In this document: one piece after another, positions 1 through 64,000 of the stretch
How positions within the stretch are numbered: position 1 is the first letter of the stretch
Layout: each line of letters opens with the position of its first letter
Assembly (NCBI GenBank): GCA_964399775.1
Contig: CAYNSH010000007.1
Span: 788-64,787, forward strand
Source: an uncultured Verrucomicrobiota bacterium
Lineage (GTDB): Bacteria > Verrucomicrobiota > Kiritimatiellia > CAIQIC01 > Lenti-01
Length of the DNA stretch: 64,000 nt
Direction of reading: 5' to 3'
Notes under the pieces: model-generated
Database searches by the model: none
Seen by the model: only the letters and a program-made list of their open reading frames with translations
What the model was told of the DNA's origin: nothing
Translations under genes and position numbers: made by a program

Positions 1-2
1 TG

Positions 3-26
3 CGATATCGCGATATCGTGATATCC
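3..26. repeat. Three direct copies of GATATC (palindromic hexamer) spaced 8 bp apart, followed by an AT-rich stretch, upstream of the CBM-protein gene
   Basis: Read directly: gcGATATCgcGATATCgtGATATCc then agtaaaaattgagattaaacagtt. Possible operator/promoter region; the window edge truncates the context. Confidence 0.4.
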
Positions 27-135
27 AGTAAAAATTGAGATTAAACAGTTGCACTGCTCCTGTAAATCGGGCAATCTGCCGGGCATTCGACGGGGTTTGG
101 ACCATTTAAAAATACACCTAAGCAAGGAGCATCGA

Positions 136-3100
136 ATGAAAGCTAAGTGGTTGAGTGGTTTTTTGATCGGAGCGCTGGCGCTCACCGGGGCGGCATACGG
201 GCAGATTCGCGACGTCACCTTCTCGGTGGATATGGCCGTGCAGATCGACTTGAACAACTTCGACCCCGACACCATGGGAGTGGACGTACGCGGGGGATTC
301 AACGGCTGGGGCCAGACGGCTCTGTCCCGCGTCGGCGCAACCACCGTCTATGCCGAAACCGTTGCCATCGAAGGCGACGAAGGCGATCCGGTGAATTACA
401 AGTTCTACTTCAACGGGCCTGACAATTGGGAAAACGCCATTCCCGATCGCAGCTTCCAACTGGGTCCGGCCGGTGAGCCCCAAGTGCTCGATACGGTTTA
501 TTTCGACAACCAGGGCCCGCTGGGGGATGAAGTCACCGCCGATGTCACGTTCTCCGTGAACATGGCCGTTCAGATCGACCTGGGCAACTTCGATCAGGGT
601 ACCGGCGAAGTCCAGATCCGCGGGCCATTCAACGGCTGGGGTGGAACCGCGCTGACCCAAGTGGGAGAAACGACGGTCTATTCCGCGACCCTTTCGGTGA
701 CGGCTCCCGAAGGCTCGGCCGTGCCCCACAAATTCTATATCGTTGGTTTTCCTGTACCAGATGACGGGTATGAATCCGGCGATGACCGCACCTTTGTCAT
801 GGGCGAAGATGGCGTGCCCAATGTCTTGGATACGGTGTACTTCAACAACCAAGGTCCCGTGGGCCCGGAAGTCACCGCCGACGTGACCTTCTCCGTGAAC
901 ATGGGCGTGCGGATTGCGGCCGGCCAGTTCAATCCGGACACGATGGGCGTGGACGTGCGCGGTGATTTCAACGACTGGGGCACCACGGCGCTGGCCCGCG
1001 AAGGCGCCACGACGATCTATTCCGCCACGATTTCCGTCACGGCTCCGGAAGACTCGGCGGTGGAGTACAAGTTTTTTTATGATAGCGGTGAAGAGAATTG
1101 GGAAGACGACCCCAACCGCTCGTTTATCATGGGCGAAGACGGCGTGCCCCAGGTGCTGGATACGGTCTATTTCAACAACGAAGAGCCGGCCGGCGGCCTC
1201 GATCTCTCCGGCACGTGGAACCCGGCGACGACGGGTGACTACGAATTCACCGTCACGCGCAGCGATCCCGGCATCGGCGACGTGATCAACCTCGACAGCG
1301 ACAATCTTCTCGCCGCCACGGTGCCGGCCACGGTCACCTTCGCCGCCGGCGAAGACGAGGCGACCTTCAACGTGACGATTGTTTCCCTGGAAAACGGCGA
1401 TGTCACCATCACGGCGGAGGATCCCGTCAGCGGCGACATGGCCGAATACACGATGCGCATGCCGGGCATGGAGATCGATGGTCCCTGGCAGGTCTATGTC
1501 ATGGGCCCCGTGAATTATACCCTCCGCCGGGTCTACAACATCAGCGGCACGGTCAACTTGAGCAGCTCCGATCCGGGCGTCATGACCGTTCCCGCCACAG
1601 CCACCTTTGCCGGTGACGACGTCGAAACGACCTTCCAGGCCACGGCCGTCGGTTTCGGCGCCACCACCCTGACCGCCACCGATCCGGCCAACGGGATCTT
1701 TGCCCAATTCAATGCCTCCGTCGAGCCGCCCGCCTTGGAGGTCTTTGGCCCGCAGATGGTGTGGACCGGCTCGTCGCCCACCTTTACCGTGGTGCGGTAC
1801 GGGCCCGTCGGCGATGTGGTGAACTTGTCCAGCACGGACGACGCCGTCCTGCAGGTTCCCGCCACCGTGACGTTTGGCTTCGAAGAGGACACCGCCACCT
1901 TCCAGGCCCAAGCCCTCTCCGAAGGCATGGCGACCATCGGCGCCCAGAATGATGACGCCAATGCCGATCCGTGGCCGGTTTCGGTGCTGGATCCGCCGGT
2001 CTTCGTCGCCTATGACGACGCCTCGCTCTATGACGGCGGAGAGTGGACCCCGACCCCGGTGCATGTCACCGGTTTCTCCGATTGGACCGTGGAACTCAGT
2101 CCGGAGATTGAGAACTCCTTCCGCGGCGTCTTCATCGGGGAATCCGCGATCGTCGCCATCAACGAGGCTGGCGTGGCCTTTGGGTTGTACGCCAATTACT
2201 TTGACAGCGATCCGGACCCTCGCCCGGAGGTTAAATTGTTCCGCAGCTTCCCCGGTCCGATGCTGCCCGGCCAGGTTTTCTCCGTGGATGTGGGCTACGA
2301 CTGGAGCAGCGGCGCCAAGGGCTTCCGGCTGTGGGGCAGTTGGGAAGATGCCTTCTACGAGCGCTTCGAGCTGTTCAACTCGGGCAACAACACCTGGTCG
2401 TACAAGCTCGATGGTGACGATGACACCATCACGGTGGTTTGGGATGGGTACATCGAAGGCGGGTTCAAGGGCACCGTCCAGGCGGTTTGCACGGCTCCCA
2501 ACACGTTCGATTTCGGCTTCCAGCGGGCCGGCGGAGAGTGGGTCTGGGTGGAAGACGTGGTCCTGCCCGGCACGATCGACACGATCGAGTTCTACAACTG
2601 GAACGGCGGCACCGGCGATGCGGAGAACTTCTACTTCAACCGCATGTGGCTGACCGAAGCCGACGATCCGGACCCGGCCCTCGAGTTCATCGCCGGCGTT
2701 TGGGACGTCACCGCAACTGGCATGTACGAGTATACCCTGCGCCGCGTGGGTGCGGTGGAAGATGAAATCACCCTCACCAGCGACAATCCGGCGACCCTGT
2801 GGGTGCCGCCTTCCGTCACGTTCGTCGTGGGCGAAGATACGGTCAGCTTCATGGCGGAGGTTCTCGCCCTCGATCAGGGCGACGCCACCATCGAGGCATG
2901 GGATCCCGTCAGCGGAGCCATGGCCGAATTTGTCGTGCGTCCTCGCGAAGAGGAGCCCGGCATCGTCTATCTCGTCTACGACCCCGCCACTCGCGGGATG
3001 TCCTTCACGGCGCCGGCGGATCATACCTTCAGCAGCCTGGAGTGGGCCGACCTGGCGCTGGCGGCGGACCGCGATGGATTCGACTTCGCTCCGATTCCGG

Positions 3101-3204
3101 AAACCCTCTACACCATCGTCAATGGCACGGCGATCATCCACACCGATGAGGTGGGAAGCCCCCGCCGGATGGTGATCCGGGCCCATATCCGGCCGATTCT
3201 CTGA
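136..3204 (+). CDS. Secreted multi-repeat protein: signal peptide, three tandem CBM20-like starch-binding modules, four Ig-like repeats, no obvious catalytic domain
   Basis: ATG at 136 (M30 of the TTG-started ORF 49..3204) gives MKAKWLSGFLIGALALTGAAYGQ, a signal peptide. Three ~110-aa repeats carry VTFSVxM...GxFNGWG...YKF...NWE.DPNRSF...VLDTVYF, which matches the CBM20 signature (YKF...WE.DPNR). Four further ~90-aa repeats follow (P.TVTF..GED.ATF...DP.SG.MAE). Confidence 0.75.
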   Translation: MKAKWLSGFLIGALALTGAAYGQIRDVTFSVDMAVQIDLNNFDPDTMGVDVRGGFNGWGQTALSRVGATTVYAETVAIEGDEGDPVNYKFYFNGPDNWENAIPDRSFQLGPAGEPQVLDTVYFDNQGPLGDEVTADVTFSVNMAVQIDLGNFDQGTGEVQIRGPFNGWGGTALTQVGETTVYSATLSVTAPEGSAVPHKFYIVGFPVPDDGYESGDDRTFVMGEDGVPNVLDTVYFNNQGPVGPEVTADVTFSVNMGVRIAAGQFNPDTMGVDVRGDFNDWGTTALAREGATTIYSATISVTAPEDSAVEYKFFYDSGEENWEDDPNRSFIMGEDGVPQVLDTVYFNNEEPAGGLDLSGTWNPATTGDYEFTVTRSDPGIGDVINLDSDNLLAATVPATVTFAAGEDEATFNVTIVSLENGDVTITAEDPVSGDMAEYTMRMPGMEIDGPWQVYVMGPVNYTLRRVYNISGTVNLSSSDPGVMTVPATATFAGDDVETTFQATAVGFGATTLTATDPANGIFAQFNASVEPPALEVFGPQMVWTGSSPTFTVVRYGPVGDVVNLSSTDDAVLQVPATVTFGFEEDTATFQAQALSEGMATIGAQNDDANADPWPVSVLDPPVFVAYDDASLYDGGEWTPTPVHVTGFSDWTVELSPEIENSFRGVFIGESAIVAINEAGVAFGLYANYFDSDPDPRPEVKLFRSFPGPMLPGQVFSVDVGYDWSSGAKGFRLWGSWEDAFYERFELFNSGNNTWSYKLDGDDDTITVVWDGYIEGGFKGTVQAVCTAPNTFDFGFQRAGGEWVWVEDVVLPGTIDTIEFYNWNGGTGDAENFYFNRMWLTEADDPDPALEFIAGVWDVTATGMYEYTLRRVGAVEDEITLTSDNPATLWVPPSVTFVVGEDTVSFMAEVLALDQGDATIEAWDPVSGAMAEFVVRPREEEPGIVYLVYDPATRGMSFTAPADHTFSSLEWADLALAADRDGFDFAPIPETLYTIVNGTAIIHTDEVGSPRRMVIRAHIRPIL
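211..1203 (+). repeat. Tandem ~335-bp coding repeat x3 (CBM20-like modules) within the 136..3204 CDS
   Basis: Protein repeats start at aa 55, 165 and 278 of the ORF (nt 211, 541, 880) with near-identical motif blocks. The DNA-level tandem duplication is visible (gtcaccttctccgtgaacatg recurs). Confidence 0.7.
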
Positions 3205-3227
3205 TCACCGAACCGATTCGGTGTTCA

Positions 3228-3267
3228 CCCCCCCCCCGCCGTTATTGCGGCGGGGGGGGGTTTCGTT
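3228..3267 (+). terminator. Rho-independent terminator after the CBM-protein gene
   Basis: 13-bp G/C stem cccccccccgccg / cggcggggggggg with loop ttattg, followed by TTTCGTT, 24 nt after the stop codon. Confidence 0.7.
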
Positions 3268-3369
3268 CGGAGGGGCGGACGGGTCAAAAAGAATTGCCAT
3301 TGGCCCGGGTGGGGGATAGGGTGTGCGAGGCTTGCCGGGGCGACCGGGATGGCCGGTAGCTGGGTGCCG

Positions 3370-3500
3370 CCCGGGCCGGTTGTCACGGGTTGGGCCCCAT
3401 GCGACGGATGCGGCCAAAACCCCGCCAGGGCCGGAAGGCAGCAACGGTATGGTCGTCGTTCCGGGTGCCGTGGGAATCCTGGCCCGTGACGGCCGGCTCG
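3370..3500 (+). ncRNA. ffs: Signal recognition particle RNA (4.5S/SRP RNA, ffs) candidate
   Basis: CAGGGCCGGAAGGCAGCAAC at 3425..3445 matches the conserved domain-IV motif of bacterial SRP RNA (E. coli CAGGUCCGGAAGGAAGCAGC). Flanking complementary arms GTCACGGG (3382..3389) and CCCGTGAC (3484..3491) close a long helix. The position immediately upstream of dnaX is the classic ffs-dnaX-ybaB-recR arrangement. Ends are approximate. Confidence 0.55.
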
Positions 3501-3537
3501 GCCGGAGCGCGGCCGGCAAGTCATTGGGAGAAACCGC

Positions 3538-5190
3538 ATGGCGTATGAAGTATTGGCGCGAAAATGGCGCCCGCAGCAATTCCAGGACGTGGTCGGCCAG
3601 TCGCACGTCATCCAAACGCTGTCCCGCGCGATCCAGTCCGGGCGGGTGGCGCATGCCTATCTGTTCGTGGGTCCCCGGGGCACCGGCAAGACCACCACCG
3701 CCCGGCTGCTGGCCAAGGCGTTGAACTGCCAGAAGCGCGGCAAGAAATCCGACCCGTGCGACCAGTGCGACTCCTGCCGCGAGATTGTCGCCGGCAACAG
3801 CCTCGATGTGATCGAGATCGATGCGGCCTCCAACACCCAGGTCGACCATGTACGCGAGCTGCGCGACAACGTGCGCTACGCCCCCGCGCGCGGGCCGTTC
3901 AAGGTCTACATCATCGACGAAGTCCACATGTTGAGCACCGGCGCCTTCAATGCCCTGCTCAAGACGCTCGAGGAACCGCCGGCCCACGTCAAGTTCCTGC
4001 TGGCGACGACCGATGTCCACAAGGTGCCGGCCACCATTTTGTCGCGCTGCCAGCGCTTCGATTTGCGGCGGATCGGGCTCAAGGAGATGGTCGGGCGCCT
4101 GGAGGAGATCGTGGCGGCCGAGAAGTGGACGGTCAGCCCGGCGGCCCTGCTGGCGATCGCCCGCGGCGCCGAGGGGGCCTTGCGGGATGCGGAATCCGCG
4201 CTCGACCAGATCGTGTCCTTCCGGGGTGAGACGGTCGAGGAAGCCGATGTGCTGGATGTCTTCGGCCTGGTGGCGTGGACCACCATCGATCGGCTGGCCA
4301 CGGCCGTGCTCCAGGGGAATTCGGCGGAGGTCTTGAAGATCGTCGCCGAGCTGGATGCGGGCGGACGGGATCTTCAGCGGCTCGTGCAGGAACTGCTCGG
4401 CCACTTCCGCCATGTCCTGGTTTGGCTGCACGCGCCGGAATTAGCGGGAACATTCGATTTGACCGAAGCGCAGGTGGAGGGCTTGCGGGCCCAAGCCACG
4501 CTGACCGACAGCGAAAAGCTGCTGCGCGTGGTGGAGATCCTGACCGAAGCGGCCAACCAGTCGCGGTTCGCGCTCTCCCTGCGGACCGTGGTGGAAGTGG
4601 CGTTGCTCAAATGCTCGCGAGCCGCCCGTGTGGTCAGTATTGACGAGTTGATCGCCCGGCTGGAGGCGACATCGGCGGATGGGGGTGCGTCGGCGCCATC
4701 CGCCGTTGAATCCACTTCCCCGGCGCGCCCGGCCAAGGCGCCCAAGCCCCTGCGAAGCCCTCCGGGTGAAGGTGGTGATCTGGCCCACCTGAAACAGCGC
4801 TGGTCGGCCATCCTGAATGAAGTCTCCGAAACCGCCCAGTTGGCGGCGCCCTACCTGAAGGAGGCGGAACCGCTCCGCATGGAGGGCGATCATGTCGTCC
4901 TGGGGTTCGACCCGGAATTCAGCGAGCATCTGAAGCGGGTCCAAACGCCCCGGGCGCAGCAGGCCATCGAGCACGCCCTGACCCATGAGCTGCGCCGCAC
5001 CGTCGGGGTTCGCTACGTCATCGAAGATCGGCCCAAGGTGCCGGTGGCCAGCGCCCCCCCCGCCGAGGCCCCGGCCGCACCGCCTCCTCCGGCCAAAAAA
5101 TCGCCCCCGAAAAACCGATTGGCCAATGATCCGGCGGTCAAGAAAACCATGGAGGTTTTCGAGGCCGAGCTGCTGGACATCCGCGAATAA
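3538..5190 (+). CDS. dnaX: DNA polymerase III subunit gamma/tau
   Basis: MAYEVLARKWRPQQF..VVGQ, Walker A GPRGTGKTT, clamp-loader motifs. Pro/Lys-rich C-terminal tail. Confidence 0.93.
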   Translation: MAYEVLARKWRPQQFQDVVGQSHVIQTLSRAIQSGRVAHAYLFVGPRGTGKTTTARLLAKALNCQKRGKKSDPCDQCDSCREIVAGNSLDVIEIDAASNTQVDHVRELRDNVRYAPARGPFKVYIIDEVHMLSTGAFNALLKTLEEPPAHVKFLLATTDVHKVPATILSRCQRFDLRRIGLKEMVGRLEEIVAAEKWTVSPAALLAIARGAEGALRDAESALDQIVSFRGETVEEADVLDVFGLVAWTTIDRLATAVLQGNSAEVLKIVAELDAGGRDLQRLVQELLGHFRHVLVWLHAPELAGTFDLTEAQVEGLRAQATLTDSEKLLRVVEILTEAANQSRFALSLRTVVEVALLKCSRAARVVSIDELIARLEATSADGGASAPSAVESTSPARPAKAPKPLRSPPGEGGDLAHLKQRWSAILNEVSETAQLAAPYLKEAEPLRMEGDHVVLGFDPEFSEHLKRVQTPRAQQAIEHALTHELRRTVGVRYVIEDRPKVPVASAPPAEAPAAPPPPAKKSPPKNRLANDPAVKKTMEVFEAELLDIRE

Positions 5191-5213
5191 ACCATCGGAA
5201 AGGATTCGAAACG

Positions 5214-5528
5214 ATGAACATGATGAAGATGATGAAGCAGGCCGCGAGCATGCAGAAGAACATGGCCAAGGTTCAGGAGGATCTGGCGTCCATGACGCTG
5301 GAACACCAGAGCGGCGGTGGCGCGGTCACGGTTTCGATCGGTGGCGAAGGAACCGTTCGCGCCATTCGCATCGATCCCAAGGTGGTCGACCCCGCCGATG
5401 TGGAAATGCTCGAAGACCTGGTGCTGACGGCGGTCCAGGGCGCGCAGGAGGCGGCCAAGCTGACCGCCGCGGCGGAAATGCAAAAGGTGACCGCCGGCAT
5501 GGGCCTCCCGCCGGGACTGGGCCTGTAG
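5214..5528 (+). CDS. ybaB: YbaB/EbfC family nucleoid-associated protein
   Basis: 104 aa with typical YbaB N-terminus (MMKQAASMQKNMAKVQEDL), located between dnaX and recR. Confidence 0.9.
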   Translation: MNMMKMMKQAASMQKNMAKVQEDLASMTLEHQSGGGAVTVSIGGEGTVRAIRIDPKVVDPADVEMLEDLVLTAVQGAQEAAKLTAAAEMQKVTAGMGLPPGLGL

Positions 5529-5575
5529 GCCGCGCGAGCGTGGATGGCGGCAAACGCCCCTGAACCTGGCCCGAG

Positions 5576-6169
5576 ATGGATCCCCTTGCACACTTGACCG
5601 AGACCCTGGCGAAGCTGCCGGGATTGGGTCGGCGTTCGGCCGAGCGTCTCGCCGTTCATCTGGCCCGGAATCCTTCCACGATGGCCCGGGATTTGTCGGC
5701 GGCCATCGAGGATGCCCGGGCGCAGTTAGAGGCCTGTCGACTGTGCGGCAGCGTTACGGCCCGTCAGGAAAACCCGTGTCGGCTGTGCTCGGATCCCCGG
5801 CGCGATGCCGCCATCCTGTGCGTGGTCGAGGATCCGGCCGACATCGCCCTGCTGGAGCGAAGCGGGGAATACCACGGACACTATTTCGCGCTGATGGGCA
5901 AGCTGTCGCCCATGCGCGGGGAGGGGATCGGCTCGCTGCGACTTCCAGCCCTCTTGGAGCGCGCGGCCAAGGCCAGGGAAGTGCTGCTGGCGCTGAACAG
6001 CGATGTGGAGAGCGAATCGACCGCGGCATACCTTCGCCACGTTCTCGCCCAAAAGCTGCCCGACCTGGTGATCAGTCGCCTGGCGCTGGGAATCCCGGCG
6101 GGAAGCGCCATTGCCTATTCGGACCCCGTCACCCTCGGTCGGGCCATCCGCGGCCGCACCCCAACCTGA
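5576..6169 (+). CDS. recR: Recombination protein RecR
   Basis: Helix-hairpin-helix (HhH) N-terminus (LPGLGRRSAERLAVHL), C4 zinc finger CRLCGSV..CRLC, Toprim region; conserved synteny. Confidence 0.92.
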   Translation: MDPLAHLTETLAKLPGLGRRSAERLAVHLARNPSTMARDLSAAIEDARAQLEACRLCGSVTARQENPCRLCSDPRRDAAILCVVEDPADIALLERSGEYHGHYFALMGKLSPMRGEGIGSLRLPALLERAAKAREVLLALNSDVESESTAAYLRHVLAQKLPDLVISRLALGIPAGSAIAYSDPVTLGRAIRGRTPT

Positions 6170-6299
6170 GTGCCTGTGGGGCCAGCCGCCCCACGGTCTT
6201 GCGTCGCGGGCTCGCGCGCCGTAGCCTCGGCGAAGGCGGGGGGCAACCGGTGACTTCCTCACCGCACCAGGTGGTGGGGCCCGCTCGAATCTATTCCGT

Positions 6300-6340
6300 T
6301 GCTTCATGCGGGAGATGTGGTATACATGGGCAGGTAAAAC
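6300..6340 (+). promoter_or_regulatory. Putative sigma70-like promoter for the DUF2760-like/Hsp70 module (TTGCTT-N16-TATACA) with a GAAGG ribosome-binding site at 6358
   Basis: Read in the 197-nt gap between recR and the 6367 start. Weak. Confidence 0.25.
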
Positions 6341-6366
6341 GTTTTATTCGATGGAGGTGTTGAAGG

Positions 6367-6876
6367 ATGAGAAGACTATTTCAAGCGTTTCAGGCCTTTT
6401 TTCGTGTGTTGCGCGACGCTCAATTCGCACAACTTGTGGCCGCAGGACCGCAATCCGCGGCGACACCGCAGGCAACGGTCCGGAGCCCCGGCACCCGTCA
6501 CGGTGCGCTTGGACTGCTGTCCGCCCTGCAGCGTGAGGCGCGTTTGGTGGATTTTCTGAAGGAACCGATCGGCGACTATCCGGATGCCCAGGTGGGCGCG
6601 GCGGTCCGCGAGGTTCACCGGCAGGCCGGAGCGGTTCTGGACCGGATGTTTGCCCTGCAACCCGTACTGAATCGTTCCGAGGGTGAAACGATAACGGTCG
6701 AGGCGAACCGCAATCCCGCCCGGGTTCAACTGGCGGGGCCGGTTTCCGGCAATCCCCCTTATCGCGGTACCCTGTGCCATCACGGTTGGCTGGCGACTCG
6801 CTGCGACGTCCCGGAATGGACCGGACGGGAAGAGGATGCCCTGGTCGTCGCCCCGGCGGAAGTCCAAATCGCTTGA
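6367..6876 (+). CDS. DUF2760-like protein (uncharacterised; typically linked to atypical Hsp70 genes)
   Basis: N-terminus MRRLFQAFQAFFRVLRDAQFAQLVAAG resembles the DUF2760 (PF10816) signature as I recall it. Sits directly upstream of the two Hsp70-like genes. Confidence 0.55.
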   Translation: MRRLFQAFQAFFRVLRDAQFAQLVAAGPQSAATPQATVRSPGTRHGALGLLSALQREARLVDFLKEPIGDYPDAQVGAAVREVHRQAGAVLDRMFALQPVLNRSEGETITVEANRNPARVQLAGPVSGNPPYRGTLCHHGWLATRCDVPEWTGREEDALVVAPAEVQIA

Positions 6877-7032
6877 ACCTCATGCAAAACTCCGGCCCAA
6901 ACGGTCGGGACGGAGCCCGGCCCTCCAGTCTGCCGTCCCATGGGCCGGTTTTCGCCTGTGGAGAGACGATCTTCGTGTCGTCCAGACGATTCGATTTCAT
7001 AGTGACGTTCTGGCCCGAGCCACGGGCCGCCT

Positions 7033-8832
7033 GTGGAGCATAAGATGAAAGCAACCTATTCCGTTGGTATTGACCTGGGCACCACCAACAGCGTGATCGC
7101 CTCGGTGGCGTTGAACGATCCGGCGGCCGCCGTGGAACTGCTGCCCATTCCGCAACTGACTGCGGCAGGCACGGTGGAAAACCTTCCCATGCTGCCGTCG
7201 TTCCTCTATCTGGCAACCCCGGCGGAGCGCGGGCACCACGACTTGCCATGGGCCGCGGACCGTGAACTGGCGGTCGGGGAGTGGGCGCGGCGCCAGGCCG
7301 CCAGCGTCCCCACCCGAACTGTCGCCGCGGCCAAATCCTGGCTGTGCCACAGCCGGGTGGACCGCTCCAAACCCATTCTGCCCTGGAACGCCCCGGACGA
7401 CGTGCCCAAGGTTTCGCCGGTCGAAGCCACGCAGCGCTACCTGGAGCATTTGCTCGAGGCCTGGAATGCCGCGCACCCGGAGGCCCCCTTGAAGCAGCAG
7501 TTGGTCACGTTGACCGTACCGGCCTCGTTCGATGCCAGCGCGCGCGACCTGACCCGCGAAGCGGCCCGGCGGGCGGGACTGCCCAAGGAGTTGGTTCTGC
7601 TGGAGGAGCCGCAAGCCGCGCTCTATGCCTGGCTGGCGACCACCGGCGAATCGTGGCGGCGGCGGCTGGCCGTGGGAGATGTCCTGCTGGTTTGCGACGT
7701 GGGCGGCGGCACCACCGATTTTACGCTGATCCGAGTGGAAGAGGCCGATGGCGACCTGCAACTGACACGCGTCGCCGTGGGCAACCACATCCTGGTTGGC
7801 GGCGACAACATGGACTTGGCCCTGGCCCACCTGGCCAAGGCCGCTTTCCAGGAAAAGGGCATCGAGATGGATGCCTGGCAGTCCGTCGCCCTGTGGCATT
7901 CGTGCCGTCTGGCCAAGGAATCGCTGCTGACCGATGGCGGTCCGGAAGTCTTTCCGGTGACCGTACTGGGGCGGGGACGTCGCGTGGTCGGCGGAACGGT
8001 CAGCGTTGATCTCCATCGTCGCCAGGTGTTGGAGACCCTGTCGGAGGGCTTTCTGCCAGCGTGCGAACTGGGGGCGGAACCGGCATCGCGCCGGGCCTCG
8101 GGATTCCGCGAACTGGGCCTGCCCTTCGAAACCGATGCGGCCATCACGCGCCACTTGTCGCGGTTTTTGTCGCGTCATGCCGCGGAGGGCGATGCGCCGG
8201 TTCGCCCGACCCATATCGTCTTCAATGGCGGCGTCTTCAAGGCGGACGCCTTGCGGTCGAGGCTGGGGGACATCTTCCGCGACTGGTTTGGGGCAGAGGG
8301 CGCCCCGGCGGTCCTGGAGGGCAGCCTGGACCTCGATTTTGCCGTGGCGCGGGGCGCCGCGCACTACGGGCGCACGAAAGTCAGTGGCGGCATTCGCATT
8401 CGTGGCGGCACCGCCCGCGCGTATTACGTCGGCATTGAGTCGTCCGGCCCCGCCGTGCCGGGCGCCGAACGCCCCCTGCGGGCTCTGTGCGTGGTGCCTC
8501 ATGGCATGGAGGAAGGCACCGAGGCCCAGGTGCCCGGCGGCGAAATCGGCCTGGTCGTGGGTGAACCGGCTCAGTTCCGGTTCTTCAGTTCCCCGGTGCG
8601 CAAGGATGATCGGCCCGGCGACCTGATCGAACAGTGGCCGGAGGGCGATCTGGTCGAAACGGATTCCATGGAAACGGTCCTGCCGGCGGCCGCCGGAAGC
8701 GAAGAGGGCTATGTCCCCGTCCGCTTCGAATCGCGCATCACCGAGCTGGGCGTCTTTGAACTCTGGTGCGTCAGCACGGGTTCGGATGAACGCTGGAAGC
8801 TCGAATTCAGCGTGCGGGATCCAGAGACCTGA
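7033..8832 (+). CDS. Hsp70-family ATPase, non-canonical (short; no standard DnaK substrate-binding/lid domain)
   Basis: Nucleotide-binding-domain motifs IDLGTTNSVIA, LVCDVGGGTTDFTLI, GGDNMDLA. 599 aa. No dnaJ/grpE nearby. Confidence 0.85.
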   Translation: MEHKMKATYSVGIDLGTTNSVIASVALNDPAAAVELLPIPQLTAAGTVENLPMLPSFLYLATPAERGHHDLPWAADRELAVGEWARRQAASVPTRTVAAAKSWLCHSRVDRSKPILPWNAPDDVPKVSPVEATQRYLEHLLEAWNAAHPEAPLKQQLVTLTVPASFDASARDLTREAARRAGLPKELVLLEEPQAALYAWLATTGESWRRRLAVGDVLLVCDVGGGTTDFTLIRVEEADGDLQLTRVAVGNHILVGGDNMDLALAHLAKAAFQEKGIEMDAWQSVALWHSCRLAKESLLTDGGPEVFPVTVLGRGRRVVGGTVSVDLHRRQVLETLSEGFLPACELGAEPASRRASGFRELGLPFETDAAITRHLSRFLSRHAAEGDAPVRPTHIVFNGGVFKADALRSRLGDIFRDWFGAEGAPAVLEGSLDLDFAVARGAAHYGRTKVSGGIRIRGGTARAYYVGIESSGPAVPGAERPLRALCVVPHGMEEGTEAQVPGGEIGLVVGEPAQFRFFSSPVRKDDRPGDLIEQWPEGDLVETDSMETVLPAAAGSEEGYVPVRFESRITELGVFELWCVSTGSDERWKLEFSVRDPET

Positions 8833-8839
8833 TCGCCGC

Positions 8840-11575
8840 ATGAGCGAATCCGCCAGCCGTCCGCCGCGCTATGCGGTGGGCATCGATTTGGGCACCACCC
8901 AGTCCGCCATGGCGTTTGTCGACCGGAAGGGGGCCGGGCGCATCGAGGATATTCGGATTCCGCAGGTCGTCGCGCCGGGCGTCACCGAGGCACGCGATAC
9001 GCTGCCGTCGTTCCTGTATGAAGCGGCCCCCGGCGAGGTGAAGGCCGGTGCGTTCAATCTGCCGTGGAGTTCGGACGGGCAAACACGCGTGGCGGGCTGG
9101 TGGGCCCGCGAGCGCGGTGCGGCGATGCCGGGACGCCTGGTGGCCTCCGCCAAATCCTGGCTGTGCCATGCGGGCGTGGACCGTACCGCGCCGATCCTGC
9201 CCTGGCATGGCGCCCCCGAGGTGAACCGCCTTTCCCCGGTCGATGCCGCCGTCCACTTCCTGGCGCACATGCGCGGGGCCTGGAACCACGCCCATCCGTC
9301 CCATCCCCTCGAACACCAGGATGTGGTGGTGACGATTCCGGCATCGTTCGATGAGGTGGCGCGGGAACTGACCGCCGAGGCGGCCGCGCGCGCCGGCCTG
9401 GAGCAGGCCCTCTTGATCGAAGAACCCCAGGCCGCATTCTATGCCTGGATGGCGGAACAACCCGAAGGGGGGAGCGGGTCCATTCCGCCCGGCCAGCTTG
9501 TCCTGGTTTGCGACATCGGCGGAGGGACCACCGACTTGACCTTGATCGAAACCGTTCCGGATGGAGACCGCGGCGTGTCGTTCCGGCGAATCGCCGTCGG
9601 CGACCACTTGATCCTGGGCGGCGACAACCTGGATCTGGCCCTGGCCTATCATCTGGAGCCGCGGGTGGCGGGGGGGCGCAAGCTGGATGCACGGCAATGG
9701 GGCATGCTGGTGCGGCAATGCTGTGCGGCCAAGGAACGGCTGCTGGGCGCGGAAGCGCCCGAGACGATGATCCTGTCGCTGCCGTTCGGCGGAAGCCGTA
9801 TAGTCGGCGGCAGTGTCCAGGTCGAACTCTCCCGCGCCGAAGCCATCGACGTGCTGGTGGATGGCTTTCTGCCGATGGTGCCGCCGGATGCCGAACCGTC
9901 CCGCACCGGGTCCGGCTTTCGGGAGTTCGGCCTGCCCTATGCGGCCGATGCCGGCATCACCCGCTATCTGGCCGACTTCCTGCGGCGGCAGGCCGGGCGG
10001 ATGCCGGACGCCGTTTTGTTGAATGGCGGATTCTTTGAATCGCCGGTATTGCGAAACCGTCTGATGGAGGTGTTGGCGTCGTGGTGTCCGACCGGCCATC
10101 CGCCGCGGGTGCTGGCGAATGCCCGCCTGGATCGGGCGGTGGCCCGCGGTGCGGCCCATTATGGCCTTGTCCGCCGCGGGCAGGGCCCGAGGATCCATTC
10201 TGGCCTGCCGCGCGCCTATTACGTCGGGGTGGCGAATGCGGAAGGGCGCTCGGGGGGTGTCGTTTGCGTGGCCCCCGCGGGCTTGGAAGAAGGCGAGGGC
10301 GTCGAGACCCCCGGGGCCCGCTTCGAAGTGTTGGTGCGCCAGCCCGTTGAGTTCCAGTTGGTGGCATCCACCACGCGCACGACCGATCAGGCGGGGGACC
10401 GGCTGGAATACGATCCTGCCCAAGTCACTCCGCTGCCGCCCATGCGCACCGTTCTGCAAACCGGCAAGAAAGCGGTGCGCTCTAGGGTGCCGGTGGGTCT
10501 GTACTGCCGCGCAACCGAGATCGGTACCTTTGAAATCTGGTGCCGGGAGCAGGGCGGTCCGCGTCAATGGCGTCTGCAATTCGATCTGCGCGCACGCCGT
10601 CCAGATGGCGAGACCGCGGCCGCCGGCGCAGGCGACACGCTCGAAGAAGCGGTGGTGTCCGCCTGCGGCGATGCGATTCGCGCGGCGTTGGCCGGTTCTG
10701 CGGAAGCCCTGGCGACCCTCCCGCGCGCGCTCGAAAGCGCCGCCGGGATTCCGCGCCCCGACTGGCCCCCGCAACTGCTTCGTCGCCTCTGGGAGGATCT
10801 GATGGCACGGCGCGAAGATCGTCGCGCCAGCCCGGCCCACGAGTCTCGCTGGCTGAACCTGGCCGGCTTTTGCCTGCGGCCGGGATTCGGGAGGGTACTG
10901 GATGATTGGCGCGTCGAAGAGATCTGGAAACTCTATTCCCAGGGCGTCCAGAATCCCCGGAATGAATTGTGCCGCGCCGAATGGTGGATTCTCTGGCGGC
11001 GCGTGGCCGGCGGACTGGATGACGGACGCCAATTGGCCTTGGCCGAGCCGCTGCTGGGACGCCTCAAGGCCCATCGCGGCACATTCGGTTGCGGGGGACA
11101 CGAGTCGGCCGAAATCTGGCGGCTCTTGGCCTGTTTGGAGCGGCTCCCGCTTGATATTCGCCGCTCGCTTGGCGAACGGCTCCGCGACCGCATCGCCCGC
11201 AAGGGGTGGGGCAGCGATCACGGATCCGCGTCCTGGGCCCTGGCCCGCCTGGCCTCCCGCGTTCCATTCTATGGCTCCCTTCAGGGCGTGATCGAACCCG
11301 AACAAGTCGCCCAATGGCTTCCTGCGTTGCTGGCGGCTTCGTCCCCTTCAACGGAAAACCTGTTCCAGGTCGCGCTCATGGTCCGACGCACCGGCGACCG
11401 CTACCGCGACGTGGATGACGGCATCCGCGCCCAGGTCATGCCATGGCTCAGGAAACACCACGCCGCCGATCATCTGCTGGAGCTCGTTGAACAGGGTGGG
11501 GAGCTGGATTCCCGCGAGCAAGTGCAGGCCTCCGGCGACACCCTGCCCCTGGGCCTGCGCTGGCTGGGCCCTTGA
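8840..11575 (+). CDS. Hsp70-family ATPase paralog with ~500-aa C-terminal extension of unknown function
   Basis: Start at the ATG 7 nt after the upstream stop (M44 of ORF 8711..11575; MSESASRPPRYAVGIDLGTTQSAMA). Motifs VCDIGGGTTDLTLI. Alignable blocks with the upstream Hsp70 (PSFLY..AKSWLCH..PILPW..PASFD). The C-terminal ~500 aa is Trp/Arg/Leu-rich and non-Hsp70. Confidence 0.85.
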   Translation: MSESASRPPRYAVGIDLGTTQSAMAFVDRKGAGRIEDIRIPQVVAPGVTEARDTLPSFLYEAAPGEVKAGAFNLPWSSDGQTRVAGWWARERGAAMPGRLVASAKSWLCHAGVDRTAPILPWHGAPEVNRLSPVDAAVHFLAHMRGAWNHAHPSHPLEHQDVVVTIPASFDEVARELTAEAAARAGLEQALLIEEPQAAFYAWMAEQPEGGSGSIPPGQLVLVCDIGGGTTDLTLIETVPDGDRGVSFRRIAVGDHLILGGDNLDLALAYHLEPRVAGGRKLDARQWGMLVRQCCAAKERLLGAEAPETMILSLPFGGSRIVGGSVQVELSRAEAIDVLVDGFLPMVPPDAEPSRTGSGFREFGLPYAADAGITRYLADFLRRQAGRMPDAVLLNGGFFESPVLRNRLMEVLASWCPTGHPPRVLANARLDRAVARGAAHYGLVRRGQGPRIHSGLPRAYYVGVANAEGRSGGVVCVAPAGLEEGEGVETPGARFEVLVRQPVEFQLVASTTRTTDQAGDRLEYDPAQVTPLPPMRTVLQTGKKAVRSRVPVGLYCRATEIGTFEIWCREQGGPRQWRLQFDLRARRPDGETAAAGAGDTLEEAVVSACGDAIRAALAGSAEALATLPRALESAAGIPRPDWPPQLLRRLWEDLMARREDRRASPAHESRWLNLAGFCLRPGFGRVLDDWRVEEIWKLYSQGVQNPRNELCRAEWWILWRRVAGGLDDGRQLALAEPLLGRLKAHRGTFGCGGHESAEIWRLLACLERLPLDIRRSLGERLRDRIARKGWGSDHGSASWALARLASRVPFYGSLQGVIEPEQVAQWLPALLAASSPSTENLFQVALMVRRTGDRYRDVDDGIRAQVMPWLRKHHAADHLLELVEQGGELDSREQVQASGDTLPLGLRWLGP

Positions 11576-11577
11576 GG

Positions 11578-12801
11578 TCAATCGCTGGCGAGGGTGTCGA
11601 AGTAGCCTTGGATATAGACCACCGGCGTTCCTTTGTCGCCGCTGCCGGAGATGAGATCGCACAGGGAGCCGATCAGGTCGGTGAGCCGCCGGGGCGTCGT
11701 GCCCTGGGATTCCATGGCGCCGGTCAGGTTCGGTTTCTTGGCCTGGATCTGCCGGACCACGGCATCGCGCAGGGCCTGGCCGGTCAGGCTGGAAAACTGA
11801 TTGTCGGCCAGGTACTTGATTTTCAGCTCGTTGGGCGTGCCGGCCAATCCCGCGGTGAAGGCGGGGGAGACGACCGGATCGGCCAGCTCCCAGATCTTGC
11901 CCACCGGATCCTTGAATGCGCCATCGCCGTAGATCATGGCCTCGACCGTCTTGCCCGTACGTTCGCGGAACAGGTCCTGGATACGGTCGACGGTCGATTG
12001 GCCATCGCGGGGAAACAGCTTCACGGTCTCATCGGTGGCCTTGTTGGAGCCCAGCAGTCCATACTCCGGATGATAGCCGCTGCCATCCACCGGCACGGAC
12101 AAAATGTCGTCAAGTCCGTAGACCCGGCCGGCGCCGGCGTCGTGCAAAATCCGTTTGGTCCGGGCCCGCGTGTGAATGTCGCACACCAGGACATCGCGGA
12201 CATGGCCCAGGATGGACTGGGGCCGATTGGAAAACAGGATGGTGCACGAGGTCCCCTCGGCTTCGATCAGCGACCGGTAGTAGGCCACATAGTCGATGCC
12301 GGTGAAGGGATGCGCACAGGTGGCGCCGAAAAGGTCGCGGTAGCGATCCTCGGTGAGGTCGTCCGCCCATGGATTCAGCCCCAGTTCGTCCAGGCGCTCT
12401 GGATCCATGAGAGGGTTTCCTACTTCGTCGGCAGGATAGCTCAGTTGCAGCACGATCCGGCCGGTGCTGCGGGCGATGGCCTTGAGCAGGATGGCATACC
12501 GGTTGCGACTGAGGATCGGGAAGACGACCCCGAGGGCCTTCCCGCCGAATTTGGATTGGAGATCCTTGGCGATCGCGTCCACGGTGGCGTAGTTGCCTTG
12601 GGCCCGTGCCAGCACGGATTCGGTCACCCCCACCACATCCCGGTCCCGGATGGAAAACCCTTCGGACTCGGCGGCTTGCAGGACACCGTCGACCACCATG
12701 GCCTCGAGGGAGTCGCCGGACCGGATGATCGGGATGCGGATGCCCCGGGCCACGGTTCCGACGACGCGTCCGCGGTTCTCCTGATCTATCCCGTTTTGCA
12801 T
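11578..12801 (-). CDS. Coenzyme F420-0:L-glutamate ligase (CofE)-like protein
   Basis: N-terminal IPIIRSGDSLEAMVVDG...DRDVVGVTESVLARAQG matches the CofE pattern (GDDL...VV..ST..SKAEGR). 407 aa with extra C-terminal region. Family call only. Confidence 0.5.
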   Translation of the reverse strand: MQNGIDQENRGRVVGTVARGIRIPIIRSGDSLEAMVVDGVLQAAESEGFSIRDRDVVGVTESVLARAQGNYATVDAIAKDLQSKFGGKALGVVFPILSRNRYAILLKAIARSTGRIVLQLSYPADEVGNPLMDPERLDELGLNPWADDLTEDRYRDLFGATCAHPFTGIDYVAYYRSLIEAEGTSCTILFSNRPQSILGHVRDVLVCDIHTRARTKRILHDAGAGRVYGLDDILSVPVDGSGYHPEYGLLGSNKATDETVKLFPRDGQSTVDRIQDLFRERTGKTVEAMIYGDGAFKDPVGKIWELADPVVSPAFTAGLAGTPNELKIKYLADNQFSSLTGQALRDAVVRQIQAKKPNLTGAMESQGTTPRRLTDLIGSLCDLISGSGDKGTPVVYIQGYFDTLASD

Positions 12802-12904
12802 GAGGTGGGCCTCCGGTTGATGATTCGACCTCGGATCCTACGCCCGCGAAACCCTGGAGTTCAAGCCTGCCGATTCGAACGCATCCATGGCCGTATGGGG
12901 CCGG

Positions 12905-12939
12905 TAAATGAACAAAGCCGGATGAGTTCATCCGGCTTT
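12905..12939 (-). terminator. Rho-independent terminator downstream of rpsU
   Basis: Perfect palindrome aaagccggatga-gt-tcatccggcttt (12914..12939) followed on the minus strand by UUUGUUCAUUU. Confidence 0.65.
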
Positions 12940-12961
12940 GCAGGAACGAGTGCGGCCTGGC

Positions 12962-13159
12962 TTACAAGGCGGCCGCGTAGGTGGCCCGGCGGGCATTGAT
13001 GCGAGCGCGGGCGGCCTTGCGGCGCCGCTTCTCGCACGGCTTTTCAAAATGCCGTTTCGCGCGGATGTCGCGCATGATGCCTTCGCGGTCCAGTTTCTTC
13101 TTCAGGCGGCGCAAAGCCTTTTCAACGCTCTCGCCTTTCCTGATTTTTACTTCGGTCAT
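12962..13159 (-). CDS. rpsU: 30S ribosomal protein S21
   Basis: [41 protein letters not shown]..., 65 aa. Confidence 0.93.
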
Positions 13160-13368
13160 AAGGGGGTACTCACCTGCCTTTGCGTACGGTTTCCCCGCCC
13201 GGGCGGGGCCGCCGGAACAAGGGCTCCGGCAGTAAAATTGCGTGAAAACTAGGGCATGGGCCGCCGTTCGTCAATGAAAAACCCCCGGAAAAACCCCCGG
13301 AAATCAGAGCAAGCGCATCTTCTTCGGCCGCCGTGCCCCGCGGAGCGGCTTGAAGGCGCCGGCGGGCC

Positions 13369-15315
13369 ATGGTAATCAAGCCCATGGTTGAATTCCAAAA
13401 AGTCCACAAGCACCATGGCCGGCAAGCCGTGCTGGACGGGGTGGATCTGCGCCTGCTGGCCGGGGAACGGGTGGGACTGGTGGGACCGAATGGCGCTGGC
13501 AAAACCACGATCTTCGATCTGATCGCCGGCGAAGCGGAGCCGGATTCCGGGGGGGTGGTGCGCGCCAAAAACATCCGGCTGGGCTATCTTCGGCAGCATG
13601 TCAGCCCGGAAGGGCACGCAATGCCCATTCGGGAATACGTCGAAAAAGCCGCCCCGGACCTGGAAACCATCTGCGAGGAGATCCACCAGATCGAATCCAC
13701 GTTGGCGGACGACCCGGCCGGGGAATCCCGGACCCGGCTACGCCGGCTGGGCGAGTTGCAGACCCAGTTTGAACTGCAGGGGGGCTATGATGTCCAGGCG
13801 CGCACGGCGGCCGCCCTGGCGGGGTTGGGATTCCCTCCGTCCGACCTGGAGCGGCCCCTGGGTGATTTTTCGGGTGGATGGCAGATGCGCGTCGAGCTGG
13901 CGCGAGCCCTGATGGCGGAGCCGGACCTGCTGCTGCTGGACGAGCCCAGCAATTACCTCGATCTGCCAGCCGTTGAATGGCTCCGCCGCCGACTGGAAGG
14001 CTTTCGCGGCACCCTGGCCATGATTTCCCACGACCGGTATCTGCTGGAGAACCTGTGCGATATCACCTTCGAGGTGGCCGGCGGTCACGTGACCCGCTAC
14101 CCCGGCCGCTATTCGTGGTATGCCCGCGAACGCGAGAAGCGCCGGGAGATTTCCCTGGCCCGGCACGCCAACGAGGAACGCCGGCGCGCCGAGATCGAGC
14201 GCTATGTGGAGCGCTTTCGCGCCAAGGCCACCCTGGCCGCGCAGGTGCAAAGCCGCATCAAGATGCTGGAGAAAATGGAGCGCACGCCAGTGGTGGACGT
14301 CGTTCGCGGCCGGGGTCGTTTCCGGTTGGCCAAGCCCCCGCATTGCGGACAGGAGGTTCTGCGCTGCGACGGCATGGGGTTCCGGTACGATGAACGCCAT
14401 TGGATCTTCCGCAGTGTCGACCTGTCGATTCAGAAAGGCGAGAAGCTGGCGGTGGTCGGACCCAACGGCGCGGGAAAAACCACGCTGCTGCGCGTGATGG
14501 CCGGCCAATTGGCTCCAAGGGAAGGAGCGTGCAAGATCGGACACCGGGTCGTGCCGGGTTATCAAAGCCAGGAGGTGGCCGACACCATGGATCCGACCCG
14601 GACGTGCCTCGACATTCTCAAGGCGGTGGCGCCGGATGCCGCCGAATCGGAACTGCGCACGCTGCTGGGCGGGTTCGGTTTTTCCGGCGAGGCCGTGGAG
14701 AAACGGGTTCAGGTTCTTTCCGGCGGCGAACGGATCCGGTTGGCGTTTGCTCGGATTCTGATCCGTCCGCCCAACCTTCTTCTGCTTGATGAGCCGACCA
14801 CGCACCTGGATATCGAAAGCCGCGAAGCGCTCCAGGATGCCTTGGAAAACTACGGGGGGACCGTGGTGCTGGTATCCCACGATGTGACCTTCGTGCGCGC
14901 CGTGGCTCAAGGCATTGTGGCGGTGACGCCGGACGGCGGCGGCGTCCGGCGTTTTGCCGGGGGGTACGATTACTATTGCGAACTCAATGCCCGCGAGGGC
15001 GGTCTGTCCGCCGCGGCCCCGGCCGTGGTCGATCCGGAAAAAAGCCAGCGGCAGGCCGCCTTTCAAGATCGCCGGTCGCGCAAGGGCGCGCTGAGGAAGG
15101 CCGATAAAGAAGTCCTTGCGCTGGAGCAGGAGATTGAGCGGCTGGAGATGGGGCTCTCCGCCCTGCACGATTCCTTGGCGGCGCCCGACACCCCCGAGGC
15201 GCAACGGGCGGAGGACGGGCGTGCCTTGCGCCGCCTGGAGGATCAGTTGAACCAGCGCCTGGCCGAGTGGGAGGAAGCCGGCCGGCGGCGCGATGAACTC
15301 GCCGGCGAGTCGTGA
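13369..15315 (+). CDS. ABC-F family ATPase (tandem ABC domains, no transmembrane region)
   Basis: Two Walker A sites (GPNGAGKTT x2), two LSGG signatures, inter-domain linker and C-terminal coiled coil. Confidence 0.88.
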   Translation: MVIKPMVEFQKVHKHHGRQAVLDGVDLRLLAGERVGLVGPNGAGKTTIFDLIAGEAEPDSGGVVRAKNIRLGYLRQHVSPEGHAMPIREYVEKAAPDLETICEEIHQIESTLADDPAGESRTRLRRLGELQTQFELQGGYDVQARTAAALAGLGFPPSDLERPLGDFSGGWQMRVELARALMAEPDLLLLDEPSNYLDLPAVEWLRRRLEGFRGTLAMISHDRYLLENLCDITFEVAGGHVTRYPGRYSWYAREREKRREISLARHANEERRRAEIERYVERFRAKATLAAQVQSRIKMLEKMERTPVVDVVRGRGRFRLAKPPHCGQEVLRCDGMGFRYDERHWIFRSVDLSIQKGEKLAVVGPNGAGKTTLLRVMAGQLAPREGACKIGHRVVPGYQSQEVADTMDPTRTCLDILKAVAPDAAESELRTLLGGFGFSGEAVEKRVQVLSGGERIRLAFARILIRPPNLLLLDEPTTHLDIESREALQDALENYGGTVVLVSHDVTFVRAVAQGIVAVTPDGGGVRRFAGGYDYYCELNAREGGLSAAAPAVVDPEKSQRQAAFQDRRSRKGALRKADKEVLALEQEIERLEMGLSALHDSLAAPDTPEAQRAEDGRALRRLEDQLNQRLAEWEEAGRRRDELAGES

Positions 15316-15343
15316 ATCCAGGCGTCCATGGCGCCAAGCGCCT

Positions 15344-16993
15344 TCAGGTGGATTCGCCCAGATGGCGGGGAAGAAAGAGGCGGAAGCAGGCGCCTTTCTC
15401 TTCCGCACTTTCCACCTCGATGAATCCGCCATTTTGATGGACGATTCCGTAAACCGTGGCCAGGCCCAGGCCTGTTCCGGCCTGCTTGCCTTTGGTACTG
15501 AAGAAGGGTTCGAAGATATGCTCGACGGTTTGCGGGGCCATGCCACAGCCGGTGTCTCGGAATGACAGGCACACGAAATCCCGAGCGGCCGCCGGCAAAT
15601 TCCCGGGCAGGGGTGGGGAACCGTCGGGTACGTTGTATAGACGGATTTCGATGGTTCCCGAGCCTTGGATGGCATCGACCGCGTTGACGCAGAGATTGGT
15701 GAAGATCTGCTGGACTTGGCCTGGATCCATGCAAATGGGCCATAGCCGTTGCAGCATGGGCAGGATGTCCCGGGCAGAAGCCTCCAGGTCAATCTCGAGG
15801 GGGGCGATCGGCTGTCGCCGCGCAAATCCCAGTAGTTGGCGGGTGATGTCCAGCGATCGCAGCGCGGCCCGGTGGATTTCATGGATCTCGACGGCAACGG
15901 ACGAGGCCGGATCCACCTGTTGCTCGGCCAGTTCCACGGAGCCGAGGATGATCTGGAGAATATTGTTGAAATCATGGGCGATGCCACCGGCCAGCAGGCC
16001 GATGGATTCGAGCTTCTGGGCCTGGCGGAGCTGGGCTTCGGCCCACTGCTCCTCCGTGATGTCGCGGACCACGCCAAAAGAGCGCACGGGCCGGCCTTGA
16101 TCGTCACGCACCAGCGTATACTGCTCGCGCAACTGGCGGACTTTGCCGTTGTCAGGTCGGATGATGCGGTGATCCATGACATGGGTGGGGAGGGGAGCCG
16201 CCAGCGCCTGCTGGTAGTCGGCCGCCGCCTGATCGCGATCATCCGGATGCACCAGGGCCATGAAGGATTCATAGGTCTCGTGCCCCTGGTGCGGCGGTAC
16301 GCCAAAGATCCGGAACGTCTCGTCGGACCAGAACAGGCGATTCGTCGTCACCTCGTATTCCCAACTGCCAATGCCGGTCAGCCGTTGCGCCTGGGCCATC
16401 TGCATCTGCAGGCGCTGGAGATCCGCTTCTCGACGCTTGCGATCCGTCACATCGGAAACTGTGGACAACAGGCGCATATCGTCCATCAGCGTAATCCGCG
16501 CCTCAAAATACCGGGGACCGTCCGGCAATTCCAGCGGGTACTCGACGACCCGCATCTGCCGGGTTGCCATGACCTCCGCATAGGCATTCAGGAATAGCGT
16601 GGCCAGGGGTTCGGGATGGATCTCGCGAATGGATTTCCCGAGAAATTTCGATGGTGGGAGGGCGAACAGCGTGGGGTCGTGCGAATGGCAATCCAAATAG
16701 ATCCCATCCTGACTGACGACGAAAATCAAGTCGGGAGAGGCCTGGAGGATGGCCTTGAGTCGGCTTTCCCGATCGCGGAGCGATGTTTCCAGTTGCGAGA
16801 CGTTGGACGGATGCTCTTGCCCCCCGGGCGAAGGCGTGTCCGCTGTTGGGCGGCCTTTGCCGTTCTGCGAAAATTTGCGCTTCTCTCCAGGCGTTCGTGT
16901 CACGGACGTTCCCTCTCCATCCAATCCGGCGGGCCACTTCCCTGTGCCGGGCCTCAGCGTGCGTAGTATAGAGGATGAAGGCGCGTCCGGCAC
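15344..16993 (-). CDS. PAS-domain sensor histidine kinase (orphan)
   Basis: Two PAS-like regions, H-box HDFNNILQIILG, HATPase_c motifs (DTGCGM, GTGLGLATV). The N-terminal ~60 aa is low complexity, so the true start may be internal. Confidence 0.8.
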   Translation of the reverse strand: MPDAPSSSILRTLRPGTGKWPAGLDGEGTSVTRTPGEKRKFSQNGKGRPTADTPSPGGQEHPSNVSQLETSLRDRESRLKAILQASPDLIFVVSQDGIYLDCHSHDPTLFALPPSKFLGKSIREIHPEPLATLFLNAYAEVMATRQMRVVEYPLELPDGPRYFEARITLMDDMRLLSTVSDVTDRKRREADLQRLQMQMAQAQRLTGIGSWEYEVTTNRLFWSDETFRIFGVPPHQGHETYESFMALVHPDDRDQAAADYQQALAAPLPTHVMDHRIIRPDNGKVRQLREQYTLVRDDQGRPVRSFGVVRDITEEQWAEAQLRQAQKLESIGLLAGGIAHDFNNILQIILGSVELAEQQVDPASSVAVEIHEIHRAALRSLDITRQLLGFARRQPIAPLEIDLEASARDILPMLQRLWPICMDPGQVQQIFTNLCVNAVDAIQGSGTIEIRLYNVPDGSPPLPGNLPAAARDFVCLSFRDTGCGMAPQTVEHIFEPFFSTKGKQAGTGLGLATVYGIVHQNGGFIEVESAEEKGACFRLFLPRHLGEST

Positions 16994-17074
16994 AAGCTCA
17001 AATCGACAACTGAACCGCGGAACCGTGTGAAAGCCTGTTTACCGTTCAACCCGCCTTTGGCACACTCGGCCCGC

Positions 17075-18127
17075 ATGACGAAATCCCACATCTTTGCCCC
17101 CGCCGAACGAGCATTCTGCCGAGAGCATTTCCCCCATGCCACCGCGCGGGACTGGAACGACTGGCGCTGGCAATTGCGGCATCGGCTGCGGACTCCCGAT
17201 GCCGTGGCCCAATGCCTCCCCCTTTCTCGCAAAGAACAAATGGCCTTGGCCAAGCCGGAGATGTGGCGCATGCCGTTGGCCATCACGCCCTATGTCATGT
17301 CCCTGTTGGCCCTCGCCCCCCCCGACTCTCCCCTGCGGCGTACCTATTTGCCCGATACACGGGAGGGATGTGTCTCCCCGGGGGAATTTCGAGATCCCCT
17401 GGGCGAAGAAGCCCATGAAGTCGCCAACGGACTGATCCAGTCCTATCCTCATAAGGTCCTGCTTCTCGCCACCCGCGACTGCGCCTGCTTCTGCCGCTTT
17501 TGTACCCGTGCCAGAACCACGGGCACAACAAAATGCTACAATTCACGGGCTGACCCCTTTTGGTGGTTGGAGAGGAGGGTGGAGATTCGCGATGTGCTGG
17601 TGTCGGGCGGGGATCCGCTGACCCTGGGAGACGCCGAGGTGGAGCGGATCTTGCGCAAGTTGCGGGCGATTCCGCACCTTCAACTGATCCGGATCGGCAC
17701 CAAGGCGCCGGCATCCCTGCCACAGCGAATCACCCCAGCCCTGGTGAAGATCTTGAAGCGTTACCCGCCGCTTTGGCTCAGCCTGCATTTCACCCATCCG
17801 GCGGAACTGACCCCGCGCGCGGCCACGGCCTGCGCTCGCCTGCGCGATGCTGGCCTGCCCTTGATGAATCAGACGGTCCTGTTGCGCGGCATCAACGATG
17901 ATCTGGATACCCTGCGTGAATTGAACGAAGGCCTGTTGCGCATGGGGGTCAAGCCCTACTATCTCCACCAAGGGGATCTGGCGGCCGGGACGGCCCACCT
18001 GCGCTCCACGCCCGCCAAGGGGCGCGCCATCCTGCGCGCCATGGCGGGTACCGTTTCGGGTTACGCGATCCCGCTGTTCATGCGCGATCCGCCCGGCGGC
18101 GGCGCCAAGACTCAATTGCCGGTTTGA
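17075..18127 (+). CDS. KamA-family radical SAM protein (lysine 2,3-aminomutase / EpmB-like)
   Basis: CACFCRFCTR (CxxxCxxC) radical-SAM motif in the KamA-family arrangement. Start taken at MTKSH (M17 of the ORF). Confidence 0.75.
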   Translation: MTKSHIFAPAERAFCREHFPHATARDWNDWRWQLRHRLRTPDAVAQCLPLSRKEQMALAKPEMWRMPLAITPYVMSLLALAPPDSPLRRTYLPDTREGCVSPGEFRDPLGEEAHEVANGLIQSYPHKVLLLATRDCACFCRFCTRARTTGTTKCYNSRADPFWWLERRVEIRDVLVSGGDPLTLGDAEVERILRKLRAIPHLQLIRIGTKAPASLPQRITPALVKILKRYPPLWLSLHFTHPAELTPRAATACARLRDAGLPLMNQTVLLRGINDDLDTLRELNEGLLRMGVKPYYLHQGDLAAGTAHLRSTPAKGRAILRAMAGTVSGYAIPLFMRDPPGGGAKTQLPV

Positions 18128-19338
18128 TCCAGCAGGAACTGCTCCAAATCCATCACGGTCCCCTGGGGCTGCCCCGCTACCGTGATGGCCTTCACCGGCT
18201 GGATCGGGCAGGCCACCTGACAGGCCCCGCATCCGCGGCACATATCCGCATTCACCTGCGGACACTTCACCCCGTCGCGGGAGACGGCATCGATCGCCAG
18301 ATAGGGGCAGAACTCCTGGCAGGCCATGCAGTGGCGCCCGCGGCTCCAGGCAATGCACCGGTTGCGGTCCACGGTTGCCAGTCCGATGGATCGGTTGCGC
18401 TTGGTCTCGAGGGCCAGGCGGCGGATGGCGCCCGTCGGACAGACCTGGGTGCAGGCGTTGCAAAACTCAAAACAGTAGGAATCGGAATAGTCGACCACGG
18501 GGCTCAACCAGCCCGTCCATCCGCTCTGCCCCAGATCGGGCTTGAGAATGCCCGGGGGACACGCCCGGATACAGGCCCCGCAGCGGGCGCAAAGCCCGGC
18601 AAAGCGTTCGGCGTCGCAGGCCCCCGGCGGTCGAATCGGCAAGGGGCGCCCGCGGGCGGTGCGGCGCAGCGCCAATGCCGCCATGCCTCCGCCCACCACG
18701 CCCAGAAACCCTCGTCGGGTGAAATCCAGTCGAAAGCTGGAAATCGATCGATCCGACGAGGGCGGGGGACGGGATCGTTTCCATCCTTGCCTGGCCTTGA
18801 TCAACAGGTCCTGGGCCGCGCCCAATGGACAGATCCGATGGCACCAGGCCTGTGGCCAGAGAAGACTGATCACGACCGCCGCGGGAATTCCCATGGCCAG
18901 GGCCAGTGAGATGGGCGAGACCGGGCTGCGCCAGGCCGAAACAAATCCATTGAAAAGCGACAAGGGGTCCAGCCAGATAAACACGGGATATCCCAGAATC
19001 GCTCCACCGATCATGAGCCACAGCAGCCAGCGGCCGATCATGGGGAAACGGGCAAACCGGCCGCGGGCGCACGGGTTCAGCCGGCCGGCGGATTCGGTGA
19101 TCAGTCCGACCGGACAGAGGTAGCGGCAAAACCAGCGGGGGCGAAGCCAGACGAGCACAAGCACCGCCACGGATACCAGAGTCCACGCCGTAACCGCACG
19201 GACGGCCAGCGCGCCGAGCATCCCCAGCAAAGGACTCAGCGACAGGTAGGCGCCGGCCGCCGGCGGCCAGGGCGCCAGCCGCAGCGCGAGACTCGCGGCC
19301 ACCCCGAAGGCCAGGATGCGCACGATCCGCCGCATCAT
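18112..19338 (-). CDS. NapH/MauN-like membrane polyferredoxin (4Fe-4S binding protein)
   Basis: Transmembrane segments carrying CRYLCPVG and CHRICPLG, then two C-x2-C-x2-C-x3-CP ferredoxin motifs (CARCGACIRACP, CNACTQVCP, CMACQEFCP, CRGCGACQVACP). Start ATG overlaps the upstream stop (ATGA). Confidence 0.75.
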   Translation of the reverse strand: MMRRIVRILAFGVAASLALRLAPWPPAAGAYLSLSPLLGMLGALAVRAVTAWTLVSVAVLVLVWLRPRWFCRYLCPVGLITESAGRLNPCARGRFARFPMIGRWLLWLMIGGAILGYPVFIWLDPLSLFNGFVSAWRSPVSPISLALAMGIPAAVVISLLWPQAWCHRICPLGAAQDLLIKARQGWKRSRPPPSSDRSISSFRLDFTRRGFLGVVGGGMAALALRRTARGRPLPIRPPGACDAERFAGLCARCGACIRACPPGILKPDLGQSGWTGWLSPVVDYSDSYCFEFCNACTQVCPTGAIRRLALETKRNRSIGLATVDRNRCIAWSRGRHCMACQEFCPYLAIDAVSRDGVKCPQVNADMCRGCGACQVACPIQPVKAITVAGQPQGTVMDLEQFLLDQTGN

Positions 19339-20228
19339 GCCCTGAGATGATCGACCGCCACCCGCGAAAGATCGCCGCACCCCAGGTTGCGTTCATGCGC
19401 CAGGCGGATGTGGGCAATGTCAAATGGCTCGCGGTCGAACAGCGTGGCGCAATAGGCGTCGACGGCCACGGGATCCGTCCCGAATACAAGCTGGTCCTTG
19501 GCCTCCAGACGCCCGGGGCCGCGTGGCCCGTTGGTGGTCATGATCCGCAGGGCGTCCACGATGATCAAATTGGCCCGAATCACCGTATTGCAGTCGACAA
19601 TGCATTCGTTCAAGCCCTCGCGGTGGAAGAATCCCCGGTCGCGAACCGACCCCAGCCAGTTTTTCATGCTGAGGGTCAGCCCGGCGCCGCCGTGGGTCTT
19701 GGCCACGGGCATGTTGATCAGGCAGCCCGTCTGCAAAACATCGCGAGCGACCTCGACCTGCCGGAGAACCGTTCCGCGGGGAACGGGAATGTTCACGAAG
19801 TCGGCATCGCTCTCCAGCGCGTAGAGCTGGGCCCCGGTGCGTTTCGCCACGGCGGACATCCCGCTCATTTCAAAACTGTTGCGGGCGGGGGAGCAGGGGT
19901 TCTCAGGAAGAACAACCGAGTTCGCTCCCGCCTGCTGGCAGGCGCGGATGCAGGCTTCCACCAGAACTGGGTTGGTGTTGGCGGCCTGTGCGGGGGTGGA
20001 GGCCCAGGCGATGTTGGGCTTGAGCGTGGCCGGTTTCCCCGCACGAATGAACGCGGGCCACCCCCCGAGGGCTTCCACGCCGCGTGACAACATGCCCGGG
20101 ATATCGGTTCCGTGGACCGCCACCACCCGCGACACCGGGGCGACCGTCTCGGCGAACAGCCGGCGAACGCCCAGGGCCGCTCCGGCAACGGCGGCCACCG
20201 AGTGTTGGAGAAAGTGTCTACGATCCAT
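19335..20228 (-). CDS. DUF362-domain protein with twin-arginine (TAT) signal
   Basis: MDRRHFLQHSVAAVAGAALG is a TAT signal. DUF362-like core (VAVHGTDIPGM..., LKPNIAW...). Start at M35 of ORF 19335..20330. Confidence 0.6.
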   Translation of the reverse strand: MDRRHFLQHSVAAVAGAALGVRRLFAETVAPVSRVVAVHGTDIPGMLSRGVEALGGWPAFIRAGKPATLKPNIAWASTPAQAANTNPVLVEACIRACQQAGANSVVLPENPCSPARNSFEMSGMSAVAKRTGAQLYALESDADFVNIPVPRGTVLRQVEVARDVLQTGCLINMPVAKTHGGAGLTLSMKNWLGSVRDRGFFHREGLNECIVDCNTVIRANLIIVDALRIMTTNGPRGPGRLEAKDQLVFGTDPVAVDAYCATLFDREPFDIAHIRLAHERNLGCGDLSRVAVDHLRA

Positions 20229-21675
20229 GCGGCTCTCCCGGTTCCGTTGGCGCGCCACCAGCGGGGTCTTCTTGGGCCACGACGATTCGACTGCCGTGGG
20301 CTTCCACGATCCGGACGGGAACCCCGGCATCCAGAAACTCGCCGGAAGTCACCACATCCAGGCGCTCCCCATCCATGCGCGCGGCGCCGGACGGATGCAG
20401 CGGCGTCAGGGTGGTGCCGGTTTTGCCCACCCACCTGGATGTGTCGGGGGAGGCGGTGTAGCCCTCGGCCGCCGATGTGGCCGCCGACAGCGCCAACCGG
20501 TTGAACAGTCGGCTGCGCGGCAGATACCGGCTCAGCAGCAGAATGCCGGCGCCGGTTCCCACCAGCGACAGCGCGAGCTTGTAGACCGGGATCTGGATAT
20601 CCGGCCAGGTGGGCAACCATGGGCCGCCAGGCGTCATGCGCGTCATGGCGCCGACCAGCGAGAGGAAAATCAGGACGATTCCCAGCAGCCCGGTAATGCC
20701 AAAGCCCGGAATGACCAGCAGTTCGAGAAGCAGAAGAAGAACGCCCACCGCAAAGAGAATCAGGTCTTCCATTCCGGCAAGCCCGGCGATGTGGTGCCCC
20801 CAGAAGAAAAGGACCAGGCAGAACACGCCCAGCATGCCCGGCAACCCGATGCCGGGGGTCCGGAACTCGATATAGATTCCCAGAAACCCCAGCATCATGA
20901 GGATCGGGGCGGCCGCCGCGATCAAGCGCGCGATGCGCTCGGCCGGCGTGACTTCCATTTCCATCACGGGATGCCCGCTCAGGCCCAGCGCCTCGATGAC
21001 CGCTTCGGCATCCGGATGCGTTCCCGACGACAGCAGCGGGCGGCCTTCGACGGGGCCGGGGCGCGCCGCTTCTTCCGCGGTCAGGGTCAGCAACTGTCCC
21101 GCCGGACTGATGACCTCGTCGCCGATGGAATACTCCAGCTCGCGGCGCACCATTTTTTCCGCCAGTTCCGGATCGTGGCCGGCGGCTTGCGCGGCGGATC
21201 GCACCAGGGCGGATACCGCCGAAACCGCTTTTTCTTCGACGCCCTCCGACATTTCCTGGATGCCGCCCATGGGCGACATCAGGATGGGCAGGGCGTCGCC
21301 AATGACCGAGCCGGGCGCCATGTAGATCGTGCGGGTGGACAGCGCGATGATGGCCCCGGCGGAAAGTGCCTGTTTTTCAACGAACGTATGCACGGGGGTT
21401 TTGGATGCCTGGATGGATCGAACGATATCGCTGGCCGCGCTCAACGTGCCGCCGGGCGTATCCATGACCAGCAGCACCGCGGCGGCCTGATTGCGCTCGG
21501 CCTCCGCCAGGCCGCGGCGCAGCACATAGAGCAGGGCGCCTTCGATCTGCCCCCGGACGGGAATGACGTAGACGGGCGCCTTTGCGTTGACCGCCGGGGG
21601 CGGGGTTTCACCCGACGCTTGACCCGCCGCCAGGACCCATGACATGCACAACAGCAGAATGACCTTCGTGTTCAT
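20218..21675 (-). CDS. NfeD-family membrane-bound serine protease (ClpP-class)
   Basis: Signal peptide MNTKVILLLCMSWVLAAGQA, ClpP-like core (VYVIPVRGQIEGAL..., MDTPGG), multi-TM region, C-terminal OB-fold segment. Confidence 0.75.
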   Translation of the reverse strand: MNTKVILLLCMSWVLAAGQASGETPPPAVNAKAPVYVIPVRGQIEGALLYVLRRGLAEAERNQAAAVLLVMDTPGGTLSAASDIVRSIQASKTPVHTFVEKQALSAGAIIALSTRTIYMAPGSVIGDALPILMSPMGGIQEMSEGVEEKAVSAVSALVRSAAQAAGHDPELAEKMVRRELEYSIGDEVISPAGQLLTLTAEEAARPGPVEGRPLLSSGTHPDAEAVIEALGLSGHPVMEMEVTPAERIARLIAAAAPILMMLGFLGIYIEFRTPGIGLPGMLGVFCLVLFFWGHHIAGLAGMEDLILFAVGVLLLLLELLVIPGFGITGLLGIVLIFLSLVGAMTRMTPGGPWLPTWPDIQIPVYKLALSLVGTGAGILLLSRYLPRSRLFNRLALSAATSAAEGYTASPDTSRWVGKTGTTLTPLHPSGAARMDGERLDVVTSGEFLDAGVPVRIVEAHGSRIVVAQEDPAGGAPTEPGEPHGS

Positions 21676-21832
21676 GGGGGATAGGATAGGGTGGGGGGCC
21701 ACCCATGGCAACTGCATTTGAGCAACGGTTTGAGCCAAGGACCGTTGCCCGGGGATGGTCCCGGGATTCGGGGCAATCGGGCTTTTCGATTCATGCGGGT
21801 GTATGCTAGGAATACGAAGCAGGAAGCGGATC

Positions 21833-22861
21833 ATGAATGAGATGAAATGGGCATGGGTGTTGTTCGTGGCGGCTTCGCTGGCGGTGTTGTTTCGGCTGGC
21901 GATGTGGTTTTTGCCCGCGCCGGCGGTTCAACATGCCGAAGAATTGGCAGCGGCGGCAGATCCCGGGATTGTGGAGGATGTTCTCCCCCCCCCGCCCGAG
22001 GCGGTTTGGCCCGAGGAGGCGGAGGAGGATCCCGTTTGGACGGTGGAAGCGACCTTCGAGTGGCCGGAGATGCCCGCGCCCCTCCCGGAAGAGGAGCACG
22101 CCCCTCCGCCGGAGGAATTTTATTTCCGGCGCACGCGCTGGGGCATGTCCATGGCCGAGGTGCTCGACGCCGAAATGATCCGGCCCTTGCGGAAAACGGA
22201 TCGGGGATTGCTGTATTCCACGACCACCCTGGAATTGCCCTGCCTGCTCACCTATTCGTTCGTGCAGGATCGGCTTGTCCGCGCCCGGCTCTCCTTTTCC
22301 GATCCGACCGGCGAACAGATTCCGCCGCTCTCCGTGGCCCAGGCCCAACGGCGCTTCCTTTTCCTGCGGGAACAATTGCGCATCCGCTACGGGGAGCCGG
22401 TCGAGCGCACCCTCCACGTTCCGCGCGACACCACGATCTTGCAGCGGCATTTGCGACACCAGGACGAATTGACGAAACAGTACGATCTGGAAATCGCCGA
22501 GGCCCAGGAGCGCATCCGCCGCCAGCGAACCCTTCTGGAAAAACGCTATGAACGCTGGCAGAACCGGGCCGAGATGGTGGCGCGCGGCCTGGCGCCTTAT
22601 GAACGCGACTTGCGCGAGTTGCGCACGTGGAAGCAAGAGGCGATCGACCTGGCGAACCAGGCCCGCCGCAGCATTCAGGAGCAACGCTCGGCCGACGCCT
22701 CGGAGCCGTTGGTCGCGGTGCGCGCCGCCCGTTGGCCGTTCGCCCGGGACATTCACGACATCGACCTGCGGCTGGATCTGCGCTATGCCACGCCGCGGCT
22801 GGATATTCGCTACGAATCCGCCCAGACCCTCCCCGTGGCCGGGCAGATGGATGAACTGTAG
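21833..22861 (+). CDS. Hypothetical membrane-anchored Pro/Glu-rich coiled-coil protein
   Basis: N-terminal TM (MNEMKWAWVLFVAASLAVLFRLAMWFL), PPPPEAVWPEEAEEDP acidic linker, C-terminal coiled coil. No family recognised. Confidence 0.5.
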   Translation: MNEMKWAWVLFVAASLAVLFRLAMWFLPAPAVQHAEELAAAADPGIVEDVLPPPPEAVWPEEAEEDPVWTVEATFEWPEMPAPLPEEEHAPPPEEFYFRRTRWGMSMAEVLDAEMIRPLRKTDRGLLYSTTTLELPCLLTYSFVQDRLVRARLSFSDPTGEQIPPLSVAQAQRRFLFLREQLRIRYGEPVERTLHVPRDTTILQRHLRHQDELTKQYDLEIAEAQERIRRQRTLLEKRYERWQNRAEMVARGLAPYERDLRELRTWKQEAIDLANQARRSIQEQRSADASEPLVAVRAARWPFARDIHDIDLRLDLRYATPRLDIRYESAQTLPVAGQMDEL

Positions 22862-22867
22862 CGCGTC

Positions 22868-23029
22868 TTAGAATCCGCTGCCCGTGGCCGAGAACGGCAG
22901 GCTGGGGGCCGTCTCCCAGGGCTGGGTCATGTTCCAGGGCAGGTCCGACTCGCGGTCGGTGGTGGCGCAGCCGGCCAGCAGCAGGGCCAGGGCGAACCCC
23001 AGCGCGGTCCGCATCACAAATGACCTCAT
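22868..23029 (-). CDS. Small lipoprotein (53 aa), not in the ORF track
   Basis: My translation: MRSFVMRTALGFALALLLAGCATTDRESDLPWNMTQPWETAPSLPFSATGSGF, with a lipobox LLAGC. Start ATG overlaps the stop of the upstream micro-ORF (ATGA). Confidence 0.4.
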   Translation of the reverse strand: MRSFVMRTALGFALALLLAGCATTDRESDLPWNMTQPWETAPSLPFSATGSGF

Positions 23030-23148
23030 GGCCAGAGCGAGGGGACCGCGCTGTAGAACGAGGTCTCGGCGATCTGCAACCCGACCACGGCCGCCAGCAG
23101 GAGAACCGCCACCAGGGTCAGGACCGATAATCCGCTAGAAGAGAACAT
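23026..23148 (-). CDS. Small single-TM protein (40 aa), translationally coupled micro-ORF
   Basis: M40 of ORF 23026..23265: MFSSSGLSVLTLVAVLLLAAVVGLQIAETSFYSAVPSLWP. Overlaps the upstream gene's end by 14 nt and the downstream lipoprotein start by ATGA. Confidence 0.35.
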   Translation of the reverse strand: MFSSSGLSVLTLVAVLLLAAVVGLQIAETSFYSAVPSLWP

Positions 23149-23998
23149 GATCGCCCTCCCGGATTTCTTCCATCTGGAATTCAGGCAGCACGTCGGCGAT
23201 GGATACGCTTTCGCGGACGTTGGTAATCTGGATTTTGCCAACCATCGTGTCGCCGCGGTGGACAATCATTTCGGCGGTCGCCTGGGCGCCGGCGGTCGAG
23301 CCGACATCGATCACCACGAAGTTCCATTCCGGGTTGGCGTACAGCACCACGCCGGAGGTGCCCTGGGCCATGGTGATGTCGCCGCGTTCGCCTTCGCACT
23401 TGGCCAGCAGCAGTTCCAGCATGTTCTTTTCTTCTTCCAGCCCGGCCATTTGGTCCTGCATGTCGCCCATCCGGTCGGTCAGGTCAGACACCTGGAATTC
23501 CAGTCCGGCCTTTTCGTCCTGCAAGGAGGCGATCTGGCGATCCTTGTCCTGCAGTTCCTGGTCCTTGGCGCGAATGATATCGTTGAGTTGGACGATCTGG
23601 CTGCGCGCCTCTTCAAGCTGCGCCTGGGTGCGCTCGAGTTCCGCGCGGGTGTTCTCGAGGTCCTGCCGGGTGTTTTCCAAATCCGTCTTGGTGTCTTCCC
23701 AGCCGCGCAGAACGGCGTCGGCGACCACGTTGGCCCGGTTCAGTTCGGTATCCAGTTGGGGCAGCCGATCCTTGTGATCAACGACCAATTGCCTGGGATT
23801 GAATTGGGCCGCCTGCTGGGCCTCTTCCGAGAGCGATCCGCGCAGGGTCTGGACGACGCGGGTCACGCCGCCCTCCAGTTTCTGGGTGCGTTCCTTGATC
23901 AGCGTGCGCTTGGGAAAGAGCACAAAGGCTTGCAAGCTAAGGCCAACCAAGGCCAGCAGCAACACAATCACGACAAGCGGCTTTAACAACTTCGCCAT
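23135..23998 (-). CDS. Membrane-anchored coiled-coil protein with C-terminal beta-rich domain
   Basis: Start MAKLLKPLVVIVLLLALVGL (M115 of ORF 23135..24340). ~180-aa heptad-rich region (LENTRQDLENTRAELERTQAQLEEARSQIVQL). Uncharacterised C-terminus. Confidence 0.55.
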   Translation of the reverse strand: MAKLLKPLVVIVLLLALVGLSLQAFVLFPKRTLIKERTQKLEGGVTRVVQTLRGSLSEEAQQAAQFNPRQLVVDHKDRLPQLDTELNRANVVADAVLRGWEDTKTDLENTRQDLENTRAELERTQAQLEEARSQIVQLNDIIRAKDQELQDKDRQIASLQDEKAGLEFQVSDLTDRMGDMQDQMAGLEEEKNMLELLLAKCEGERGDITMAQGTSGVVLYANPEWNFVVIDVGSTAGAQATAEMIVHRGDTMVGKIQITNVRESVSIADVLPEFQMEEIREGDHVLF

Positions 23999-24173
23999 AA
24001 AATCCTCCAAAACGGTTGTGGGCGCATTCTGGGTCAAAGGGGTAGGGGATGTCAAACTCCAAAAGCCATGCCCAAAGTCGGCGCCATAGGCCGTCCAATC
24101 CACCGGCATCGCATCGCAAGGAAGTTGGCGCCAGCGGCGTCCACCGGCGGGGTCCTTTGGTCTTGGCGCGACG

Positions 24174-25337
24174 TCAATACAGCAGGTGGTCGACCCATTG
24201 GCGTCCGCGAGGGGTAAAATCCCACGAGCCGCCGGATGGGGCAATGAAGGCCCGCCCATTTCGCCCCAGCACATCGGGATGGACCTTGAGCACGGCTTGG
24301 CGGCGGTTGCCCAGGATATCGATTTCCCGCGGCGTGGCATTCCGGCCCGAGAGGGGGGCGCCGGATTCGGAAACGGTCAGGCGCATCGGGCCGCCATCGT
24401 GGGCCGCTCCCTTCCACAGTCCGGGAAAGCGGCGGAAGTAGTCGGGGAATCGGCCTCGAATCAGCACCTCGTAGGCGGGTGGAACCGAGGCCAAATAGGT
24501 GGCCATCGTCAGGCCGGGATCGCGGACATGGGCGGCATAGAAGTCCAGTGGATCAAATCCAAACAGGTTGTTTCCATTGTAGTTGCCGAACTGGTTGGCC
24601 AGTTTCAGTTCGCGGGACTGGGCATCGTATCGGGAATGGAGCATCACGCCGATTTCCCAGTGCAGATGGGCTCGATCGGAGGGGATGGCGGACTTGATGC
24701 TGCTGGTCGTGCCCATGGTGCCGAGGAGATCGCCCGCGGCAACGGTTTGGCCGGGGCGGAGCAGTAGACGGACATCGGCCAGATGGGCGTAGAGGGTATA
24801 CACCACCGCGGGTTCCGTCGAGCCATCGCGCCGCTCCACCAGGCCCAGGGATGGATCTTCATGCTCCACCACCACGTACTTGCCATAGGTGGAGCTGCCG
24901 CCGCTGTTGTTGACAAACGCCACGCGGCCCGCCGCCACCGCGAAAATGGAATCCGTCGCGACGCCGCGCCGATCGCGTTCCGTGGGGCCGATATCGACGC
25001 CTTCGTGGAACCGGGCCACAAAGCGGCTGCCCACCTTTCCGGTTCGCGTACTGCCGAACTTGGCCGACTCCAGCCGCCCCGATGCCGTGGCCATCAGGAC
25101 CCCGGGCTCATCCGGGTTCAGGAGGTTGGTCTGCGGAGTCGGCGGCACCATCGCTTGCCAGACGGGAGGCGGAGCGGCCTCCTCCACCTCGGGCACCACG
25201 AGCGGGACCGGGGTGGGGGTGGGACGGCATCCGCCCTGGCGCAATGCCAGCCAGCGAAACAAGTAAAAATCCAGCACCAGCAGCGGAAGGATCCAGATCA
25301 GGTGGCGCAGGGGGGATTTGCGCTTGCGGGATCGCAT
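24174..25337 (-). CDS. M23-family metallopeptidase (LytM-like)
   Basis: HEGVDIG, YGKYVVVEHED, HLHWEIG motifs. N-terminal TM. Confidence 0.85.
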   Translation of the reverse strand: MRSRKRKSPLRHLIWILPLLVLDFYLFRWLALRQGGCRPTPTPVPLVVPEVEEAAPPPVWQAMVPPTPQTNLLNPDEPGVLMATASGRLESAKFGSTRTGKVGSRFVARFHEGVDIGPTERDRRGVATDSIFAVAAGRVAFVNNSGGSSTYGKYVVVEHEDPSLGLVERRDGSTEPAVVYTLYAHLADVRLLLRPGQTVAAGDLLGTMGTTSSIKSAIPSDRAHLHWEIGVMLHSRYDAQSRELKLANQFGNYNGNNLFGFDPLDFYAAHVRDPGLTMATYLASVPPAYEVLIRGRFPDYFRRFPGLWKGAAHDGGPMRLTVSESGAPLSGRNATPREIDILGNRRQAVLKVHPDVLGRNGRAFIAPSGGSWDFTPRGRQWVDHLLY

Positions 25338-25342
25338 GGCCG

Positions 25343-25909
25343 CTAGACGGCCATGACGTCGGTTTCCTTGGCCGCCACCAGTTCATCGGCCTTGCGGACA
25401 TTCTCGTCGACAAGCTTTTGGATTTCCTCGAGCGCGAGGTCCCGGTCGTCCTCGCTGATGGTCGAGGCCTTTTGCATCGCCTTGATGGCTTCGTTGGCGT
25501 CGCGCCGGACCGCGCGAAGGGCGACGCGCGCCTCTTCGCCCAGTCGCCCGGCGACCTTGACCAATTCCCTGCGGCGTTCTTCGCTCAACTCGGGAATCGG
25601 CACCCGGATGATGCGGCCGTCATTCAGCGGCGTAACGCCGACATTGGCCGCGAGGATTCCCTTTTCGATGGCCGGCAGGGTCGAGGGATCATAGGGCTTG
25701 ATGACGATCAGGCGGGGTTCCGGGGTGCTGATCAGCGCCATCTGGTTCAGGCGGGTCTGGGTCCCGTAGCAGTCCACGTTGATCTGGTCGACCAGGCCCG
25801 TGGACGCCTTGCCGGTACGCAGGCCGGAAAGCCCCTGTTGCAGATGCCCCAGGGTCTTCTCCATCTTGTCTTCGGCTTCCAGAAGAATGTCGTCGGTTGA
25901 ATCGTACAT
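25343..25909 (-). CDS. frr: Ribosome recycling factor
   Basis: MYDSTDDILLEAEDKMEKTLGHLQQGLSGLRTG... full-length frr. Start at M33 of ORF 25343..26005. Confidence 0.92.
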   Translation of the reverse strand: MYDSTDDILLEAEDKMEKTLGHLQQGLSGLRTGKASTGLVDQINVDCYGTQTRLNQMALISTPEPRLIVIKPYDPSTLPAIEKGILAANVGVTPLNDGRIIRVPIPELSEERRRELVKVAGRLGEEARVALRAVRRDANEAIKAMQKASTISEDDRDLALEEIQKLVDENVRKADELVAAKETDVMAV

Positions 25910-25931
25910 GTCGGTTCCTTTCTGCTTCGTT

Positions 25932-26651
25932 TCAGCCGCTGACAAGGGTGCCGGCCTTCTCGCCGCGCACCACGCGCAGCAGCTCGCCGCGCTTGAAGAA
26001 ATCAAAGACCACTATCGGAATCTGGCTGTCCATGCAAAGGGAAAAGGCGGCGGAGTCCATCACCTTGAGTCGGCGGGCCAGGGCTTCGGAATAGGTCAGC
26101 CGGTCAAACTTGACGGCCTTGGGATTCAGGACGGGATCCGCATCGTAGATGCCATCCACTTTGGTCGCCTTCAACAGCGCGTCGGCGCCGATTTCCGCCG
26201 CGCGCAGCGCGGCCGCGCTGTCGGTGGTGAAAAAGGGATTGCCGGTTCCTCCGCCGATCAGCACCACCGCCCCGTCGTCCAGGTGCGCCAACGCCCGGCG
26301 TACCGTGAACAATTCGCAAAACGCCGGCAGCGGGGTGGCGGAAAGCGCAACGGCCCTCATCCCGGCCGACTCCAGGGCCGATTGGAGCGCCAGGCTGTTG
26401 ATCAACGTGGCCAGCATGCCCATGTTGTCGCCGTGCGTTCGCCCAAAGCCGCGGTCCTGCCCCTTCAATCCGCGGAAAATGTTGCCGCCGCCGATCACCA
26501 CGCCCACCTGCACGCCCAGTTGCGCCACGCGGCGGATCTGGTCTGCCATGGACGCCAGGATTTCGTCCGACAGGCATTCGCCCCGGCTGGCGTCGCGCAG
26601 GACTTCGCCGCTGAGTTTCAACAGGATTCGACGATAACGGGGTTTCTTCAT
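25932..26651 (-). CDS. pyrH: UMP kinase
   Basis: RILLKLSGEVL, VVIGGGNIFRG. Conserved pyrH-frr pair. Confidence 0.93.
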   Translation of the reverse strand: MKKPRYRRILLKLSGEVLRDASRGECLSDEILASMADQIRRVAQLGVQVGVVIGGGNIFRGLKGQDRGFGRTHGDNMGMLATLINSLALQSALESAGMRAVALSATPLPAFCELFTVRRALAHLDDGAVVLIGGGTGNPFFTTDSAAALRAAEIGADALLKATKVDGIYDADPVLNPKAVKFDRLTYSEALARRLKVMDSAAFSLCMDSQIPIVVFDFFKRGELLRVVRGEKAGTLVSG

Positions 26652-26670
26652 GGTGGGCTCGTTTCCGGGA

Positions 26671-26991
26671 TTAGAGGTGATGGTCGGGGATGGAACAGAC
26701 GGGCGGATCCCCCTCGGGGGTTCCCAGGGTGTAGGCGCCGCCCGATGGGCAGGAGGGGACCTCGGTCAGATAGGCGGGGACCAGGTCGCCGAGTTGGCGG
26801 GGGAATCCGCCCACCTCGCCGGCGTAGCGCCGGCAGGCCTGGGCGATGCCATCCAGTTGCATCCCGCACCGGGCCGCGTGGCGCTTCTGCCGATTCTGGA
26901 AGAAGGCTGGCAGGGCGATGGCGGCCAACAACGCCAGAATCGCCACCACGATGGTGACTTCTACAACGGTCAACCCTGTTTTTCGTCTCAT
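26671..26991 (-). CDS. Prepilin-type N-terminal cleavage/methylation domain protein (pseudopilin-like)
   Basis: MRRKTGLTVVEVTIVVAILALLAAIALPAF is a class-III signal with the G/LTVVE methylation motif. Confidence 0.7.
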   Translation of the reverse strand: MRRKTGLTVVEVTIVVAILALLAAIALPAFFQNRQKRHAARCGMQLDGIAQACRRYAGEVGGFPRQLGDLVPAYLTEVPSCPSGGAYTLGTPEGDPPVCSIPDHHL

Positions 26992-27208
26992 AACGGCCGG
27001 TTCCTTCTCGTCTGGTTTGGGTGGGATTTAACGGGCCGGAAGCAAAATAGTAAAGACGATTTCCTGTCCGATCCAACCGGGGGACCGCCCGGTCGGCCAT
27101 CCACGCCGCGTTTCCGGGGTCCTTCGCGAGAGGCGTATCAAAATATTCTTTGCGAACCCGGGCAAACCGGTAGAGTGCGCCGAAAACCAGCCCGAAAAGG
27201 ATTGACCG

Positions 27209-27997
27209 ATGCTCACCACCAAACGATTCGACTATGTTTCCTTCGACCAGGTTCACTTGCATCCCTCGGTGGCGAACCATCGCCCCTTGCAGGAGGCCAA
27301 GGTGGAACACTATGCCGAGGACATCCTGCGCAACGGGTTGCTCGAACCGATCGTGGTCTGGGAACGCAATCCGGGCGAGTTCTTCCTCGTGGGCGGTTTC
27401 CACCGGCATGCCGCGATCCGGCGCATCCGGGCGCGCCACCCCGGCTACTTCGATCGAATCGATGTGCGCGTGGTTCACGGGGATCTGGACGAAATCCAGG
27501 CGTTGAACCTCAAGCTCAACGCCGACCGGCTGGATGCGCGCATCACCGACTACTTTGATGCCATCGTGTTCATGTCCAATGCCAACTGGGACAAGGGGCG
27601 CATTGCGCGTTTTCTCGACAAGGGCGAGGGCTGGATTGAAGACATCCTGCACTATGCGCCGAGCATGGATCCGCGCGTACGTCGGCTTCTCGAGAGTGGA
27701 GAAATCACCTGGGCCCGGGCCAAAGCCATCTGCAAGGCGGCGCTTTCGGCGCCGCCGGGCGAGGAGCGTGCCGTGGTCGATGCCAAATTGGCCGAAGGCA
27801 AAAACAAGGAGCGTTCCGGCACCCCGCGACCGCTGAACTACCGGACCGCCGTCAAACGCCTCCAGAAACGCAAGGAGCCCTTCCAGGTTTCCGGGGATGA
27901 CCTGATCGCGCTGCTGAAGATCTTGCGATCCAATGCGATCGAGCCAGAGACTCTCGAGCGCGTCCGGACGGCTTTCCCGGGCCTGCTGGAATCGTAG
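27209..27997 (+). CDS. ParB/Sulfiredoxin-fold (ParB N-terminal nuclease-like) domain protein
   Basis: LLEPIVVWE...GEFFLVGGFHRHAAI matches the ParB N-terminal domain GxxR box. No adjacent parA. C-terminal half has no recognised family. Confidence 0.6.
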   Translation: MLTTKRFDYVSFDQVHLHPSVANHRPLQEAKVEHYAEDILRNGLLEPIVVWERNPGEFFLVGGFHRHAAIRRIRARHPGYFDRIDVRVVHGDLDEIQALNLKLNADRLDARITDYFDAIVFMSNANWDKGRIARFLDKGEGWIEDILHYAPSMDPRVRRLLESGEITWARAKAICKAALSAPPGEERAVVDAKLAEGKNKERSGTPRPLNYRTAVKRLQKRKEPFQVSGDDLIALLKILRSNAIEPETLERVRTAFPGLLES

Positions 27998-28083
27998 GCG
28001 GGGACAGCCGTTCGCGGATCCTCCATCGCGGCCTTTTTTCTTGTGATCGGAGAGGGGCGGGGGTATACAGGGACGCCTTCATC

Positions 28084-28953
28084 ATGATGACGTCTCGATT
28101 CATTCCCATTCTGTTGGTCCTGGGCGTTTCGACGCTTTCCGGCGGCTGCGTGCTGGTCCGCAAGGGTGCGGCCCGGGTGGCCGCCCCCGTGGCCACGCAG
28201 CTATCCGACGGCCTGATGCGCCAAAGCGATGTGGAACTGGTTCGCGACGGCGCACCGGCCTTCCTGCTGATGCTCGACGCCATGGCCGAGGGGCATCCCG
28301 GCAATCCCACCATTCTCCTGGCCGCGGCGGAGGCGCAACTGGCCTATGCCACCGCCTTTGTCGAGAAGGGCCGCCGTTCCCGCTCCATGTACCAGAAAGC
28401 CCGCGATTACGGGCTCTTGGCGCTTTCGCGGAACAAGCATTTTGCGGCCGCGCTCGAGGGGTCCATCGATGACTTTGAGCGCGCCCTGGGCCATTTTCGC
28501 AAGCGCGATGCCCACGCCCTGCTGACGACCGCCACCGCATGGGCGTTTTGGATTACCGCCAGCGCGGACTCCCCGGCGGCCTTCGGCCAGATGCCCCGCG
28601 TACTGGCCATGATGGAACGGGTGCGCCAACTGGATCCCGATATCCGACAGGGCGCGCTGGACCAGTTTTACGGCATCTACAGCACCGTCATGCCCCCGGG
28701 CGGCGGGCGCGATCTCGATAAGGCCCGCGCGCACTTCGAACACAGCATGGCAATCGCCGGTCCCGACTATCTGTTGAATCGGGTCGTCTTCGCCGAGTTC
28801 TATGCCCGCTATGCCTTCGATGAGGATCTGTTTCGCTCAACCCTCCAGGCGGTGCTCGAGGCCGACCCGCAGGCCCCCGAGTACACCCTGATGAATTCGG
28901 TTGCCAAACAACGGGCCCGCGCGCTGCTGGACCAGATGGAAGAGTTGTTCTAG
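28084..28953 (+). CDS. TatT-like TPR lipoprotein (TRAP-transporter-associated 'T' component family)
   Basis: Lipoprotein signal MMTSRFIPILLVLGVSTLSGGC. All-helical TPR-like body. Sits immediately upstream of dctPQM, as TatT does. Confidence 0.5.
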   Translation: MMTSRFIPILLVLGVSTLSGGCVLVRKGAARVAAPVATQLSDGLMRQSDVELVRDGAPAFLLMLDAMAEGHPGNPTILLAAAEAQLAYATAFVEKGRRSRSMYQKARDYGLLALSRNKHFAAALEGSIDDFERALGHFRKRDAHALLTTATAWAFWITASADSPAAFGQMPRVLAMMERVRQLDPDIRQGALDQFYGIYSTVMPPGGGRDLDKARAHFEHSMAIAGPDYLLNRVVFAEFYARYAFDEDLFRSTLQAVLEADPQAPEYTLMNSVAKQRARALLDQMEELF

Positions 28954-28969
28954 CCCAAAGGAATTCCCC

Positions 28970-29968
28970 ATGACCCGCGATCCCATCCTTGTCGTTGTCC
29001 TGCTGGCGGCGTTGCTGCTGGCCCTCTTGCCCGCGAATGCCCAGGTGCGATTGAACGTGGCCACCCTGGCTCCGGAGGGCAGCATCTGGATGCAGGCGCT
29101 GAACGACGCCAAGGCCGAGATTGAAACCGCCACCGCCAACGCCGTCCGCGTTCGCATTTATCCCGGCGGCATCATGGGGTCGGAACGCGATGTGCTTTCG
29201 AAAATCCGCATGGGGCAGCTCCACGGCGGCGGATTCATGGGCTATGCGATCGGCGTGATCTGCCCGGATGCCGATGCCTTGATGTTTCCCATGGCTCTCC
29301 GCAACTACGAGGAAGTCGATGCCGCTCTCGACGGCATGCGCGAGATTCTCGATGAAAGCGCACGCGCCAATGGATTCGAGGCCATGGGCTGGACCGAAGT
29401 CGGGTTCAGCTACGCCTACGGCACCAAGCCGGTCGCCAGCCTGTCCGATCTGCGCGGCACGCGGGTCTGGGGATTGGATTCGCCGACGATGATGGAACTT
29501 TTTTCCGCCGGCAACGTCGCCACCATCCCCGCCAATGTCACGGATGTGCTGCCCGCATTGCAAACCGGCGCCCTGGAAACCGTGTTTGGACCGCCCACGG
29601 CGGCCGTCGCGGTCCAGTGGCACACGCGCGTGCGCTATTACAACGAAATGCGCCTGACCTATTCCATCGGCGGCGTGTTCCTCTCGGCCGCCGGCTGGCG
29701 AATGATTCCCCCGCAGCACCAGGCCGTCGTCCAAGAGGCCTTTGACAAGCACTGCCGGCTGCTGACCCCCAAGGTCCGCAAGAGCGATCTCGAAGCGCTG
29801 GCGTTCATGCGCGAGCAGGGCGTCCAGCCGGTCCCGGAAACCGATGGGGTCCGGGCGGACTTCGAGCGCATTGCCACGATCGCCATCGAAAAGGTCAAGG
29901 GGCGCACGTTTTCCGTCAAGGCCTGGGATCGCCTGCAGGAGATCGTCCGGGGCCTGCGCGACTCATGA
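28970..29968 (+). CDS. TRAP transporter substrate-binding protein (DctP family)
   Basis: Signal peptide MTRDPILVVVLLAALLLALLPANA. DctP-like fold motifs. Start at M24 of ORF 28901..29968. Confidence 0.75.
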   Translation: MTRDPILVVVLLAALLLALLPANAQVRLNVATLAPEGSIWMQALNDAKAEIETATANAVRVRIYPGGIMGSERDVLSKIRMGQLHGGGFMGYAIGVICPDADALMFPMALRNYEEVDAALDGMREILDESARANGFEAMGWTEVGFSYAYGTKPVASLSDLRGTRVWGLDSPTMMELFSAGNVATIPANVTDVLPALQTGALETVFGPPTAAVAVQWHTRVRYYNEMRLTYSIGGVFLSAAGWRMIPPQHQAVVQEAFDKHCRLLTPKVRKSDLEALAFMREQGVQPVPETDGVRADFERIATIAIEKVKGRTFSVKAWDRLQEIVRGLRDS

Positions 29969-30504
29969 GCGGCTGGCCCCGGAGAACGTTCGAGTTCGGC
30001 CGCCGGTGGATGGATCGGCTCGAGCGCGGATTCCTCGCGCTGTTCATGTCCAGCATGGTCGTGCTGGCCGCCTTGCAGATCCTCCTTCGCAATCTCTGGA
30101 AAACCGGATTTCCCTGGGCGGAGCCGCTGCTGGGGATGGGCCTGCTGTGGCTGACCATGCTGGGCGCGCTGGCCGCGGCGGGACTGGGCCGCCACTTGGC
30201 CATTGATCTGGCCACCGCGCTGCTCCCGCGGAAATGGTCCGTCTGGATCGGCCGGGCGACTTCGCTCTTTGCCGCCGTGGTGTGCGGCGTGCTGGCCTGG
30301 GCGGCGGGCCGCTATGTCGGCTTCCAACGCGACATGGGCATGGGCGAACTCCTCGGCTGGCCCGTCTGGAAATACTACGGGGTCATCCCCGTCGCCTGCT
30401 GGCTGATGGCCCTGCGCTTCGCCCTGCGCGCCTTGGTTCCAACCGCCTGGCTGCCTTCGCCCGAGGCGGAAGGATTGCCGGGCGAGGGGAGGGTAGAGGC
30501 ATGA
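29965..30504 (+). CDS. TRAP transporter small permease (DctQ family)
   Basis: 179 aa, four predicted TM helices. Start overlaps the DctP stop (ATGA). Confidence 0.75.
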   Translation: MSGWPRRTFEFGRRWMDRLERGFLALFMSSMVVLAALQILLRNLWKTGFPWAEPLLGMGLLWLTMLGALAAAGLGRHLAIDLATALLPRKWSVWIGRATSLFAAVVCGVLAWAAGRYVGFQRDMGMGELLGWPVWKYYGVIPVACWLMALRFALRALVPTAWLPSPEAEGLPGEGRVEA

Positions 30505-31763
30505 CGGGGTTGGTGCTGGTTTTCGCCCTGCTGGGCGCGCCGATGTTCGTGGTTTTCGCCGCGCTGGCCATGATTGCCTACCAATCCAGCGGCATGGACT
30601 TCGCCATCGTCATTGGGGAACTGACCCGCCTGGTGCACATGCCCATGCTGCAAGCGCTGCCGATGTTCGCCCTGGCCGGCTATGTCCTGGCCGGCAGCCG
30701 TGCGTCCGAGCGCCTCCTGCGAATTACGCGCGCGGCGTTTGGCTGGATGCCCGGCGGATTGGCGATGGTGTGCATTGTCACCTGCACCTTCATGACCGCC
30801 TTCACCGGTGCTTCGGGCGTAACCATCGTCGCCCTGGGGGGACTGCTGCTTCCCGCGTTGCTCAAGGATGGATACCGGGAAAAAGCCGCCCTCGGCCTGG
30901 TGACCACCGGCGGCAACATGGGCGTGCTGTTCGTTCCCAGCCTCCCGCTCATCCTCTATGCCATCATTGCCCAACCCATCTCGGCCGAAGTCACGATTGA
31001 GGCGATCTTCCGCGCCGGGGTGCTGCCGGGGCTGGTCGCGCTGGCGGCCCTCTGCGGCTATGGCATCTGGGCCGGCATCCATGCGCGCATTCCACGCCAC
31101 GCATTTCAAGCGCGCGAGTTGGGCGCCGCCCTCTGGGCGGCCAAGTGGGAATTGCCCCTGCCGTTTGTGGTGCTCGGAGGCATCTACAGCGGATTCCTCG
31201 TGGCCAGCGAAGCGGCCGTCATTACCGCCGCCTATGTCCTCATCATCGAAGTGCTGGTCTATCGCGAAATTCCTCTCCGAAAACTCACCGTGTTGATTCG
31301 CGATACCGTAGTCCTGGTCGGCGGCGTCCTGCTCATCCTCGGCATGGGCATGGCCATCACGAATTTCCTGATCTTCGAAGAAGTCCCCCAACTCATCCTC
31401 GAGTGGGTAGGGGGGCGGATCCAACATCCGATTGTATTCCTGATCACCCTGAATGTCTTCCTATTGGGGGTCGGGTGCATCATGGATATCTATACTGCCA
31501 CGATCGTGATCGTTCCGCTGCTGGCCCCCCTGGCCCTGCGCTACGGAATCGATCCGGTCCACCTGGCGATCATCTTCCTGGCCAATCTGGCCATCGGCTA
31601 CAGCACGCCACCGGTCGGGATGAACCTGTTCATTGCGGCCATGCGCCTGAACCGACCGCTCATGAAACTCGCCGCCGCCTCGCTGACCCTGATGGGGCTC
31701 ATGCTCGGAGTCCTGCTCCTCATCACATACTGGCCGGCCCTGAGTCTCGCCCTGGTCCGCTAG
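30501..31763 (+). CDS. TRAP transporter large permease (DctM family)
   Basis: MTGLVLVFALLGAPMFVVFAALAMIAY..., ~12 TM. Start at M90 of ORF 30234..31763, overlapping the DctQ stop (ATGA). Confidence 0.85.
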   Translation: MTGLVLVFALLGAPMFVVFAALAMIAYQSSGMDFAIVIGELTRLVHMPMLQALPMFALAGYVLAGSRASERLLRITRAAFGWMPGGLAMVCIVTCTFMTAFTGASGVTIVALGGLLLPALLKDGYREKAALGLVTTGGNMGVLFVPSLPLILYAIIAQPISAEVTIEAIFRAGVLPGLVALAALCGYGIWAGIHARIPRHAFQARELGAALWAAKWELPLPFVVLGGIYSGFLVASEAAVITAAYVLIIEVLVYREIPLRKLTVLIRDTVVLVGGVLLILGMGMAITNFLIFEEVPQLILEWVGGRIQHPIVFLITLNVFLLGVGCIMDIYTATIVIVPLLAPLALRYGIDPVHLAIIFLANLAIGYSTPPVGMNLFIAAMRLNRPLMKLAAASLTLMGLMLGVLLLITYWPALSLALVR

Positions 31764-31956
31764 GCTCCGGGGATCTTGCCAAACGAACCCGGGCGACCGG
31801 AGGTTCCACATTTCCTCGTCGGCACATACCCGATACCCGATTGAGTCCCGGAACGACAAAGAGGCGTTCAAAGGAGGGATGATCATCGGGATCTCTTGCC
31901 CGATGCTCAACAAGTTATTGTCGGGTCGAAATCCGCGTCCTCACGGTTCTGCCTAC

Positions 31957-32018
31957 CATATATAGCGGTTCCCGTACCCCATAATGTAACATAATATGTA
32001 TTATGCGACATTATGTAA
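31957..32018. other. AT-rich palindromic island in convergent intergenic region: nested inverted repeats ATAATGT(31981-87)/ACATTAT(32008-14) and CATAATA-TG-TATTATG (31990-32005)
   Basis: Read directly. ~70% AT against a ~65% GC background. Possible protein-binding site or small structured RNA. Confidence 0.5.
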
Positions 32019-32050
32019 GGCAGATGGGCGGATGGGTTATTGAATTCAAC

Positions 32051-32089
32051 AAAAAGCGCCGGCTTCGCTCTCTCAAGCGAAACCGGCGC
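32051..32089 (-). terminator. Rho-independent terminator of the rubredoxin gene
   Basis: Stem gcgccggcttcgct / agcgaaaccggcgc (32056-69 / 32076-89) with the U-tract on the minus strand (aaaaa at 32051-55 on plus), 16 nt after the rubredoxin stop. Confidence 0.7.
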
Positions 32090-32105
32090 GAGCGATCGCG
32101 TGTTC

Positions 32106-32264
32106 TTACTCTTGCGCGACGAAGGAATCCTTGCCGACGCCGCAAACCGGGCAGACCCAGGAATCCGGAATGTCTTCGAAGGCCGTCCCGGGCTCGATTC
32201 CGCTGTCGGGATCGCCCAGTTCGGGGTCATAGACATAGCCACACACGGTGCACAGATATTTCAT
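32106..32264 (-). CDS. Rubredoxin (52 aa), missed by the ORF track
   Basis: My translation: [52 protein letters not shown]. Canonical CxxCG...CPxCG rubredoxin motifs. GGAGA ribosome-binding site 8 nt upstream. Confidence 0.85.
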
Positions 32265-32295
32265 GGGGTTTCTCCTATGGGTTGGGTTGTTGTTC

Positions 32296-33414
32296 TTAGA
32301 GCAGGTTCTTTCGCTCAGGATCTTTTCGCAATTCCGCCAGAAGCCTCTTGATATCCTGGGATCGATCTTTGGCGCAAACGAGCGTTACGCCGTCGGCTTG
32401 AACCACCACCAGGTCGCTCACGCCCACCAGTGCGGTCAGTCGTCCCTCGCTCACGACAATGTTGCGTTTCCCCGCGTGGATCGCCGCGTCGCCTTGAACG
32501 GCATTGCGCTGATCATCCCGCGGCAAATGGGACTCCAAGGCTGGCCAGGATCCCACATCGTCCCAGGCGAACCGCCCCTGGCACATCACCACATTCTGCG
32601 CCTTCTCCATCACGGCGTAATCAATCGAAATCTTGGCCAGTCCCGGAAAATCCTGTTCCAGGGCTTGCTGAAAGTCCGCCGGATTCGCATGGGTCGACCA
32701 TCGGGCCATGCACTCCGCCAATTCCGGCGCATGCCGACTGAACGCCCGTTCCAGGCTGGCAATGGACCAGATAAACATCCCGGAATTCCAGGCATGGCGA
32801 CCGCTGGCCAAATAGGTCTCCGCCGTCGCCCGGTCCGGCTTTTCCACGAACCGCCGAACGCGGAGAAACTCGATGGATTGGGTCGTGCGATAGACCTCGC
32901 CGGCTTCAATGTATCCGTACGCACTGCTGGGTTCAGTGGGCGGAATCCCAATCGTCATCAAGACATCCTCGCTGGCGCACAACCGCAAGCCCTCGCGGAG
33001 GGTTTGGCGAAAGAGGTCGAGATCGCCGATGATGTGGTCGGCGGTCAGCACGCAGAACACGGCCGCGGGATCGCGCGCGCGGATCCAGGCCGCACCGGCG
33101 GCAATCGCCGCGGCGGTGTCTCGTCCCACGGGTTCGCCCAGGATGCCGACCGCACTCCCCTCCCCCAGCATGTCGCGAATCGGCGCCACCAGGGATTCAC
33201 TGGTAACAATCAGAATGCGCTCCGGCGGGACCACGCCCGCCAACCGGTCGACAGCCTGCAGGATCAGCGGCCGCCCCCCCGCCAGCGATAGCAGTTGCTT
33301 GGGACGGCGCGACGTGCTCAGCGGCCAAAATCGCTCGCCTTTGCCGCCGGCCATGATGACCGCATAGGCGTGATCGACATCAATCATGTCGCCGGTCGGC
33401 GTTTTCCACGCCAT
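32296..33414 (-). CDS. Mannose-1-phosphate guanylyltransferase family nucleotidyltransferase
   Basis: [16 protein letters not shown]...PKQLL... N-terminal NTP-transferase domain plus C-terminal extension. Confidence 0.8.
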
Positions 33415-33484
33415 GGAAACTTTTGTCTGGATTTTTCCACAGCATGGAAAATCGGTGTTGCATGGGTCGACGTTGGTTCAGCGC

Positions 33485-36205
33485 TTAGTAACGGATCGGC
33501 TTCATCCAGTCCGGCAGATCGTCGGGGTCCACGGGAACCTTTCCGGCGGCCCGGGCTTTCGCGGCCGCGGCGGCCTCGCGGGCGGCGAGTTGTTCCGCCC
33601 GCCGGGTGGCGGCCGCCTGACGGCGCTGCTCACGGGGCGACACGTCGGGCGGCACGGGCGTGGACGGCCACGTCCCGCCAACCGCGGGAACCGGCTCCAC
33701 GTGAGGACGGACCACGGGTGCGGCGGGTGGCGTCTCCACGGCTCGCCATGGAGCCTCTTGTTGCTGCTCCATGGCCACCTGGATGTCCCGGGTGCGGGCT
33801 TCCAGTTCGCGGATTTCTTGTTCCATCTGGCGCAGACGCGCTTCCGCGGCTTCGCGGGCCGCGCGTTCTTCCTGGATCAGCGCTTGCGTCTGGGCCGACG
33901 CGATGTGCTCCTGGCGGGCGATCTCCTGGGCGATGCGGATTTCCTCCGCCTGGCGTGCGGCTTCTTCCGCGATGCGCTGCTCCAGGGCCGCTTGTTCCGC
34001 CGCCGCCTGGGCGGCCACTTCGGCTTCGATCCGCTTCACCTCGGCCTGCTTGCGTTCTTCGGCTTCGCGGATCGCCTCTTCGGCGGCCGCCCGACGCGCT
34101 TCCATCTCGGCCAGCCGACGTTCGACCGCCTCGCGTTCGCGCTGAGCCGCCTCTTGTTCACGGGCCAAGGCTTCCGCCTGCTCCCGCGCCGCCACGGCTT
34201 CGCGTTGCTGGCGCTCCAATTCGCGGGCCTTCTCCTCGAGCGCCTTCTTCGCCTCGGCTTCCAGCCGCGCCGTTTCCTTGCGGGCTTCGGTCTCGGCGGC
34301 TCGGCGGGCCGCGGCTTCCTCGCGGTCCAGTCGCGCCTCGAGCTTGCGGTTGGCCCGTTCGACCTTCTTTTGTTCAGCGGCCAGTCGCTTGGTTTCCCGG
34401 GCCAACCGTCGGGCTTCCGCCCTTTGTTCACGTTGTTCTTGGCGCAGGCGAGCGGCTTCCTCGCTGGCCGCGGCTTTTTCCGCCGCCGCGATGCGGGCCG
34501 CCTCGGCGCGCGCCCGCCGCTCCTGCTCCTGGCGCTCCAGGGCTTCTTCCTTGCGCTGCTGCGCCAATTCGGCCCGGGTGGGCTCCATGCTCACCAACGG
34601 CACGACCTCCGCGGGCGTCTCGGCCAAGGGCACGACCAGCATGCTGGTGGGCGGCGAGGCGCTCATCCCGGCATCCGTCGGCGCGTAGGCCGGACGGATG
34701 TATTCCGGGACCTCGTCCTCCAGGGCCGCCCGTCCCATTTCTTCGTCCAATGTCGGGCCCGGCCCGAACTCGATCAGCTCCTCATCGTCATATTCGGCCC
34801 AGTCGTACCCGTCCGCGTCGTAGCCGTCATCCAGGGCGTCCGTCTCAGCCGGTGTCCATTCCGCTCGGGTATCCGACTCTTCGGCTGCGACCACATCGTA
34901 GTCCTCGGGGGTGTACTCCTCCTCGAACGCCCCCTCCTCGTCTCGATCCCATTCTGCGGTCTCGCCCTGTTCCTCGACGCCATCCGGCCGCATGCCCAAG
35001 GTGGTGGGCTCGATTTCTTCTTCGTCCGCCAAGTCCTGCGCCAACTCCGACTCCAGGAGTTCCGGCGCGATATCCAACGGCTGCGGCGAATCGGGAATAT
35101 CCTCGAGTTCGGGATAGCGGCCGGTCAAATCCTCCAGCCATTGGCGGCGGTCATGATCTACGTCCAGTTCGAGTTCATCGAGTTCGGATGCCAGGTCCGA
35201 CTCGATGGCGGGCGTTGGGGGCGGCATGGGTTCGTCCGCTTGTTCCAGCACCTCGGGGGCTGGAACCACATCCTCCTCCTTGAGATCCGCCCACGTTGGC
35301 TCTTCGTAGACAACCTCGTCATCGGAATCCGGGTCAACGGCTTCCGAAGGGAGCGGGAGATCTTCTTCCGGCGGCGGGGCCAGCGGCTGAGGCGCATCCT
35401 CCTCGCGAAGCAGGGCGACATCCTCCATGGGCACATCCGGCGGTTCGGGCAGGGCCGGTTCCAACGCTGGCCATGCGGCCATTTCCTCGGCGACCTGGGC
35501 CGCCTGTTCCATCACGGCCTGTTTCTCCAGCAGCGCCATCACGGCGCCAACCATGACTTCATCGGCCGTGGTCCCGCGGTCGCGGAGCTTGCCGCGCAGC
35601 GAATCCGCGACAATGTGTTCGGCGATCCGGTGGCCGCCATCGGACTGGGATTGGATCAACTGGGCCACCGTGACACCCTGTTCCCGCGCCATCTGGATGA
35701 GGTTGTTCTGGGCCTCGATCAAGAGTGCTTGCATCACGACATCGGAGGCGTCCGCCACCTCCTCCGCTTTGGCCGCACCGGGTTCCAGCATGTTGACCCA
35801 GTGCTCATCCAGATCATCACGGGTCTGCAGGGCATAACACGCATTCACGATGATGTAGTAGCGGCGGCGGATCTGGTCGACCGTTCCCGCAAACGAGTAG
35901 GTGCCGCCTTCGCCCAGCGCGCGGAACGGTTCCGCCAATTCTTCCGGCACCCAAACCGTGCCGGCCTGGGCCAGTTCCATGGCCAGATAGTTCCGACGAT
36001 CCAGCCGAGTGCTTCGCCCGGAAGGAGCCGCGCGCAGCGTATCGTTGAATAATACCGGCCGCGCCCAGGCATTTTGCGGGCTACGCTGCAAGGTGGCGGC
36101 ATCGAACCTGACATACGATTCCATTGGGGTCGCTGCCGCCGACCAGGCTACAAACCCTGCCATCAGGCCGGCACAGAACGATGCGCTCCATCTTGTCCGT
36201 TTCAT
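33485..36205 (-). CDS. Large secreted acidic/charged coiled-coil protein (Asp/Glu-rich linker, ~330-aa Glu/Arg/Ala-rich helical region, Pro-rich C-terminus)
   Basis: Signal peptide MKRTRWSASFCAGLMAGFVAWSAAA (M17 of ORF 33485..36253). ~200-aa N-terminal globular region. Very low-complexity remainder. The opposite-strand 888-aa ORF is an artefact. Confidence 0.6.
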   Translation of the reverse strand: MKRTRWSASFCAGLMAGFVAWSAAATPMESYVRFDAATLQRSPQNAWARPVLFNDTLRAAPSGRSTRLDRRNYLAMELAQAGTVWVPEELAEPFRALGEGGTYSFAGTVDQIRRRYYIIVNACYALQTRDDLDEHWVNMLEPGAAKAEEVADASDVVMQALLIEAQNNLIQMAREQGVTVAQLIQSQSDGGHRIAEHIVADSLRGKLRDRGTTADEVMVGAVMALLEKQAVMEQAAQVAEEMAAWPALEPALPEPPDVPMEDVALLREEDAPQPLAPPPEEDLPLPSEAVDPDSDDEVVYEEPTWADLKEEDVVPAPEVLEQADEPMPPPTPAIESDLASELDELELDVDHDRRQWLEDLTGRYPELEDIPDSPQPLDIAPELLESELAQDLADEEEIEPTTLGMRPDGVEEQGETAEWDRDEEGAFEEEYTPEDYDVVAAEESDTRAEWTPAETDALDDGYDADGYDWAEYDDEELIEFGPGPTLDEEMGRAALEDEVPEYIRPAYAPTDAGMSASPPTSMLVVPLAETPAEVVPLVSMEPTRAELAQQRKEEALERQEQERRARAEAARIAAAEKAAASEEAARLRQEQREQRAEARRLARETKRLAAEQKKVERANRKLEARLDREEAAARRAAETEARKETARLEAEAKKALEEKARELERQQREAVAAREQAEALAREQEAAQREREAVERRLAEMEARRAAAEEAIREAEERKQAEVKRIEAEVAAQAAAEQAALEQRIAEEAARQAEEIRIAQEIARQEHIASAQTQALIQEERAAREAAEARLRQMEQEIRELEARTRDIQVAMEQQQEAPWRAVETPPAAPVVRPHVEPVPAVGGTWPSTPVPPDVSPREQRRQAAATRRAEQLAAREAAAAAKARAAGKVPVDPDDLPDWMKPIRY

Positions 36206-36272
36206 TTGACTCCCGCTTTCATGCATTCCACCCCCCCTACTTATACCGCCCAAACCGCCAAATCAAGCCTAT

Positions 36273-37694
36273 CTATCGGTTGTCCACGTTGCCGGGTGTG
36301 GCGCCGGGGGGGGCGGATTCCGGACCGGCCTCGGCTTTTTTGCCGGAAACGTCCGACTTCCGGGCCCGCGCCTCCTGGCGCATCCGGTCCCAATGATCGA
36401 TGCGCTTGCGAATCACATCCTCGTATCCTTGTGTGGTGGGCCGGTAGTAGATCTGGTCGGTCGGGACGTATTCCTGGTCGACGAAATGTCCCTCGAAATC
36501 GTGGGCATATTGATAGCCTTCGTGTCCAAACGCCTTGGCGGCGCGCTTGGAACCCGTGCTGCGCAGGTGACGCGGGACCGGCAGAGTCCGTCCCTCCTTG
36601 ACGTCCGCCATGGCCGCCTCCAGCCCCATGTAGGCGGCATTGCTCTTGGGCGCTGTCGCCAGGTAGGTGGTCGCCTGGGCCAGGGCAATCCGGGCCTCGG
36701 GCATGCCCACAAAATCCACCGCCTCGAGGGTGGCGGTGGCCAGGCTCAGGCCGCGCGGATCGGCATTGCCGATGTCCTCGCTGGCCAGGATGATCAACCG
36801 GCGGGCTATGAAGCGCGGATCCTCCCCCGCGTACAGCATCTTGGCCAGCCAGTACAGCGCCGCATGGGGATCCGATCCGCGCACGCTTTTGATGAACGCT
36901 GAAATCGTGTCGTAATGACCGTCCTCGTCGTGGTCGTAGACCACCGCTTTTTTCTGGATGCTTTCTTCCGTCACCGCGCGGGTCAGGTGGATCACCCCGT
37001 CCTCGCCCGGTGCGGTGGTCAGCGCGGCGATCTCCAGCGCGTTGAGGGCGCGGCGGGCATCGCCTTCGCAGACCGCGGCCAGATGGTCCATCGCGTTGTC
37101 GTCCATCTGAAGGGCCAAATGTCCCAGCCCATCCGGCGATGCCAGCGCCCGCTGGATCAAGAGGCGAATCGCTTCGGCACTCAGGGGCTCGAGTTGAAAA
37201 ATCTGGCTACGGGAGACCAGCGGGTTGTTGATGAAGAAAAAGGGATTGTGGGTCGTGGCCCCGATCAATGTCACCGCCCCCTCCTCCACATAGGGCAGCA
37301 GCACATCCTGCTGGGCCTTGTTGAAGCGATGGATTTCGTCGATGAACAGGATGGTTTCGCGACCCGACGTCACCCGGCGCTGCTTGGCCGCCTCGAGCGA
37401 TTTCCGCAGGCCGGCCACATTCGAGAGGACGCCGCTGGACCGGTCGAAGGCCCGCCGCGTGGTCCGCGCGATCACTTCCGCCAGCGTGGTTTTGCCGCAT
37501 CCGGGCGGCCCGTAGAGAATCAGGCTGGAGAGACGATCCGCCTCGATCGCCCGGCGCAGCAGTTTGCCGGGCCCCAGCATGTGGTCTTGGCCGGCAATAT
37601 CTTCCAGGGTCCGCGGGCGCATCCGCGCCGCCAGGGGCCGTCGCGGCTCCGGCGCGGTCGCTCCGGCAGAAACCGATTCAAACAGGTCGCTCAT
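36273..37694 (-). CDS. rarA: Replication-associated recombination protein A (AAA+ ATPase)
   Basis: GPPGCGKTTLA, ILFIDEIHRFNKAQQD, MgsA C-terminal domain. Confidence 0.9.
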   Translation of the reverse strand: MSDLFESVSAGATAPEPRRPLAARMRPRTLEDIAGQDHMLGPGKLLRRAIEADRLSSLILYGPPGCGKTTLAEVIARTTRRAFDRSSGVLSNVAGLRKSLEAAKQRRVTSGRETILFIDEIHRFNKAQQDVLLPYVEEGAVTLIGATTHNPFFFINNPLVSRSQIFQLEPLSAEAIRLLIQRALASPDGLGHLALQMDDNAMDHLAAVCEGDARRALNALEIAALTTAPGEDGVIHLTRAVTEESIQKKAVVYDHDEDGHYDTISAFIKSVRGSDPHAALYWLAKMLYAGEDPRFIARRLIILASEDIGNADPRGLSLATATLEAVDFVGMPEARIALAQATTYLATAPKSNAAYMGLEAAMADVKEGRTLPVPRHLRSTGSKRAAKAFGHEGYQYAHDFEGHFVDQEYVPTDQIYYRPTTQGYEDVIRKRIDHWDRMRQEARARKSDVSGKKAEAGPESAPPGATPGNVDNR

Positions 37695-37797
37695 GCCCGC
37701 AACCATCCCATATCCAGACCACCGGTGCAATCGGGGCCGGCAGACTTGCGGGGGATTGACTCTCCACCTCCCCTACCCCGTTCAGCCGCCCGCACGC

Positions 37798-39774
37798 CTA
37801 CCACCTCGCCCACCGCGGGGTGTTGCTGAAGCCGCCCGGTTGTTCGGACTGCACCAAGTCCGATGGAATCTCGTCCACAAACCGCGAAGGCGCGCAGAAT
37901 TGGATTCCCCCATCCCGACTCTTGCGCATGCGCGGCACGCAGAGCCAGAGATAGTCCTTGGCGCGGGTGACGGCCACATAGAACAGGCGTCGCTCTTCGG
38001 ACTCGCTGGCGGGTTCCTCCAGCGAGCGGGCGGCGGGAAACATCCCATCGGCCAGCCAGATCACGAACACGGCCTTCCATTCCAACCCCTTGGCCTGGTG
38101 GACGGTCGTCAGGCGGATCGCGTCCGCGGGCGCCACGGCGCGGGCATCCTGCTGGGCATCCAGATTAGTCAGCAGGGCCATTTCGCCCAGGAACTCCGCG
38201 GTGTTTTTGTATTTGGCCGAAAACCGGACGAGCTCTTCGATGTCTTCCAGCCGGCTGCGGGCGTTTTCAAAGGTGTTTTCGGCGAAGTCTTCGTAGAACG
38301 CCTTGGTGAATCGGAAGACCAGCTCATCGGGACGCTCCAGGACGGCGGAGGCGGAGTCCTCGGCGGTGAACAACCGGTCCATGATCGCCTGCCAAAGAGT
38401 CTGGGCCTCCTTAGGAAGCAGCTCCAGCAGCTTGGCGCGCTTGGCGGCATCGCGCAGATTCAGGTGTTCGCCCAGCGCCTTCCAGAGCGACTGCGCTTTT
38501 TTGGGTCCCACCCGGGGGAGCAACTCCACCAAGCGCGAAAAGGCCAGTTGATCCACCGGATTCGCCGCCAGGCGCGGCACGGTGCAGACATCCTTGATAT
38601 GCGCCTGCTCGAAAAATCGAACGCCGCTCACGACCACGTAATGCAACTGCGTCCGGGACAGCTCCAGTTGCATTTCCAGCGCCTGGTAGTGGGAGCGGTA
38701 GAGGATCGCGATTTCCCGCGGCTGGGCCGTTCCCGCATCGAGCAGTCGCTGGATCCGTTCGACAACGTACCGGGCCTGGTGGCCGCCATCGGACAGGCGG
38801 GCCAGAATCGGCGGCACTTCGGCTGGACGGGTGGCGCGCAGGGTCTTGGAAAACAGACCCGTCGCGCCGGCAATCACCTGGTTGGCGACCTCCAGGATGC
38901 CCGGCGTGCTGCGATAATTCTCTTCCAGCTTGAAGGTCGTCGCTCCCGGGTGGCGCTTGGCAAAGGAGAGGATGTTGTCCACGTCGGCGCCGCGCCAGGA
39001 ATAGATGCTCTGAAAATCATCGCCGACCACGAACAGATTGCCATGCCGCCGGGCCATTTCATCGGCGAAAGCGGACTGAAGGACATTCGTGTCCTGGTAT
39101 TCATCCACCAGCACATGGCGCATGCGTTCCTGGTAGGTGGCGGCCACCCGGGGATGCTCTTGCAGCAGGCGCAGGCCGTTGACCAGCAAGTCGTCGAAAT
39201 CCATGGCATTCTGCCCGCGCTTGCGCTCGGCATAGAGCTGATGGACCTGGAGCACGCTCTCCACGTCAACGGTATGCGCTCCGAAGTGCGCCTGGACGGT
39301 CTCGACGACATCCGCGCCCCGATTGGCCGCCAATCCGAACACACTGGAAAGAACCTTGGGCTTGGGGAACTTCTTGTCCTTCAGTCCCAGCTCGGCTACG
39401 CAGTTGCGAAGCAGGCGCAGGGAATCGTCCTCGTCCAGGATGGTGTAATCGTTGCCATACCCGAGTTGCGCGGCGTGGCGCCGAAGCAACCGGTTGGCCG
39501 AATGGTGAAAGGTGCCGCTCCAAAGCCGGTTGAGGCCGCCGCCGACCAGTCGGGTGGCTCGCTCGAGCATGTCCTGCGCCGCCCGGTTCGTGAAGGTCAA
39601 CAGCAGGATGTTTCGGGGGTCGACGCTTTGCTCCTGCACCAGCCAGGCCACGCGATGCGTCAGCGTCTGGGTTTTTCCGGTCCCGGCGGCGGCAATCACC
39701 AGCACGGGACCGTCCGGCGCGGTGACGGCGCGCAACTGATCCGGATTCAACTGGTGGGCGAAATCGCTGGCCAT
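37798..39774 (-). CDS. UvrD/PcrA/Rep-family ATP-dependent DNA helicase
   Basis: AAGTGKT (motif I), DEYQDTN (motif II), helicase C-terminal motifs. Confidence 0.88.
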   Translation of the reverse strand: MASDFAHQLNPDQLRAVTAPDGPVLVIAAAGTGKTQTLTHRVAWLVQEQSVDPRNILLLTFTNRAAQDMLERATRLVGGGLNRLWSGTFHHSANRLLRRHAAQLGYGNDYTILDEDDSLRLLRNCVAELGLKDKKFPKPKVLSSVFGLAANRGADVVETVQAHFGAHTVDVESVLQVHQLYAERKRGQNAMDFDDLLVNGLRLLQEHPRVAATYQERMRHVLVDEYQDTNVLQSAFADEMARRHGNLFVVGDDFQSIYSWRGADVDNILSFAKRHPGATTFKLEENYRSTPGILEVANQVIAGATGLFSKTLRATRPAEVPPILARLSDGGHQARYVVERIQRLLDAGTAQPREIAILYRSHYQALEMQLELSRTQLHYVVVSGVRFFEQAHIKDVCTVPRLAANPVDQLAFSRLVELLPRVGPKKAQSLWKALGEHLNLRDAAKRAKLLELLPKEAQTLWQAIMDRLFTAEDSASAVLERPDELVFRFTKAFYEDFAENTFENARSRLEDIEELVRFSAKYKNTAEFLGEMALLTNLDAQQDARAVAPADAIRLTTVHQAKGLEWKAVFVIWLADGMFPAARSLEEPASESEERRLFYVAVTRAKDYLWLCVPRMRKSRDGGIQFCAPSRFVDEIPSDLVQSEQPGGFSNTPRWARW

Positions 39775-39783
39775 GGGTACGGA

Positions 39784-41121
39784 TCAAGGCATCGCGTCGT
39801 CATCCGGGCCGGCCGCGACCATGTCGCCCAGCGTCAGGTCCCCGAAGCCCTGCGTCATGCCCCGGTCGATCTGGCTCATGACCTCTTTCAGCGCGTCATC
39901 CAGTCGGATGCTTTCGTCGACTTCCGGATGCCCCCCGCCCTCGCGCAGGAGCTTGCCCACCAGGTCCTGGATCCGGATGGCATCCGGGGCGCGGATCAGC
40001 ACGAATCCGGCATCGCGGCTGGCGACCTGCGCCAGATAGCCCAGTCGGACCAGCGTTCCCACCACGGCATTGATCAACCGGATCGGGGCCTTGTTGCGCC
40101 GGGCAAAAACCGCGGAATCAAAGACCCCGGACTCACTTTTCATGACGCACCCCGCGCGGCGCAGGATCATCAACGCCACCAAGATGCGGGAGCGGCTGCT
40201 GGCCGAATCCGCCGCGCTTTCCAATTGGAAGGTATCCGAGTTCTGCATGGCGAAGGTAAATTCCGCGCCCAGCAGCAGGATCACCCAGGTCACGTACATC
40301 CAGAACAGGAACACCGGCACCGCCGCAAACGCCCCGTAGATAAGGTTGTAGCGCGCCACCCCCGTCTGCATCACCGCAAACACCCGCATCCAGCCCAGGA
40401 AGATCAGGGTCGTGATGAAACTGCTGACGGCGGCGGGGCGCAGTCGAACGCGCGTGTTGGGGACAAACACGTATAGAAATCCAATCGCCAGCCACATGAT
40501 GCAGAACGACGCCAGGTTCTGGACCCACGTGTTGGCGTCGATCCCCATGAACTGCTGGCTGATGGCCAGCCGCGCCTTCAAGCCGCCCGCCACGCCGATC
40601 AGCAGCGGCACCAGCACCAGCACGCTGGTGTAGTTGGTGATTTGCCGCAGGATGCTGCGGTTCTTGTCCACCCCCCAGACCCGGTTGAAACTCTTTTCGA
40701 CGTTGGCCAAGACCAGAACCGCCGTCAGCACGAAGAAGAACAGCCCGATCCACCCCAACGCCGCAAAATTGGTCGTATTGACAATCTCCAGGATCCACTG
40801 CACGAAGACCTGGAAGGTCTCCGGCATCTGCTCGATCCATTCCATTTCGGCAATCTTGGCCAATTGGTCTTCCCCCATGCCCAGGCCCTTCACCAAGGCA
40901 AAACCAACCGCCAGAATCGGCACCAGCGACGTCAGCGTCACGAAGGTCAGCGAGGAGGCATGGATGGTCAGATCATCATCCACGTAGCCCCGAAACAGCA
41001 GATGCCCCACCCGCACCAGGCGGGCGACAAAGCTCATGCTGCCCTTTTCGCTGCCCGGCAGGTTCCAGACATCGCGCATCACAAAGGCCTGGATTTTTTC
41101 AAATCGCTGTCGAAGGTTCAT
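39784..41121 (-). CDS. YihY/BrkB-family inner-membrane protein with C-terminal extension
   Basis: YihY-type TM core (SLTFVTLTSLVPILAV...). ~150-aa extra C-terminal domain. Confidence 0.75.
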   Translation of the reverse strand: MNLRQRFEKIQAFVMRDVWNLPGSEKGSMSFVARLVRVGHLLFRGYVDDDLTIHASSLTFVTLTSLVPILAVGFALVKGLGMGEDQLAKIAEMEWIEQMPETFQVFVQWILEIVNTTNFAALGWIGLFFFVLTAVLVLANVEKSFNRVWGVDKNRSILRQITNYTSVLVLVPLLIGVAGGLKARLAISQQFMGIDANTWVQNLASFCIMWLAIGFLYVFVPNTRVRLRPAAVSSFITTLIFLGWMRVFAVMQTGVARYNLIYGAFAAVPVFLFWMYVTWVILLLGAEFTFAMQNSDTFQLESAADSASSRSRILVALMILRRAGCVMKSESGVFDSAVFARRNKAPIRLINAVVGTLVRLGYLAQVASRDAGFVLIRAPDAIRIQDLVGKLLREGGGHPEVDESIRLDDALKEVMSQIDRGMTQGFGDLTLGDMVAAGPDDDAMP

Positions 41122-41272
41122 GCTCAGCCGCCTTTTTCGACCGGGTGGCCAGCGCCTTCCGGCGCCGGGCCAGTCCGCACGCCGTCGTTGTAGCAGGTTC
41201 CGGCCCGCTGCACACCCCTTAAATGACCCGATCCGCGCGTCGAGCGGTGTCCGGCCGGATGTGGTTTCGCCA

Positions 41273-42376
41273 TCATGTCGGTTTGTCGATCACGCCGGAC
41301 GCCAGCACGAGATCGCCGTCATAGAACACGGCCATCTGGCCGGGGGTCACCGATAGTTGCGGGTCGTCGAACTGCGCCTGCAGCCGGTCCGCACCAGCCG
41401 GCTCGACGACGGCAGGCGCCGCCCGATGCCGCTGGCGGATCTGCACGTCGCAGCGGATCGGCTGGCGAGGCAGTTCCGCCCATCCCACCCGATGTAGCTG
41501 GGTCGCCACCAGGCGGCCGGCATACAGGGCCTCTTTTGGCCCGACCACCACGCGGTTTCGCGCCGCCTCGATCTCCACCACATACCACGGGATCCCCCCC
41601 CCGCCCAGGTTCAACCCTTTGCGCTGGCCGATCGTGTAATGGAAGATGCCCTGGTGCCGCCCCAGCACCCGACCCTCCCGTGTCACGAAATCTCCAGGCT
41701 GGGCATCGCCCGGCTGAAACAAAACCGAGTAGTCTTTGCACTCGATGAAATCCTGGCTCTCTTCCCGATCCGCGAGATCGTCCCAGCCCAACTGTCGGGC
41801 GATCGCCTTCACCTCCGTCTTGGTGAGATCGCCCAGGGGAAACTGGAGCATCCCCAACTGATCCTGGCGCAGGCGGGAAAGGAAATACGACTGATCCTTG
41901 TCCCGATCCCGTCCCCGCCACAGCCCCCACCGGCCGGTCTGCGCATCCGGCTTGACCCGGGCATAGTGCCCGGTGGCGAATCGATCAAATACCAGCCCCC
42001 GGGCCCGGGCCGCCTCCAGCAGAAAGCCGAACTTCATGAGTTGATTGCACCGAACGCAGGGATTGGGCGTACGGCCCGCCAAGTATTCCTGTCGGAAATA
42101 GGCCAACACGGTTTGGTGATACTCCCGGGCCAGCGGAATCACATGGTGCTCGATCCCGATGCGTTGCGCCATGGTCTTGGCGGCTTCCAGGTCCCGCGAC
42201 TCCCCCGGCCCAAAGCAACCCGAAAATCCCGCATCCGGAATGGGTACGGAACCGTCCCAGATGCTCATGGTCAGCCCGGTTACGCGCCACCCCTCCTGCT
42301 TCAGCCGCCACGCCGCCACGGAGGAGTCCACTCCACCGCTCAGTCCGACGGCCACTGTTTTCCCCTGGCGATTCAT
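41273..42376 (-). CDS. mnmA: tRNA 2-thiouridine(34) synthase
   Basis: P-loop VAVGLSGGVDSSV, catalytic cysteines. Start at MNRQGK (M39 of ORF 41273..42490). Confidence 0.9.
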   Translation of the reverse strand: MNRQGKTVAVGLSGGVDSSVAAWRLKQEGWRVTGLTMSIWDGSVPIPDAGFSGCFGPGESRDLEAAKTMAQRIGIEHHVIPLAREYHQTVLAYFRQEYLAGRTPNPCVRCNQLMKFGFLLEAARARGLVFDRFATGHYARVKPDAQTGRWGLWRGRDRDKDQSYFLSRLRQDQLGMLQFPLGDLTKTEVKAIARQLGWDDLADREESQDFIECKDYSVLFQPGDAQPGDFVTREGRVLGRHQGIFHYTIGQRKGLNLGGGGIPWYVVEIEAARNRVVVGPKEALYAGRLVATQLHRVGWAELPRQPIRCDVQIRQRHRAAPAVVEPAGADRLQAQFDDPQLSVTPGQMAVFYDGDLVLASGVIDKPT

Positions 42377-42513
42377 GGCCCCACCATAGAACGCCGGCCG
42401 GACATTCGCCAACTGGATTGTTGCGGGACGCGCCCGGCACCCCGGCGCACCGATATGCTCGATTGTCTGGCTTGTCGGCCGCGGCCGCATTTCGTATGCT
42501 TCCCCCCCGAATC

Positions 42514-43950
42514 ATGCAAGCCCAACGGGATAACTTTGACGCGTTCTGCAGCCTCCTGGCCGGGGTCGCGGATGCCGCCGCCGCCTTTTTCGGCGTCATG
42601 CTGGCGGTCTATATCCGTTTTGATTCGGGTTTGATCCCGCTTCTGCACACCGAAATCTTTCCGCCGCGCATCATGTACCTGTCCGCCGCGGCGGTTCTCT
42701 CGCCCCTGCTGGTGATCATCTTTCGTCAGATTGGTCTGTATATTCGCCCGCAGCTCGGACGGTTCGGCGACAAGCTTCCGCGCATCGTCCGGGGGGTCTC
42801 TATCACCCTCGCCACCGCGCTGGCGCTCTCCTTCGTGGTCCGCCCCGCCGACTGGCCGCCCTACTCGCGTACCGTTGCCCTGCTGGCCTTTTTCACCGTG
42901 TGGCTGCTGGTGGTGCTGGAACGGTTCCTGCTCTTCCGGATTGAACTGCATTGGGCGCGGCGAACGGCCCCGATCCGCCGGATTCTCATCATCGGGGTCG
43001 ATGACCTCGCCGCCCGCATCCGACGCGCCCTGGAACACGAGCCGCGCCTGCGCTCGCGACTCGCCGGCTACCTCTTGCCCGTTGAGCCCGGCGGGAGCGA
43101 GACCACCCTGTCCTCCGCCATCTCGCCCAAATTGGTCAAGGGACACATCGGCGAGCTGGAACAAGTGGCCGCCGATGAGCAGATCGATGAAATCATCCTG
43201 GCGGATACCACCATCGCCCACAAGCGCCTGACGGAAATCCTGTTCCATTGCGAGCGCAACCTGATTCCCTTCAGCATGGTGCCGGACCTGTATGGCGTGC
43301 TGACCTCGCGGGTTCGGGTCAATCATGTGGCCGACATACCGCTAATCGGCATGGCGGCCTGGCCCTTGGACCACTTCTGGAACCGCGTTCTCAAGCGCCT
43401 GGAAGACATCGCCGGGGCGCTGATCGGCCTGGCCATATCCGCGCCGGTCGTCTTGGTCGCCGCGCCACTGATCAAGCGCAGTTCGCCTGGACCGGTATTT
43501 TATCGCCAGATTCGTTGCGGGGTCGCCGGGCGAACGTTTTTCATCTACAAGCTGCGCACCATGCCGGTGGATGCGGAGCAGGAATCCGGCCCCGTTTGGG
43601 CCCGGCCCGATGACCCCCGGCGCACCCGCATCGGGGAATTCCTGCGCCGGTGGAATCTGGACGAATTACCGCAGTTCTGGAACGTCCTCAAGGGCGACAT
43701 GTCCCTCGTGGGGCCGCGCCCCGAACGCCCCCACTTCGTGGAACAGTTCAAGGACGGTGTCGGCCACTACATGACCCGCCATGTCTCCCGGCCCGGCATG
43801 ACCGGCTGGGCGCAGGTGAACGGGCTGCGCGGCAATACCTCGATCGAGGACCGCGTTCAGCACGATTTGTACTACCTCGAAAACTGGTCGCTCTCTTTCG
43901 ATTTCAAAATCCTCGTCCAAACCTTGTTCAGCCACCAGAACGCCTACTGA
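42514..43950 (+). CDS. Polyprenyl-phosphate sugar phosphotransferase (WcaJ/WbaP-like bacterial sugar transferase)
   Basis: N-terminal TMs plus C-terminal domain VFYRQIRCG..GRTFFIYKLRTM...WNLDELPQFWNVLKGDMSLVGPRPE. Confidence 0.88.
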   Translation: MQAQRDNFDAFCSLLAGVADAAAAFFGVMLAVYIRFDSGLIPLLHTEIFPPRIMYLSAAAVLSPLLVIIFRQIGLYIRPQLGRFGDKLPRIVRGVSITLATALALSFVVRPADWPPYSRTVALLAFFTVWLLVVLERFLLFRIELHWARRTAPIRRILIIGVDDLAARIRRALEHEPRLRSRLAGYLLPVEPGGSETTLSSAISPKLVKGHIGELEQVAADEQIDEIILADTTIAHKRLTEILFHCERNLIPFSMVPDLYGVLTSRVRVNHVADIPLIGMAAWPLDHFWNRVLKRLEDIAGALIGLAISAPVVLVAAPLIKRSSPGPVFYRQIRCGVAGRTFFIYKLRTMPVDAEQESGPVWARPDDPRRTRIGEFLRRWNLDELPQFWNVLKGDMSLVGPRPERPHFVEQFKDGVGHYMTRHVSRPGMTGWAQVNGLRGNTSIEDRVQHDLYYLENWSLSFDFKILVQTLFSHQNAY

Positions 43951-43966
43951 ACGCCGCCCCCCCCCG

Positions 43967-44677
43967 ATGAATCCCCCCGCCCCCAGGATCTGCGTGTTGA
44001 TTCCGGCCTACCGCGAGGGCAATCGCATCGCGGCCGTCGTCCAGGAGACTCGTGACTATTGCCCCACTGCCGAGATCGTGGTGATCGACGACGGATCCGA
44101 CGACGAAACCGCCGACGCCGCGGCCGCCGCCGGCGCAACGGTCCTGGAGCATGTCCACAACCAGGGCAAAGGCGCGGCGCTCGTGACCGGATTCAATCAT
44201 GCTCGCGAAACGGGCGCGGATCTGGTCATCACCTTGGATGGCGATGGCCAGCACGCCCCCTCCGACATTCCGGCTTTCCTGCAAGCCCATGCCCGCACGC
44301 GCAGCCCGGTCATTGTGGGCAACCGCATGGGCAACCTGACGGCCATGCCCCGGTTGCGGCGGTTCGTCAATCGCTTCATGTCCGATCTGCTCTCCCGCCG
44401 CATGGGCCAGTTCGTGCCTGACAGCCAGTGCGGGTTCCGCCTGTATCATCGTTCGACCTTTCCTCAAAACGGCGTCGACGACCGGTTCCGTCGCTTTGAA
44501 GCGGAGTCGGAAATCCTGCTGCGGTTGTCGCTGGCGGGCTGCAAGATCGGGTCCGTGCCCATCCAGACCATCTATGGCGACGAAACCAGCAAAGTTCGGC
44601 CTTTTGTTGACACTTGGCGGTTTTTCCGCATGCTGGGTCGTTTCAGGAAAATCAAAAAGGAACACCCGAACTCATGA
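43967..44677 (+). CDS. Family-2 glycosyltransferase (DPM1/polyprenol-phosphate glycosyltransferase-like)
   Basis: ICVLIPAYREGNRI...VVIDDGSDD...DGDGQH motifs (DxD). Confidence 0.85.
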   Translation: MNPPAPRICVLIPAYREGNRIAAVVQETRDYCPTAEIVVIDDGSDDETADAAAAAGATVLEHVHNQGKGAALVTGFNHARETGADLVITLDGDGQHAPSDIPAFLQAHARTRSPVIVGNRMGNLTAMPRLRRFVNRFMSDLLSRRMGQFVPDSQCGFRLYHRSTFPQNGVDDRFRRFEAESEILLRLSLAGCKIGSVPIQTIYGDETSKVRPFVDTWRFFRMLGRFRKIKKEHPNS

Positions 44678-45450
44678 TCCCTCTCCTGCTGAAATCCTTC
44701 CTGCTGGTTCTGCTCTCCCTGCCGGCGGCCGCCCGGGCCGGTTCCGAGTCGGTCGATTCCGTGGAATGGGCCCCGGACCGGGACATCATCATCGAACGCG
44801 CCTCCGCGGAAAATGCGGTGGAACGCCCCCATCGCGGCACCGGGGAGCGAATCGGCGAGGCCATTGCCCAGTTCCTGCAGGGCGAAGGGTTCTCCAGGGA
44901 CTTCGCCATCGTGACGATTTCAACGCTTCCGATTGTGGAACTGCGCGGAGCCATCCCGGTCGGGCATGTCCTGTTTCCGGATACCGATCGCAGCACGCGC
45001 CTGGGCCTGGACGACATCCGCCGGGCCGGACGCATCTACCTCTGGGCCGTGGTGGGCAACATGCTCCCGGTGCCCTTTATCCTCCTGCTCTTGGGGCCGG
45101 TTTCCAACCTGTGCATGAAGGTCCCCATCGGGAAGGCCTTCTTTGAGTGGCTGTTTGCACGCACCCGGCGCAAAACCGCCGACGTCGAAAAATACGAGAC
45201 GCTCGGCCTGACCGTGTTTGTGGCCATCCCCCTGCCTGTCACCGGGGCCTGGACCGGATCCGTCGCCGCCTTTCTCATGGGGCTGAGCCTGCCGCATGCC
45301 CTGATGTCCATCCTCTTTGGCGTTTTGATCGCCGGGGTGATCATGACGGTCCTGGCGCTGCTCGGATGGATCGGTGCCGCCATCGCCGGGATTGTGCTGA
45401 TGGCCCTTTTCCTGGGCGTGCTCTCCAAGGCCCTTAAAAAGGGTGTCTAA
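44674..45450 (+). CDS. Small multidrug export protein family (PF06695-like) membrane protein with N-terminal extension
   Basis: TISTLPIVELRGAIPVG is a family hallmark. Start overlaps the upstream stop (ATGA). Confidence 0.55.
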   Translation: MIPLLLKSFLLVLLSLPAAARAGSESVDSVEWAPDRDIIIERASAENAVERPHRGTGERIGEAIAQFLQGEGFSRDFAIVTISTLPIVELRGAIPVGHVLFPDTDRSTRLGLDDIRRAGRIYLWAVVGNMLPVPFILLLLGPVSNLCMKVPIGKAFFEWLFARTRRKTADVEKYETLGLTVFVAIPLPVTGAWTGSVAAFLMGLSLPHALMSILFGVLIAGVIMTVLALLGWIGAAIAGIVLMALFLGVLSKALKKGV

Positions 45451-45570
45451 CCTCCCGGGTTCGCCCGAAATCAGCCTTATGGACTTGCGGCGGTCCCCGG
45501 CGGCCGTTATGGTTCCTGCATCAGATGTCGCGGCAAGGTTCAGTCCCGCGCGGCTGGAAAGAAGGTCATC

Positions 45571-46485
45571 ATGGCGCTGATTAATTTTGATTGTCCGGAA
45601 TGCGGCCACAATCTCGAGGTGGATGAGCGGGGCGCCGGGTTCATCATCAAGTGTCCCGAATGCGACAACCCCTTTCAAATCCCCGAATTGCCCCAATCGC
45701 GGCGGATGATCAAGGCGGCCACGGGCGTGTCCATCCTGGTGATCATCCTCTTGCTGCTGGGGATCAATCTGTATTTTGCCCGCGAAACCCGGGTGCTGAA
45801 CGAACGCCTGGCCGAGCAGGAAGAAGCCTATGGCTTGATCCGCCAACAGTCCCAGTCTCTGGCCATGCAACAGGAAGCGGAGATCGCCCGGCTGCACGAC
45901 AAAGTGCAACTCGCGGGCGCGGAAGCCCACGCCGATCTGTCCGATGCCGCGCTGGAAGCCTTGGATGAAGTGGCCACCTTGGTCCGCGAATTGGGCGACA
46001 CCCAGCGGAGATTCCTCGTCGCCAGCACCAATGAGCAGATTCGCCTCCTTCGCGCACACATGGCCCAACGAGTGGCCGCCGCCCGCAACAGCCTCCCCGC
46101 CCCCCCCATCCTCCAGGATGTCGGCCCGGGCCGGGGCTTTCAAGGTCGTCAGATCATTTTCCCGATCCTGCCCGGACCGGATGGGCAAATCCTGCGCCAG
46201 AATGCGGAAGTCACCGCCGCTGAAAACGACAGAATTTCATTCCGTTTTGACGGGGGATCGGCCACCTATTTCCTCCATGAACTGCATCCGGGGGTCTCTT
46301 CCTTTGTGCCAGTGGACCCCCTGATGGCCCTGCCGCCTGCCCAGTGGCGCGCCGAGGTCATGCGCCTGCACCAGATGCAGCAGGCGCAGCGCGAAGAACG
46401 ACTGGCGGAGCTTCGAATGGTCGTGGAGGAACATACCCTGGAGCCCTTCGTGCCGGAGATGGATGATGGCGGCGCACGGGATTGA
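45571..46485 (+). CDS. Hypothetical zinc-ribbon / single-TM / coiled-coil protein
   Basis: CPECGHNLEV...CPECDNPF (4-Cys ribbon), TM VSILVIILLLLGINLYF, then coiled coil. Confidence 0.5.
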   Translation: MALINFDCPECGHNLEVDERGAGFIIKCPECDNPFQIPELPQSRRMIKAATGVSILVIILLLLGINLYFARETRVLNERLAEQEEAYGLIRQQSQSLAMQQEAEIARLHDKVQLAGAEAHADLSDAALEALDEVATLVRELGDTQRRFLVASTNEQIRLLRAHMAQRVAAARNSLPAPPILQDVGPGRGFQGRQIIFPILPGPDGQILRQNAEVTAAENDRISFRFDGGSATYFLHELHPGVSSFVPVDPLMALPPAQWRAEVMRLHQMQQAQREERLAELRMVVEEHTLEPFVPEMDDGGARD

Positions 46486-47872
46486 AGCCCGCATCCGCGA
46501 CCGCCTGGCCGCGGATGGTGCCCCCGGCCTCGTCATCGAGTCGTTTCTGCGGAACGCAAACCGGTGGATGACCCTAGGCCGCTCGGGCACGGTCTCCGGT
46601 GGCTCGCTGGCCGAACTCGGCCCCCTGCCCCGCCTGGAAGATCTGGACGATACCCTTGCCGCCCGGGAGGCCCTTCCGCATACGGTCATCATCAAGCTCA
46701 ACGGCGGGCTCGGTACCAGCATGGGCTTGGAACAGGCCAAGTCGCTGATGGTCGCCAAGAACGGCCTGAGCTTCCTGGACATCATCGTTCATCAAATCCA
46801 GTTTCTGCGCCGCCACGACTCCGCGGCACTCCCTCTGTTGCTGATGAACAGCTTCTCCACCGACGCCGATACCTTGTCCGCGCTCGAGTCCCGCCATCCC
46901 GGCTTTGTCAATCCCGACGGACTCCCCCTGTCCTTCTTGCAGCATCGGGTGCCGAAGTTGGACGCTTCCACCGGAGAACCCGTTCTTTGGCCGGCCGAGC
47001 CCGCACGGGAGTGGTGCCCGCCCGGTCACGCCGACATCTACCACGTGCTGCAGACCACGGGGCTGCTCGACCGCCTCCTGGCCGCCGGCTTTCGCTATGC
47101 CTTCGTTTCCAATGCCGATAACCTCGGAGCGCTTCCCCACCTGGGCATCTTGGGCCACCTGGCCCGCCAGTCGATCCCCTTCCTGATGGAAGTCACGGAC
47201 CGGACCGACAGCGACCGCAAGGGCGGACACCTCGCGCGCGACCGCGCAACGGGTCGCCTGATCCTTCGCGAGTCGGCGCAATGTCCAGAGGACGAGTTGG
47301 AAGACTTCCAGGACATCCACCGTCACCGCTTCTTCAATACCAACAACCTGTGGATCGATCTGGAGGCCCTGCGCACCATGCTGCGCGGCTGCGACGGTCT
47401 GCCGGAATTGCCCCTGATCGTCAATCGCAAGACCGTGGACCCCACGCGTCCCGACTCCCCCGCCGTGGTTCAACTGGAGTCCGCCATGGGCTCGGCCATT
47501 GCCTGCTTTGATCAGTCCGCCGCGCTGGTCGTTCCGCGCACGCGGTTTGCCCCCGTCAAAACCACCGATGACCTGTTGGCCGTGCGGTCGGATCTATACG
47601 TGCTGGGCGATGACTTCCACGTCTCGCTGGATGTTCGCCGTTCCGGCGGCCCCCCCGACATCGTTCTGGATCCACGCTTTTTCAAACACATCGTCGACTT
47701 CGAAACGCGCTTTCCCCATGGACCGCCTTCGCTGCTGGCCTGCGATTCGCTGCGCGTGGAAGGCGATGTGGTCTTTGGAGCCAATGTTTGCATCGAGGGC
47801 GCCGTTCTGGTTCGCAACGACTCCGACCAACCCCTGCGGATCAACGACGGGGCGCGGCTCCTGCCCGCCTGA
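46463..47872 (+). CDS. UDP-sugar pyrophosphorylase, eukaryotic-type UDPGP family (UTP--glucose-1-phosphate uridylyltransferase-like)
   Basis: VIIKLNGGLGTSMG is the hallmark of PF01704 (UDPGP), plus LLLMNSFSTD. 469 aa. Confidence 0.85.
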   Translation: MMAAHGIEARIRDRLAADGAPGLVIESFLRNANRWMTLGRSGTVSGGSLAELGPLPRLEDLDDTLAAREALPHTVIIKLNGGLGTSMGLEQAKSLMVAKNGLSFLDIIVHQIQFLRRHDSAALPLLLMNSFSTDADTLSALESRHPGFVNPDGLPLSFLQHRVPKLDASTGEPVLWPAEPAREWCPPGHADIYHVLQTTGLLDRLLAAGFRYAFVSNADNLGALPHLGILGHLARQSIPFLMEVTDRTDSDRKGGHLARDRATGRLILRESAQCPEDELEDFQDIHRHRFFNTNNLWIDLEALRTMLRGCDGLPELPLIVNRKTVDPTRPDSPAVVQLESAMGSAIACFDQSAALVVPRTRFAPVKTTDDLLAVRSDLYVLGDDFHVSLDVRRSGGPPDIVLDPRFFKHIVDFETRFPHGPPSLLACDSLRVEGDVVFGANVCIEGAVLVRNDSDQPLRINDGARLLPA

Positions 47873-47954
47873 ATTTCCCCAACGGCTCGACCCAGAGGAT
47901 CCGGCCCCGGCGCAGATCTTCCCTCTCCGCATCCCCCGGCCCGAACGGTTTCGG

Positions 47955-48410
47955 TCAGGCCAGGTCTTCAAACACCACGTAGTCCGATGCCTCCATGCCG
48001 AGGTTGCGATAGACCTCCTGCGCGCGCGTATTGCCTTTCTGGACGTAGAGGCGGAACCCGCACACATGGCCGGCCTGCGAGGCCATCTCGCGCACCTTGG
48101 CGTACAGCGCGCTGTAGACGCCATGGCCACGGTGCTCCGGCCGGACATACACACTTTGAATCCACCAGAACATCCGGTTGCGCCAGTCGCTCCATTCGTA
48201 GGTGATCAACAGGCCGCCCGCCAGCACGCCATCGATTTCCGCCACCAGGTAGAAGCCCCGTTCCGGATGCCCCATCAACGCCTGAACGCCGGCCGCCACG
48301 GTTTGCTCGTTCAGGGCCAATCCCTCGGTTTCCATCGCCAGCGAACGGTTGAACGCCGCAATCCGCCCGCACTCCGCCGCCGTCGCCTGCCGCACCTTGA
48401 TATCGCTCAT
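47955..48410 (-). CDS. GNAT-family N-acetyltransferase
   Basis: 151 aa, acetyl-CoA-binding motif RGHGVYSALY. Confidence 0.85.
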   Translation of the reverse strand: MSDIKVRQATAAECGRIAAFNRSLAMETEGLALNEQTVAAGVQALMGHPERGFYLVAEIDGVLAGGLLITYEWSDWRNRMFWWIQSVYVRPEHRGHGVYSALYAKVREMASQAGHVCGFRLYVQKGNTRAQEVYRNLGMEASDYVVFEDLA

Positions 48411-48491
48411 GCTCTGCCTCCCACGTCCTTATCGCAGGTCCGGCCCCCAAGCGCAAGACGATCCTGAAGCCGCTGGTCAGCCGGCCGCTGG

Positions 48492-49514
48492 TCAGGCCCG
48501 GTGGGGCCGCTTGGCCCAGAGGACCACGCCCACCAACAGCAAGGCGCGGACATGCATGCTCCAGGGCATGCCCTCTTCGCAATGCGCATGGTCGACCACC
48601 GCGCGAATGCCGGTCGGCAGCCAGCCTGCCGGCACCAGCGCATCCACCAGCAGCCCGAATCCGATGGCACAGGCAATCAGCACCGTCACATACACCACCG
48701 TGCTGCGCAACCCCATCAAACGCCACACGGCCAGAAGCGTAGAGGCGCTGACTCCGGGACCTCCCACCAGGAAGGCCATGGCGGCGCCCGGAGAAATCCC
48801 CGCCGCCAGCAGCCCCAGCGCAAAGGGGACCGCCGCAGTGGAACAAATGTACACGGGGATGGCGAACAGCAGGGTCAGCACCATTTGTACCAGGGGGCTG
48901 GAGATGTGCTGGGCCACAAAGTTCTCCGGCACCAGGGTCATGACCAAGGCCGAGACCACGGCGCCAAAGATCAGCGCACCGCCAACCGATCGGGGCAGGA
49001 CGATAAATCCGTTGTGCAGCATGCGCCTCCACCATGGGCGGCCGTTCCCCTCGATCTCCGGCTCGCCATCTTCGGTGCGCCCCGGAAGATCCCGATCAAA
49101 CGCATCGACCGCCAGCCCGCAAGCCAAGCCGGACACCAGCGCCGCCAGGGGCCGAAGCACCGCGAAAAGCCATCCCATCATTCCGTAAGTCACCGCGATG
49201 CTGTCCACCCCGGTCTGTGGCGTGCTCATCAGAAAAGCCGACGTGGCCCCCTTGCCCGCCCCGTGCTTGCGGAGCGACGCCCCGAGCGGGATCACACCGC
49301 AAGAGCAGACCGGCAACGGAATGCCCAGGGCCACTGCTTTGAAAATCGCCCCCCAACGGCCCCGTCCAAAGTGATCGCGCACCACTCGCGCGTTCAGCCA
49401 AAGGGACAAGGCCCCGGCCACCAGGAAGCCGCCCAGCACCCATGGCGCCATTTCTCCCAGAACCGCCCACGCATGTCGCGCCACGGCCCATGTGGTTTCA
49501 AGTATCGTATTCAT
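48492..49514 (-). CDS. Permease of the DUF318/ArsP-like family
   Basis: GIPLPVCSCGVIPL motif, ~8 TM. Confidence 0.6.
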   Translation of the reverse strand: MNTILETTWAVARHAWAVLGEMAPWVLGGFLVAGALSLWLNARVVRDHFGRGRWGAIFKAVALGIPLPVCSCGVIPLGASLRKHGAGKGATSAFLMSTPQTGVDSIAVTYGMMGWLFAVLRPLAALVSGLACGLAVDAFDRDLPGRTEDGEPEIEGNGRPWWRRMLHNGFIVLPRSVGGALIFGAVVSALVMTLVPENFVAQHISSPLVQMVLTLLFAIPVYICSTAAVPFALGLLAAGISPGAAMAFLVGGPGVSASTLLAVWRLMGLRSTVVYVTVLIACAIGFGLLVDALVPAGWLPTGIRAVVDHAHCEEGMPWSMHVRALLLVGVVLWAKRPHRA

Positions 49515-49683
49515 GTCGGTCTACCCTATCCCCTCCGGGCCCCATCCGCCAGTTGAAGTCCGAATCATTCAGGATTGCCTTTTGAACGCGGATGGCCTAC
49601 AGGAGCCCAAAGGTGTCGGAGTGGATGTCGATGGCGGCCGGCTCAATCGAACCCCGCCAACTGGAAATGGAAATCGTCAGGTC

Positions 49684-51507
49684 ATGATCTTCACGGTGTT
49701 CAATGTATTGGGCGGGCTGGGCCTGTTCATCTATGGCATGCATCTCATGACCGAAAGCCTTCGGGCCGCCGCCGGCCACTCGCTGCGCTCGATTCTCACC
49801 CGCGCCACCCGGAGTCGACTGCATGGCGCAACCCTCGGTATCGCCACCGGCTTTGTCGCGCATTCCGCCGCCGCCATTGCCATGCTGGCCGGTTTTGTAA
49901 ACGCCGGCGTCATGACCCTCGGACAGGCCATGGCGCCGATCTTCGGCGCCAACGTCGGCACCAGCCTCTCCATGCAACTGATTTCCTTCAACATCGCAAG
50001 CTACGGCTGGGCCGCCATTGGCGTCGGTTTTCTCGCCAAATCCCTGCTCCCCTCGCCCCGCTGGAGCCGACTGGGAGATGCGCTGATGGGATTCGGCCTG
50101 CTGTTCCTGGGGATGGAGACCATCTCTGCGGGCATCGCCCCGCACCGCGAAGCCTTGGCCCCCCTTCTGGCGCACCTGCAGGGCGAAACCTGGGGCTGGC
50201 GGCTGGCCGGCGTGGGCATCTCCGCCCTGCTTACGGCGGTCCTCACCTCCTCCGGCGCCATGATCGGCTTGTGCTTTGCCCTCATCAAGGCCGGCGTGTT
50301 CACCCGATTCGATCAAGTCGCGGTGGTGGTTCTCGGGGCCCACATCGGCACCTGCATCGTGCCGGTTCTGGCATCGCTACCCATGCAGATCGGCGCCCGG
50401 CGGGTCGCCATCGGCCACGTCTTGTTCAATGGGCTCAACGTTGCCTTGGTCCTCGTCGCCTGGCCCTGGTTCGCCCGGCTGTGCGAAGCCTCCGCCCCCG
50501 GGAATCTGCTGCGACAAACCGCCAACCTGCACACCTTCGCCATGGTCGCCGCAACCCTGTTGCTGCTGCCCGTCACCGGTCTCTTTCGGCGGATCGTCGT
50601 CGGGTTGTACCGCCCCCACGCACCCGACCCCACGCCTTCGTTCCTCGAACCCCGCCTGTTGGCCCATCCCGAACAGGCGCTCGCCGCCGTCATCTGCGAA
50701 CTGCGCCGCATGGCGAACATCTGCGTGGACAGCATGATGCTCAACGGCGAGCTCATCCTGGATCCCCATCGCAAAACCTATCGCCGCCTCCTGGCCAACG
50801 AAGCCGCCCTCAATCAGGTCCGGGAATCCATGACCGATTTTCTCGGCCGTCTCACTCGTGGCTATCTGTCACGACGCCAGACTCTGTTCCTGCAACATCT
50901 CGACCGCTGCATGAAAGATCTCGAGCGCATTGGCGACCATCTCGTTCACATCGGCGATACCTCCATGGAACGCTTTCGGGTGGCCGACGCCCTCTTGCCC
51001 GAAGACCTGTTCCGGTCGTGGTTCCACCTGTTCTGCAGTGCCAAGCAGGTCCTGGTTCTCATGACCCAATCGTTCGACCCCGACAATCGTTCCTTCCAGA
51101 CCACCGCCCTCCACATCTTGCGCGCCCGCGATCGCTACATGATTGAATCCATGGATCTGCTGGCCGATTTGTCCGGCGCCACCCGCGACAAAATCATCAC
51201 CCCCATCGGGGGGTACTATCTCAACCGCTATCTCGCCGACCTCGACCGCCTGGTCCGCCGGGCCAAAACCATCGCACTGGCCGAGCGACAGCCCGACTTC
51301 CGCGTCAAAGCGTCAAAACTGGAACGCCAATCCAAGCCTCCCTTGCACTACGAAATCCCTCAACGCGTGGATCCCCGCGAATATCTTGAACGGCTCCAAC
51401 GCGAGCCCCTTGACGACGATCTCGATCTGCCCGAACACGAGGTTGATTCCATTCCCGCGCAGTCGCCTCATCAAGCCCCGCCGGATGAGCCCCCGACCAC
51501 ACCCTGA
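49684..51507 (+). CDS. Na/Pi-cotransporter family protein with C-terminal PhoU-like domain
   Basis: MIFTVFNVLGGLGLFIYGMHLMTESL. Duplicated NptA-type repeats. Start at M65 of ORF 49492..51507. Confidence 0.8.
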   Translation: MIFTVFNVLGGLGLFIYGMHLMTESLRAAAGHSLRSILTRATRSRLHGATLGIATGFVAHSAAAIAMLAGFVNAGVMTLGQAMAPIFGANVGTSLSMQLISFNIASYGWAAIGVGFLAKSLLPSPRWSRLGDALMGFGLLFLGMETISAGIAPHREALAPLLAHLQGETWGWRLAGVGISALLTAVLTSSGAMIGLCFALIKAGVFTRFDQVAVVVLGAHIGTCIVPVLASLPMQIGARRVAIGHVLFNGLNVALVLVAWPWFARLCEASAPGNLLRQTANLHTFAMVAATLLLLPVTGLFRRIVVGLYRPHAPDPTPSFLEPRLLAHPEQALAAVICELRRMANICVDSMMLNGELILDPHRKTYRRLLANEAALNQVRESMTDFLGRLTRGYLSRRQTLFLQHLDRCMKDLERIGDHLVHIGDTSMERFRVADALLPEDLFRSWFHLFCSAKQVLVLMTQSFDPDNRSFQTTALHILRARDRYMIESMDLLADLSGATRDKIITPIGGYYLNRYLADLDRLVRRAKTIALAERQPDFRVKASKLERQSKPPLHYEIPQRVDPREYLERLQREPLDDDLDLPEHEVDSIPAQSPHQAPPDEPPTTP

Positions 51508-51644
51508 GCCTGCCGCCGTCTGTGGAGCCGGGACGCCCCCGTCCCGCAAACGTCGCCCCTCCCGCAGAAGTTCCAAAGGCCCGCCATGCCGACCGGCGAT
51601 GCCTTCGCACTGGCACCCCCCCGACCATTTGCTATAGTCCGTCC

Positions 51645-52424
51645 GTGCATCCGATCCTGTTCAACCTCTTTGGCAAGGAGATCTATACCTATGGCGTGAT
51701 GGCCGCCCTCGGCTTCCTGGCCGCCATCCTGACTTGGACATGGCTGGGTCGACAGGAGAACCGCCCCGAGGGGTTCGCCGCCGATCTCGGATTCTGGCTC
51801 ATGACCAGTGGCATCATCGGCTCGCGCATCGCCTATGTCATCGCCAACTGGTCCCACTACCGACAAGCCCCCGCCGAGATCATTCGCATCGATCAGGGCG
51901 GCCTCGTGTTCTACGGCGGCTTGATCCTGGCCTCCGGCGCTCTGGCATGGTTCGCCCGCCGCCACCGCTTGCCGTTGTGGCATGTCGCCGATTTCGCCAT
52001 TCCCGGCCTGGCCATCGGACATGCCCTCGGCCGCATCGGCTGTTTTTTCAATGGGTGCTGCTATGGACGCCCCGTGGAATGCTCGGTCTGCGAAGCCTGT
52101 TGCAGCGTCATCTATCCGGCCGTCAGCGAGCCCGGCCGCCTGTTCCCCGGCACGCGGCTCTATTCCGTCCAACTGTTCGAAGCCGCCGGCCTGTTGGTTA
52201 TCTGGCTCATTCTTGTGTGGATCTATCCGCGCCGGAGGAAAGACGGCGCCGTTTTCGCGCTGTATCTCCTCCTCTATCCCCCCTGCCGGTTCCTGCTTGA
52301 ATTCATCCGCGGCGATGCCCGCCTCTCCTGGGTCGCCCTGAACTCCGCCCAGGTCGTCTCGCTCGCCCTCCTCGCCATCGGCATTCTCCTCTGGCGCCTG
52401 CTCTCTAACAAGCGCACGGCATAG
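51645..52424 (+). CDS. lgt: Prolipoprotein diacylglyceryl transferase
   Basis: ...HPILFNLFGKEIYTYGVMAALGFLAA..., GSRIAYVIANW, GRIGCFFNGCCYG motifs. Probable GTG start at 51645 (V42 of ORF 51522..52424); the upstream ATG at 51522 is also possible. Confidence 0.8.
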   Translation: MHPILFNLFGKEIYTYGVMAALGFLAAILTWTWLGRQENRPEGFAADLGFWLMTSGIIGSRIAYVIANWSHYRQAPAEIIRIDQGGLVFYGGLILASGALAWFARRHRLPLWHVADFAIPGLAIGHALGRIGCFFNGCCYGRPVECSVCEACCSVIYPAVSEPGRLFPGTRLYSVQLFEAAGLLVIWLILVWIYPRRRKDGAVFALYLLLYPPCRFLLEFIRGDARLSWVALNSAQVVSLALLAIGILLWRLLSNKRTA

Positions 52425-52502
52425 GGAAAGCTCACGGCCGCCGTCGGCGGCGGTGCGGATGGTTCGAACGGACCGCGAACCGCTCTGCCTTGATTGACCC
52501 GA

Positions 52503-52967
52503 CTAAAGGGCCACTTCTCTCAAGAACGCGGCTAACGACGTGTTGAATGTGCGAATGGAATCTTTAATCCTGGCGAGGGTGACGCCGCCTTCAAGGTCGA
52601 CGTCCATCTCCAAGACCGGATCTCCGTCGTTGTCGAGATAAGCCTTGGAAAACGTCATGCTTCTGTTCCACTCGTTGACATCCCGCAAGGTGAACTTCGT
52701 TCCACCAACCGCAAAACGGTATTTGATCTGTTGGTAGTTGTTGCCCCGGACAAAAATGATGATTCGATAGCCTTGCATCCGGACGATTAAATCGTCATCG
52801 CCATCGATTTCGACATTGGGAAAGCCCTCCATCTCCACCAATGATTTCATTTGCGCCGAAGAGATTCTTTCCACGACCCGCTGATCTTGTGCAAAGGTGG
52901 CGGATGCGAATGTCATCACAAGCAGGCAAGCCGCAAGACAGGAAGAGGTCAAGGATCTGATATTCAT
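52503..52967 (-). CDS. Secreted YbjN-domain-like protein
   Basis: Signal peptide MNIRSLTSSCLAACLLVMTFASATFA. YbjN-like core. Confidence 0.45.
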   Translation of the reverse strand: MNIRSLTSSCLAACLLVMTFASATFAQDQRVVERISSAQMKSLVEMEGFPNVEIDGDDDLIVRMQGYRIIIFVRGNNYQQIKYRFAVGGTKFTLRDVNEWNRSMTFSKAYLDNDGDPVLEMDVDLEGGVTLARIKDSIRTFNTSLAAFLREVAL

Positions 52968-53100
52968 GGCGATGCTCCTACGGATTAAAGGGTGAAGGGT
53001 CAACCGTTGATAGATATATTGCAACTCTCTTCGGGTGGAAAGACAATTTCCGCATCAAGACCTTTTGCATTTTCCCGATTCTACAGTAGCCTACTGGACC

Positions 53101-54249
53101 ATGCACAAAAAAATCGTCATCATCGGCAGTGGATTCGCCGGCCGCCAGGCTTGTAAGGCGTTGCGCCACATGGCGTCGGATGTTTTGGTGCTGGACCCCA
53201 GTCCGGTGACGACAATGCTCCCGGCCCTTCCCGACTTGGCCGGCGGATGGATTGAGGAACGGCTGGTCCAGCATCCCATGGCCACCCATGTCCCCCGGAA
53301 TATCCAGTGGATCCAGCAATCCGTTTCATCCATCGACCTGGATGCCGGTGTGGTCGTGGCGAATGGCCAGGAATGGTGCTATGAGGTTCTGCTCATCACC
53401 CCGGGATCCGTGCCCAATTTCTATTCAACGCCGTTCCCTCGTGACCGGATGTATGGCCTCGGATCTGTGGCGGATGCATTGCGCATTCGAGAGAACTTTA
53501 CCCAATACCTGCAGCGCGCCCCATTTCCCCACGTCGTCGTTTCCGGAACCGGGTATACCGGCCTGGAATTGGCCATGAGCTTGCTCTTCCGAGCCCAAGC
53601 GGAAGGACGGAAATGCGCCGTCACGATTGTCGATCCAACACCAATTTTGCTGCCTTCGCTCCCGGATCGCCAGCGCCAATTTGTGTTGAGTTTCCTGACA
53701 TCGGCGGGGGCAGAAGTCCGCATGGGGGTGGCGGTGGAGTCCTTCGATGGTCGTGATGCCGTCATCGGAGGCACCACCTGCAAGGATGTGTTTTTCTGCT
53801 GGGCCGCGGGGTCCAAGCTGGCTATTGAGGATATTCGAGGAAGCGTCCCCCGGCTGCGGGATGGTCGATTGAAGGTTCAACCCGACCTTTCCCTGCCGGG
53901 ATATGCCAACGTGTTTGCCGCCGGGGATGCCGCGGCCATCGAATACCGCGGCGCCCCCTTGAGAAAAGCCGTCAATTTTGCTTACTACGGGGGACAGCAT
54001 GCCGGTCGCAATATGGCACGACTGCTGGACGGCCATCCAACCCGCCCCTTTCGCCCCGTGGATCTGGGCTGGATTGTCCCCTTCCATTCCACCAGCATCG
54101 GCCGCCTTCCCGGTGGGATATGGATCCGTGGCCGGATCGGTGTTCGCCTGCATCACCTCATGTGCGGGCTGCGGAATTATTCTCTCGCCAATTTTGCCGG
54201 TTGCCTTCAACTGGCTCTCAACCCCTACAAAAATGGAGCACATTCATGA
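53101..54249 (+). CDS. Type-II NADH dehydrogenase-like FAD/NAD(P)-binding oxidoreductase (NDH-2 family)
   Basis: MHKKIVIIGSGFAGRQA (GxGxxG), second dinucleotide fold VVSGTGYTGLELA. Confidence 0.8.
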   Translation: MHKKIVIIGSGFAGRQACKALRHMASDVLVLDPSPVTTMLPALPDLAGGWIEERLVQHPMATHVPRNIQWIQQSVSSIDLDAGVVVANGQEWCYEVLLITPGSVPNFYSTPFPRDRMYGLGSVADALRIRENFTQYLQRAPFPHVVVSGTGYTGLELAMSLLFRAQAEGRKCAVTIVDPTPILLPSLPDRQRQFVLSFLTSAGAEVRMGVAVESFDGRDAVIGGTTCKDVFFCWAAGSKLAIEDIRGSVPRLRDGRLKVQPDLSLPGYANVFAAGDAAAIEYRGAPLRKAVNFAYYGGQHAGRNMARLLDGHPTRPFRPVDLGWIVPFHSTSIGRLPGGIWIRGRIGVRLHHLMCGLRNYSLANFAGCLQLALNPYKNGAHS

Positions 54250-54653
54250 ACCTGAAAAAATACCTGTTCAGCGCGGATTCCGATGCCAACCCCGGCCTCC
54301 TCATCCTGCGCGTCTTCATCGGCCTGGGCCTCCTGACCCACGGCTGGGGCAAACTGTTCGGCGGATTGGGCGGCTTTATCGAGAATGTCGGCAAGATGGG
54401 CTTCCCGCTCCCTGCTCTGCTGGGATTCCTCGCCGCTTTTGCCGAAAGCATTGGCGCGATCCTGCTGGCGATCGGCTTGCTGACTCGGCCCGCCGCCTTC
54501 CTGATCGCGGCCACCATGGCGGGTGCGGCCCTTAAGGTCCACGCGGGACAGGGGTTCTCTGGCCAGGAAATGGCTTGGCTCTATTTCTTTCCCGCGCTGT
54601 TCTTCCTCCTGAAGGGCGGCGGGAAGTGGTCCGTCGACCGACTGATTGGCTGA
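54246..54653 (+). CDS. DoxX-family membrane protein
   Basis: LLILRVFIGLGLLTHGWGKLFG... Start overlaps the upstream stop (ATGA). Confidence 0.8.
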   Translation: MNLKKYLFSADSDANPGLLILRVFIGLGLLTHGWGKLFGGLGGFIENVGKMGFPLPALLGFLAAFAESIGAILLAIGLLTRPAAFLIAATMAGAALKVHAGQGFSGQEMAWLYFFPALFFLLKGGGKWSVDRLIG

Positions 54654-54823
54654 GAATGCCCTACAGACCCCCACGGGTTTATCCCGTGGGTGAATCAGTT
54701 CGGCGTCAACACCGAAGAAGCAACCCTTATCCCGACCCCTCGTTCCCGACCCCTCGTAAGACGCGAACGCCCCCTTTCCGGATCGACTCTTCCGGGAGGT
54801 CGGCGACGCCGATCGATTCCCCT

Positions 54824-55996
54824 TCAGTGAGCGGCAATCCAGGGAATGGCGACAAAGGTCCCGATGCTGCTGCCGATATTGGCAAACACCACCACGAGCA
54901 GGATCCGCACCACCGGATTCAGAAAGAACCCCTTGACGCTCTCCATCGCCTCGGGAAGCTGTTCAAAGTCGCCCACCGATGGGGGCCGGGCCCACGCCTG
55001 AACCAATCCCGCCACCCAACCCGCCGCAATCGTGGGATTCAGGCTCGTGATCGGCGCCGCCACGAAAGCCGACAAGGTCGCCAGCGGGTGGGCCAGCGCC
55101 AGCGCCGCGCCCAGGGCGGAAAGGACTCCGTTCACGCCGACCCAGATCAGAATCGAGTCCACCCCGCGCTGCGTGCCGCCCTGCATGAACCCCCAGGCAA
55201 TCAACCCCACCACCACAGCCGGAATCAACCACGGCCAGATCCGTGACCATCGTGACGGCGGCGGCAGGCTCTCCAGTTCCGCCAACGAATGCTCCGCGCG
55301 GATCGACTTCAGCATTCCCAACACATGCCCGGCCCCCACCACGGCCACGATCCGCTCGCCTGGCGCCATCCGCAGCTTCTGGGCCAGGTAGACATCGCGT
55401 TCGTCGATCAGCCGCTTCTTGATTTCCGGAAAGGCCTTGCCCATCTCGCCCATCAGCGCTTCCAACTGATCCTGCTGTTTCAGCGCCTCGATGTCCACGC
55501 CCCCGATCTCCTCCGACGAGAACAAGGCGCCCAGCATGGTGCCAAACAGCTTCAGCCGCTGCCAGAAGCCCAGATGCCGCCAGACCCGCTTGAGCGTGAT
55601 GTCGATGCGCCGGTCAATCAACTCCAGTCGCGCGCCGGTTTCCTTGGCGCAGGCCACGCCCGCCATCATCTCCGCCCCCGGCTCGACCTCCAGTTGCTTG
55701 CCCAGGCGACGGTAAAACGACTGCATCGCCAGTTGCGCCAGCAGGAAGGTGGCCTTGCCCTCCTTGACCACCCGGAACAGGTTGGTCTCCTGCCAAGCCG
55801 TCTTCTTCACCATCCCCTGATATCGGGGCTCGCAGAGTTCGATGGCAATTGTATCCGGACGGACCGCCGTCACCGTATCACGCACATCCTGCACGCTCTG
55901 GGCGGACACATGGGCGGTGCCCACGATGTAAAGGATTTTGCCCTCCAACGCCACCCGGGTGGCACTGGAGGGCAACGCGAGGGCCTCTTCCGGCAT
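54824..55996 (-). CDS. TraB/GumN-family protein
   Basis: ILYIVGTAHVSAQSVQDV, ELCEPR, C-terminal membrane segments. Confidence 0.75.
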   Translation of the reverse strand: MPEEALALPSSATRVALEGKILYIVGTAHVSAQSVQDVRDTVTAVRPDTIAIELCEPRYQGMVKKTAWQETNLFRVVKEGKATFLLAQLAMQSFYRRLGKQLEVEPGAEMMAGVACAKETGARLELIDRRIDITLKRVWRHLGFWQRLKLFGTMLGALFSSEEIGGVDIEALKQQDQLEALMGEMGKAFPEIKKRLIDERDVYLAQKLRMAPGERIVAVVGAGHVLGMLKSIRAEHSLAELESLPPPSRWSRIWPWLIPAVVVGLIAWGFMQGGTQRGVDSILIWVGVNGVLSALGAALALAHPLATLSAFVAAPITSLNPTIAAGWVAGLVQAWARPPSVGDFEQLPEAMESVKGFFLNPVVRILLVVVFANIGSSIGTFVAIPWIAAH

Positions 55997-56009
55997 GGAT
56001 CGGGCCGTC

Positions 56010-57269
56010 CTAGCGACGGATGAAGATATCGGTGCGCCGGTTGCGCTGCATGTTTTCTTCGGTGTCGTTCGGTGCGACCGGCCGGTCAAATCCATATCCA
56101 ACCGCCGTCACGTTCGCCGGGTTGATCCCGCTGTTCTTCACCAGATAGTCCGCCACCGCCCGCGCCCGGCGTTCGCTGAGGCGCTGGTTGTACTCTCGCG
56201 TCGAACGGCGTCGGCGGTCCGCGTGCCCTTCCACCGTTACCTGGACGCTGGGATCGCGCCGCAGCACCCGCACCACGGGCTCCAGATCCTGGTAATACTG
56301 CGGCCGAATGAAATACTTGTCGTAGTCGAACTCGATCAACAACGTGAACTTTTGAACGTCATCGGCCGGGTCCAGGGGATCCGTGCCGTCTTCGATGACT
56401 TCATGCCCATCGCTGACGCCGCCGCCATCCGTATCCGGATTCAGCGGATCGGTGCCGTAGACCAACACTTCGGCCCCGTCGGAAAGCCCGTCGCCATCCG
56501 TGTCGGGATTCAACGGATCGGTGCGATAAATGAAGACCTCATCGCCGTCGGACAATCCATCGCCATCCGTGTCGGGGTTGTATGGATCCGTGCCCAACAG
56601 CCGCTCGTCGCGGTCAAACAGCCCGTCCCCATCGCTGTCGATGTCTCCCGGGCCCACGTCCACCAGAAACTCCGGGGGAATCTGGCGCTGGGCTCCGAAA
56701 CGATAGCTCGCGCCAATCTCGATCAGGCCGATCGTTTCGCTGGAAGGATTCTGCAGGCCAACGATGGCATCGGCGCGCACGGCCCACGAGTCGTTGAAGT
56801 GGTAAAAAACGCCCGCGCCGCCGAAAATGCCCAACTGGACCTGGCCATGATGCAGCTTGTCGCCGTAGAACGTGAGGGCCGGCCCGGCCCGCAGGAAGGG
56901 GTCGATTCGACGGTTCCGGACATTGCGCAGGTGCAGCAGCGCATCCGCGCTCAAGCGAAGCGCCCACGTACTGCCGTCAAGGGGCTCCACATTGGTGTTC
57001 AGTTTGTCGGCATCGCGGTCCGAGAGCGAAGGCATCAGGTTCAACCCGCCTTCCAGCGCCCACCACGAATTAAGGCTGTAGCCCATCTTGCCGAAAAGCC
57101 CCAGGCCGGGTTCGATTTCCCAGTCCCCTTCCACCTGGTACCAGTTCAACCCCACCGTCCCGTACCACGGGGCGCGCTTGAACAAGTCGTCATCCGCGGC
57201 CATGGCGCCCGCCGCCACAAACGTCAACGCCAACATCGCCGCCACCAAGCATTTCACTGTTCGTGTCAT
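56010..57269 (-). CDS. OmpA-family outer-membrane protein with thrombospondin type-3 (TSP3) calcium-binding repeats
   Basis: Signal peptide, beta-barrel N-terminus, repeated DxDGDGLSDGxE...TDPLNPDTDGDG units, C-terminal OmpA domain (VTVEGHAD...ERRA). Confidence 0.88.
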   Translation of the reverse strand: MTRTVKCLVAAMLALTFVAAGAMAADDDLFKRAPWYGTVGLNWYQVEGDWEIEPGLGLFGKMGYSLNSWWALEGGLNLMPSLSDRDADKLNTNVEPLDGSTWALRLSADALLHLRNVRNRRIDPFLRAGPALTFYGDKLHHGQVQLGIFGGAGVFYHFNDSWAVRADAIVGLQNPSSETIGLIEIGASYRFGAQRQIPPEFLVDVGPGDIDSDGDGLFDRDERLLGTDPYNPDTDGDGLSDGDEVFIYRTDPLNPDTDGDGLSDGAEVLVYGTDPLNPDTDGGGVSDGHEVIEDGTDPLDPADDVQKFTLLIEFDYDKYFIRPQYYQDLEPVVRVLRRDPSVQVTVEGHADRRRRSTREYNQRLSERRARAVADYLVKNSGINPANVTAVGYGFDRPVAPNDTEENMQRNRRTDIFIRR

Positions 57270-57434
57270 TACCAGCTCCCTCTTCATAAAGATTGGCCAA
57301 ACGATACCGACCCACCCCGGCCCGTGCAATCAAAAACCAGCCTCCACCCATAAACCGGCCCAGACGTGCTGGGCCCCCGTTTTCAGTCGAGCCCATCTGT
57401 CCCGGCAAGCGCGGGTTGTGCCGGAAATGCCCAG

Positions 57435-58154
57435 TCACCACGGCAGCCAGATGGCCCCCCCCATGGCCAGGCCCATGATTTCCACATCGGACAGGGCGCG
57501 CGCGTAGATCCGCACGTCGTCCAGCCCCACTTGGGCGAAGGAATCCATGGGATGCGCCAGATGATCGCGGGCGCCAATGAACAGGTCGGCTCCGGGATTG
57601 TGCTGCATGGGATGGTCATAGACCCCTGACGCCAAGAGAATCCCATCCACATACACGGTCATGGATGGCTGCGAAAACGTTGCCGCAACATGATGCCAGC
57701 GGCCCGGCTCCAAGGCAGCGCTCGAATCAAGGATTCTCTGCCAACGCCCATTCCCAAGCACGAAACGCGCTTTGCCCGTTGGGGTGATCTGCAACGAATA
57801 GCCCTCGTTGTCGTGATGCCCCAGATTCCGCTTGAAGATCAGGGCCACCACGCCCTGTGGCCATTCGTCCAGCCTCACCCAGGCCGATAACGTCAAGTCC
57901 TCGGGCATGAGGGATGGAGTGGACAGCGTTCGGATAAATGCCGAACGACCGTCGAATTGCAGGCCGTTGCCATGCACCCCGGGGATCGGGCGCGTTCCAA
58001 TCAGTTGCCCCTCGTTCCCGCATGGACTCGAATCCCCCGCCACTCGTCCGGAGTCCAGATCAAAGGCGTAATGCAGCACAAGGCGGTTTGGCGGAACGTC
58101 GGCAACCGCTGCCGCCACCCAAGCCAGTCCCGCCAAGAGAATCCGCCCGCTCAT
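57435..58154 (-). CDS. Secreted LamG/concanavalin-A-like lectin-fold domain protein
   Basis: Signal peptide MSGRILLAGLAWVAAAVA. LamG-like core. Confidence 0.65.
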   Translation of the reverse strand: MSGRILLAGLAWVAAAVADVPPNRLVLHYAFDLDSGRVAGDSSPCGNEGQLIGTRPIPGVHGNGLQFDGRSAFIRTLSTPSLMPEDLTLSAWVRLDEWPQGVVALIFKRNLGHHDNEGYSLQITPTGKARFVLGNGRWQRILDSSAALEPGRWHHVAATFSQPSMTVYVDGILLASGVYDHPMQHNPGADLFIGARDHLAHPMDSFAQVGLDDVRIYARALSDVEIMGLAMGGAIWLPW

Positions 58155-58157
58155 CCC

Positions 58158-59672
58158 TTATCTCGCCATCCGGTTGGCCCGGAGGATGTAGATCGGATAC
58201 CGAAGCATCAGGGTATTGGGCCTGGTGGGATGGGGCGGCAATGTCCCGGCGATGGAATAGTTTTCCATGATCGCCTGGATGGTCGGATCGGCCTGATCGA
58301 TGGTCGACGCGCCCAAGATGACATAATCATAGCGCTGTTCGCGGTAGGGCACATTCAAAAAATCGGGCTTGTTTTGATAGGTCCACCGTCCGTCCAGCCA
58401 GCGGCAATTTTCATTGCCGTGATGCCCGCCTTCGGGATGGCCGAACGAACGGGTGATATAAGGGAAATGATAGAGAATCGTGGGACCGCGCCGAAACACA
58501 TCGGCGATCTGGGCGTACGTGGCGCGATCGTTGCGGTCGATGTAGCGACGAGCCCCCTCCTGCCAGGCGGGAATCAGAAACGCCACCGCCGGAATCAGGA
58601 TGGCCAGAGCTTGAAAACGGCGGGCCGCCGCGGGCTCGGAAAAGGCACGCCCCGCCGCCTGGACTCCCTTCAGCCCGCAAATGATCAGGCCGGCAAAAGC
58701 AATGACGGCATGGTTGTTGCCGCTGCCGAATTTCGGCTGCGCCAGGCTGGCCACCAGCATTCCGGCGGCCGCCATGACGTGCTCCGGCGTCAAGACTCCC
58801 CGCCACGCCTCGGCAAGCCCTTTGGCCGAGACCAGGGGCCAGAGGGTGAACAGCAGCAGGATGCCGGCCTGTCCCAGGAATTGCGCGGACCACACCTCGT
58901 TCAACAGGCGCGACATCTCCCACAGGGGGCCCTGGTTTTGGCTCACGACAATGTCATAGAACAGCCCGCCGGATTGGAGTTGCAGGAAGGCCAGGCCGCC
59001 GCCCGTGACCACGAGGGCGGGAACCACAAACCAAAGCGCTTTGCGAGGTGCCCGAAGCAGGGCGAAACATCCGGCCGCAGCCACATACGCCAGGCCGGTT
59101 TGCTTGGTCAGCGCACCCAGCGAAAGCCACCATGCCGCCCAGACCAGTGAGGATCGTTCCAGGCGCCGCAAACAATAGAAGCCCGCCATGACCAGGGCGA
59201 AATGGAGCGCATCCACATGAATCATGAACAACCAAAAGCCGGTCAACAGGCTGACCATGACCAGCAGCAGGAGGCTGAAAGTCGTGAGCAGGAGATCCCG
59301 GGAGGTCTCCAGCCATACCCACCGGGCGGCGAAGAAGAAAAAGACGAGGGACGCCAGCAGCGAAACGAGTTGCGGAGAGAGAAATCCGGGGCCGAAGGCC
59401 CGCCAAACCAGACTGCAGACCCACCAATAGAATGGCGTATAGGTGATGACGTTGAACTCGAAGGAAAGCGGGGCATAGAGTGGATCGCCGTCGTACAGCC
59501 GGGCGATCTGCGCCAGGTGTTCGTATACGGACCGATCCAGGCCGAAAGACGCGTTCAGGTTGTTGACGATCAGTATCGCCAGGGGGAGGGCCAACAGTGT
59601 CAAAAGAATCAACGACCCCTTGGCCCAGGCATCGAGATCCCGCCACGCACTCCCTTGCCGGATGCGACTCAT
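58158..59672 (-). CDS. Polytopic GT-C-fold membrane glycosyltransferase candidate (ArnT/PMT/DUF2029-like)
   Basis: ~12 predicted TMs. Sits immediately downstream (1-nt gap) of a GtrB/ArnC-like GT2. Family assignment uncertain. Confidence 0.45.
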   Translation of the reverse strand: MSRIRQGSAWRDLDAWAKGSLILLTLLALPLAILIVNNLNASFGLDRSVYEHLAQIARLYDGDPLYAPLSFEFNVITYTPFYWWVCSLVWRAFGPGFLSPQLVSLLASLVFFFFAARWVWLETSRDLLLTTFSLLLLVMVSLLTGFWLFMIHVDALHFALVMAGFYCLRRLERSSLVWAAWWLSLGALTKQTGLAYVAAAGCFALLRAPRKALWFVVPALVVTGGGLAFLQLQSGGLFYDIVVSQNQGPLWEMSRLLNEVWSAQFLGQAGILLLFTLWPLVSAKGLAEAWRGVLTPEHVMAAAGMLVASLAQPKFGSGNNHAVIAFAGLIICGLKGVQAAGRAFSEPAAARRFQALAILIPAVAFLIPAWQEGARRYIDRNDRATYAQIADVFRRGPTILYHFPYITRSFGHPEGGHHGNENCRWLDGRWTYQNKPDFLNVPYREQRYDYVILGASTIDQADPTIQAIMENYSIAGTLPPHPTRPNTLMLRYPIYILRANRMAR

Positions 59673-59673
59673 C

Positions 59674-60639
59674 TCAGTCTCCTCCAAGAAATTCCCGGAT
59701 GACGTAGCGCGGGCGCCGGATGGACTCCCGGTGAATGCGCCCGACATAGATGCCCAGAATGCCCACGGTGAACAGAATGATGCCCCCTAGCAAAAGCGTC
59801 GTGGCGAGCTGAAGGTGGTCCCACGTGAGCCCCCCCCCCGAAGATCCCCACAGCGCCACGGCCAGCATGCCGATCATGAACAGAAAAGCCAACAGCCCTA
59901 CCGCCATGCCCATGAAGAGCGCCAGGTACAGCGGAAGGGTTGAAAACAGCGTGATTCCCCGCACAAATTCCTTATAGGGATTCAGGCTGCTCCATAGGGA
60001 ATACTTGGTTTCGCCGGCGAAACGCGCCTCGCGTTGATACCATATCTGGACCTGCGTAAACCCGACCCAGGACACCAGTCCCCGCAGAAACGGGTCGAAC
60101 TCCGGCATGTGCAGGATCTCGTTCAACGCCCGGCGGGAGATCAATTTGAAGTCTCCCGTGTTTTGCAGGATGGTGATATCCGCGACGCCATTGATGGCTC
60201 GATAGGCCTGGCGCGTCAGCCACATCTTGAGTGCATTTTCGCCCTGGCGGTCGGTCCGGGTGGTATGGACAATGTCGGCGCCCTCCCGCCACTTCTGGAC
60301 CAGTTGCGGAATCAGCTCGGGCGGATCCTGCAGATCCGTGTCCATGTAGATGACCGCATCGCCTTTCGCCTTTCCGAATCCAGCCAGGACGCAGGGGGCA
60401 TTCCCGAATCGACGAGACATGTTCAGGATCTTGACGGCCGGATTTTTCTCCCGGGCCGCCAGCAGGATTTCCAGCGAGGCATCGGTTGACGCATCGTTGA
60501 CAAAAATCAATTCGTAGCGCAGGCCCAGGCCAGCAAACACGGCTTCCTGCCGGCGGATCATTTCCGGCAGAACCTCCGCCTCGTTGCGGAACGACAACAC
60601 CACGGATATCAGCGCATCTTGCTCCCGGCCGGTTTCCAT
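59674..60639 (-). CDS. GT2 polyprenol-phosphate glycosyltransferase (GtrB/ArnC-like) with C-terminal TM pair
   Basis: ISVVLSFRNEAE..., IFVNDASTD, YMDTDLQD (DxD), two C-terminal TMs. Start at METGREQ (M50) chosen to avoid overlap with the divergent gene. Confidence 0.8.
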   Translation of the reverse strand: METGREQDALISVVLSFRNEAEVLPEMIRRQEAVFAGLGLRYELIFVNDASTDASLEILLAAREKNPAVKILNMSRRFGNAPCVLAGFGKAKGDAVIYMDTDLQDPPELIPQLVQKWREGADIVHTTRTDRQGENALKMWLTRQAYRAINGVADITILQNTGDFKLISRRALNEILHMPEFDPFLRGLVSWVGFTQVQIWYQREARFAGETKYSLWSSLNPYKEFVRGITLFSTLPLYLALFMGMAVGLLAFLFMIGMLAVALWGSSGGGLTWDHLQLATTLLLGGIILFTVGILGIYVGRIHRESIRRPRYVIREFLGGD

Positions 60640-60766
60640 GCTGGGGACGATAGCGCCCCCGCCCATTCCGACACAATCTAAAACGCCGGGTTCAGGAGAC
60701 CATCCAAAACCCTCCCCCGGATAGGAACGGGCTTGTGTTTTTTGCCCCATTGCGCACTCTGGACAC

Positions 60767-61483
60767 GTGAATTCAACGCCCGCCAAGGATCCGTCGCCCC
60801 TGTTTGACCACTACGGCCAGACCTATGACGAGGCCATGCGCAAGTCCATTGGCTTCATGGGCCAGTCGCACGAGTATTTTACGGCCTACAAAGCCGACGG
60901 CATTGTCGAACTCCTGCGCCAGCACGTGGGTCCGCCCCCGCAGCTCCAGGTCCTGGACGTGGGCTGCGGTATTGGCAAGACCGACCGGTTCCTGGCCGAG
61001 CGGCTGGGCGGGCTTACGGGAGTCGATGTCTCCACGGAAAGCATCCTTCGCGCCCGCAGCGACAATCCCACGGTTCGATACGAATCCTATGATGGCCGGC
61101 ACCTGCCGTTTCAGGATGGCGCCTTTGATGCCGGGTTCTGTATCTGCGTCCTTCATCATGTGCCGCCGGACGAGCGGGTGCCCCTGTTGGTCGAAGTCTC
61201 CCGTGTTCTCAAACCCGGGGGATTGCTGATGATCTTCGAACACAATCCGTGGAATCCCCTGACCCGTCTTTCCGTGGCCCGCTGCGATTTTGATCGCGAC
61301 GCCCAGCTCTTGACCCGTCGGGAATCCGTCAGACTTCTCATCCAGGCCGGGCTTTCCCTCGTAGTACGGCGCTACATTCTGTTCTCGCCTTTCCGCATTC
61401 CGGGCTTCAACCGATTGGAACGGCGCATGCCATCGATTCCCCTCGGCGCCCAATACGTCGTGGCCGGGAGAAAAACGCCCTAG
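60767..61483 (+). CDS. Class I SAM-dependent methyltransferase
   Basis: VLDVGCGIGKT (motif I), FDAGFCICVLHHV. Confidence 0.82.
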   Translation: MNSTPAKDPSPLFDHYGQTYDEAMRKSIGFMGQSHEYFTAYKADGIVELLRQHVGPPPQLQVLDVGCGIGKTDRFLAERLGGLTGVDVSTESILRARSDNPTVRYESYDGRHLPFQDGAFDAGFCICVLHHVPPDERVPLLVEVSRVLKPGGLLMIFEHNPWNPLTRLSVARCDFDRDAQLLTRRESVRLLIQAGLSLVVRRYILFSPFRIPGFNRLERRMPSIPLGAQYVVAGRKTP

Positions 61484-61513
61484 CGGACGCGTGGTCCCCA
61501 AGCCCGCCGGCCC

Positions 61514-63460
61514 TTACGGCATCGGCTGCATCCGCAGGCTGCGCACCAACAGCACGCCTCCACCCGTGCGCTGGAACAGGACGCGATTGATCCCGGGGAC
61601 GAGTTCCACCTCATAAACCGTTTCGGAAAGTCGCCCCTCAGGAACGGTCCGGGACCCGGATTCTCCCACGCGTACAATGGAGGGGCCGCCCGAGGCCACC
61701 GCCACCATGTCCACCCGGGCTCGAAGAGTACGCTCCGTCACATTATGCACTTCGAGAACCGCCTCGTCCTCGAGTACCCGGTAATCATTGAAATCGCCAT
61801 GCTGCCAGGGCTTGAACAATCGCCATCCTCGGTCGAAGAACCAGGCCAGGGATTGGCCCGCCGCACGCACACGGTCAGCCTTGTCCTCGCGCGTGTCATA
61901 GAACACCTCCGGGACCAGTCGGCTGTGCTCGGTGTAGAATTCCTCCATCGGCGCATATCCGCTGTCGCGCAATTTCACCCCCGCCGTGTTCGGGATTTCG
62001 GCGCGCCGGCGGAAATAGGTTTCGGGCCAGGTCCACAACCCCAGGCGTTTTTCCTGGTTCCGGGCCAATCGCAAAAACGCCTGGGCGCCGTTGCCTTCAA
62101 ACACCTCCCGCGTAACCCCGCGCCAATTGTAGCGCATGTATTCGTCATAGGTGTCATCGGGCACCGTAAACCCAACAAACACGTGGGTCGGGGCATACAA
62201 CGCCATTTCGTTCCACGGCTCCAGCCAGCGGTCGACAATGACCACGTCGCCCGGCGCGAGATGTTCATCCAGCCATTCCCGGATCAGCACATAGGGTGTG
62301 GCCTTGCCTTCCAGCCGGACAATCTGGGCGACCGGCCAGGAGAGCACCGCCGCAAGAACCAGGGCCATCGCTCCATCCAAACGTACCCGCCATGCGGGCC
62401 ATGCCATTCCAAAAGCCCGATCCAGCGTCATCGCACACCAGATCACAAACGCCGGGGCGTTCACCGCAAAATAGGACAACTTTGCGGTGGCTCCGCCGAT
62501 AGCCAGAATATAGGCATAGCTGCCCAGCAGTCCACCCCCCACGATCCACGTGGTGGCCGCATAACGGGGATCGGCCGCCTGCCCGCGGCCACGACGCCAA
62601 ACGATCGCCGCCGCCACGGCCACCGCCGCCAGAATGCCGATGCCGATCCAATTCGCACCCGCCACGAAAAAGGGCAGAACGCGCGGGGCAATCCAGGCGA
62701 AATCCGAACCAATATGCCCATGCGGAGCGGTCTGCACCCGCTGCATCTCTAAAATGGCTCGATAGATCCAGCGCGACATCCCGAGGGCCAACGCCAGAAC
62801 CACCCCACTCATGGCGAGGGCATGACGTCGCCGAAGCGCGCCATCCACCCCCCACAGTCCTGACACCACGATCACCAGCCCCGTGGTGGCCGCCACCACC
62901 CAGGCCGACATGTGCCCCATGCAGGCCGCCAGCGCCCAAAGCGACCACTCGGCATAGGCGCGCCAACCCAACGGCTCGCCGCTTCTCAAGCGTGCCGCGA
63001 AATCGGCGCCACGCAACATCATCCCCGCCCCCATCGCCATCGTCACGACGTAGTAGTACGCCTCCCGCGAGTGGTAGACATGAAAGGGCAACACCGCCAG
63101 CCAGACTCCCGCCAGCAGCCCCGCCACGGCTCCGCGCCGTCGCATGAGCCATCCGGCGCATCCCGCCACCGTGAGCCATCCCAACAGGGCAAACGGCTCC
63201 CGGACCATGCCTTCATCCACGGTGCGCCAGGGCTGCAGATTGGACCAGACCACCGGAATGGAGTCTGTTAACGGGATCTGGTTGAGCCAAGGCGGATGTG
63301 TCCACAGTTGCGCCAGGGTCTTGGCCCCCCGGCCGTAGTTCAACATGTTGAGCTCATCCGCGCGTGTCGGACAGCGCCCCAGGGCCATAAAGCGCGGCAA
63401 GGCGGCGACCACCAGGATGGCGGTCCATGCGGCTCCACTCCGTATCGTCGACCGGTTCAT
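61514..63460 (-). CDS. GT39/ArnT-like GT-C membrane glycosyltransferase with large C-terminal soluble domain
   Basis: First loop R.ADE..MLNY (DE motif), ~11 TMs, ~250-aa C-terminal domain. Confidence 0.5.
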   Translation of the reverse strand: MNRSTIRSGAAWTAILVVAALPRFMALGRCPTRADELNMLNYGRGAKTLAQLWTHPPWLNQIPLTDSIPVVWSNLQPWRTVDEGMVREPFALLGWLTVAGCAGWLMRRRGAVAGLLAGVWLAVLPFHVYHSREAYYYVVTMAMGAGMMLRGADFAARLRSGEPLGWRAYAEWSLWALAACMGHMSAWVVAATTGLVIVVSGLWGVDGALRRRHALAMSGVVLALALGMSRWIYRAILEMQRVQTAPHGHIGSDFAWIAPRVLPFFVAGANWIGIGILAAVAVAAAIVWRRGRGQAADPRYAATTWIVGGGLLGSYAYILAIGGATAKLSYFAVNAPAFVIWCAMTLDRAFGMAWPAWRVRLDGAMALVLAAVLSWPVAQIVRLEGKATPYVLIREWLDEHLAPGDVVIVDRWLEPWNEMALYAPTHVFVGFTVPDDTYDEYMRYNWRGVTREVFEGNGAQAFLRLARNQEKRLGLWTWPETYFRRRAEIPNTAGVKLRDSGYAPMEEFYTEHSRLVPEVFYDTREDKADRVRAAGQSLAWFFDRGWRLFKPWQHGDFNDYRVLEDEAVLEVHNVTERTLRARVDMVAVASGGPSIVRVGESGSRTVPEGRLSETVYEVELVPGINRVLFQRTGGGVLLVRSLRMQPMP

Positions 63461-63469
63461 GTGGTGGTT

Positions 63470-64000
63470 CTAGGAGAGCTCACCCGCTCCCCGACGGGTG
63501 TCTTTCGTATCCCCCCGTACCAAATACAACGGACGGTGCTTGCCCTCTTCGAAGATTCGGCTGACGTACTGTCCCAGCATGCCGATGCCGATCAGTTGCA
63601 CACCGCCCAGGAACACCATGACTGCAATGATCGATGCCCAGCCGCGTTCCAGGGTATCCGGACGGACGATCGCCTGCACGATGACATATAGAACCCAGAA
63701 AACGGCAACCGCGCAGACCGCCAGGCCCAATACCGCGATCCAGCGCAGCGGCGACGCCGAAAATGACGTGATCGCATCGAACGCCAGGCGCGCGCTCTTC
63801 CACACCGGATACTTCGTCTCGCCCGCGTAGCGCGCCGCGCGGTCGTATTCCACCGCCGCCTGCCGATACCCCACCCAGCACGTCAGCCCCCGCATGAACC
63901 GGTGCAACTCGCGCATCTCGTTCAATGCCTCCACCACGCAACGATCCACCAGCCGGAAATCCCCCGCATCCATCGGCACATCCACCTTCGCCAGCCGCCG
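63470..64000 (-). CDS. GT2 polyprenol-phosphate glycosyltransferase (GtrB/ArnC-like), 3'-partial: C-terminal part only
   Basis: ...AGETKYPVWK...LGIGMLGQYVSRIFEE... parallels the C-terminus of the 59674..60639 GT2. ORF runs off the window end. Confidence 0.7.
   Translation of the reverse strand, partial: RRLAKVDVPMDAGDFRLVDRCVVEALNEMRELHRFMRGLTCWVGYRQAAVEYDRAARYAGETKYPVWKSARLAFDAITSFSASPLRWIAVLGLAVCAVAVFWVLYVIVQAIVRPDTLERGWASIIAVMVFLGGVQLIGIGMLGQYVSRIFEEGKHRPLYLVRGDTKDTRRGAGELS

Follow-up and report, generated by a model that had tools for sequence, protein, structure and literature searches.

We report a gene in a 64,000-nt stretch of DNA (hereafter the window) from an uncultured PVC bacterium. 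At a probability of roughly 60%, we predict that its product is exported by the Sec pathway and is a glycan-binding protein, multivalent and without catalytic function. Three N-terminal modules of the CBM20/CBM48 clan would each offer the canonical site-1 set of aromatic and polar residues and would together give avid binding to alpha-1,4-glucan (starch, glycogen or maltodextrin). The Ig-like repeats would serve as rigid spacers, a ConA-like domain (domain X) would provide a second, different glycan-binding site, and a family-specific C-terminal Ig-like domain would be the point of attachment, whether to the envelope or a partner. Both the ligand and the final location are predicted.

Results

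The gene and its product
The open reading frame described in the first-pass annotation keeps its coordinates, but the product is 1,022 aa long and not 1,020 aa (Table 1). The start codon is supported by the Shine-Dalgarno sequence ahead of it, and orthologues start at the same position with MK..WL...ALAG.A.GQ. From the N-terminus, the signal peptide is followed by three ~110-aa repeats, three ~88-aa repeats, domain X, a fourth ~88-aa repeat and an 82-aa C-terminal domain (CTD). The mature protein of 999 aa is very acidic (pI 4.05) and has 1 Cys and 7 Lys. Its closest named relatives are MAGs of Kiritimatiellia and ‘Lentisphaerae’, two MAG loci were matched when contigs were searched with the single query protein, and we found no literature tying Kiritimatiellia to CBM20. 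On the whole protein, Pfam gives two CBM matches and nothing else, NCBIfam gives no match, and a motif search found neither a GH16-type nor a GH13-type motif; the protein is without a recognisable catalytic domain or motif.

Table 1 Features of the gene and its product (nucleotide positions in the window)
Feature	Position	Strand	Residues (aa)	Remarks
Shine-Dalgarno AAGGAG	124-129	+		6 nt before the ATG at 136; read directly in the sequence
Open reading frame	136-3204	+		1,022-aa protein
Predicted Sec-type signal peptide	136-204	+	1-23	MKAKWLSGFLIGALALTGAAYG|Q; no lipobox Cys; judged from sequence
CBM20/48-like repeat 1	205-537	+	24-134	Site-1 equivalents W58, K89, W98, E99, D104, R105
CBM20/48-like repeat 2	538-876	+	135-247	Site-1 equivalents W168, K199, Y212, E213, D217, R218
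CBM20/48-like repeat 3	877-1203	+	248-356	Site-1 equivalents W281, K312, W322, E323, N327, R328
Three tandem Ig-like (Big_2-like) repeats	1204-1998	+	357-444, 445-533, 534-621	
Domain X	1999-2679	+	622-848	227 aa; predicted ConA-like beta-sandwich (AF2, Foldseek)
Fourth Ig-like repeat	2680-2955	+	849-940	
Family-specific CTD	2956-3201	+	941-1022	82 aa; small beta-sandwich
Intrinsic-terminator-like hairpin	3229-3270	+		14 bp, 13 G-C, loop TTAT, then TTTCGTTCGG

The earlier call of a secreted protein agrees with the predicted Sec signal peptide, whose n-h-c layout is conserved in orthologues, all ending in ...G/A-Q ahead of ‘RDVTF’, and with the lack of any further hydrophobic or transmembrane segment in the query. 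The signal peptide contains no Cys and the query has no lipobox; PEP-CTERM, T9SS CTD, LPXTG and MYXO-CTERM gave no Pfam or NCBIfam match, either on the whole protein or on its last 82 aa. In diderms, a type I signal peptide alone brings a protein to the periplasm only, and we assume surface exposure here.

Starch-binding-type repeats
On profile evidence, the ~110-aa repeats are members of the CBM20/CBM48 starch-binding clan. Searched against the PDB, a profile of the repeat family matches 1AC0, the starch-binding domain of A. niger glucoamylase, best (E=1.1e-4), followed by the CGTase CBM20 (5e-4), the GlgB CBM48 (1e-3) and then AMPK-beta, and no other fold ranks above the CBM20/CBM48 structures. 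Together with Pfam, this upholds the three CBM20-like repeats of the first-pass annotation, which had also considered that they might hit a different fold. Repeat 3 alone among the three matches Pfam directly. CBM_48 (PF02922, aa 265-326) scores 23.9 bits on the whole query against a cutoff of 22.4 and 19.1 bits on the isolated repeat, so this match is marginal, and CBM_20 (PF00686, aa 292-335) falls short of its cutoff of 23.3 with 19.5 bits. Assignment to the clan is safer than to a single family. Among 29 repeats of the family, CBM_20 matches 8 (best E=3.5e-9), CBM_48 8, AMPK1_CBM 3 and X25_BaPul_like 2. The homology predicts a beta-sandwich fold for the repeats.

Alignment to 1AC0 places equivalents of W543, K578, W590, E591, N595 and R596 in all three repeats, with Tyr in place of W590 in repeat 2 and Asp in place of N595 in repeats 1 and 2. 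We take the first five of these to be ligand-binding residues of site 1. The last five align with the ‘YKF..WE.DPNR’ signature that had been picked out earlier by eye of the letters alone. Could the repeats have lost carbohydrate binding and now be merely structural or protein-binding beta-sandwiches? The HMM scores are weak, the second site-1 aromatic is V, I or L in many repeats of the family, and the alignment shows no recognisable counterpart of CBM20 site 2 (Y527, Y556), with Y556 falling in an insert state of the repeat profile and the Y527 region outside the aligned stretch. Nevertheless, we regard such a loss as very improbable, given that all three query repeats hold a complete or near-complete site-1 set and that, over 255 repeats, no polar or aromatic positions are better conserved than those of site 1: W543 in 77%, K578 in 81%, an aromatic at W590 in 73%, E591 in 80%, Asn or Asp at N595 in 77% and R596 in 94%.

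In related proteins the CBM-like repeats form arrays of 1-10 copies without catalytic domains (precomputed Pfam annotation lists a catalytic domain in 0 of 120 relatives of the repeat) and co-occur with CBM26, CBM53 and X25. The three repeats of the query share 56-60% protein identity, with 46 invariant columns, and the DNA copies at 210-363, 540-693 and 879-1032 are 72-73% identical at spacings of 330 and 339 nt; Tandem Repeats Finder does not report them. The tandem duplication had been called recent, but each repeat is 74-85% identical to its positional counterpart in other genomes and only 59-60% to its sister repeats, and the triplication is therefore old and predates the lineage splits.

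Ig-like repeats and the C-terminal domain
The four repeats of about 90 aa seen in the first reading are probably Ig-like, as had been proposed. Their profile finds the Ig domain of the S-layer protein SbsC as its best PDB match (E=6e-4); Big_2 has no match on the query repeat and matches 10 of 40 relatives (best 8.5e-5); and repeat 4 is modelled as a seven-strand sandwich with a weak likeness to two-domain Ig-like proteins. Copies 1-3 are contiguous and copy 4 follows domain X, identity to the first copy being 36-45%; at the DNA level, copies 1 and 4 are 72% identical over 128 nt.

The first reading had overlooked the CTD; 57 of 120 relatives have it, and in each it is the last domain. Modelling (pLDDT 80-92) gives two Ig-like sandwiches in tandem, of which the CTD is the latter. 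A divergent origin from the Ig-like repeat was rejected (hhalign probability 0.3%), and the CTD matches nothing in Pfam or NCBIfam. We also set aside the reading of the CTD as a general sorting tag: no further copies occur in the window or its flanks. In profile searches for homologous proteins the CTD profile returned only 2 fragments, and the CBM profile 3 matches. The presumed role of the CTD is attachment, to the envelope or else a partner.

Domain X
The ~230-aa domain noted earlier proves to be 227 aa long. It is confidently modelled as a concanavalin-A-like jelly roll (AF2, pLDDT 85.8, pTM 0.86), and all 135 PDB matches of the model in Foldseek at E<=1e-3 belong to this superfold. Sequence relatives were found neither in Pfam, NCBIfam nor the PDB, and a broader profile built from 39 sequences still found none in the PDB. 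When jackhmmer was seeded with aa 616-870, CBM repeats were drawn in by drift via the flanking Ig repeat; with the seed cut back to aa 622-848, 60 proteins contributed 78 X domains at convergence, and no CBM was among them. The idea that X is a pair of degenerate CBM repeats was thus rejected, and hhalign of the CBM against the X profile gave a probability of 0.7%. The family comprises at least 1,236 clusters at 50% identity and shares the motif D.A.NY....W.NGsNgG.GFG.W ... R.F ... G.kG ... YFNnL, with D627, Y632, G646, F647, W650, F682, R703, G726, G729, Y820 and N835 as conserved residues in the query numbering.

The earlier statement that the protein has no catalytic domain holds to the extent that no enzyme domain or motif was found, but the fold of X is common to enzymes (PL20, GH16-like) and lectins. 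X could be a polysaccharide lyase or a beta-jelly-roll glycosidase, making the protein an enzyme with three CBM20-like modules: the top Foldseek matches are the PL20 endo-glucuronan lyase 2ZZJ (E=7.5e-6) and GH16-like glucanases, and R703, Y632 and W650 are (near-)invariant, with D627 and N835 strongly conserved. Catalysis in jelly-roll lyases relies on Arg, Tyr, His or Gln, and the Arg and Tyr of X could serve a lyase. We nonetheless consider an enzyme improbable. The structural matches have TM scores of 0.4-0.53 at ~11% identity and lectins score as high as enzymes, no GH16 motif (ExDxxE or E-x-D-x-(x)-E, regex search) occurs in X, no Glu or His is conserved in 160 non-redundant X domains, and D627 is the only conserved acid, so there is no conserved acid pair. 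The subgroup of the query has also lost N631, G640, N642, G644, N722 and D724, which are conserved in the family. Some proteins carry 2-4 copies of X interleaved with Ig repeats, and others consist of a signal peptide, X and PEP-CTERM, or combine X with a T9SS tail, a distribution typical of binding modules. Because it lacks the GH16 motif and a conserved acid pair and occurs in up to four copies per protein, X looks like a binding module, and its predicted function in the query is glycan binding. In relatives an N-terminal X domain stands in for the CBM pair, suggesting that the two are interchangeable ‘heads’.

Kinship of X with the flocculation protein PepA was rejected. Small X+PEP-CTERM proteins reach 24-25 bits against NCBIfam floc_PepA (cutoff 80), and this likeness comes from the PEP-CTERM tail, because X domains without the tail give no match.

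Gene context and location
The gene had been described as monocistronic with a strong terminator, and its surroundings bear this out: the upstream gene is divergent, and a hairpin and an SRP RNA gene lie before dnaX. The stem-loop itself spans 3229-3260 downstream of the stop codon, with TTTCGTT directly after it, and the folding energy of the 3' region is -53.9 kcal/mol (z = -4.4 against shuffles). The neighbouring genes are PGM, GT4, AsnB, SRP RNA, dnaX, ybaB and recR. The first-pass annotation had proposed a search for partner amylases or pullulanases elsewhere in the genome; neither these nor a transporter turned up near the gene in the 64-kb window, in the 10 kb upstream or around six relatives, and a Pfam scan of the 20 largest ORFs of the window found no SusC/D or GH. 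The six relatives likewise lack a PUL-like context. The sole hit of the search for a partner amylase is a cytoplasmic GlgB adjoining the relative P0058. A role in nutrient capture is therefore unsupported by the context.

These observations bear on a structural explanation, in which the query would be a surface, matrix or adhesin protein (S-layer-like or an aggregation factor) whose modules bind the exopolysaccharide of the cell itself or of its neighbours and not dietary starch. In line with this are the monocistronic gene with its strong terminator, a context that is housekeeping or cell-envelope and never a PUL, the acidic, Cys- and Lys-poor mature protein, the S-layer protein as best PDB match of the Ig-like repeats, and the position of the gene behind a giant LamG/TSP3/RCC1 surface protein in two genomes. 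X domains are also frequent on PEP-CTERM proteins, a class linked to the formation of flocs and the retention of EPS (PMC9850573). Against it, the query has no SLH or other known S-layer anchoring domain, its CBM20/48 site-1 residues are specifically the alpha-glucan-binding ones, and the resemblance to floc PepA stems from the PEP-CTERM tail only. We rate this explanation as unlikely, if still the strongest competitor of the multivalent alpha-glucan-binding protein that we favour. The protein may be the polysaccharide-capture surface protein proposed at first; it has no lipobox, PEP-CTERM, T9SS tail or transmembrane segment, and neither an amylase nor a PUL-like context.

Discussion

The protein is unannotated and of a familiar kind, not fundamentally new. 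Its repeats share profile-level homology and site-1 residues with CBM20 (1AC0; CGTase domain E) and CBM48 (GlgB N-domain, AMPK-beta), but are ~10 residues longer at the N-terminus (a conserved ‘M.VQI..G.F.P.T’ stretch), have an unrecognisable site 2 and are never joined here to a GH13, GH15 or kinase partner. By analogy, the protein most plausibly works like SusE and SusF of the Gram-negative Bacteroides thetaiotaomicron. These consist of several domains, have no catalytic function and carry starch-binding CBMs in tandem, two or three per protein (PMC4173775). In contrast to these, whose genes lie in the Sus locus with SusC, SusD and SusG, the query gene has no PUL context, and the query lacks a lipobox, has CBMs of the CBM20/48 clan and differs further by its ConA-like domain and its own type of CTD. 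Secreted non-catalytic starch-binding proteins with CBMs and spacers are also described for Ruminococcus bromii (Sas6 and Sas20; 10.1101/2022.11.20.514607, PMC9112005). Sas6 is reported to use CBM26 and CBM74, and both proteins to assemble into amylosome complexes, whereas the query comes from a PVC diderm and has no Pfam match to dockerin or cohesin. Two distant relatives (P0081 and P0082) carry dockerin or cohesin.

Domain X shares its fold with the ConA-like superfamily (the L-type lectins Emp46/47, ERGIC-53 and VIP36, galectins, the Aap lectin domain, GH16 and PL20) but has no sequence-detectable kinship with any Pfam, NCBIfam or PDB entry, no GH16 catalytic motif and a conserved motif of its own. 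The relatives P0086-P0100 from Ignavibacteria/FCB resemble the query in having tandem CBM-like repeats, no catalytic domain and a C-terminal beta-sandwich in the same place; their tail is Por_Secre_tail (PF18962, T9SS), whereas that of the query is a different 75-82-aa domain. A broader proposal, which we put forward tentatively and hold to be possible but doubtful, is that X is a large new CBM or lectin family on surface proteins of PVC and FCB bacteria (with PEP-CTERM, T9SS or their own CTD), that the Kiritimatiellia proteins cross-link, at the cell surface, alpha-glucan through the CBM20/48 array to a second glycan through X, and that the 75-82-aa CTD is a new attachment or export tag.

The more useful by-product of the analysis is domain X. 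This ConA-like module is widespread, has neither a Pfam nor an NCBIfam model and lacks a solved relative, which makes it a concrete target in the search for new CBMs or lectins. Non-catalytic multi-CBM proteins determine which bacteria hold starch and glycogen and, to our knowledge, have been studied almost exclusively in gut Bacteroides and Ruminococcus. If our reading is true, the principle would extend to uncultured Kiritimatiellia of digesters and wastewater, where the proteins would be anchored by a different logic and in the absence of a PUL; if starch binding is wrongly assigned, CBM20/48-like arrays would serve something besides nutrient capture.

Results

The gene under study is best read as encoding a Sec-exported, non-catalytic, multivalent glycan-binding protein. 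A head of three CBM20/48 modules would bind alpha-glucan, the Ig-like repeats that follow would serve as spacers, the ConA-like domain X would be a second binding module, and the C-terminal Ig-like domain (CTD) would provide attachment. The repeats, the open reading frame (ORF) and the hairpin reported by the first-pass annotation were all recovered, at both DNA and protein level for the repeats, although its domain list did not set apart the final 82 aa, which are a domain of their own. HMMs derived from relatives recover precisely the mapped units of the query, and no further copies within the 64-kb window.

Features of the gene, its product and its surroundings (nt in the window unless stated)
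Feature	Position	Strand	Remark
GCGATATC, three tandem copies	2–25		GATATC palindrome in every copy
Long ORF	49–3204	+	
AAGGAG	124–129		
Gene under study	136–3204	+	ATG start; 1022 aa
Signal peptide	aa 1–23		
C1, C2, C3 (CBM-like repeats)	aa 24–134, 135–247, 248–356		
I1, I2, I3 (Ig-like repeats)	aa 357–444, 445–533, 534–621		
X	aa 622–848		
I4 (Ig-like repeat)	aa 849–940		
CTD	aa 941–1022		
DNA direct repeats	210–363, 540–693, 879–1032		72–73% identity; spacings 330 and 339 nt
DNA repeat pair	1320–1447, 2802–2929		72% identity
Hairpin	3229–3260		14 bp, 13 of them G-C, then TTTCGTT
Small SRP RNA gene (ffs)	3388–3487	+	RF00169, 65.5 bits, E=3e-13; between hairpin and dnaX
DUF2760 gene, then two Hsp70-family genes	6367–11575	+	downstream of recR; DUF3731 on the second
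Large ORFs	13738–16305, 33485–36253, 58158–59747, 61514–63460	-	
Large ORF	19837–21642	+	
Local G+C dip	52001–54000		0.576 vs 0.61–0.68 elsewhere in the window
Divergent upstream genes			phosphoglucomutase/phosphomannomutase, hypothetical protein, GT4, asparagine synthase, epimerase
Trio before family gene, relatives' neighbourhoods L004, L005, L006, L011	~3500–7900 in each		PAS-SpoIIE phosphatase; 280–470-aa hypothetical protein; 410–563-aa cyclophilin-type PPIase
Genes before family gene, relatives' neighbourhoods L009, L010	1–7804; 457–7829		LamG/TSP3/RCC1-repeat protein (2100–2800 aa); 307–334-aa hypothetical protein

The ATG is taken as the real start because AAGGAG precedes it and orthologues begin as the query does, sharing the leader MK..WL...ALAG.A.GQ followed by 'RDVTF'. 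The GCGATATC triplet, ~110 nt 5' of this codon, may act as an operator or promoter element; a sigma-70-like promoter was not detected upstream of the gene. The mature protein (999 aa, pI 4.05) contains 156 acidic residues (Asp+Glu) but just 7 Lys, 32 Arg and one Cys, and no hydrophobic segment is present in the query other than the signal peptide. Such a very acidic, Lys-poor composition fits the main rival reading, in which a protein of the same architecture sits at the surface or in the matrix and binds its producer's own polysaccharide.

C1–C3 are 56–60% identical in protein sequence, with 46 invariant columns; Tandem Repeats Finder did not report the gene's DNA direct repeats. Nothing in Pfam matches the query beyond CBM_48 (aa 265–326, 23.9 bits vs a cutoff of 22.4) and CBM_20 (aa 292–335, 19.5 bits vs 23.3). 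A profile of 29 diverse repeats taken from relatives, searched against all PDB sequences, matched best the starch-binding domain of Aspergillus niger glucoamylase (1AC0, E=1.1e-4), then CGTase CBM20 domains (~5e-4) and GlgB CBM48 (1e-3), with AMPK-beta CBM48 and Stbd1 lower in the list. Scanned singly, these 29 repeats matched CBM_20 (8, best 3.5e-9), CBM_48 (8), AMPK1_CBM (3) and the pullulanase X25 module (2). By homology, C1–C3 would thus adopt the CBM20/CBM48 fold, and their assignment to CBM20 holds at the level of the clan. HMM alignment to 1AC0 places the Trp of FNGW on W543, the Lys of YKF on K578, the Trp-Glu of NWE on W590-E591 and PNR on N595-R596, the residues of starch-binding site 1; CBM20 site 2 has no counterpart in this alignment because Y556 falls in an insert.

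Repeat residues aligned to 1AC0 and their conservation over 255 family repeats
1AC0 residue	C1	C2	C3	Conservation
W543	W58	W168	W281	W 77%
K578	K89	K199	K312	K 81%
W590	W98	Y212	W322	aromatic 73%
E591	E99	E213	E323	E 80%
N595	D104	D217	N327	N or D 77%
R596				R 94%

That the CBM-like repeats do not bind carbohydrate is a less likely reading. Two relatives, P0016 (1079 aa) and P0043 (1250 aa), consist of 9–10 tandem CBM20/48-like repeats and the same CTD with no other parts, and many of their repeats carry an aliphatic residue in place of the second site-1 aromatic.

Each of C1–C3 is 74–85% identical to its positional counterpart in other genomes' orthologues but only 59–60% to its sisters; the triplication therefore predates these lineages, and the recent duplication first proposed does not hold. 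Individual orthologues have a single repeat type, two of them or all three; copy number shifts through loss or gain of whole modules.

Domain X, where the first-pass annotation allowed for a hidden catalytic domain, has no match in Pfam or NCBIfam and no relative among PDB sequences, even with a 39-sequence profile. Its AF2 model (20 homologues) is all-beta (pLDDT 85.8, pTM 0.86), and all 135 Foldseek matches in the PDB at E<=1e-3 are ConA-like jelly rolls. They include enzymes (PL20 glucuronan lyase 2ZZJ, 7.5e-6; GH16-like mycobacterial glucanases) as well as the Aap lectin domain, Emp46/47, ERGIC-53, VIP36, galectins and calreticulin, with lectins and enzymes scoring alike (TM-scores 0.4–0.53, identity ~11%). 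An exhaustive HMM search recovered 1236 cluster representatives at E<=1e-3 (697 at E<=1e-10), an undescribed, widespread ConA-like domain family. Its architectures comprise signal peptide + X + PEP-CTERM (~260 aa), X with an FGE-sulfatase, X with a T9SS tail, X with CBM-like repeats, and 2–4 X domains interleaved with Ig repeats; among relatives, X and a CBM pair interchange at the N terminus.

Residues conserved across 160 non-redundant domains are D627, Y632, G646, F647, W650 (100%), F682, R703 (100%), G712, G726, G729, Y820 and N835; they include only one acid and neither Glu nor His. Several Asn and Gly conserved elsewhere in the family have been lost from the query's subgroup. As claimed earlier, the protein probably lacks a catalytic domain: X has no ExDxxE motif, and its structural neighbours include lectins as well as enzymes. 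A lyase-type mechanism through Arg and Tyr is conceivable, but the missing catalytic acid pair, the multiplicity of X per protein and its interchange with a CBM pair make a catalytic X less likely and favour X as a probable binding module.

I2–I4 are 36–45% identical to the first copy, I1. The profile of these repeats matched best an Ig-like domain of an S-layer protein (4UJ7/4UID, E=6e-4), and 10 of 40 relatives matched Big_2. An AF2 model of I4 + CTD (pLDDT 91.4) has two consecutive beta-sandwiches, with weak, generic Foldseek matches (E >= 3.8e-4) to two-domain Ig-like proteins, including pilus chaperones, ASH/MSP domains and Fabs. Kinship of the CTD with the I repeat was ruled out, as their profiles are unrelated, and no NCBIfam model matches the CTD. 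It occurs in 57 of 120 relatives, invariably at the extreme C terminus, where FCB relatives carry a T9SS tail; this position suggests an attachment or export tag.

The gene is monocistronic, as first proposed, and outside any starch-utilisation locus: upstream genes are divergent, and the hairpin (3' region folding at -53.9 kcal/mol, z = -4.4) is followed by ffs-dnaX-ybaB-recR, so that the 334-nt 'intergenic' gap past the gene is not empty. This housekeeping and envelope context fits binding of the producer's own polysaccharide. The suggested search for partner amylases found no glycoside hydrolase among the window's 20 largest ORFs; the sole amylase-family neighbour seen was a cytoplasmic GlgB beside one relative. 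Elsewhere in the window, the Hsp70 genes are a non-canonical pair, and the five large ORFs (529–922 aa, high GC3) have no Pfam match at E<=1e-5 and contain no module of the X, CBM-like, Ig-like or CTD type. The conserved trio preceding the family gene in four relatives' genomes may reflect a functional link, perhaps with a folding factor; the giant repeat protein in two others suggests a cell-surface gene neighbourhood. An identical protein is present on three metagenome contigs (longest 180 kb), and named relatives are 'hypothetical protein' entries from MAGs of Kiritimatiellia, Lentisphaerae and Verrucomicrobia. Our literature search found no paper connecting CBM20 with Kiritimatiellia.

Discussion

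The initial interpretation is in part supported. SusE and SusF carry two and three tandem CBMs, respectively (PMC4173775). A multivalent glycan-binding protein of the kind proposed here would work like these and like the Ruminococcus bromii Sas proteins, yet it belongs to neither group, having no lipobox or PUL in the first case and no dockerin in the second. The architecture is new, although non-catalytic multi-CBM proteins as a kind are already known. The more interesting by-products are the X family itself and the family-specific CTD.

Follow-up and report, generated by a model that had tools for sequence, protein, structure and literature searches.

The last part of the 64,000-nt stretch of an uncultured Kiritimatiellia genome analysed here (the window, whose numbering is used for all positions) carries two minus-strand gene pairs, each composed of a GT2 gene and a gene for a polytopic membrane protein. 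This arrangement raises the question of what the polytopic proteins are, whether the two pairs form one system or two, and what they could modify. All six open reading frames that a sequence-only reading had described in this region were found, and so were the tight junctions it had noted: 1 nt between GT2a and the gene of the 504-aa polyA, 3 nt between polyA and LamG, and 9 nt between GT2b and polyB. The window was matched against public assemblies; contig k141_290327 of ENA ERZ27252308 shows 1 mismatch in 12,487 bases to the window and extends past its end (locus L001), thereby supplying the complete 321-aa GT2b. The features are as follows.

54824..55996, minus strand: TraB/PrgY/GumN-family protein (PF01963, 3e-34), located 3' of the OmpA gene in relatives; context only
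56010..57269, minus strand: OmpA-family outer-membrane protein (beta-barrel, four TSP3 repeats, OmpA domain; PF13505, PF18884, PF00691)
57435..58154, minus strand: LamG, 239 aa, an exported protein of the LamG (concanavalin-A-like) kind, 3 nt after polyA (PF13385)
58158..59672, minus strand: polyA, predicted 504-aa GT-C glycosyltransferase of a small unannotated family (AlphaFold2 model and Foldseek)
59674..60639, minus strand: GT2a, predicted 321-aa GtrB-type polyprenyl-phosphate glycosyltransferase, donor synthase of module A (PF00535, GtrB match)
60767..61483, plus strand: methyltransferase, 238-aa soluble class I SAM-dependent enzyme (PF13649, PF08241)
61475..61490, minus strand: terminator-like hairpin with a T-run, 24 nt past the polyB stop codon
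61514..63460, minus strand: polyB, predicted 648-aa GT-C glycosyltransferase of an unannotated family (AlphaFold2 model and Foldseek)
63470..64000, minus strand: GT2b, C-terminal 176 codons of a predicted 321-aa GtrB-type synthase, cut by the window end; donor synthase of module B

Gene organization and donor synthases

Module A (GT2a-polyA) and LamG lie between polyB and the OmpA/TraB genes, and next to them is the methyltransferase gene, which converges on polyB and diverges from GT2a. To judge from the sequence, the hairpin at 61475..61490 likely ends the GT2b-polyB transcription unit; what suggests this is its position, the 12 terminator-like sites of the region not being above the 8.1 +/- 3.6 obtained in shuffles. 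The genes of the cluster abut, thus leaving no room for an extra ORF such as a GtrA flippase. The locus is chromosomal, and on its flanks are housekeeping genes, not prophage or O-antigen genes.

GT2a matches PF00535 (4e-27) and, in NCBIfam, PgfS (1e-68) and ArnC (2e-43); the window fragment of GT2b matches the same two families (1e-40 and 7e-19, respectively), and PgfS, of the streptococcal PgfS/PgfM system, is the best-scoring NCBIfam family for both proteins. Unlike true PgfS and ArnC members, however, the GT2s stay below the equivalog cut-offs (232 bits versus 500 for PgfS and 148 bits versus 529 for ArnC). Alignment with the Synechocystis GtrB sll0501 (PDB 5EKP) covers residues 11-319 of GT2a (2.5e-66) and residues 6-307 of the full-length GT2b, taken from L001 (4e-86); ArnC comes next (1e-38 for GT2a and 6e-49 for GT2b), followed by DPMS. 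Indeed, both proteins have in common with GtrB, ArnC and DPMS a GT-A catalytic domain with a DxD-type motif (D-x-D-LQDPP, present as MDTDLQDPP in GT2a and MDADLQDPP in GT2b) and two predicted C-terminal TM helices, and the homology runs over the full length, including this membrane hairpin. On sequence grounds, GT2a and GT2b are full-length GtrB relatives and predicted polyprenyl-phosphate glycosyltransferases.

Fold of the two polytopic proteins

For polyA, no Pfam, NCBIfam or PDB sequence match above threshold was obtained. PMT_2 (PF13231, ArnT-like GT83) appears only at E 0.47, its 10.9-11.1 bits falling short of the gathering score of 26.1 for PF13231 (GT83). PolyB likewise has no match in the three libraries, including none to PMT or PMT_2 even at E 10, and neither MIR nor PMT_4TMC is found by Pfam in either protein. 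Since both lack a Pfam match above threshold, neither matches YfhO or another annotated transferase family. This lack of matches could suit proteins that are not glycosyltransferases at all, that is, transporters or polymerase/ligase-type membrane proteins lying beside GT2 genes by chance. However, the AlphaFold2 models of polyA (pLDDT 83, pTM 0.86) and polyB (pLDDT 93) match only GT-C enzymes at probability 1.0. With the polyA model, Foldseek ranks 1-35 are all GT-C, headed by ArnT (5F15; E 1e-6, TM 0.57/0.54), and the MFS transporters that follow have a probability of at most 0.2 and a TM-score of about 0.12, which is noise level. Ranks 1-26 for polyB are again all GT-C, namely AftD at the top, STT3, ArnT, ALG9 and Pmt4, the last with the best target-normalised TM-score (0.60). 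Together with the PMT and PMT_2 matches of family members and the conserved partnership with GtrB-type synthases, which fits a transferase, these folds make the non-glycosyltransferase reading extremely improbable and bear out the proposal that the polytopic proteins are GT-C enzymes rather than transporters. Because their GT-C nature is invisible to sequence libraries, it could be confirmed only by structure prediction and fold search.

As modelled, polyA is a GT-C fold glycosyltransferase of a rare unannotated family, of which only 21 clusters were found among 5.8 billion proteins; weak PF13231 matches are seen in 10 of these 21 members (best E 3.4e-5). It consists of a membrane domain and a C-terminal alpha/beta domain of about 105 aa, resembling in size and architecture ArnT (GT83), its best structural match, which likewise has a small C-terminal periplasmic domain; the two are only 13% identical in the structural alignment.

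PolyB, by its model also a GT-C fold glycosyltransferase of an unannotated family, comprises a membrane domain (residues ~1-385), a periplasmic alpha/beta domain (~390-535) and a CBM-like beta-sandwich (~538-646). After the GT-C ranks, its C-terminus matches CBM6/29/35/61, the CBM-like call coming from weak Foldseek matches (E about 1e-3, target TM 0.33-0.55). Its family is larger, with at least 188 representative clusters at E <1e-30, and distant members match PF02366 PMT (3e-10, e.g. P0282), PF13231 PMT_2 (1e-10) and also PF11028, families that link them to PMTs (GT39) and TMEM260. The label "GT39-like" given to polyB by the sequence-only reading has this much in its favour, but is too specific, as polyB itself matches neither PMT, PMT_2 nor MIR. 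The absence of PF02366, MIR and PMT_4TMC matches speaks against membership of GT39: where PMTs carry a MIR beta-trefoil and PMT_4TMC, polyB, which has no TPR either, ends in the alpha/beta domain and the CBM-like sandwich.

Candidate catalytic residues, proposed from sequence, are D46, R47, Y50 and E51 in polyA, with D46 at least 90% conserved and E51 invariant, and R23, D35/E36 and R132 in polyB, with D35 conserved at 99% and R132 at 96% in an 83-sequence alignment (27% mean identity). By sequence position and model, the candidate acidic residues of both proteins stand 7-12 residues after TM1. The R23...D35-E36...R132 arrangement resembles the Arg / Asp-Glu / Arg pattern of PMTs; with a broad polyB profile, Pmt2 appears at E 0.05 and R132 aligns with the arginine of its LGRF motif. 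Mycobacterial Emb/AftD, the latter being the top Foldseek match of polyB, and the GT136 enzyme ORF12 of Citrobacter youngae (PMC11127046) are GT-C enzymes from about 650 aa upwards in which the catalytic Asp closely follows TM1 and a beta-sandwich CBM forms the C-terminus; polyB is likened to them by overall layout only. In the GT136 enzyme, D31, E34 and Y35 are essential (PMC11127046), and polyA and polyB, too, have conserved acidic and basic residues just after TM1.

Pairing and gene order in relatives

Synteny was surveyed in 76 MAG loci. Genes of the GT2a type adjoin polyA genes in six other loci (L006, L007, L008, L014, L067 and L084), and 12 of the 15 polyB-orthologue loci with enough flank have a GtrB-like GT2 (assigned to the GT2b type in part of the survey) on the same strand, no more than 8 kb upstream of polyB. 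Both GT2/GT-C pairings thus recur, and the view of the sequence-only reading of each pair as a polyprenyl-phosphate-sugar synthase followed by a GT-C transferase gains from the end-to-end GtrB/ArnC alignments and the GT-C folds. Since GT-C folds and recurring pairings were what we observed, neither of the outcomes that would have spoken against it, namely transporter folds or pairs without synteny, was encountered.

The two modules had also been described as duplicated, paralogous routes. In its full form, this framing would mean a recent tandem duplication whose products work as one unit with LamG and the methyltransferase. Gene order and strand are indeed the same in both pairs, and GT2a and GT2b are clear homologues. 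They are, however, only 37% identical and represent two types, of which each keeps to its own GT-C from locus to locus, whereas polyA and polyB show no BLAST similarity, reach only 55% probability in hhalign with a broadened profile, and differ in length and domain content. Furthermore, in most relatives each pair occurs alone, with its own GT2 type; in MAG SABN01, modules A and B are on different contigs (L007 and L009). Where both are present the order varies, being GT2a-polyA-polyB in L006 and GT2b-polyB-GT2a-polyA in L014. A recent duplication is therefore very improbable: the GT-Cs of modules A and B come from separate families, and each family is paired with a GT2 subtype of its own. Module B, GT2b-polyB often accompanied by the methyltransferase, is the widespread unit in Kiritimatiellia, while module A belongs to a rare family.

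The methyltransferase (PF13649, 2e-21; PF08241, 4e-21; no TM segment predicted) does lie between the modules, but this neutral placement misses its tie to the polyB family. In L010 and L015 its orthologues likewise come after polyB, with position and orientation unchanged, and class I methyltransferases abut polyB-family genes in L004, L025, L031, L072, L080, L084 and the P0017 contig, so that the gene tracks the polyB family. LamG has a Laminin_G_3 domain (PF13385, 7e-29) and a hydrophobic N-terminus with the end AVA/DV. Its position 3 nt after the first pair was described correctly, yet it is not a fixed partner of that pair: the gene is absent from L006, L007, L008 and L014, and an orthologous domain, 63% identical, lies between polyB and OmpA in L022, a locus devoid of the 504-aa polyA gene. 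LamG-domain genes occur within the cluster in about 12 loci, and LamG and LamG+TSP3 proteins are found inside many clusters; co-conservation is thus that of a recurrent but optional component.

The strongest conserved neighbour, absent from the sequence-only reading, is the OmpA/TSP3 gene with the TraB gene, immediately downstream. OmpA/TSP3 directly follows polyB orthologues in 14 of 29 loci, and does so with insertions in 3 more; it is missing in about 40% of polyB orthologue loci and, in more distant subfamilies, in all but one locus. The OmpA-TraB pair is kept in L006, L009, L011-L014, L016, L017, L020-L023, L030, L035, L039, L040 and L042. The gene after polyA is OmpA/TSP3 in L014, while in L007 it encodes a TSP3 protein.

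Proposed mechanism and candidate acceptors

The region probably encodes two mutually independent modules for two-step lipid-phosphate-sugar glycosylation in the manner of Gtr/Arn/Pgf, with envelope glycans or glycolipids as best-guess acceptors. On the cytoplasmic face, GT2a and GT2b would each take a single sugar from a nucleotide-sugar donor and attach it to undecaprenyl phosphate, the lipid carrier that we infer. The lipid-linked sugar would be flipped by a flippase encoded outside the cluster and, in the periplasm, passed to the acceptor by the cognate GT-C, polyA for GT2a and polyB for GT2b, the putative catalytic acid being D46/E51 in polyA and D35 in polyB, where the first periplasmic loop begins. 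The methyltransferase, being cytoplasmic, would most likely methylate the sugar before flipping; a part for LamG in the system, as for the methyltransferase, is one that we infer.

The logic of synthase and periplasmic transferase is shared with several known systems, from which the locus differs in its accessory genes. In GtrA/GtrB/GtrC O-antigen glucosylation and CsbB/GtcA/YfhO teichoic acid glycosylation, a GtrB-type synthase and a polytopic periplasmic transferase act on a finished envelope polymer, as may also be the case here; a GtrA/GtcA flippase gene stands beside gtrB in the three-component Gtr system, whereas the cluster here (window and L001) has no GtrA-, ArnE/F- or MATE-type flippase gene, and Pfam annotation of L001 and the other loci shows no GtrA family. 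GT136 systems combine a polyprenyl-phosphoribose synthase with a MATE flippase, in contrast to the GtrB-type GT2 without a MATE gene in L001. Both modules have the synthase-then-GT-C logic of the Arn pathway of lipid A aminoarabinose modification (GT83), but ArnA, ArnB, ArnD and ArnE/F, which accompany ArnC/ArnT, are absent from the window cluster and L001. The window locus has no sugar-nucleotide biosynthesis genes. In relatives, a B12-radical SAM enzyme, an NAD epimerase and a GFO/IDH/MocA oxidoreductase occur between GT2b and polyB, and on one contig a DegT/ArnB-like aminotransferase gene lies directly upstream of the polyA gene; by analogy, these apparent sugar-tailoring neighbours resemble an Arn-like donor-tailoring pathway.

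A lipid-phosphate-sugar synthase with a periplasmic GT-C is a textbook mechanism, so no concept is changed: both transferases are new members of a known mechanism, from families without prior annotation. A fold and a probable activity can now be given to two families publicly labelled "hypothetical" and devoid of a Pfam domain, and both could become new CAZy GT-C families if characterised. The larger one, that of polyB, recurs almost constantly in the envelope repertoire of Kiritimatiellia; this PVC lineage has been little studied, and most of what is known of it comes from MAGs.

As to the acceptors, a lipid A/core-like molecule is favoured for polyA, by analogy with ArnT, the closest fold. 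For polyB, in view of the similarity of its C-terminal beta-sandwich to the CBMs found in Emb, AftD and GT136 enzymes, a polysaccharide or an LPS-type molecule is favoured; a GT-C whose C-terminal CBM binds its own polysaccharide acceptor has been described (PMC11127046). On the other hand, the neighbourhood supplies a specific acceptor candidate to be set against LPS or another glycan, namely the adjacent OmpA/TSP3 protein, which is a possible acceptor although its part in the system is at present context.

Protein O-glycosylation in the PMT/Ppm1 or streptococcal PgfS/PgfM manner, in which at least one GT-C modifies the TSP3-repeat linker of OmpA and/or the LamG protein, is the less likely reading, though one to be taken seriously. 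The conserved polyB-OmpA/TSP3 order, the OmpA/TSP3 or TSP3 genes after polyA, the exported LamG and LamG+TSP3 proteins and the PgfS match of both GT2s, PgfS being the synthase of such a system, fit a protein acceptor at least as naturally as a glycan. The sequence bridges lead to PMT, PMT_2 and TMEM260-like families, all of them protein O-mannosyltransferases, and Pmt4 gives polyB its top target-normalised TM-score. However, no MIR, TPR or other known peptide-acceptor domain occurs in the window proteins, polyB having a CBM-like module in its place, and the OmpA linker is Asp/Gly-rich and not a Ser/Thr-rich disordered region. The many polyB loci without an OmpA neighbour also speak against it, and the adjacency may stem from shared envelope housekeeping and not from an enzyme-substrate relation.

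Envelope glycans or glycolipids thus stay the preferred acceptors. A bolder and still less probable proposal is that the polyB family, a GtrB-type synthase, the cytoplasmic methyltransferase and the exported LamG/TSP3 proteins form a Kiritimatiellia-wide glycosylation system devoted to calcium-binding TSP3-repeat envelope proteins. Its main target would be the OmpA-family anchor just downstream, decorated with a methylated sugar; on this target polyA would place a further modification specific to the lineage, and the conserved periplasmic motif V-D-R-W-[LFY]-E-P-W-N-E could serve as the acceptor-binding element. If true, bacterial protein glycosylation would gain a new class, one that uses unannotated GT-C families.

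Gene organization and the GT2 synthases

The sequence-only reading had placed six genes here, and the coordinates of all six were reproduced by the ORF list:

63470 to beyond 64000, minus strand: GT2b, GtrB-type GT2 synthase (fragment)
61514-63460, minus strand: polyB, polytopic protein of 648 aa
60767-61483, plus strand: methyltransferase of 238 aa
59674-60639, minus strand: GT2a, GtrB-type GT2 synthase of 321 aa
58158-59672, minus strand: polyA, polytopic protein of 504 aa
57435-58154, minus strand: LamG protein of 239 aa

In this genome of 64% GC, each of the six ORFs has the excess of GC3 over GC2 typical of real genes. The intergenic gaps are 9 nt between GT2b and polyB, 1 nt between GT2a and polyA and 3 nt between polyA and LamG. 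The ENA contig ERZ27252308 k141_290327 (180 kb) differs from the window by a single mismatch over 12,487 overlapping bases, and its locus L001, a longer public copy, provided the complete GT2b of 321 aa. The polyB protein was retrieved at 100% in the large protein search. The exact polyA protein was missing from it (best match 70% identity), probably through a clustering or word-filter effect; its gene is called on L001.

The public gene call extends GT2a to 358 aa, with a start at 60750, 16 nt from the start of the divergent methyltransferase (window 60640-60786). GT2a orthologues have 313 aa, and in the 321-aa version the alignment to GtrB starts at residue 11. Both make the ATG at 60639 the likelier start, and the divergent intergenic region would therefore measure 127 nt. 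The promoter and terminator scan gave counts no higher than in shuffles, its only positionally meaningful element being a hairpin with a T-run at 61490-61475, 24 nt past polyB. This hairpin fits separate transcription units, GT2b-polyB and GT2a-polyA-LamG.

GT2a matches PF00535 (4e-27), and the NCBIfam ranking is the same for both synthases, with PgfS best and ArnC second. Among PDB sequences, the best match of GT2a (2.5e-66) and GT2b (4e-86), each aligned along its whole length, is Synechocystis GtrB (sll0501, a polyprenyl-phosphate glucosyltransferase), followed for both by ArnC and the archaeal dolichol-phosphate mannose synthase. Both carry two C-terminal hydrophobic helices, as in the GtrB family. 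With 37% identity across 305 residues, GT2a and GT2b are homologues and not recent copies. A BLAST comparison of all six with every plausible ORF in the window revealed no further paralogues; the remaining ORFs of about 650 aa encode an ABC-F protein and a UvrD-like helicase.

Fold and family assignment of polyA and polyB

Neither polyA nor polyB had a Pfam match at E < 0.01 or an NCBIfam match, and extending the Pfam search to E 10 gave nothing usable (polyA: PMT_2 at E 0.47). PDB searches with single sequences and family profiles returned chance-level matches only, and P0282, a distant polyB-family member, returned nothing. Their homologues, from Kiritimatiellia-type MAGs labelled Opitutae, Verrucomicrobiota or Lentisphaerae, are unnamed or 'hypothetical protein', none with a Pfam domain. 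At the profile level, PF13231 PMT_2 is weakly matched by 10 of the 21 polyA-family members (best 3.4e-5), and some distant polyB-family members rise above Pfam thresholds (PF02366 PMT 3.3e-10, PF13231 1.2e-10, TMEM260-like 3.5e-5). An exhaustive profile search put the number of polyB-family cluster representatives at 188 for E < 1e-30 and at 1,011 for E < 1e-3; among the matches listed, nearly all are full-length, of 650-720 aa.

Structure prediction from the family alignments gave confident AlphaFold2 models, with a pLDDT of 83 and a pTM of 0.86 for polyA and 93 and 0.91 for polyB, and the fold search was unambiguous. The best Foldseek PDB match of polyA is ArnT (5F15; E 1.3e-6, TM 0.57/0.54), with AftA, AglB, STT3, ALG9/12, Pmt4, Emb proteins, DPY19, PimE and ALG3/6 among the others. 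Ranks 1-35 are GT-C enzymes throughout, and MFS transporters come after (probability <= 0.2, TM about 0.12). For polyB, ranks 1-26 are likewise all GT-C (AftD, STT3, ArnT, ALG9, Pmt4, DPY19, AglB, Emb, AftA), Pmt4 reaching a target-normalised TM of 0.60. On this ranking the alternative that the polytopic proteins are transporters was rejected, and their earlier designation as GT-C is borne out. The models allow two unannotated families to be classed as GT-C glycosyltransferases.

Both families have candidate catalytic residues. The broad polyB alignment shows R23 invariant, D35 conserved at 99% and R132 at 96%, and D35-E36 start the first helix in the loop after TM1. The corresponding place in polyA holds D46, at least 90% conserved, and the invariant R47, Y50 and E51. 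By their place after TM1, these residues would match the usual position of the GT-C catalytic acid; in the GT136 founder, D31, E34 and Y35 directly after TM1 are essential (PMC11127046). A periplasmic motif, V-D-R-W-[LFY]-E-P-W-N-E-M, occupies polyB residues 409-419 (window 62204-62236), about 30 residues past the last TM helix. It is almost invariant in close polyB relatives (alignment A2), and D410, R411 and E418 are 87-92% conserved in the broad alignment. We take its position to be reminiscent of the WWDYG acceptor-binding motif of oligosaccharyltransferases.

Two terms of the sequence-only reading need revision. It had called polyB GT39-like, and polyB does belong to the broad PMT/ArnT-like GT-C branch. 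Once broadened to 83 sequences (27% mean identity), the polyB profile weakly matches yeast Pmt2 (E 0.05), the arginine R132 of polyB 'SREAY' falling on a Pmt2 arginine. However, polyB has no PF02366 match, MIR or PMT_4TMC, and its extramembrane part consists instead of a C-terminal alpha/beta domain and a beta-sandwich (about 538-646) matching CBM61, CBM29, CBM6 and CBM35 (Foldseek, E about 1e-3). By every defining feature tested, polyB is not a GT39 member. The sequence-only reading had also described the modules as duplicated. Besides the divergence of the GT2s, polyA and polyB are unlike in length, domain content and nearly all sequence. Recent duplication was rejected because BLAST found no similarity between them and hhalign gave a 1% probability with narrow profiles, rising only to 55% (E 1e-4) with the broadened polyB profile. 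polyA and polyB are thus two families rather than duplicates.

Conservation of the modules and their neighbours

The synteny survey covered 76 loci of species-representative genomes (MAGs throughout), together with sites from a metagenome index, every ORF being scanned with profiles of each component. GT2a-type genes adjoin polyA in L006, L007, L008, L014, L067 and L084. Of the 15 loci with enough flank, 12 have a GtrB-like GT2 (of GT2b type in one of the scans) no more than 8 kb upstream of the polyB orthologue and on its strand, directly adjoining in at least five. Each GT2 type thus tracks its own GT-C. In L010 (7684-9309) the gene after a GT2a-type synthase encodes a membrane protein whose score on the polyA profile is only 54 bits, which suggests that synthases of this type partner more than one GT-C family. 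Modules A (GT2a-polyA) and B (GT2b-polyB) are separable: they lie on separate contigs in MAG SABN01 (L007, L009), and L006 has the order GT2a-polyA-polyB.

Unmentioned in the sequence-only reading, the neighbour best conserved beside polyB orthologues is a gene pair encoding an OmpA-family protein with TSP3 repeats and then a TraB/PrgY/GumN protein. In 14 of 29 loci the pair follows polyB directly, and three more keep the arrangement with an insertion (GT2a-polyA in L014, a methyltransferase in L015, LamG in L022). In the window, the methyltransferase, GT2a, polyA and LamG genes stand between polyB and OmpA in an otherwise identical frame. The window pair (54824-57269, minus strand) encodes a beta-barrel with four TSP3 repeats and an OmpA domain, then TraB/PrgY/GumN. 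The pair is also found in L006, L009, L011-L014, L016, L017, L020-L023, L030, L035, L039, L040 and L042, and may act as acceptor or functional partner.

Where GT2b and polyB stand apart in relatives, the gap holds genes for a B12-binding radical SAM enzyme of about 490 aa, an NAD-dependent epimerase/dehydratase and a GFO/IDH/MocA oxidoreductase (L011, L012, L016, L017, L020, L023, L035, L039), often also a LamG protein, sometimes LamG+TSP3. On the contig of P0017, a protein of a relative, transketolase subunits and a DegT aminotransferase adjoin polyA. By analogy with the Arn pathway, the inserted genes look like donor-sugar tailoring functions, which suggests an unusual, tailored sugar in relatives, possibly C-methylated or aminated; the window locus has none of these genes. 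L004 (JGI 3300015615 contig, 352 kb) holds two polyB-like genes with dTDP-sugar isomerase and epimerase genes between them. One product, of 678 aa, weakly matches PMT_2 (E 0.002), with a methyltransferase and a GT2 adjoining; the other, a 658-aa orthologue, has a 4-nt gene overlap with its own methyltransferase, and an 836-aa protein without Pfam match lies downstream.

Pfam assigns class I SAM methyltransferase domains to the window methyltransferase. L010 and L015 have orthologues of it in that same convergent arrangement, and in L004, L025, L031, L072, L080, L084 and the P0017 contig a class I methyltransferase gene abuts or overlaps one of the polyB family; the methyltransferase thus tracks polyB, not polyA. 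The LamG protein (Laminin_G_3, 7e-29) is recurrent yet optional. LamG is not tied to polyA: polyA occurs without LamG in L006, L007, L008 and L014, and L022, lacking polyA, carries a 63%-identical orthologous domain plus two more LamG repeats between polyB and OmpA. LamG matches occur in about 17 of the 76 loci, which together span about 1 Mb, a density similar to that of this 64-kb window with its one LamG gene; therefore only position inside the clusters supports a link.

Proposed route and acceptor

The best-supported reading is that of two independent Gtr/Arn/Pgf-type modules. In each, the GtrB-type GT2 would make an undecaprenyl-phosphate-sugar in the cytoplasm, a putative flippase would carry it across the membrane, and the cognate GT-C would pass the sugar on to an acceptor in the periplasm. 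Being soluble, with neither signal peptide nor TM segment, the methyltransferase could act before flipping only. This system type is already well known. What is new is the GT-C identity of two unannotated families, polyB being widespread in Kiritimatiellia, with a conserved envelope-gene context in addition, and polyA being known from about 21 clusters among 5.8 billion proteins. We found no publication on these genes, including in Kiritimatiellia glycosyltransferase and LPS papers, and searches for GT-C family surveys returned general GT-C papers only.

The acceptor could quite possibly, just short of probably, be an envelope glycan or glycolipid, as suggested by the Emb, AftD and GT136 precedents for the CBM-like module of polyB, the resemblance of polyA to ArnT and the sugar-tailoring genes in relatives. 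Exported proteins, above all the adjoining OmpA/TSP3 protein, seem an unlikely acceptor overall; in their favour are the adjacency of the genes, the affinities to PgfS and PMT and the repeated occurrence of LamG/TSP3 proteins.
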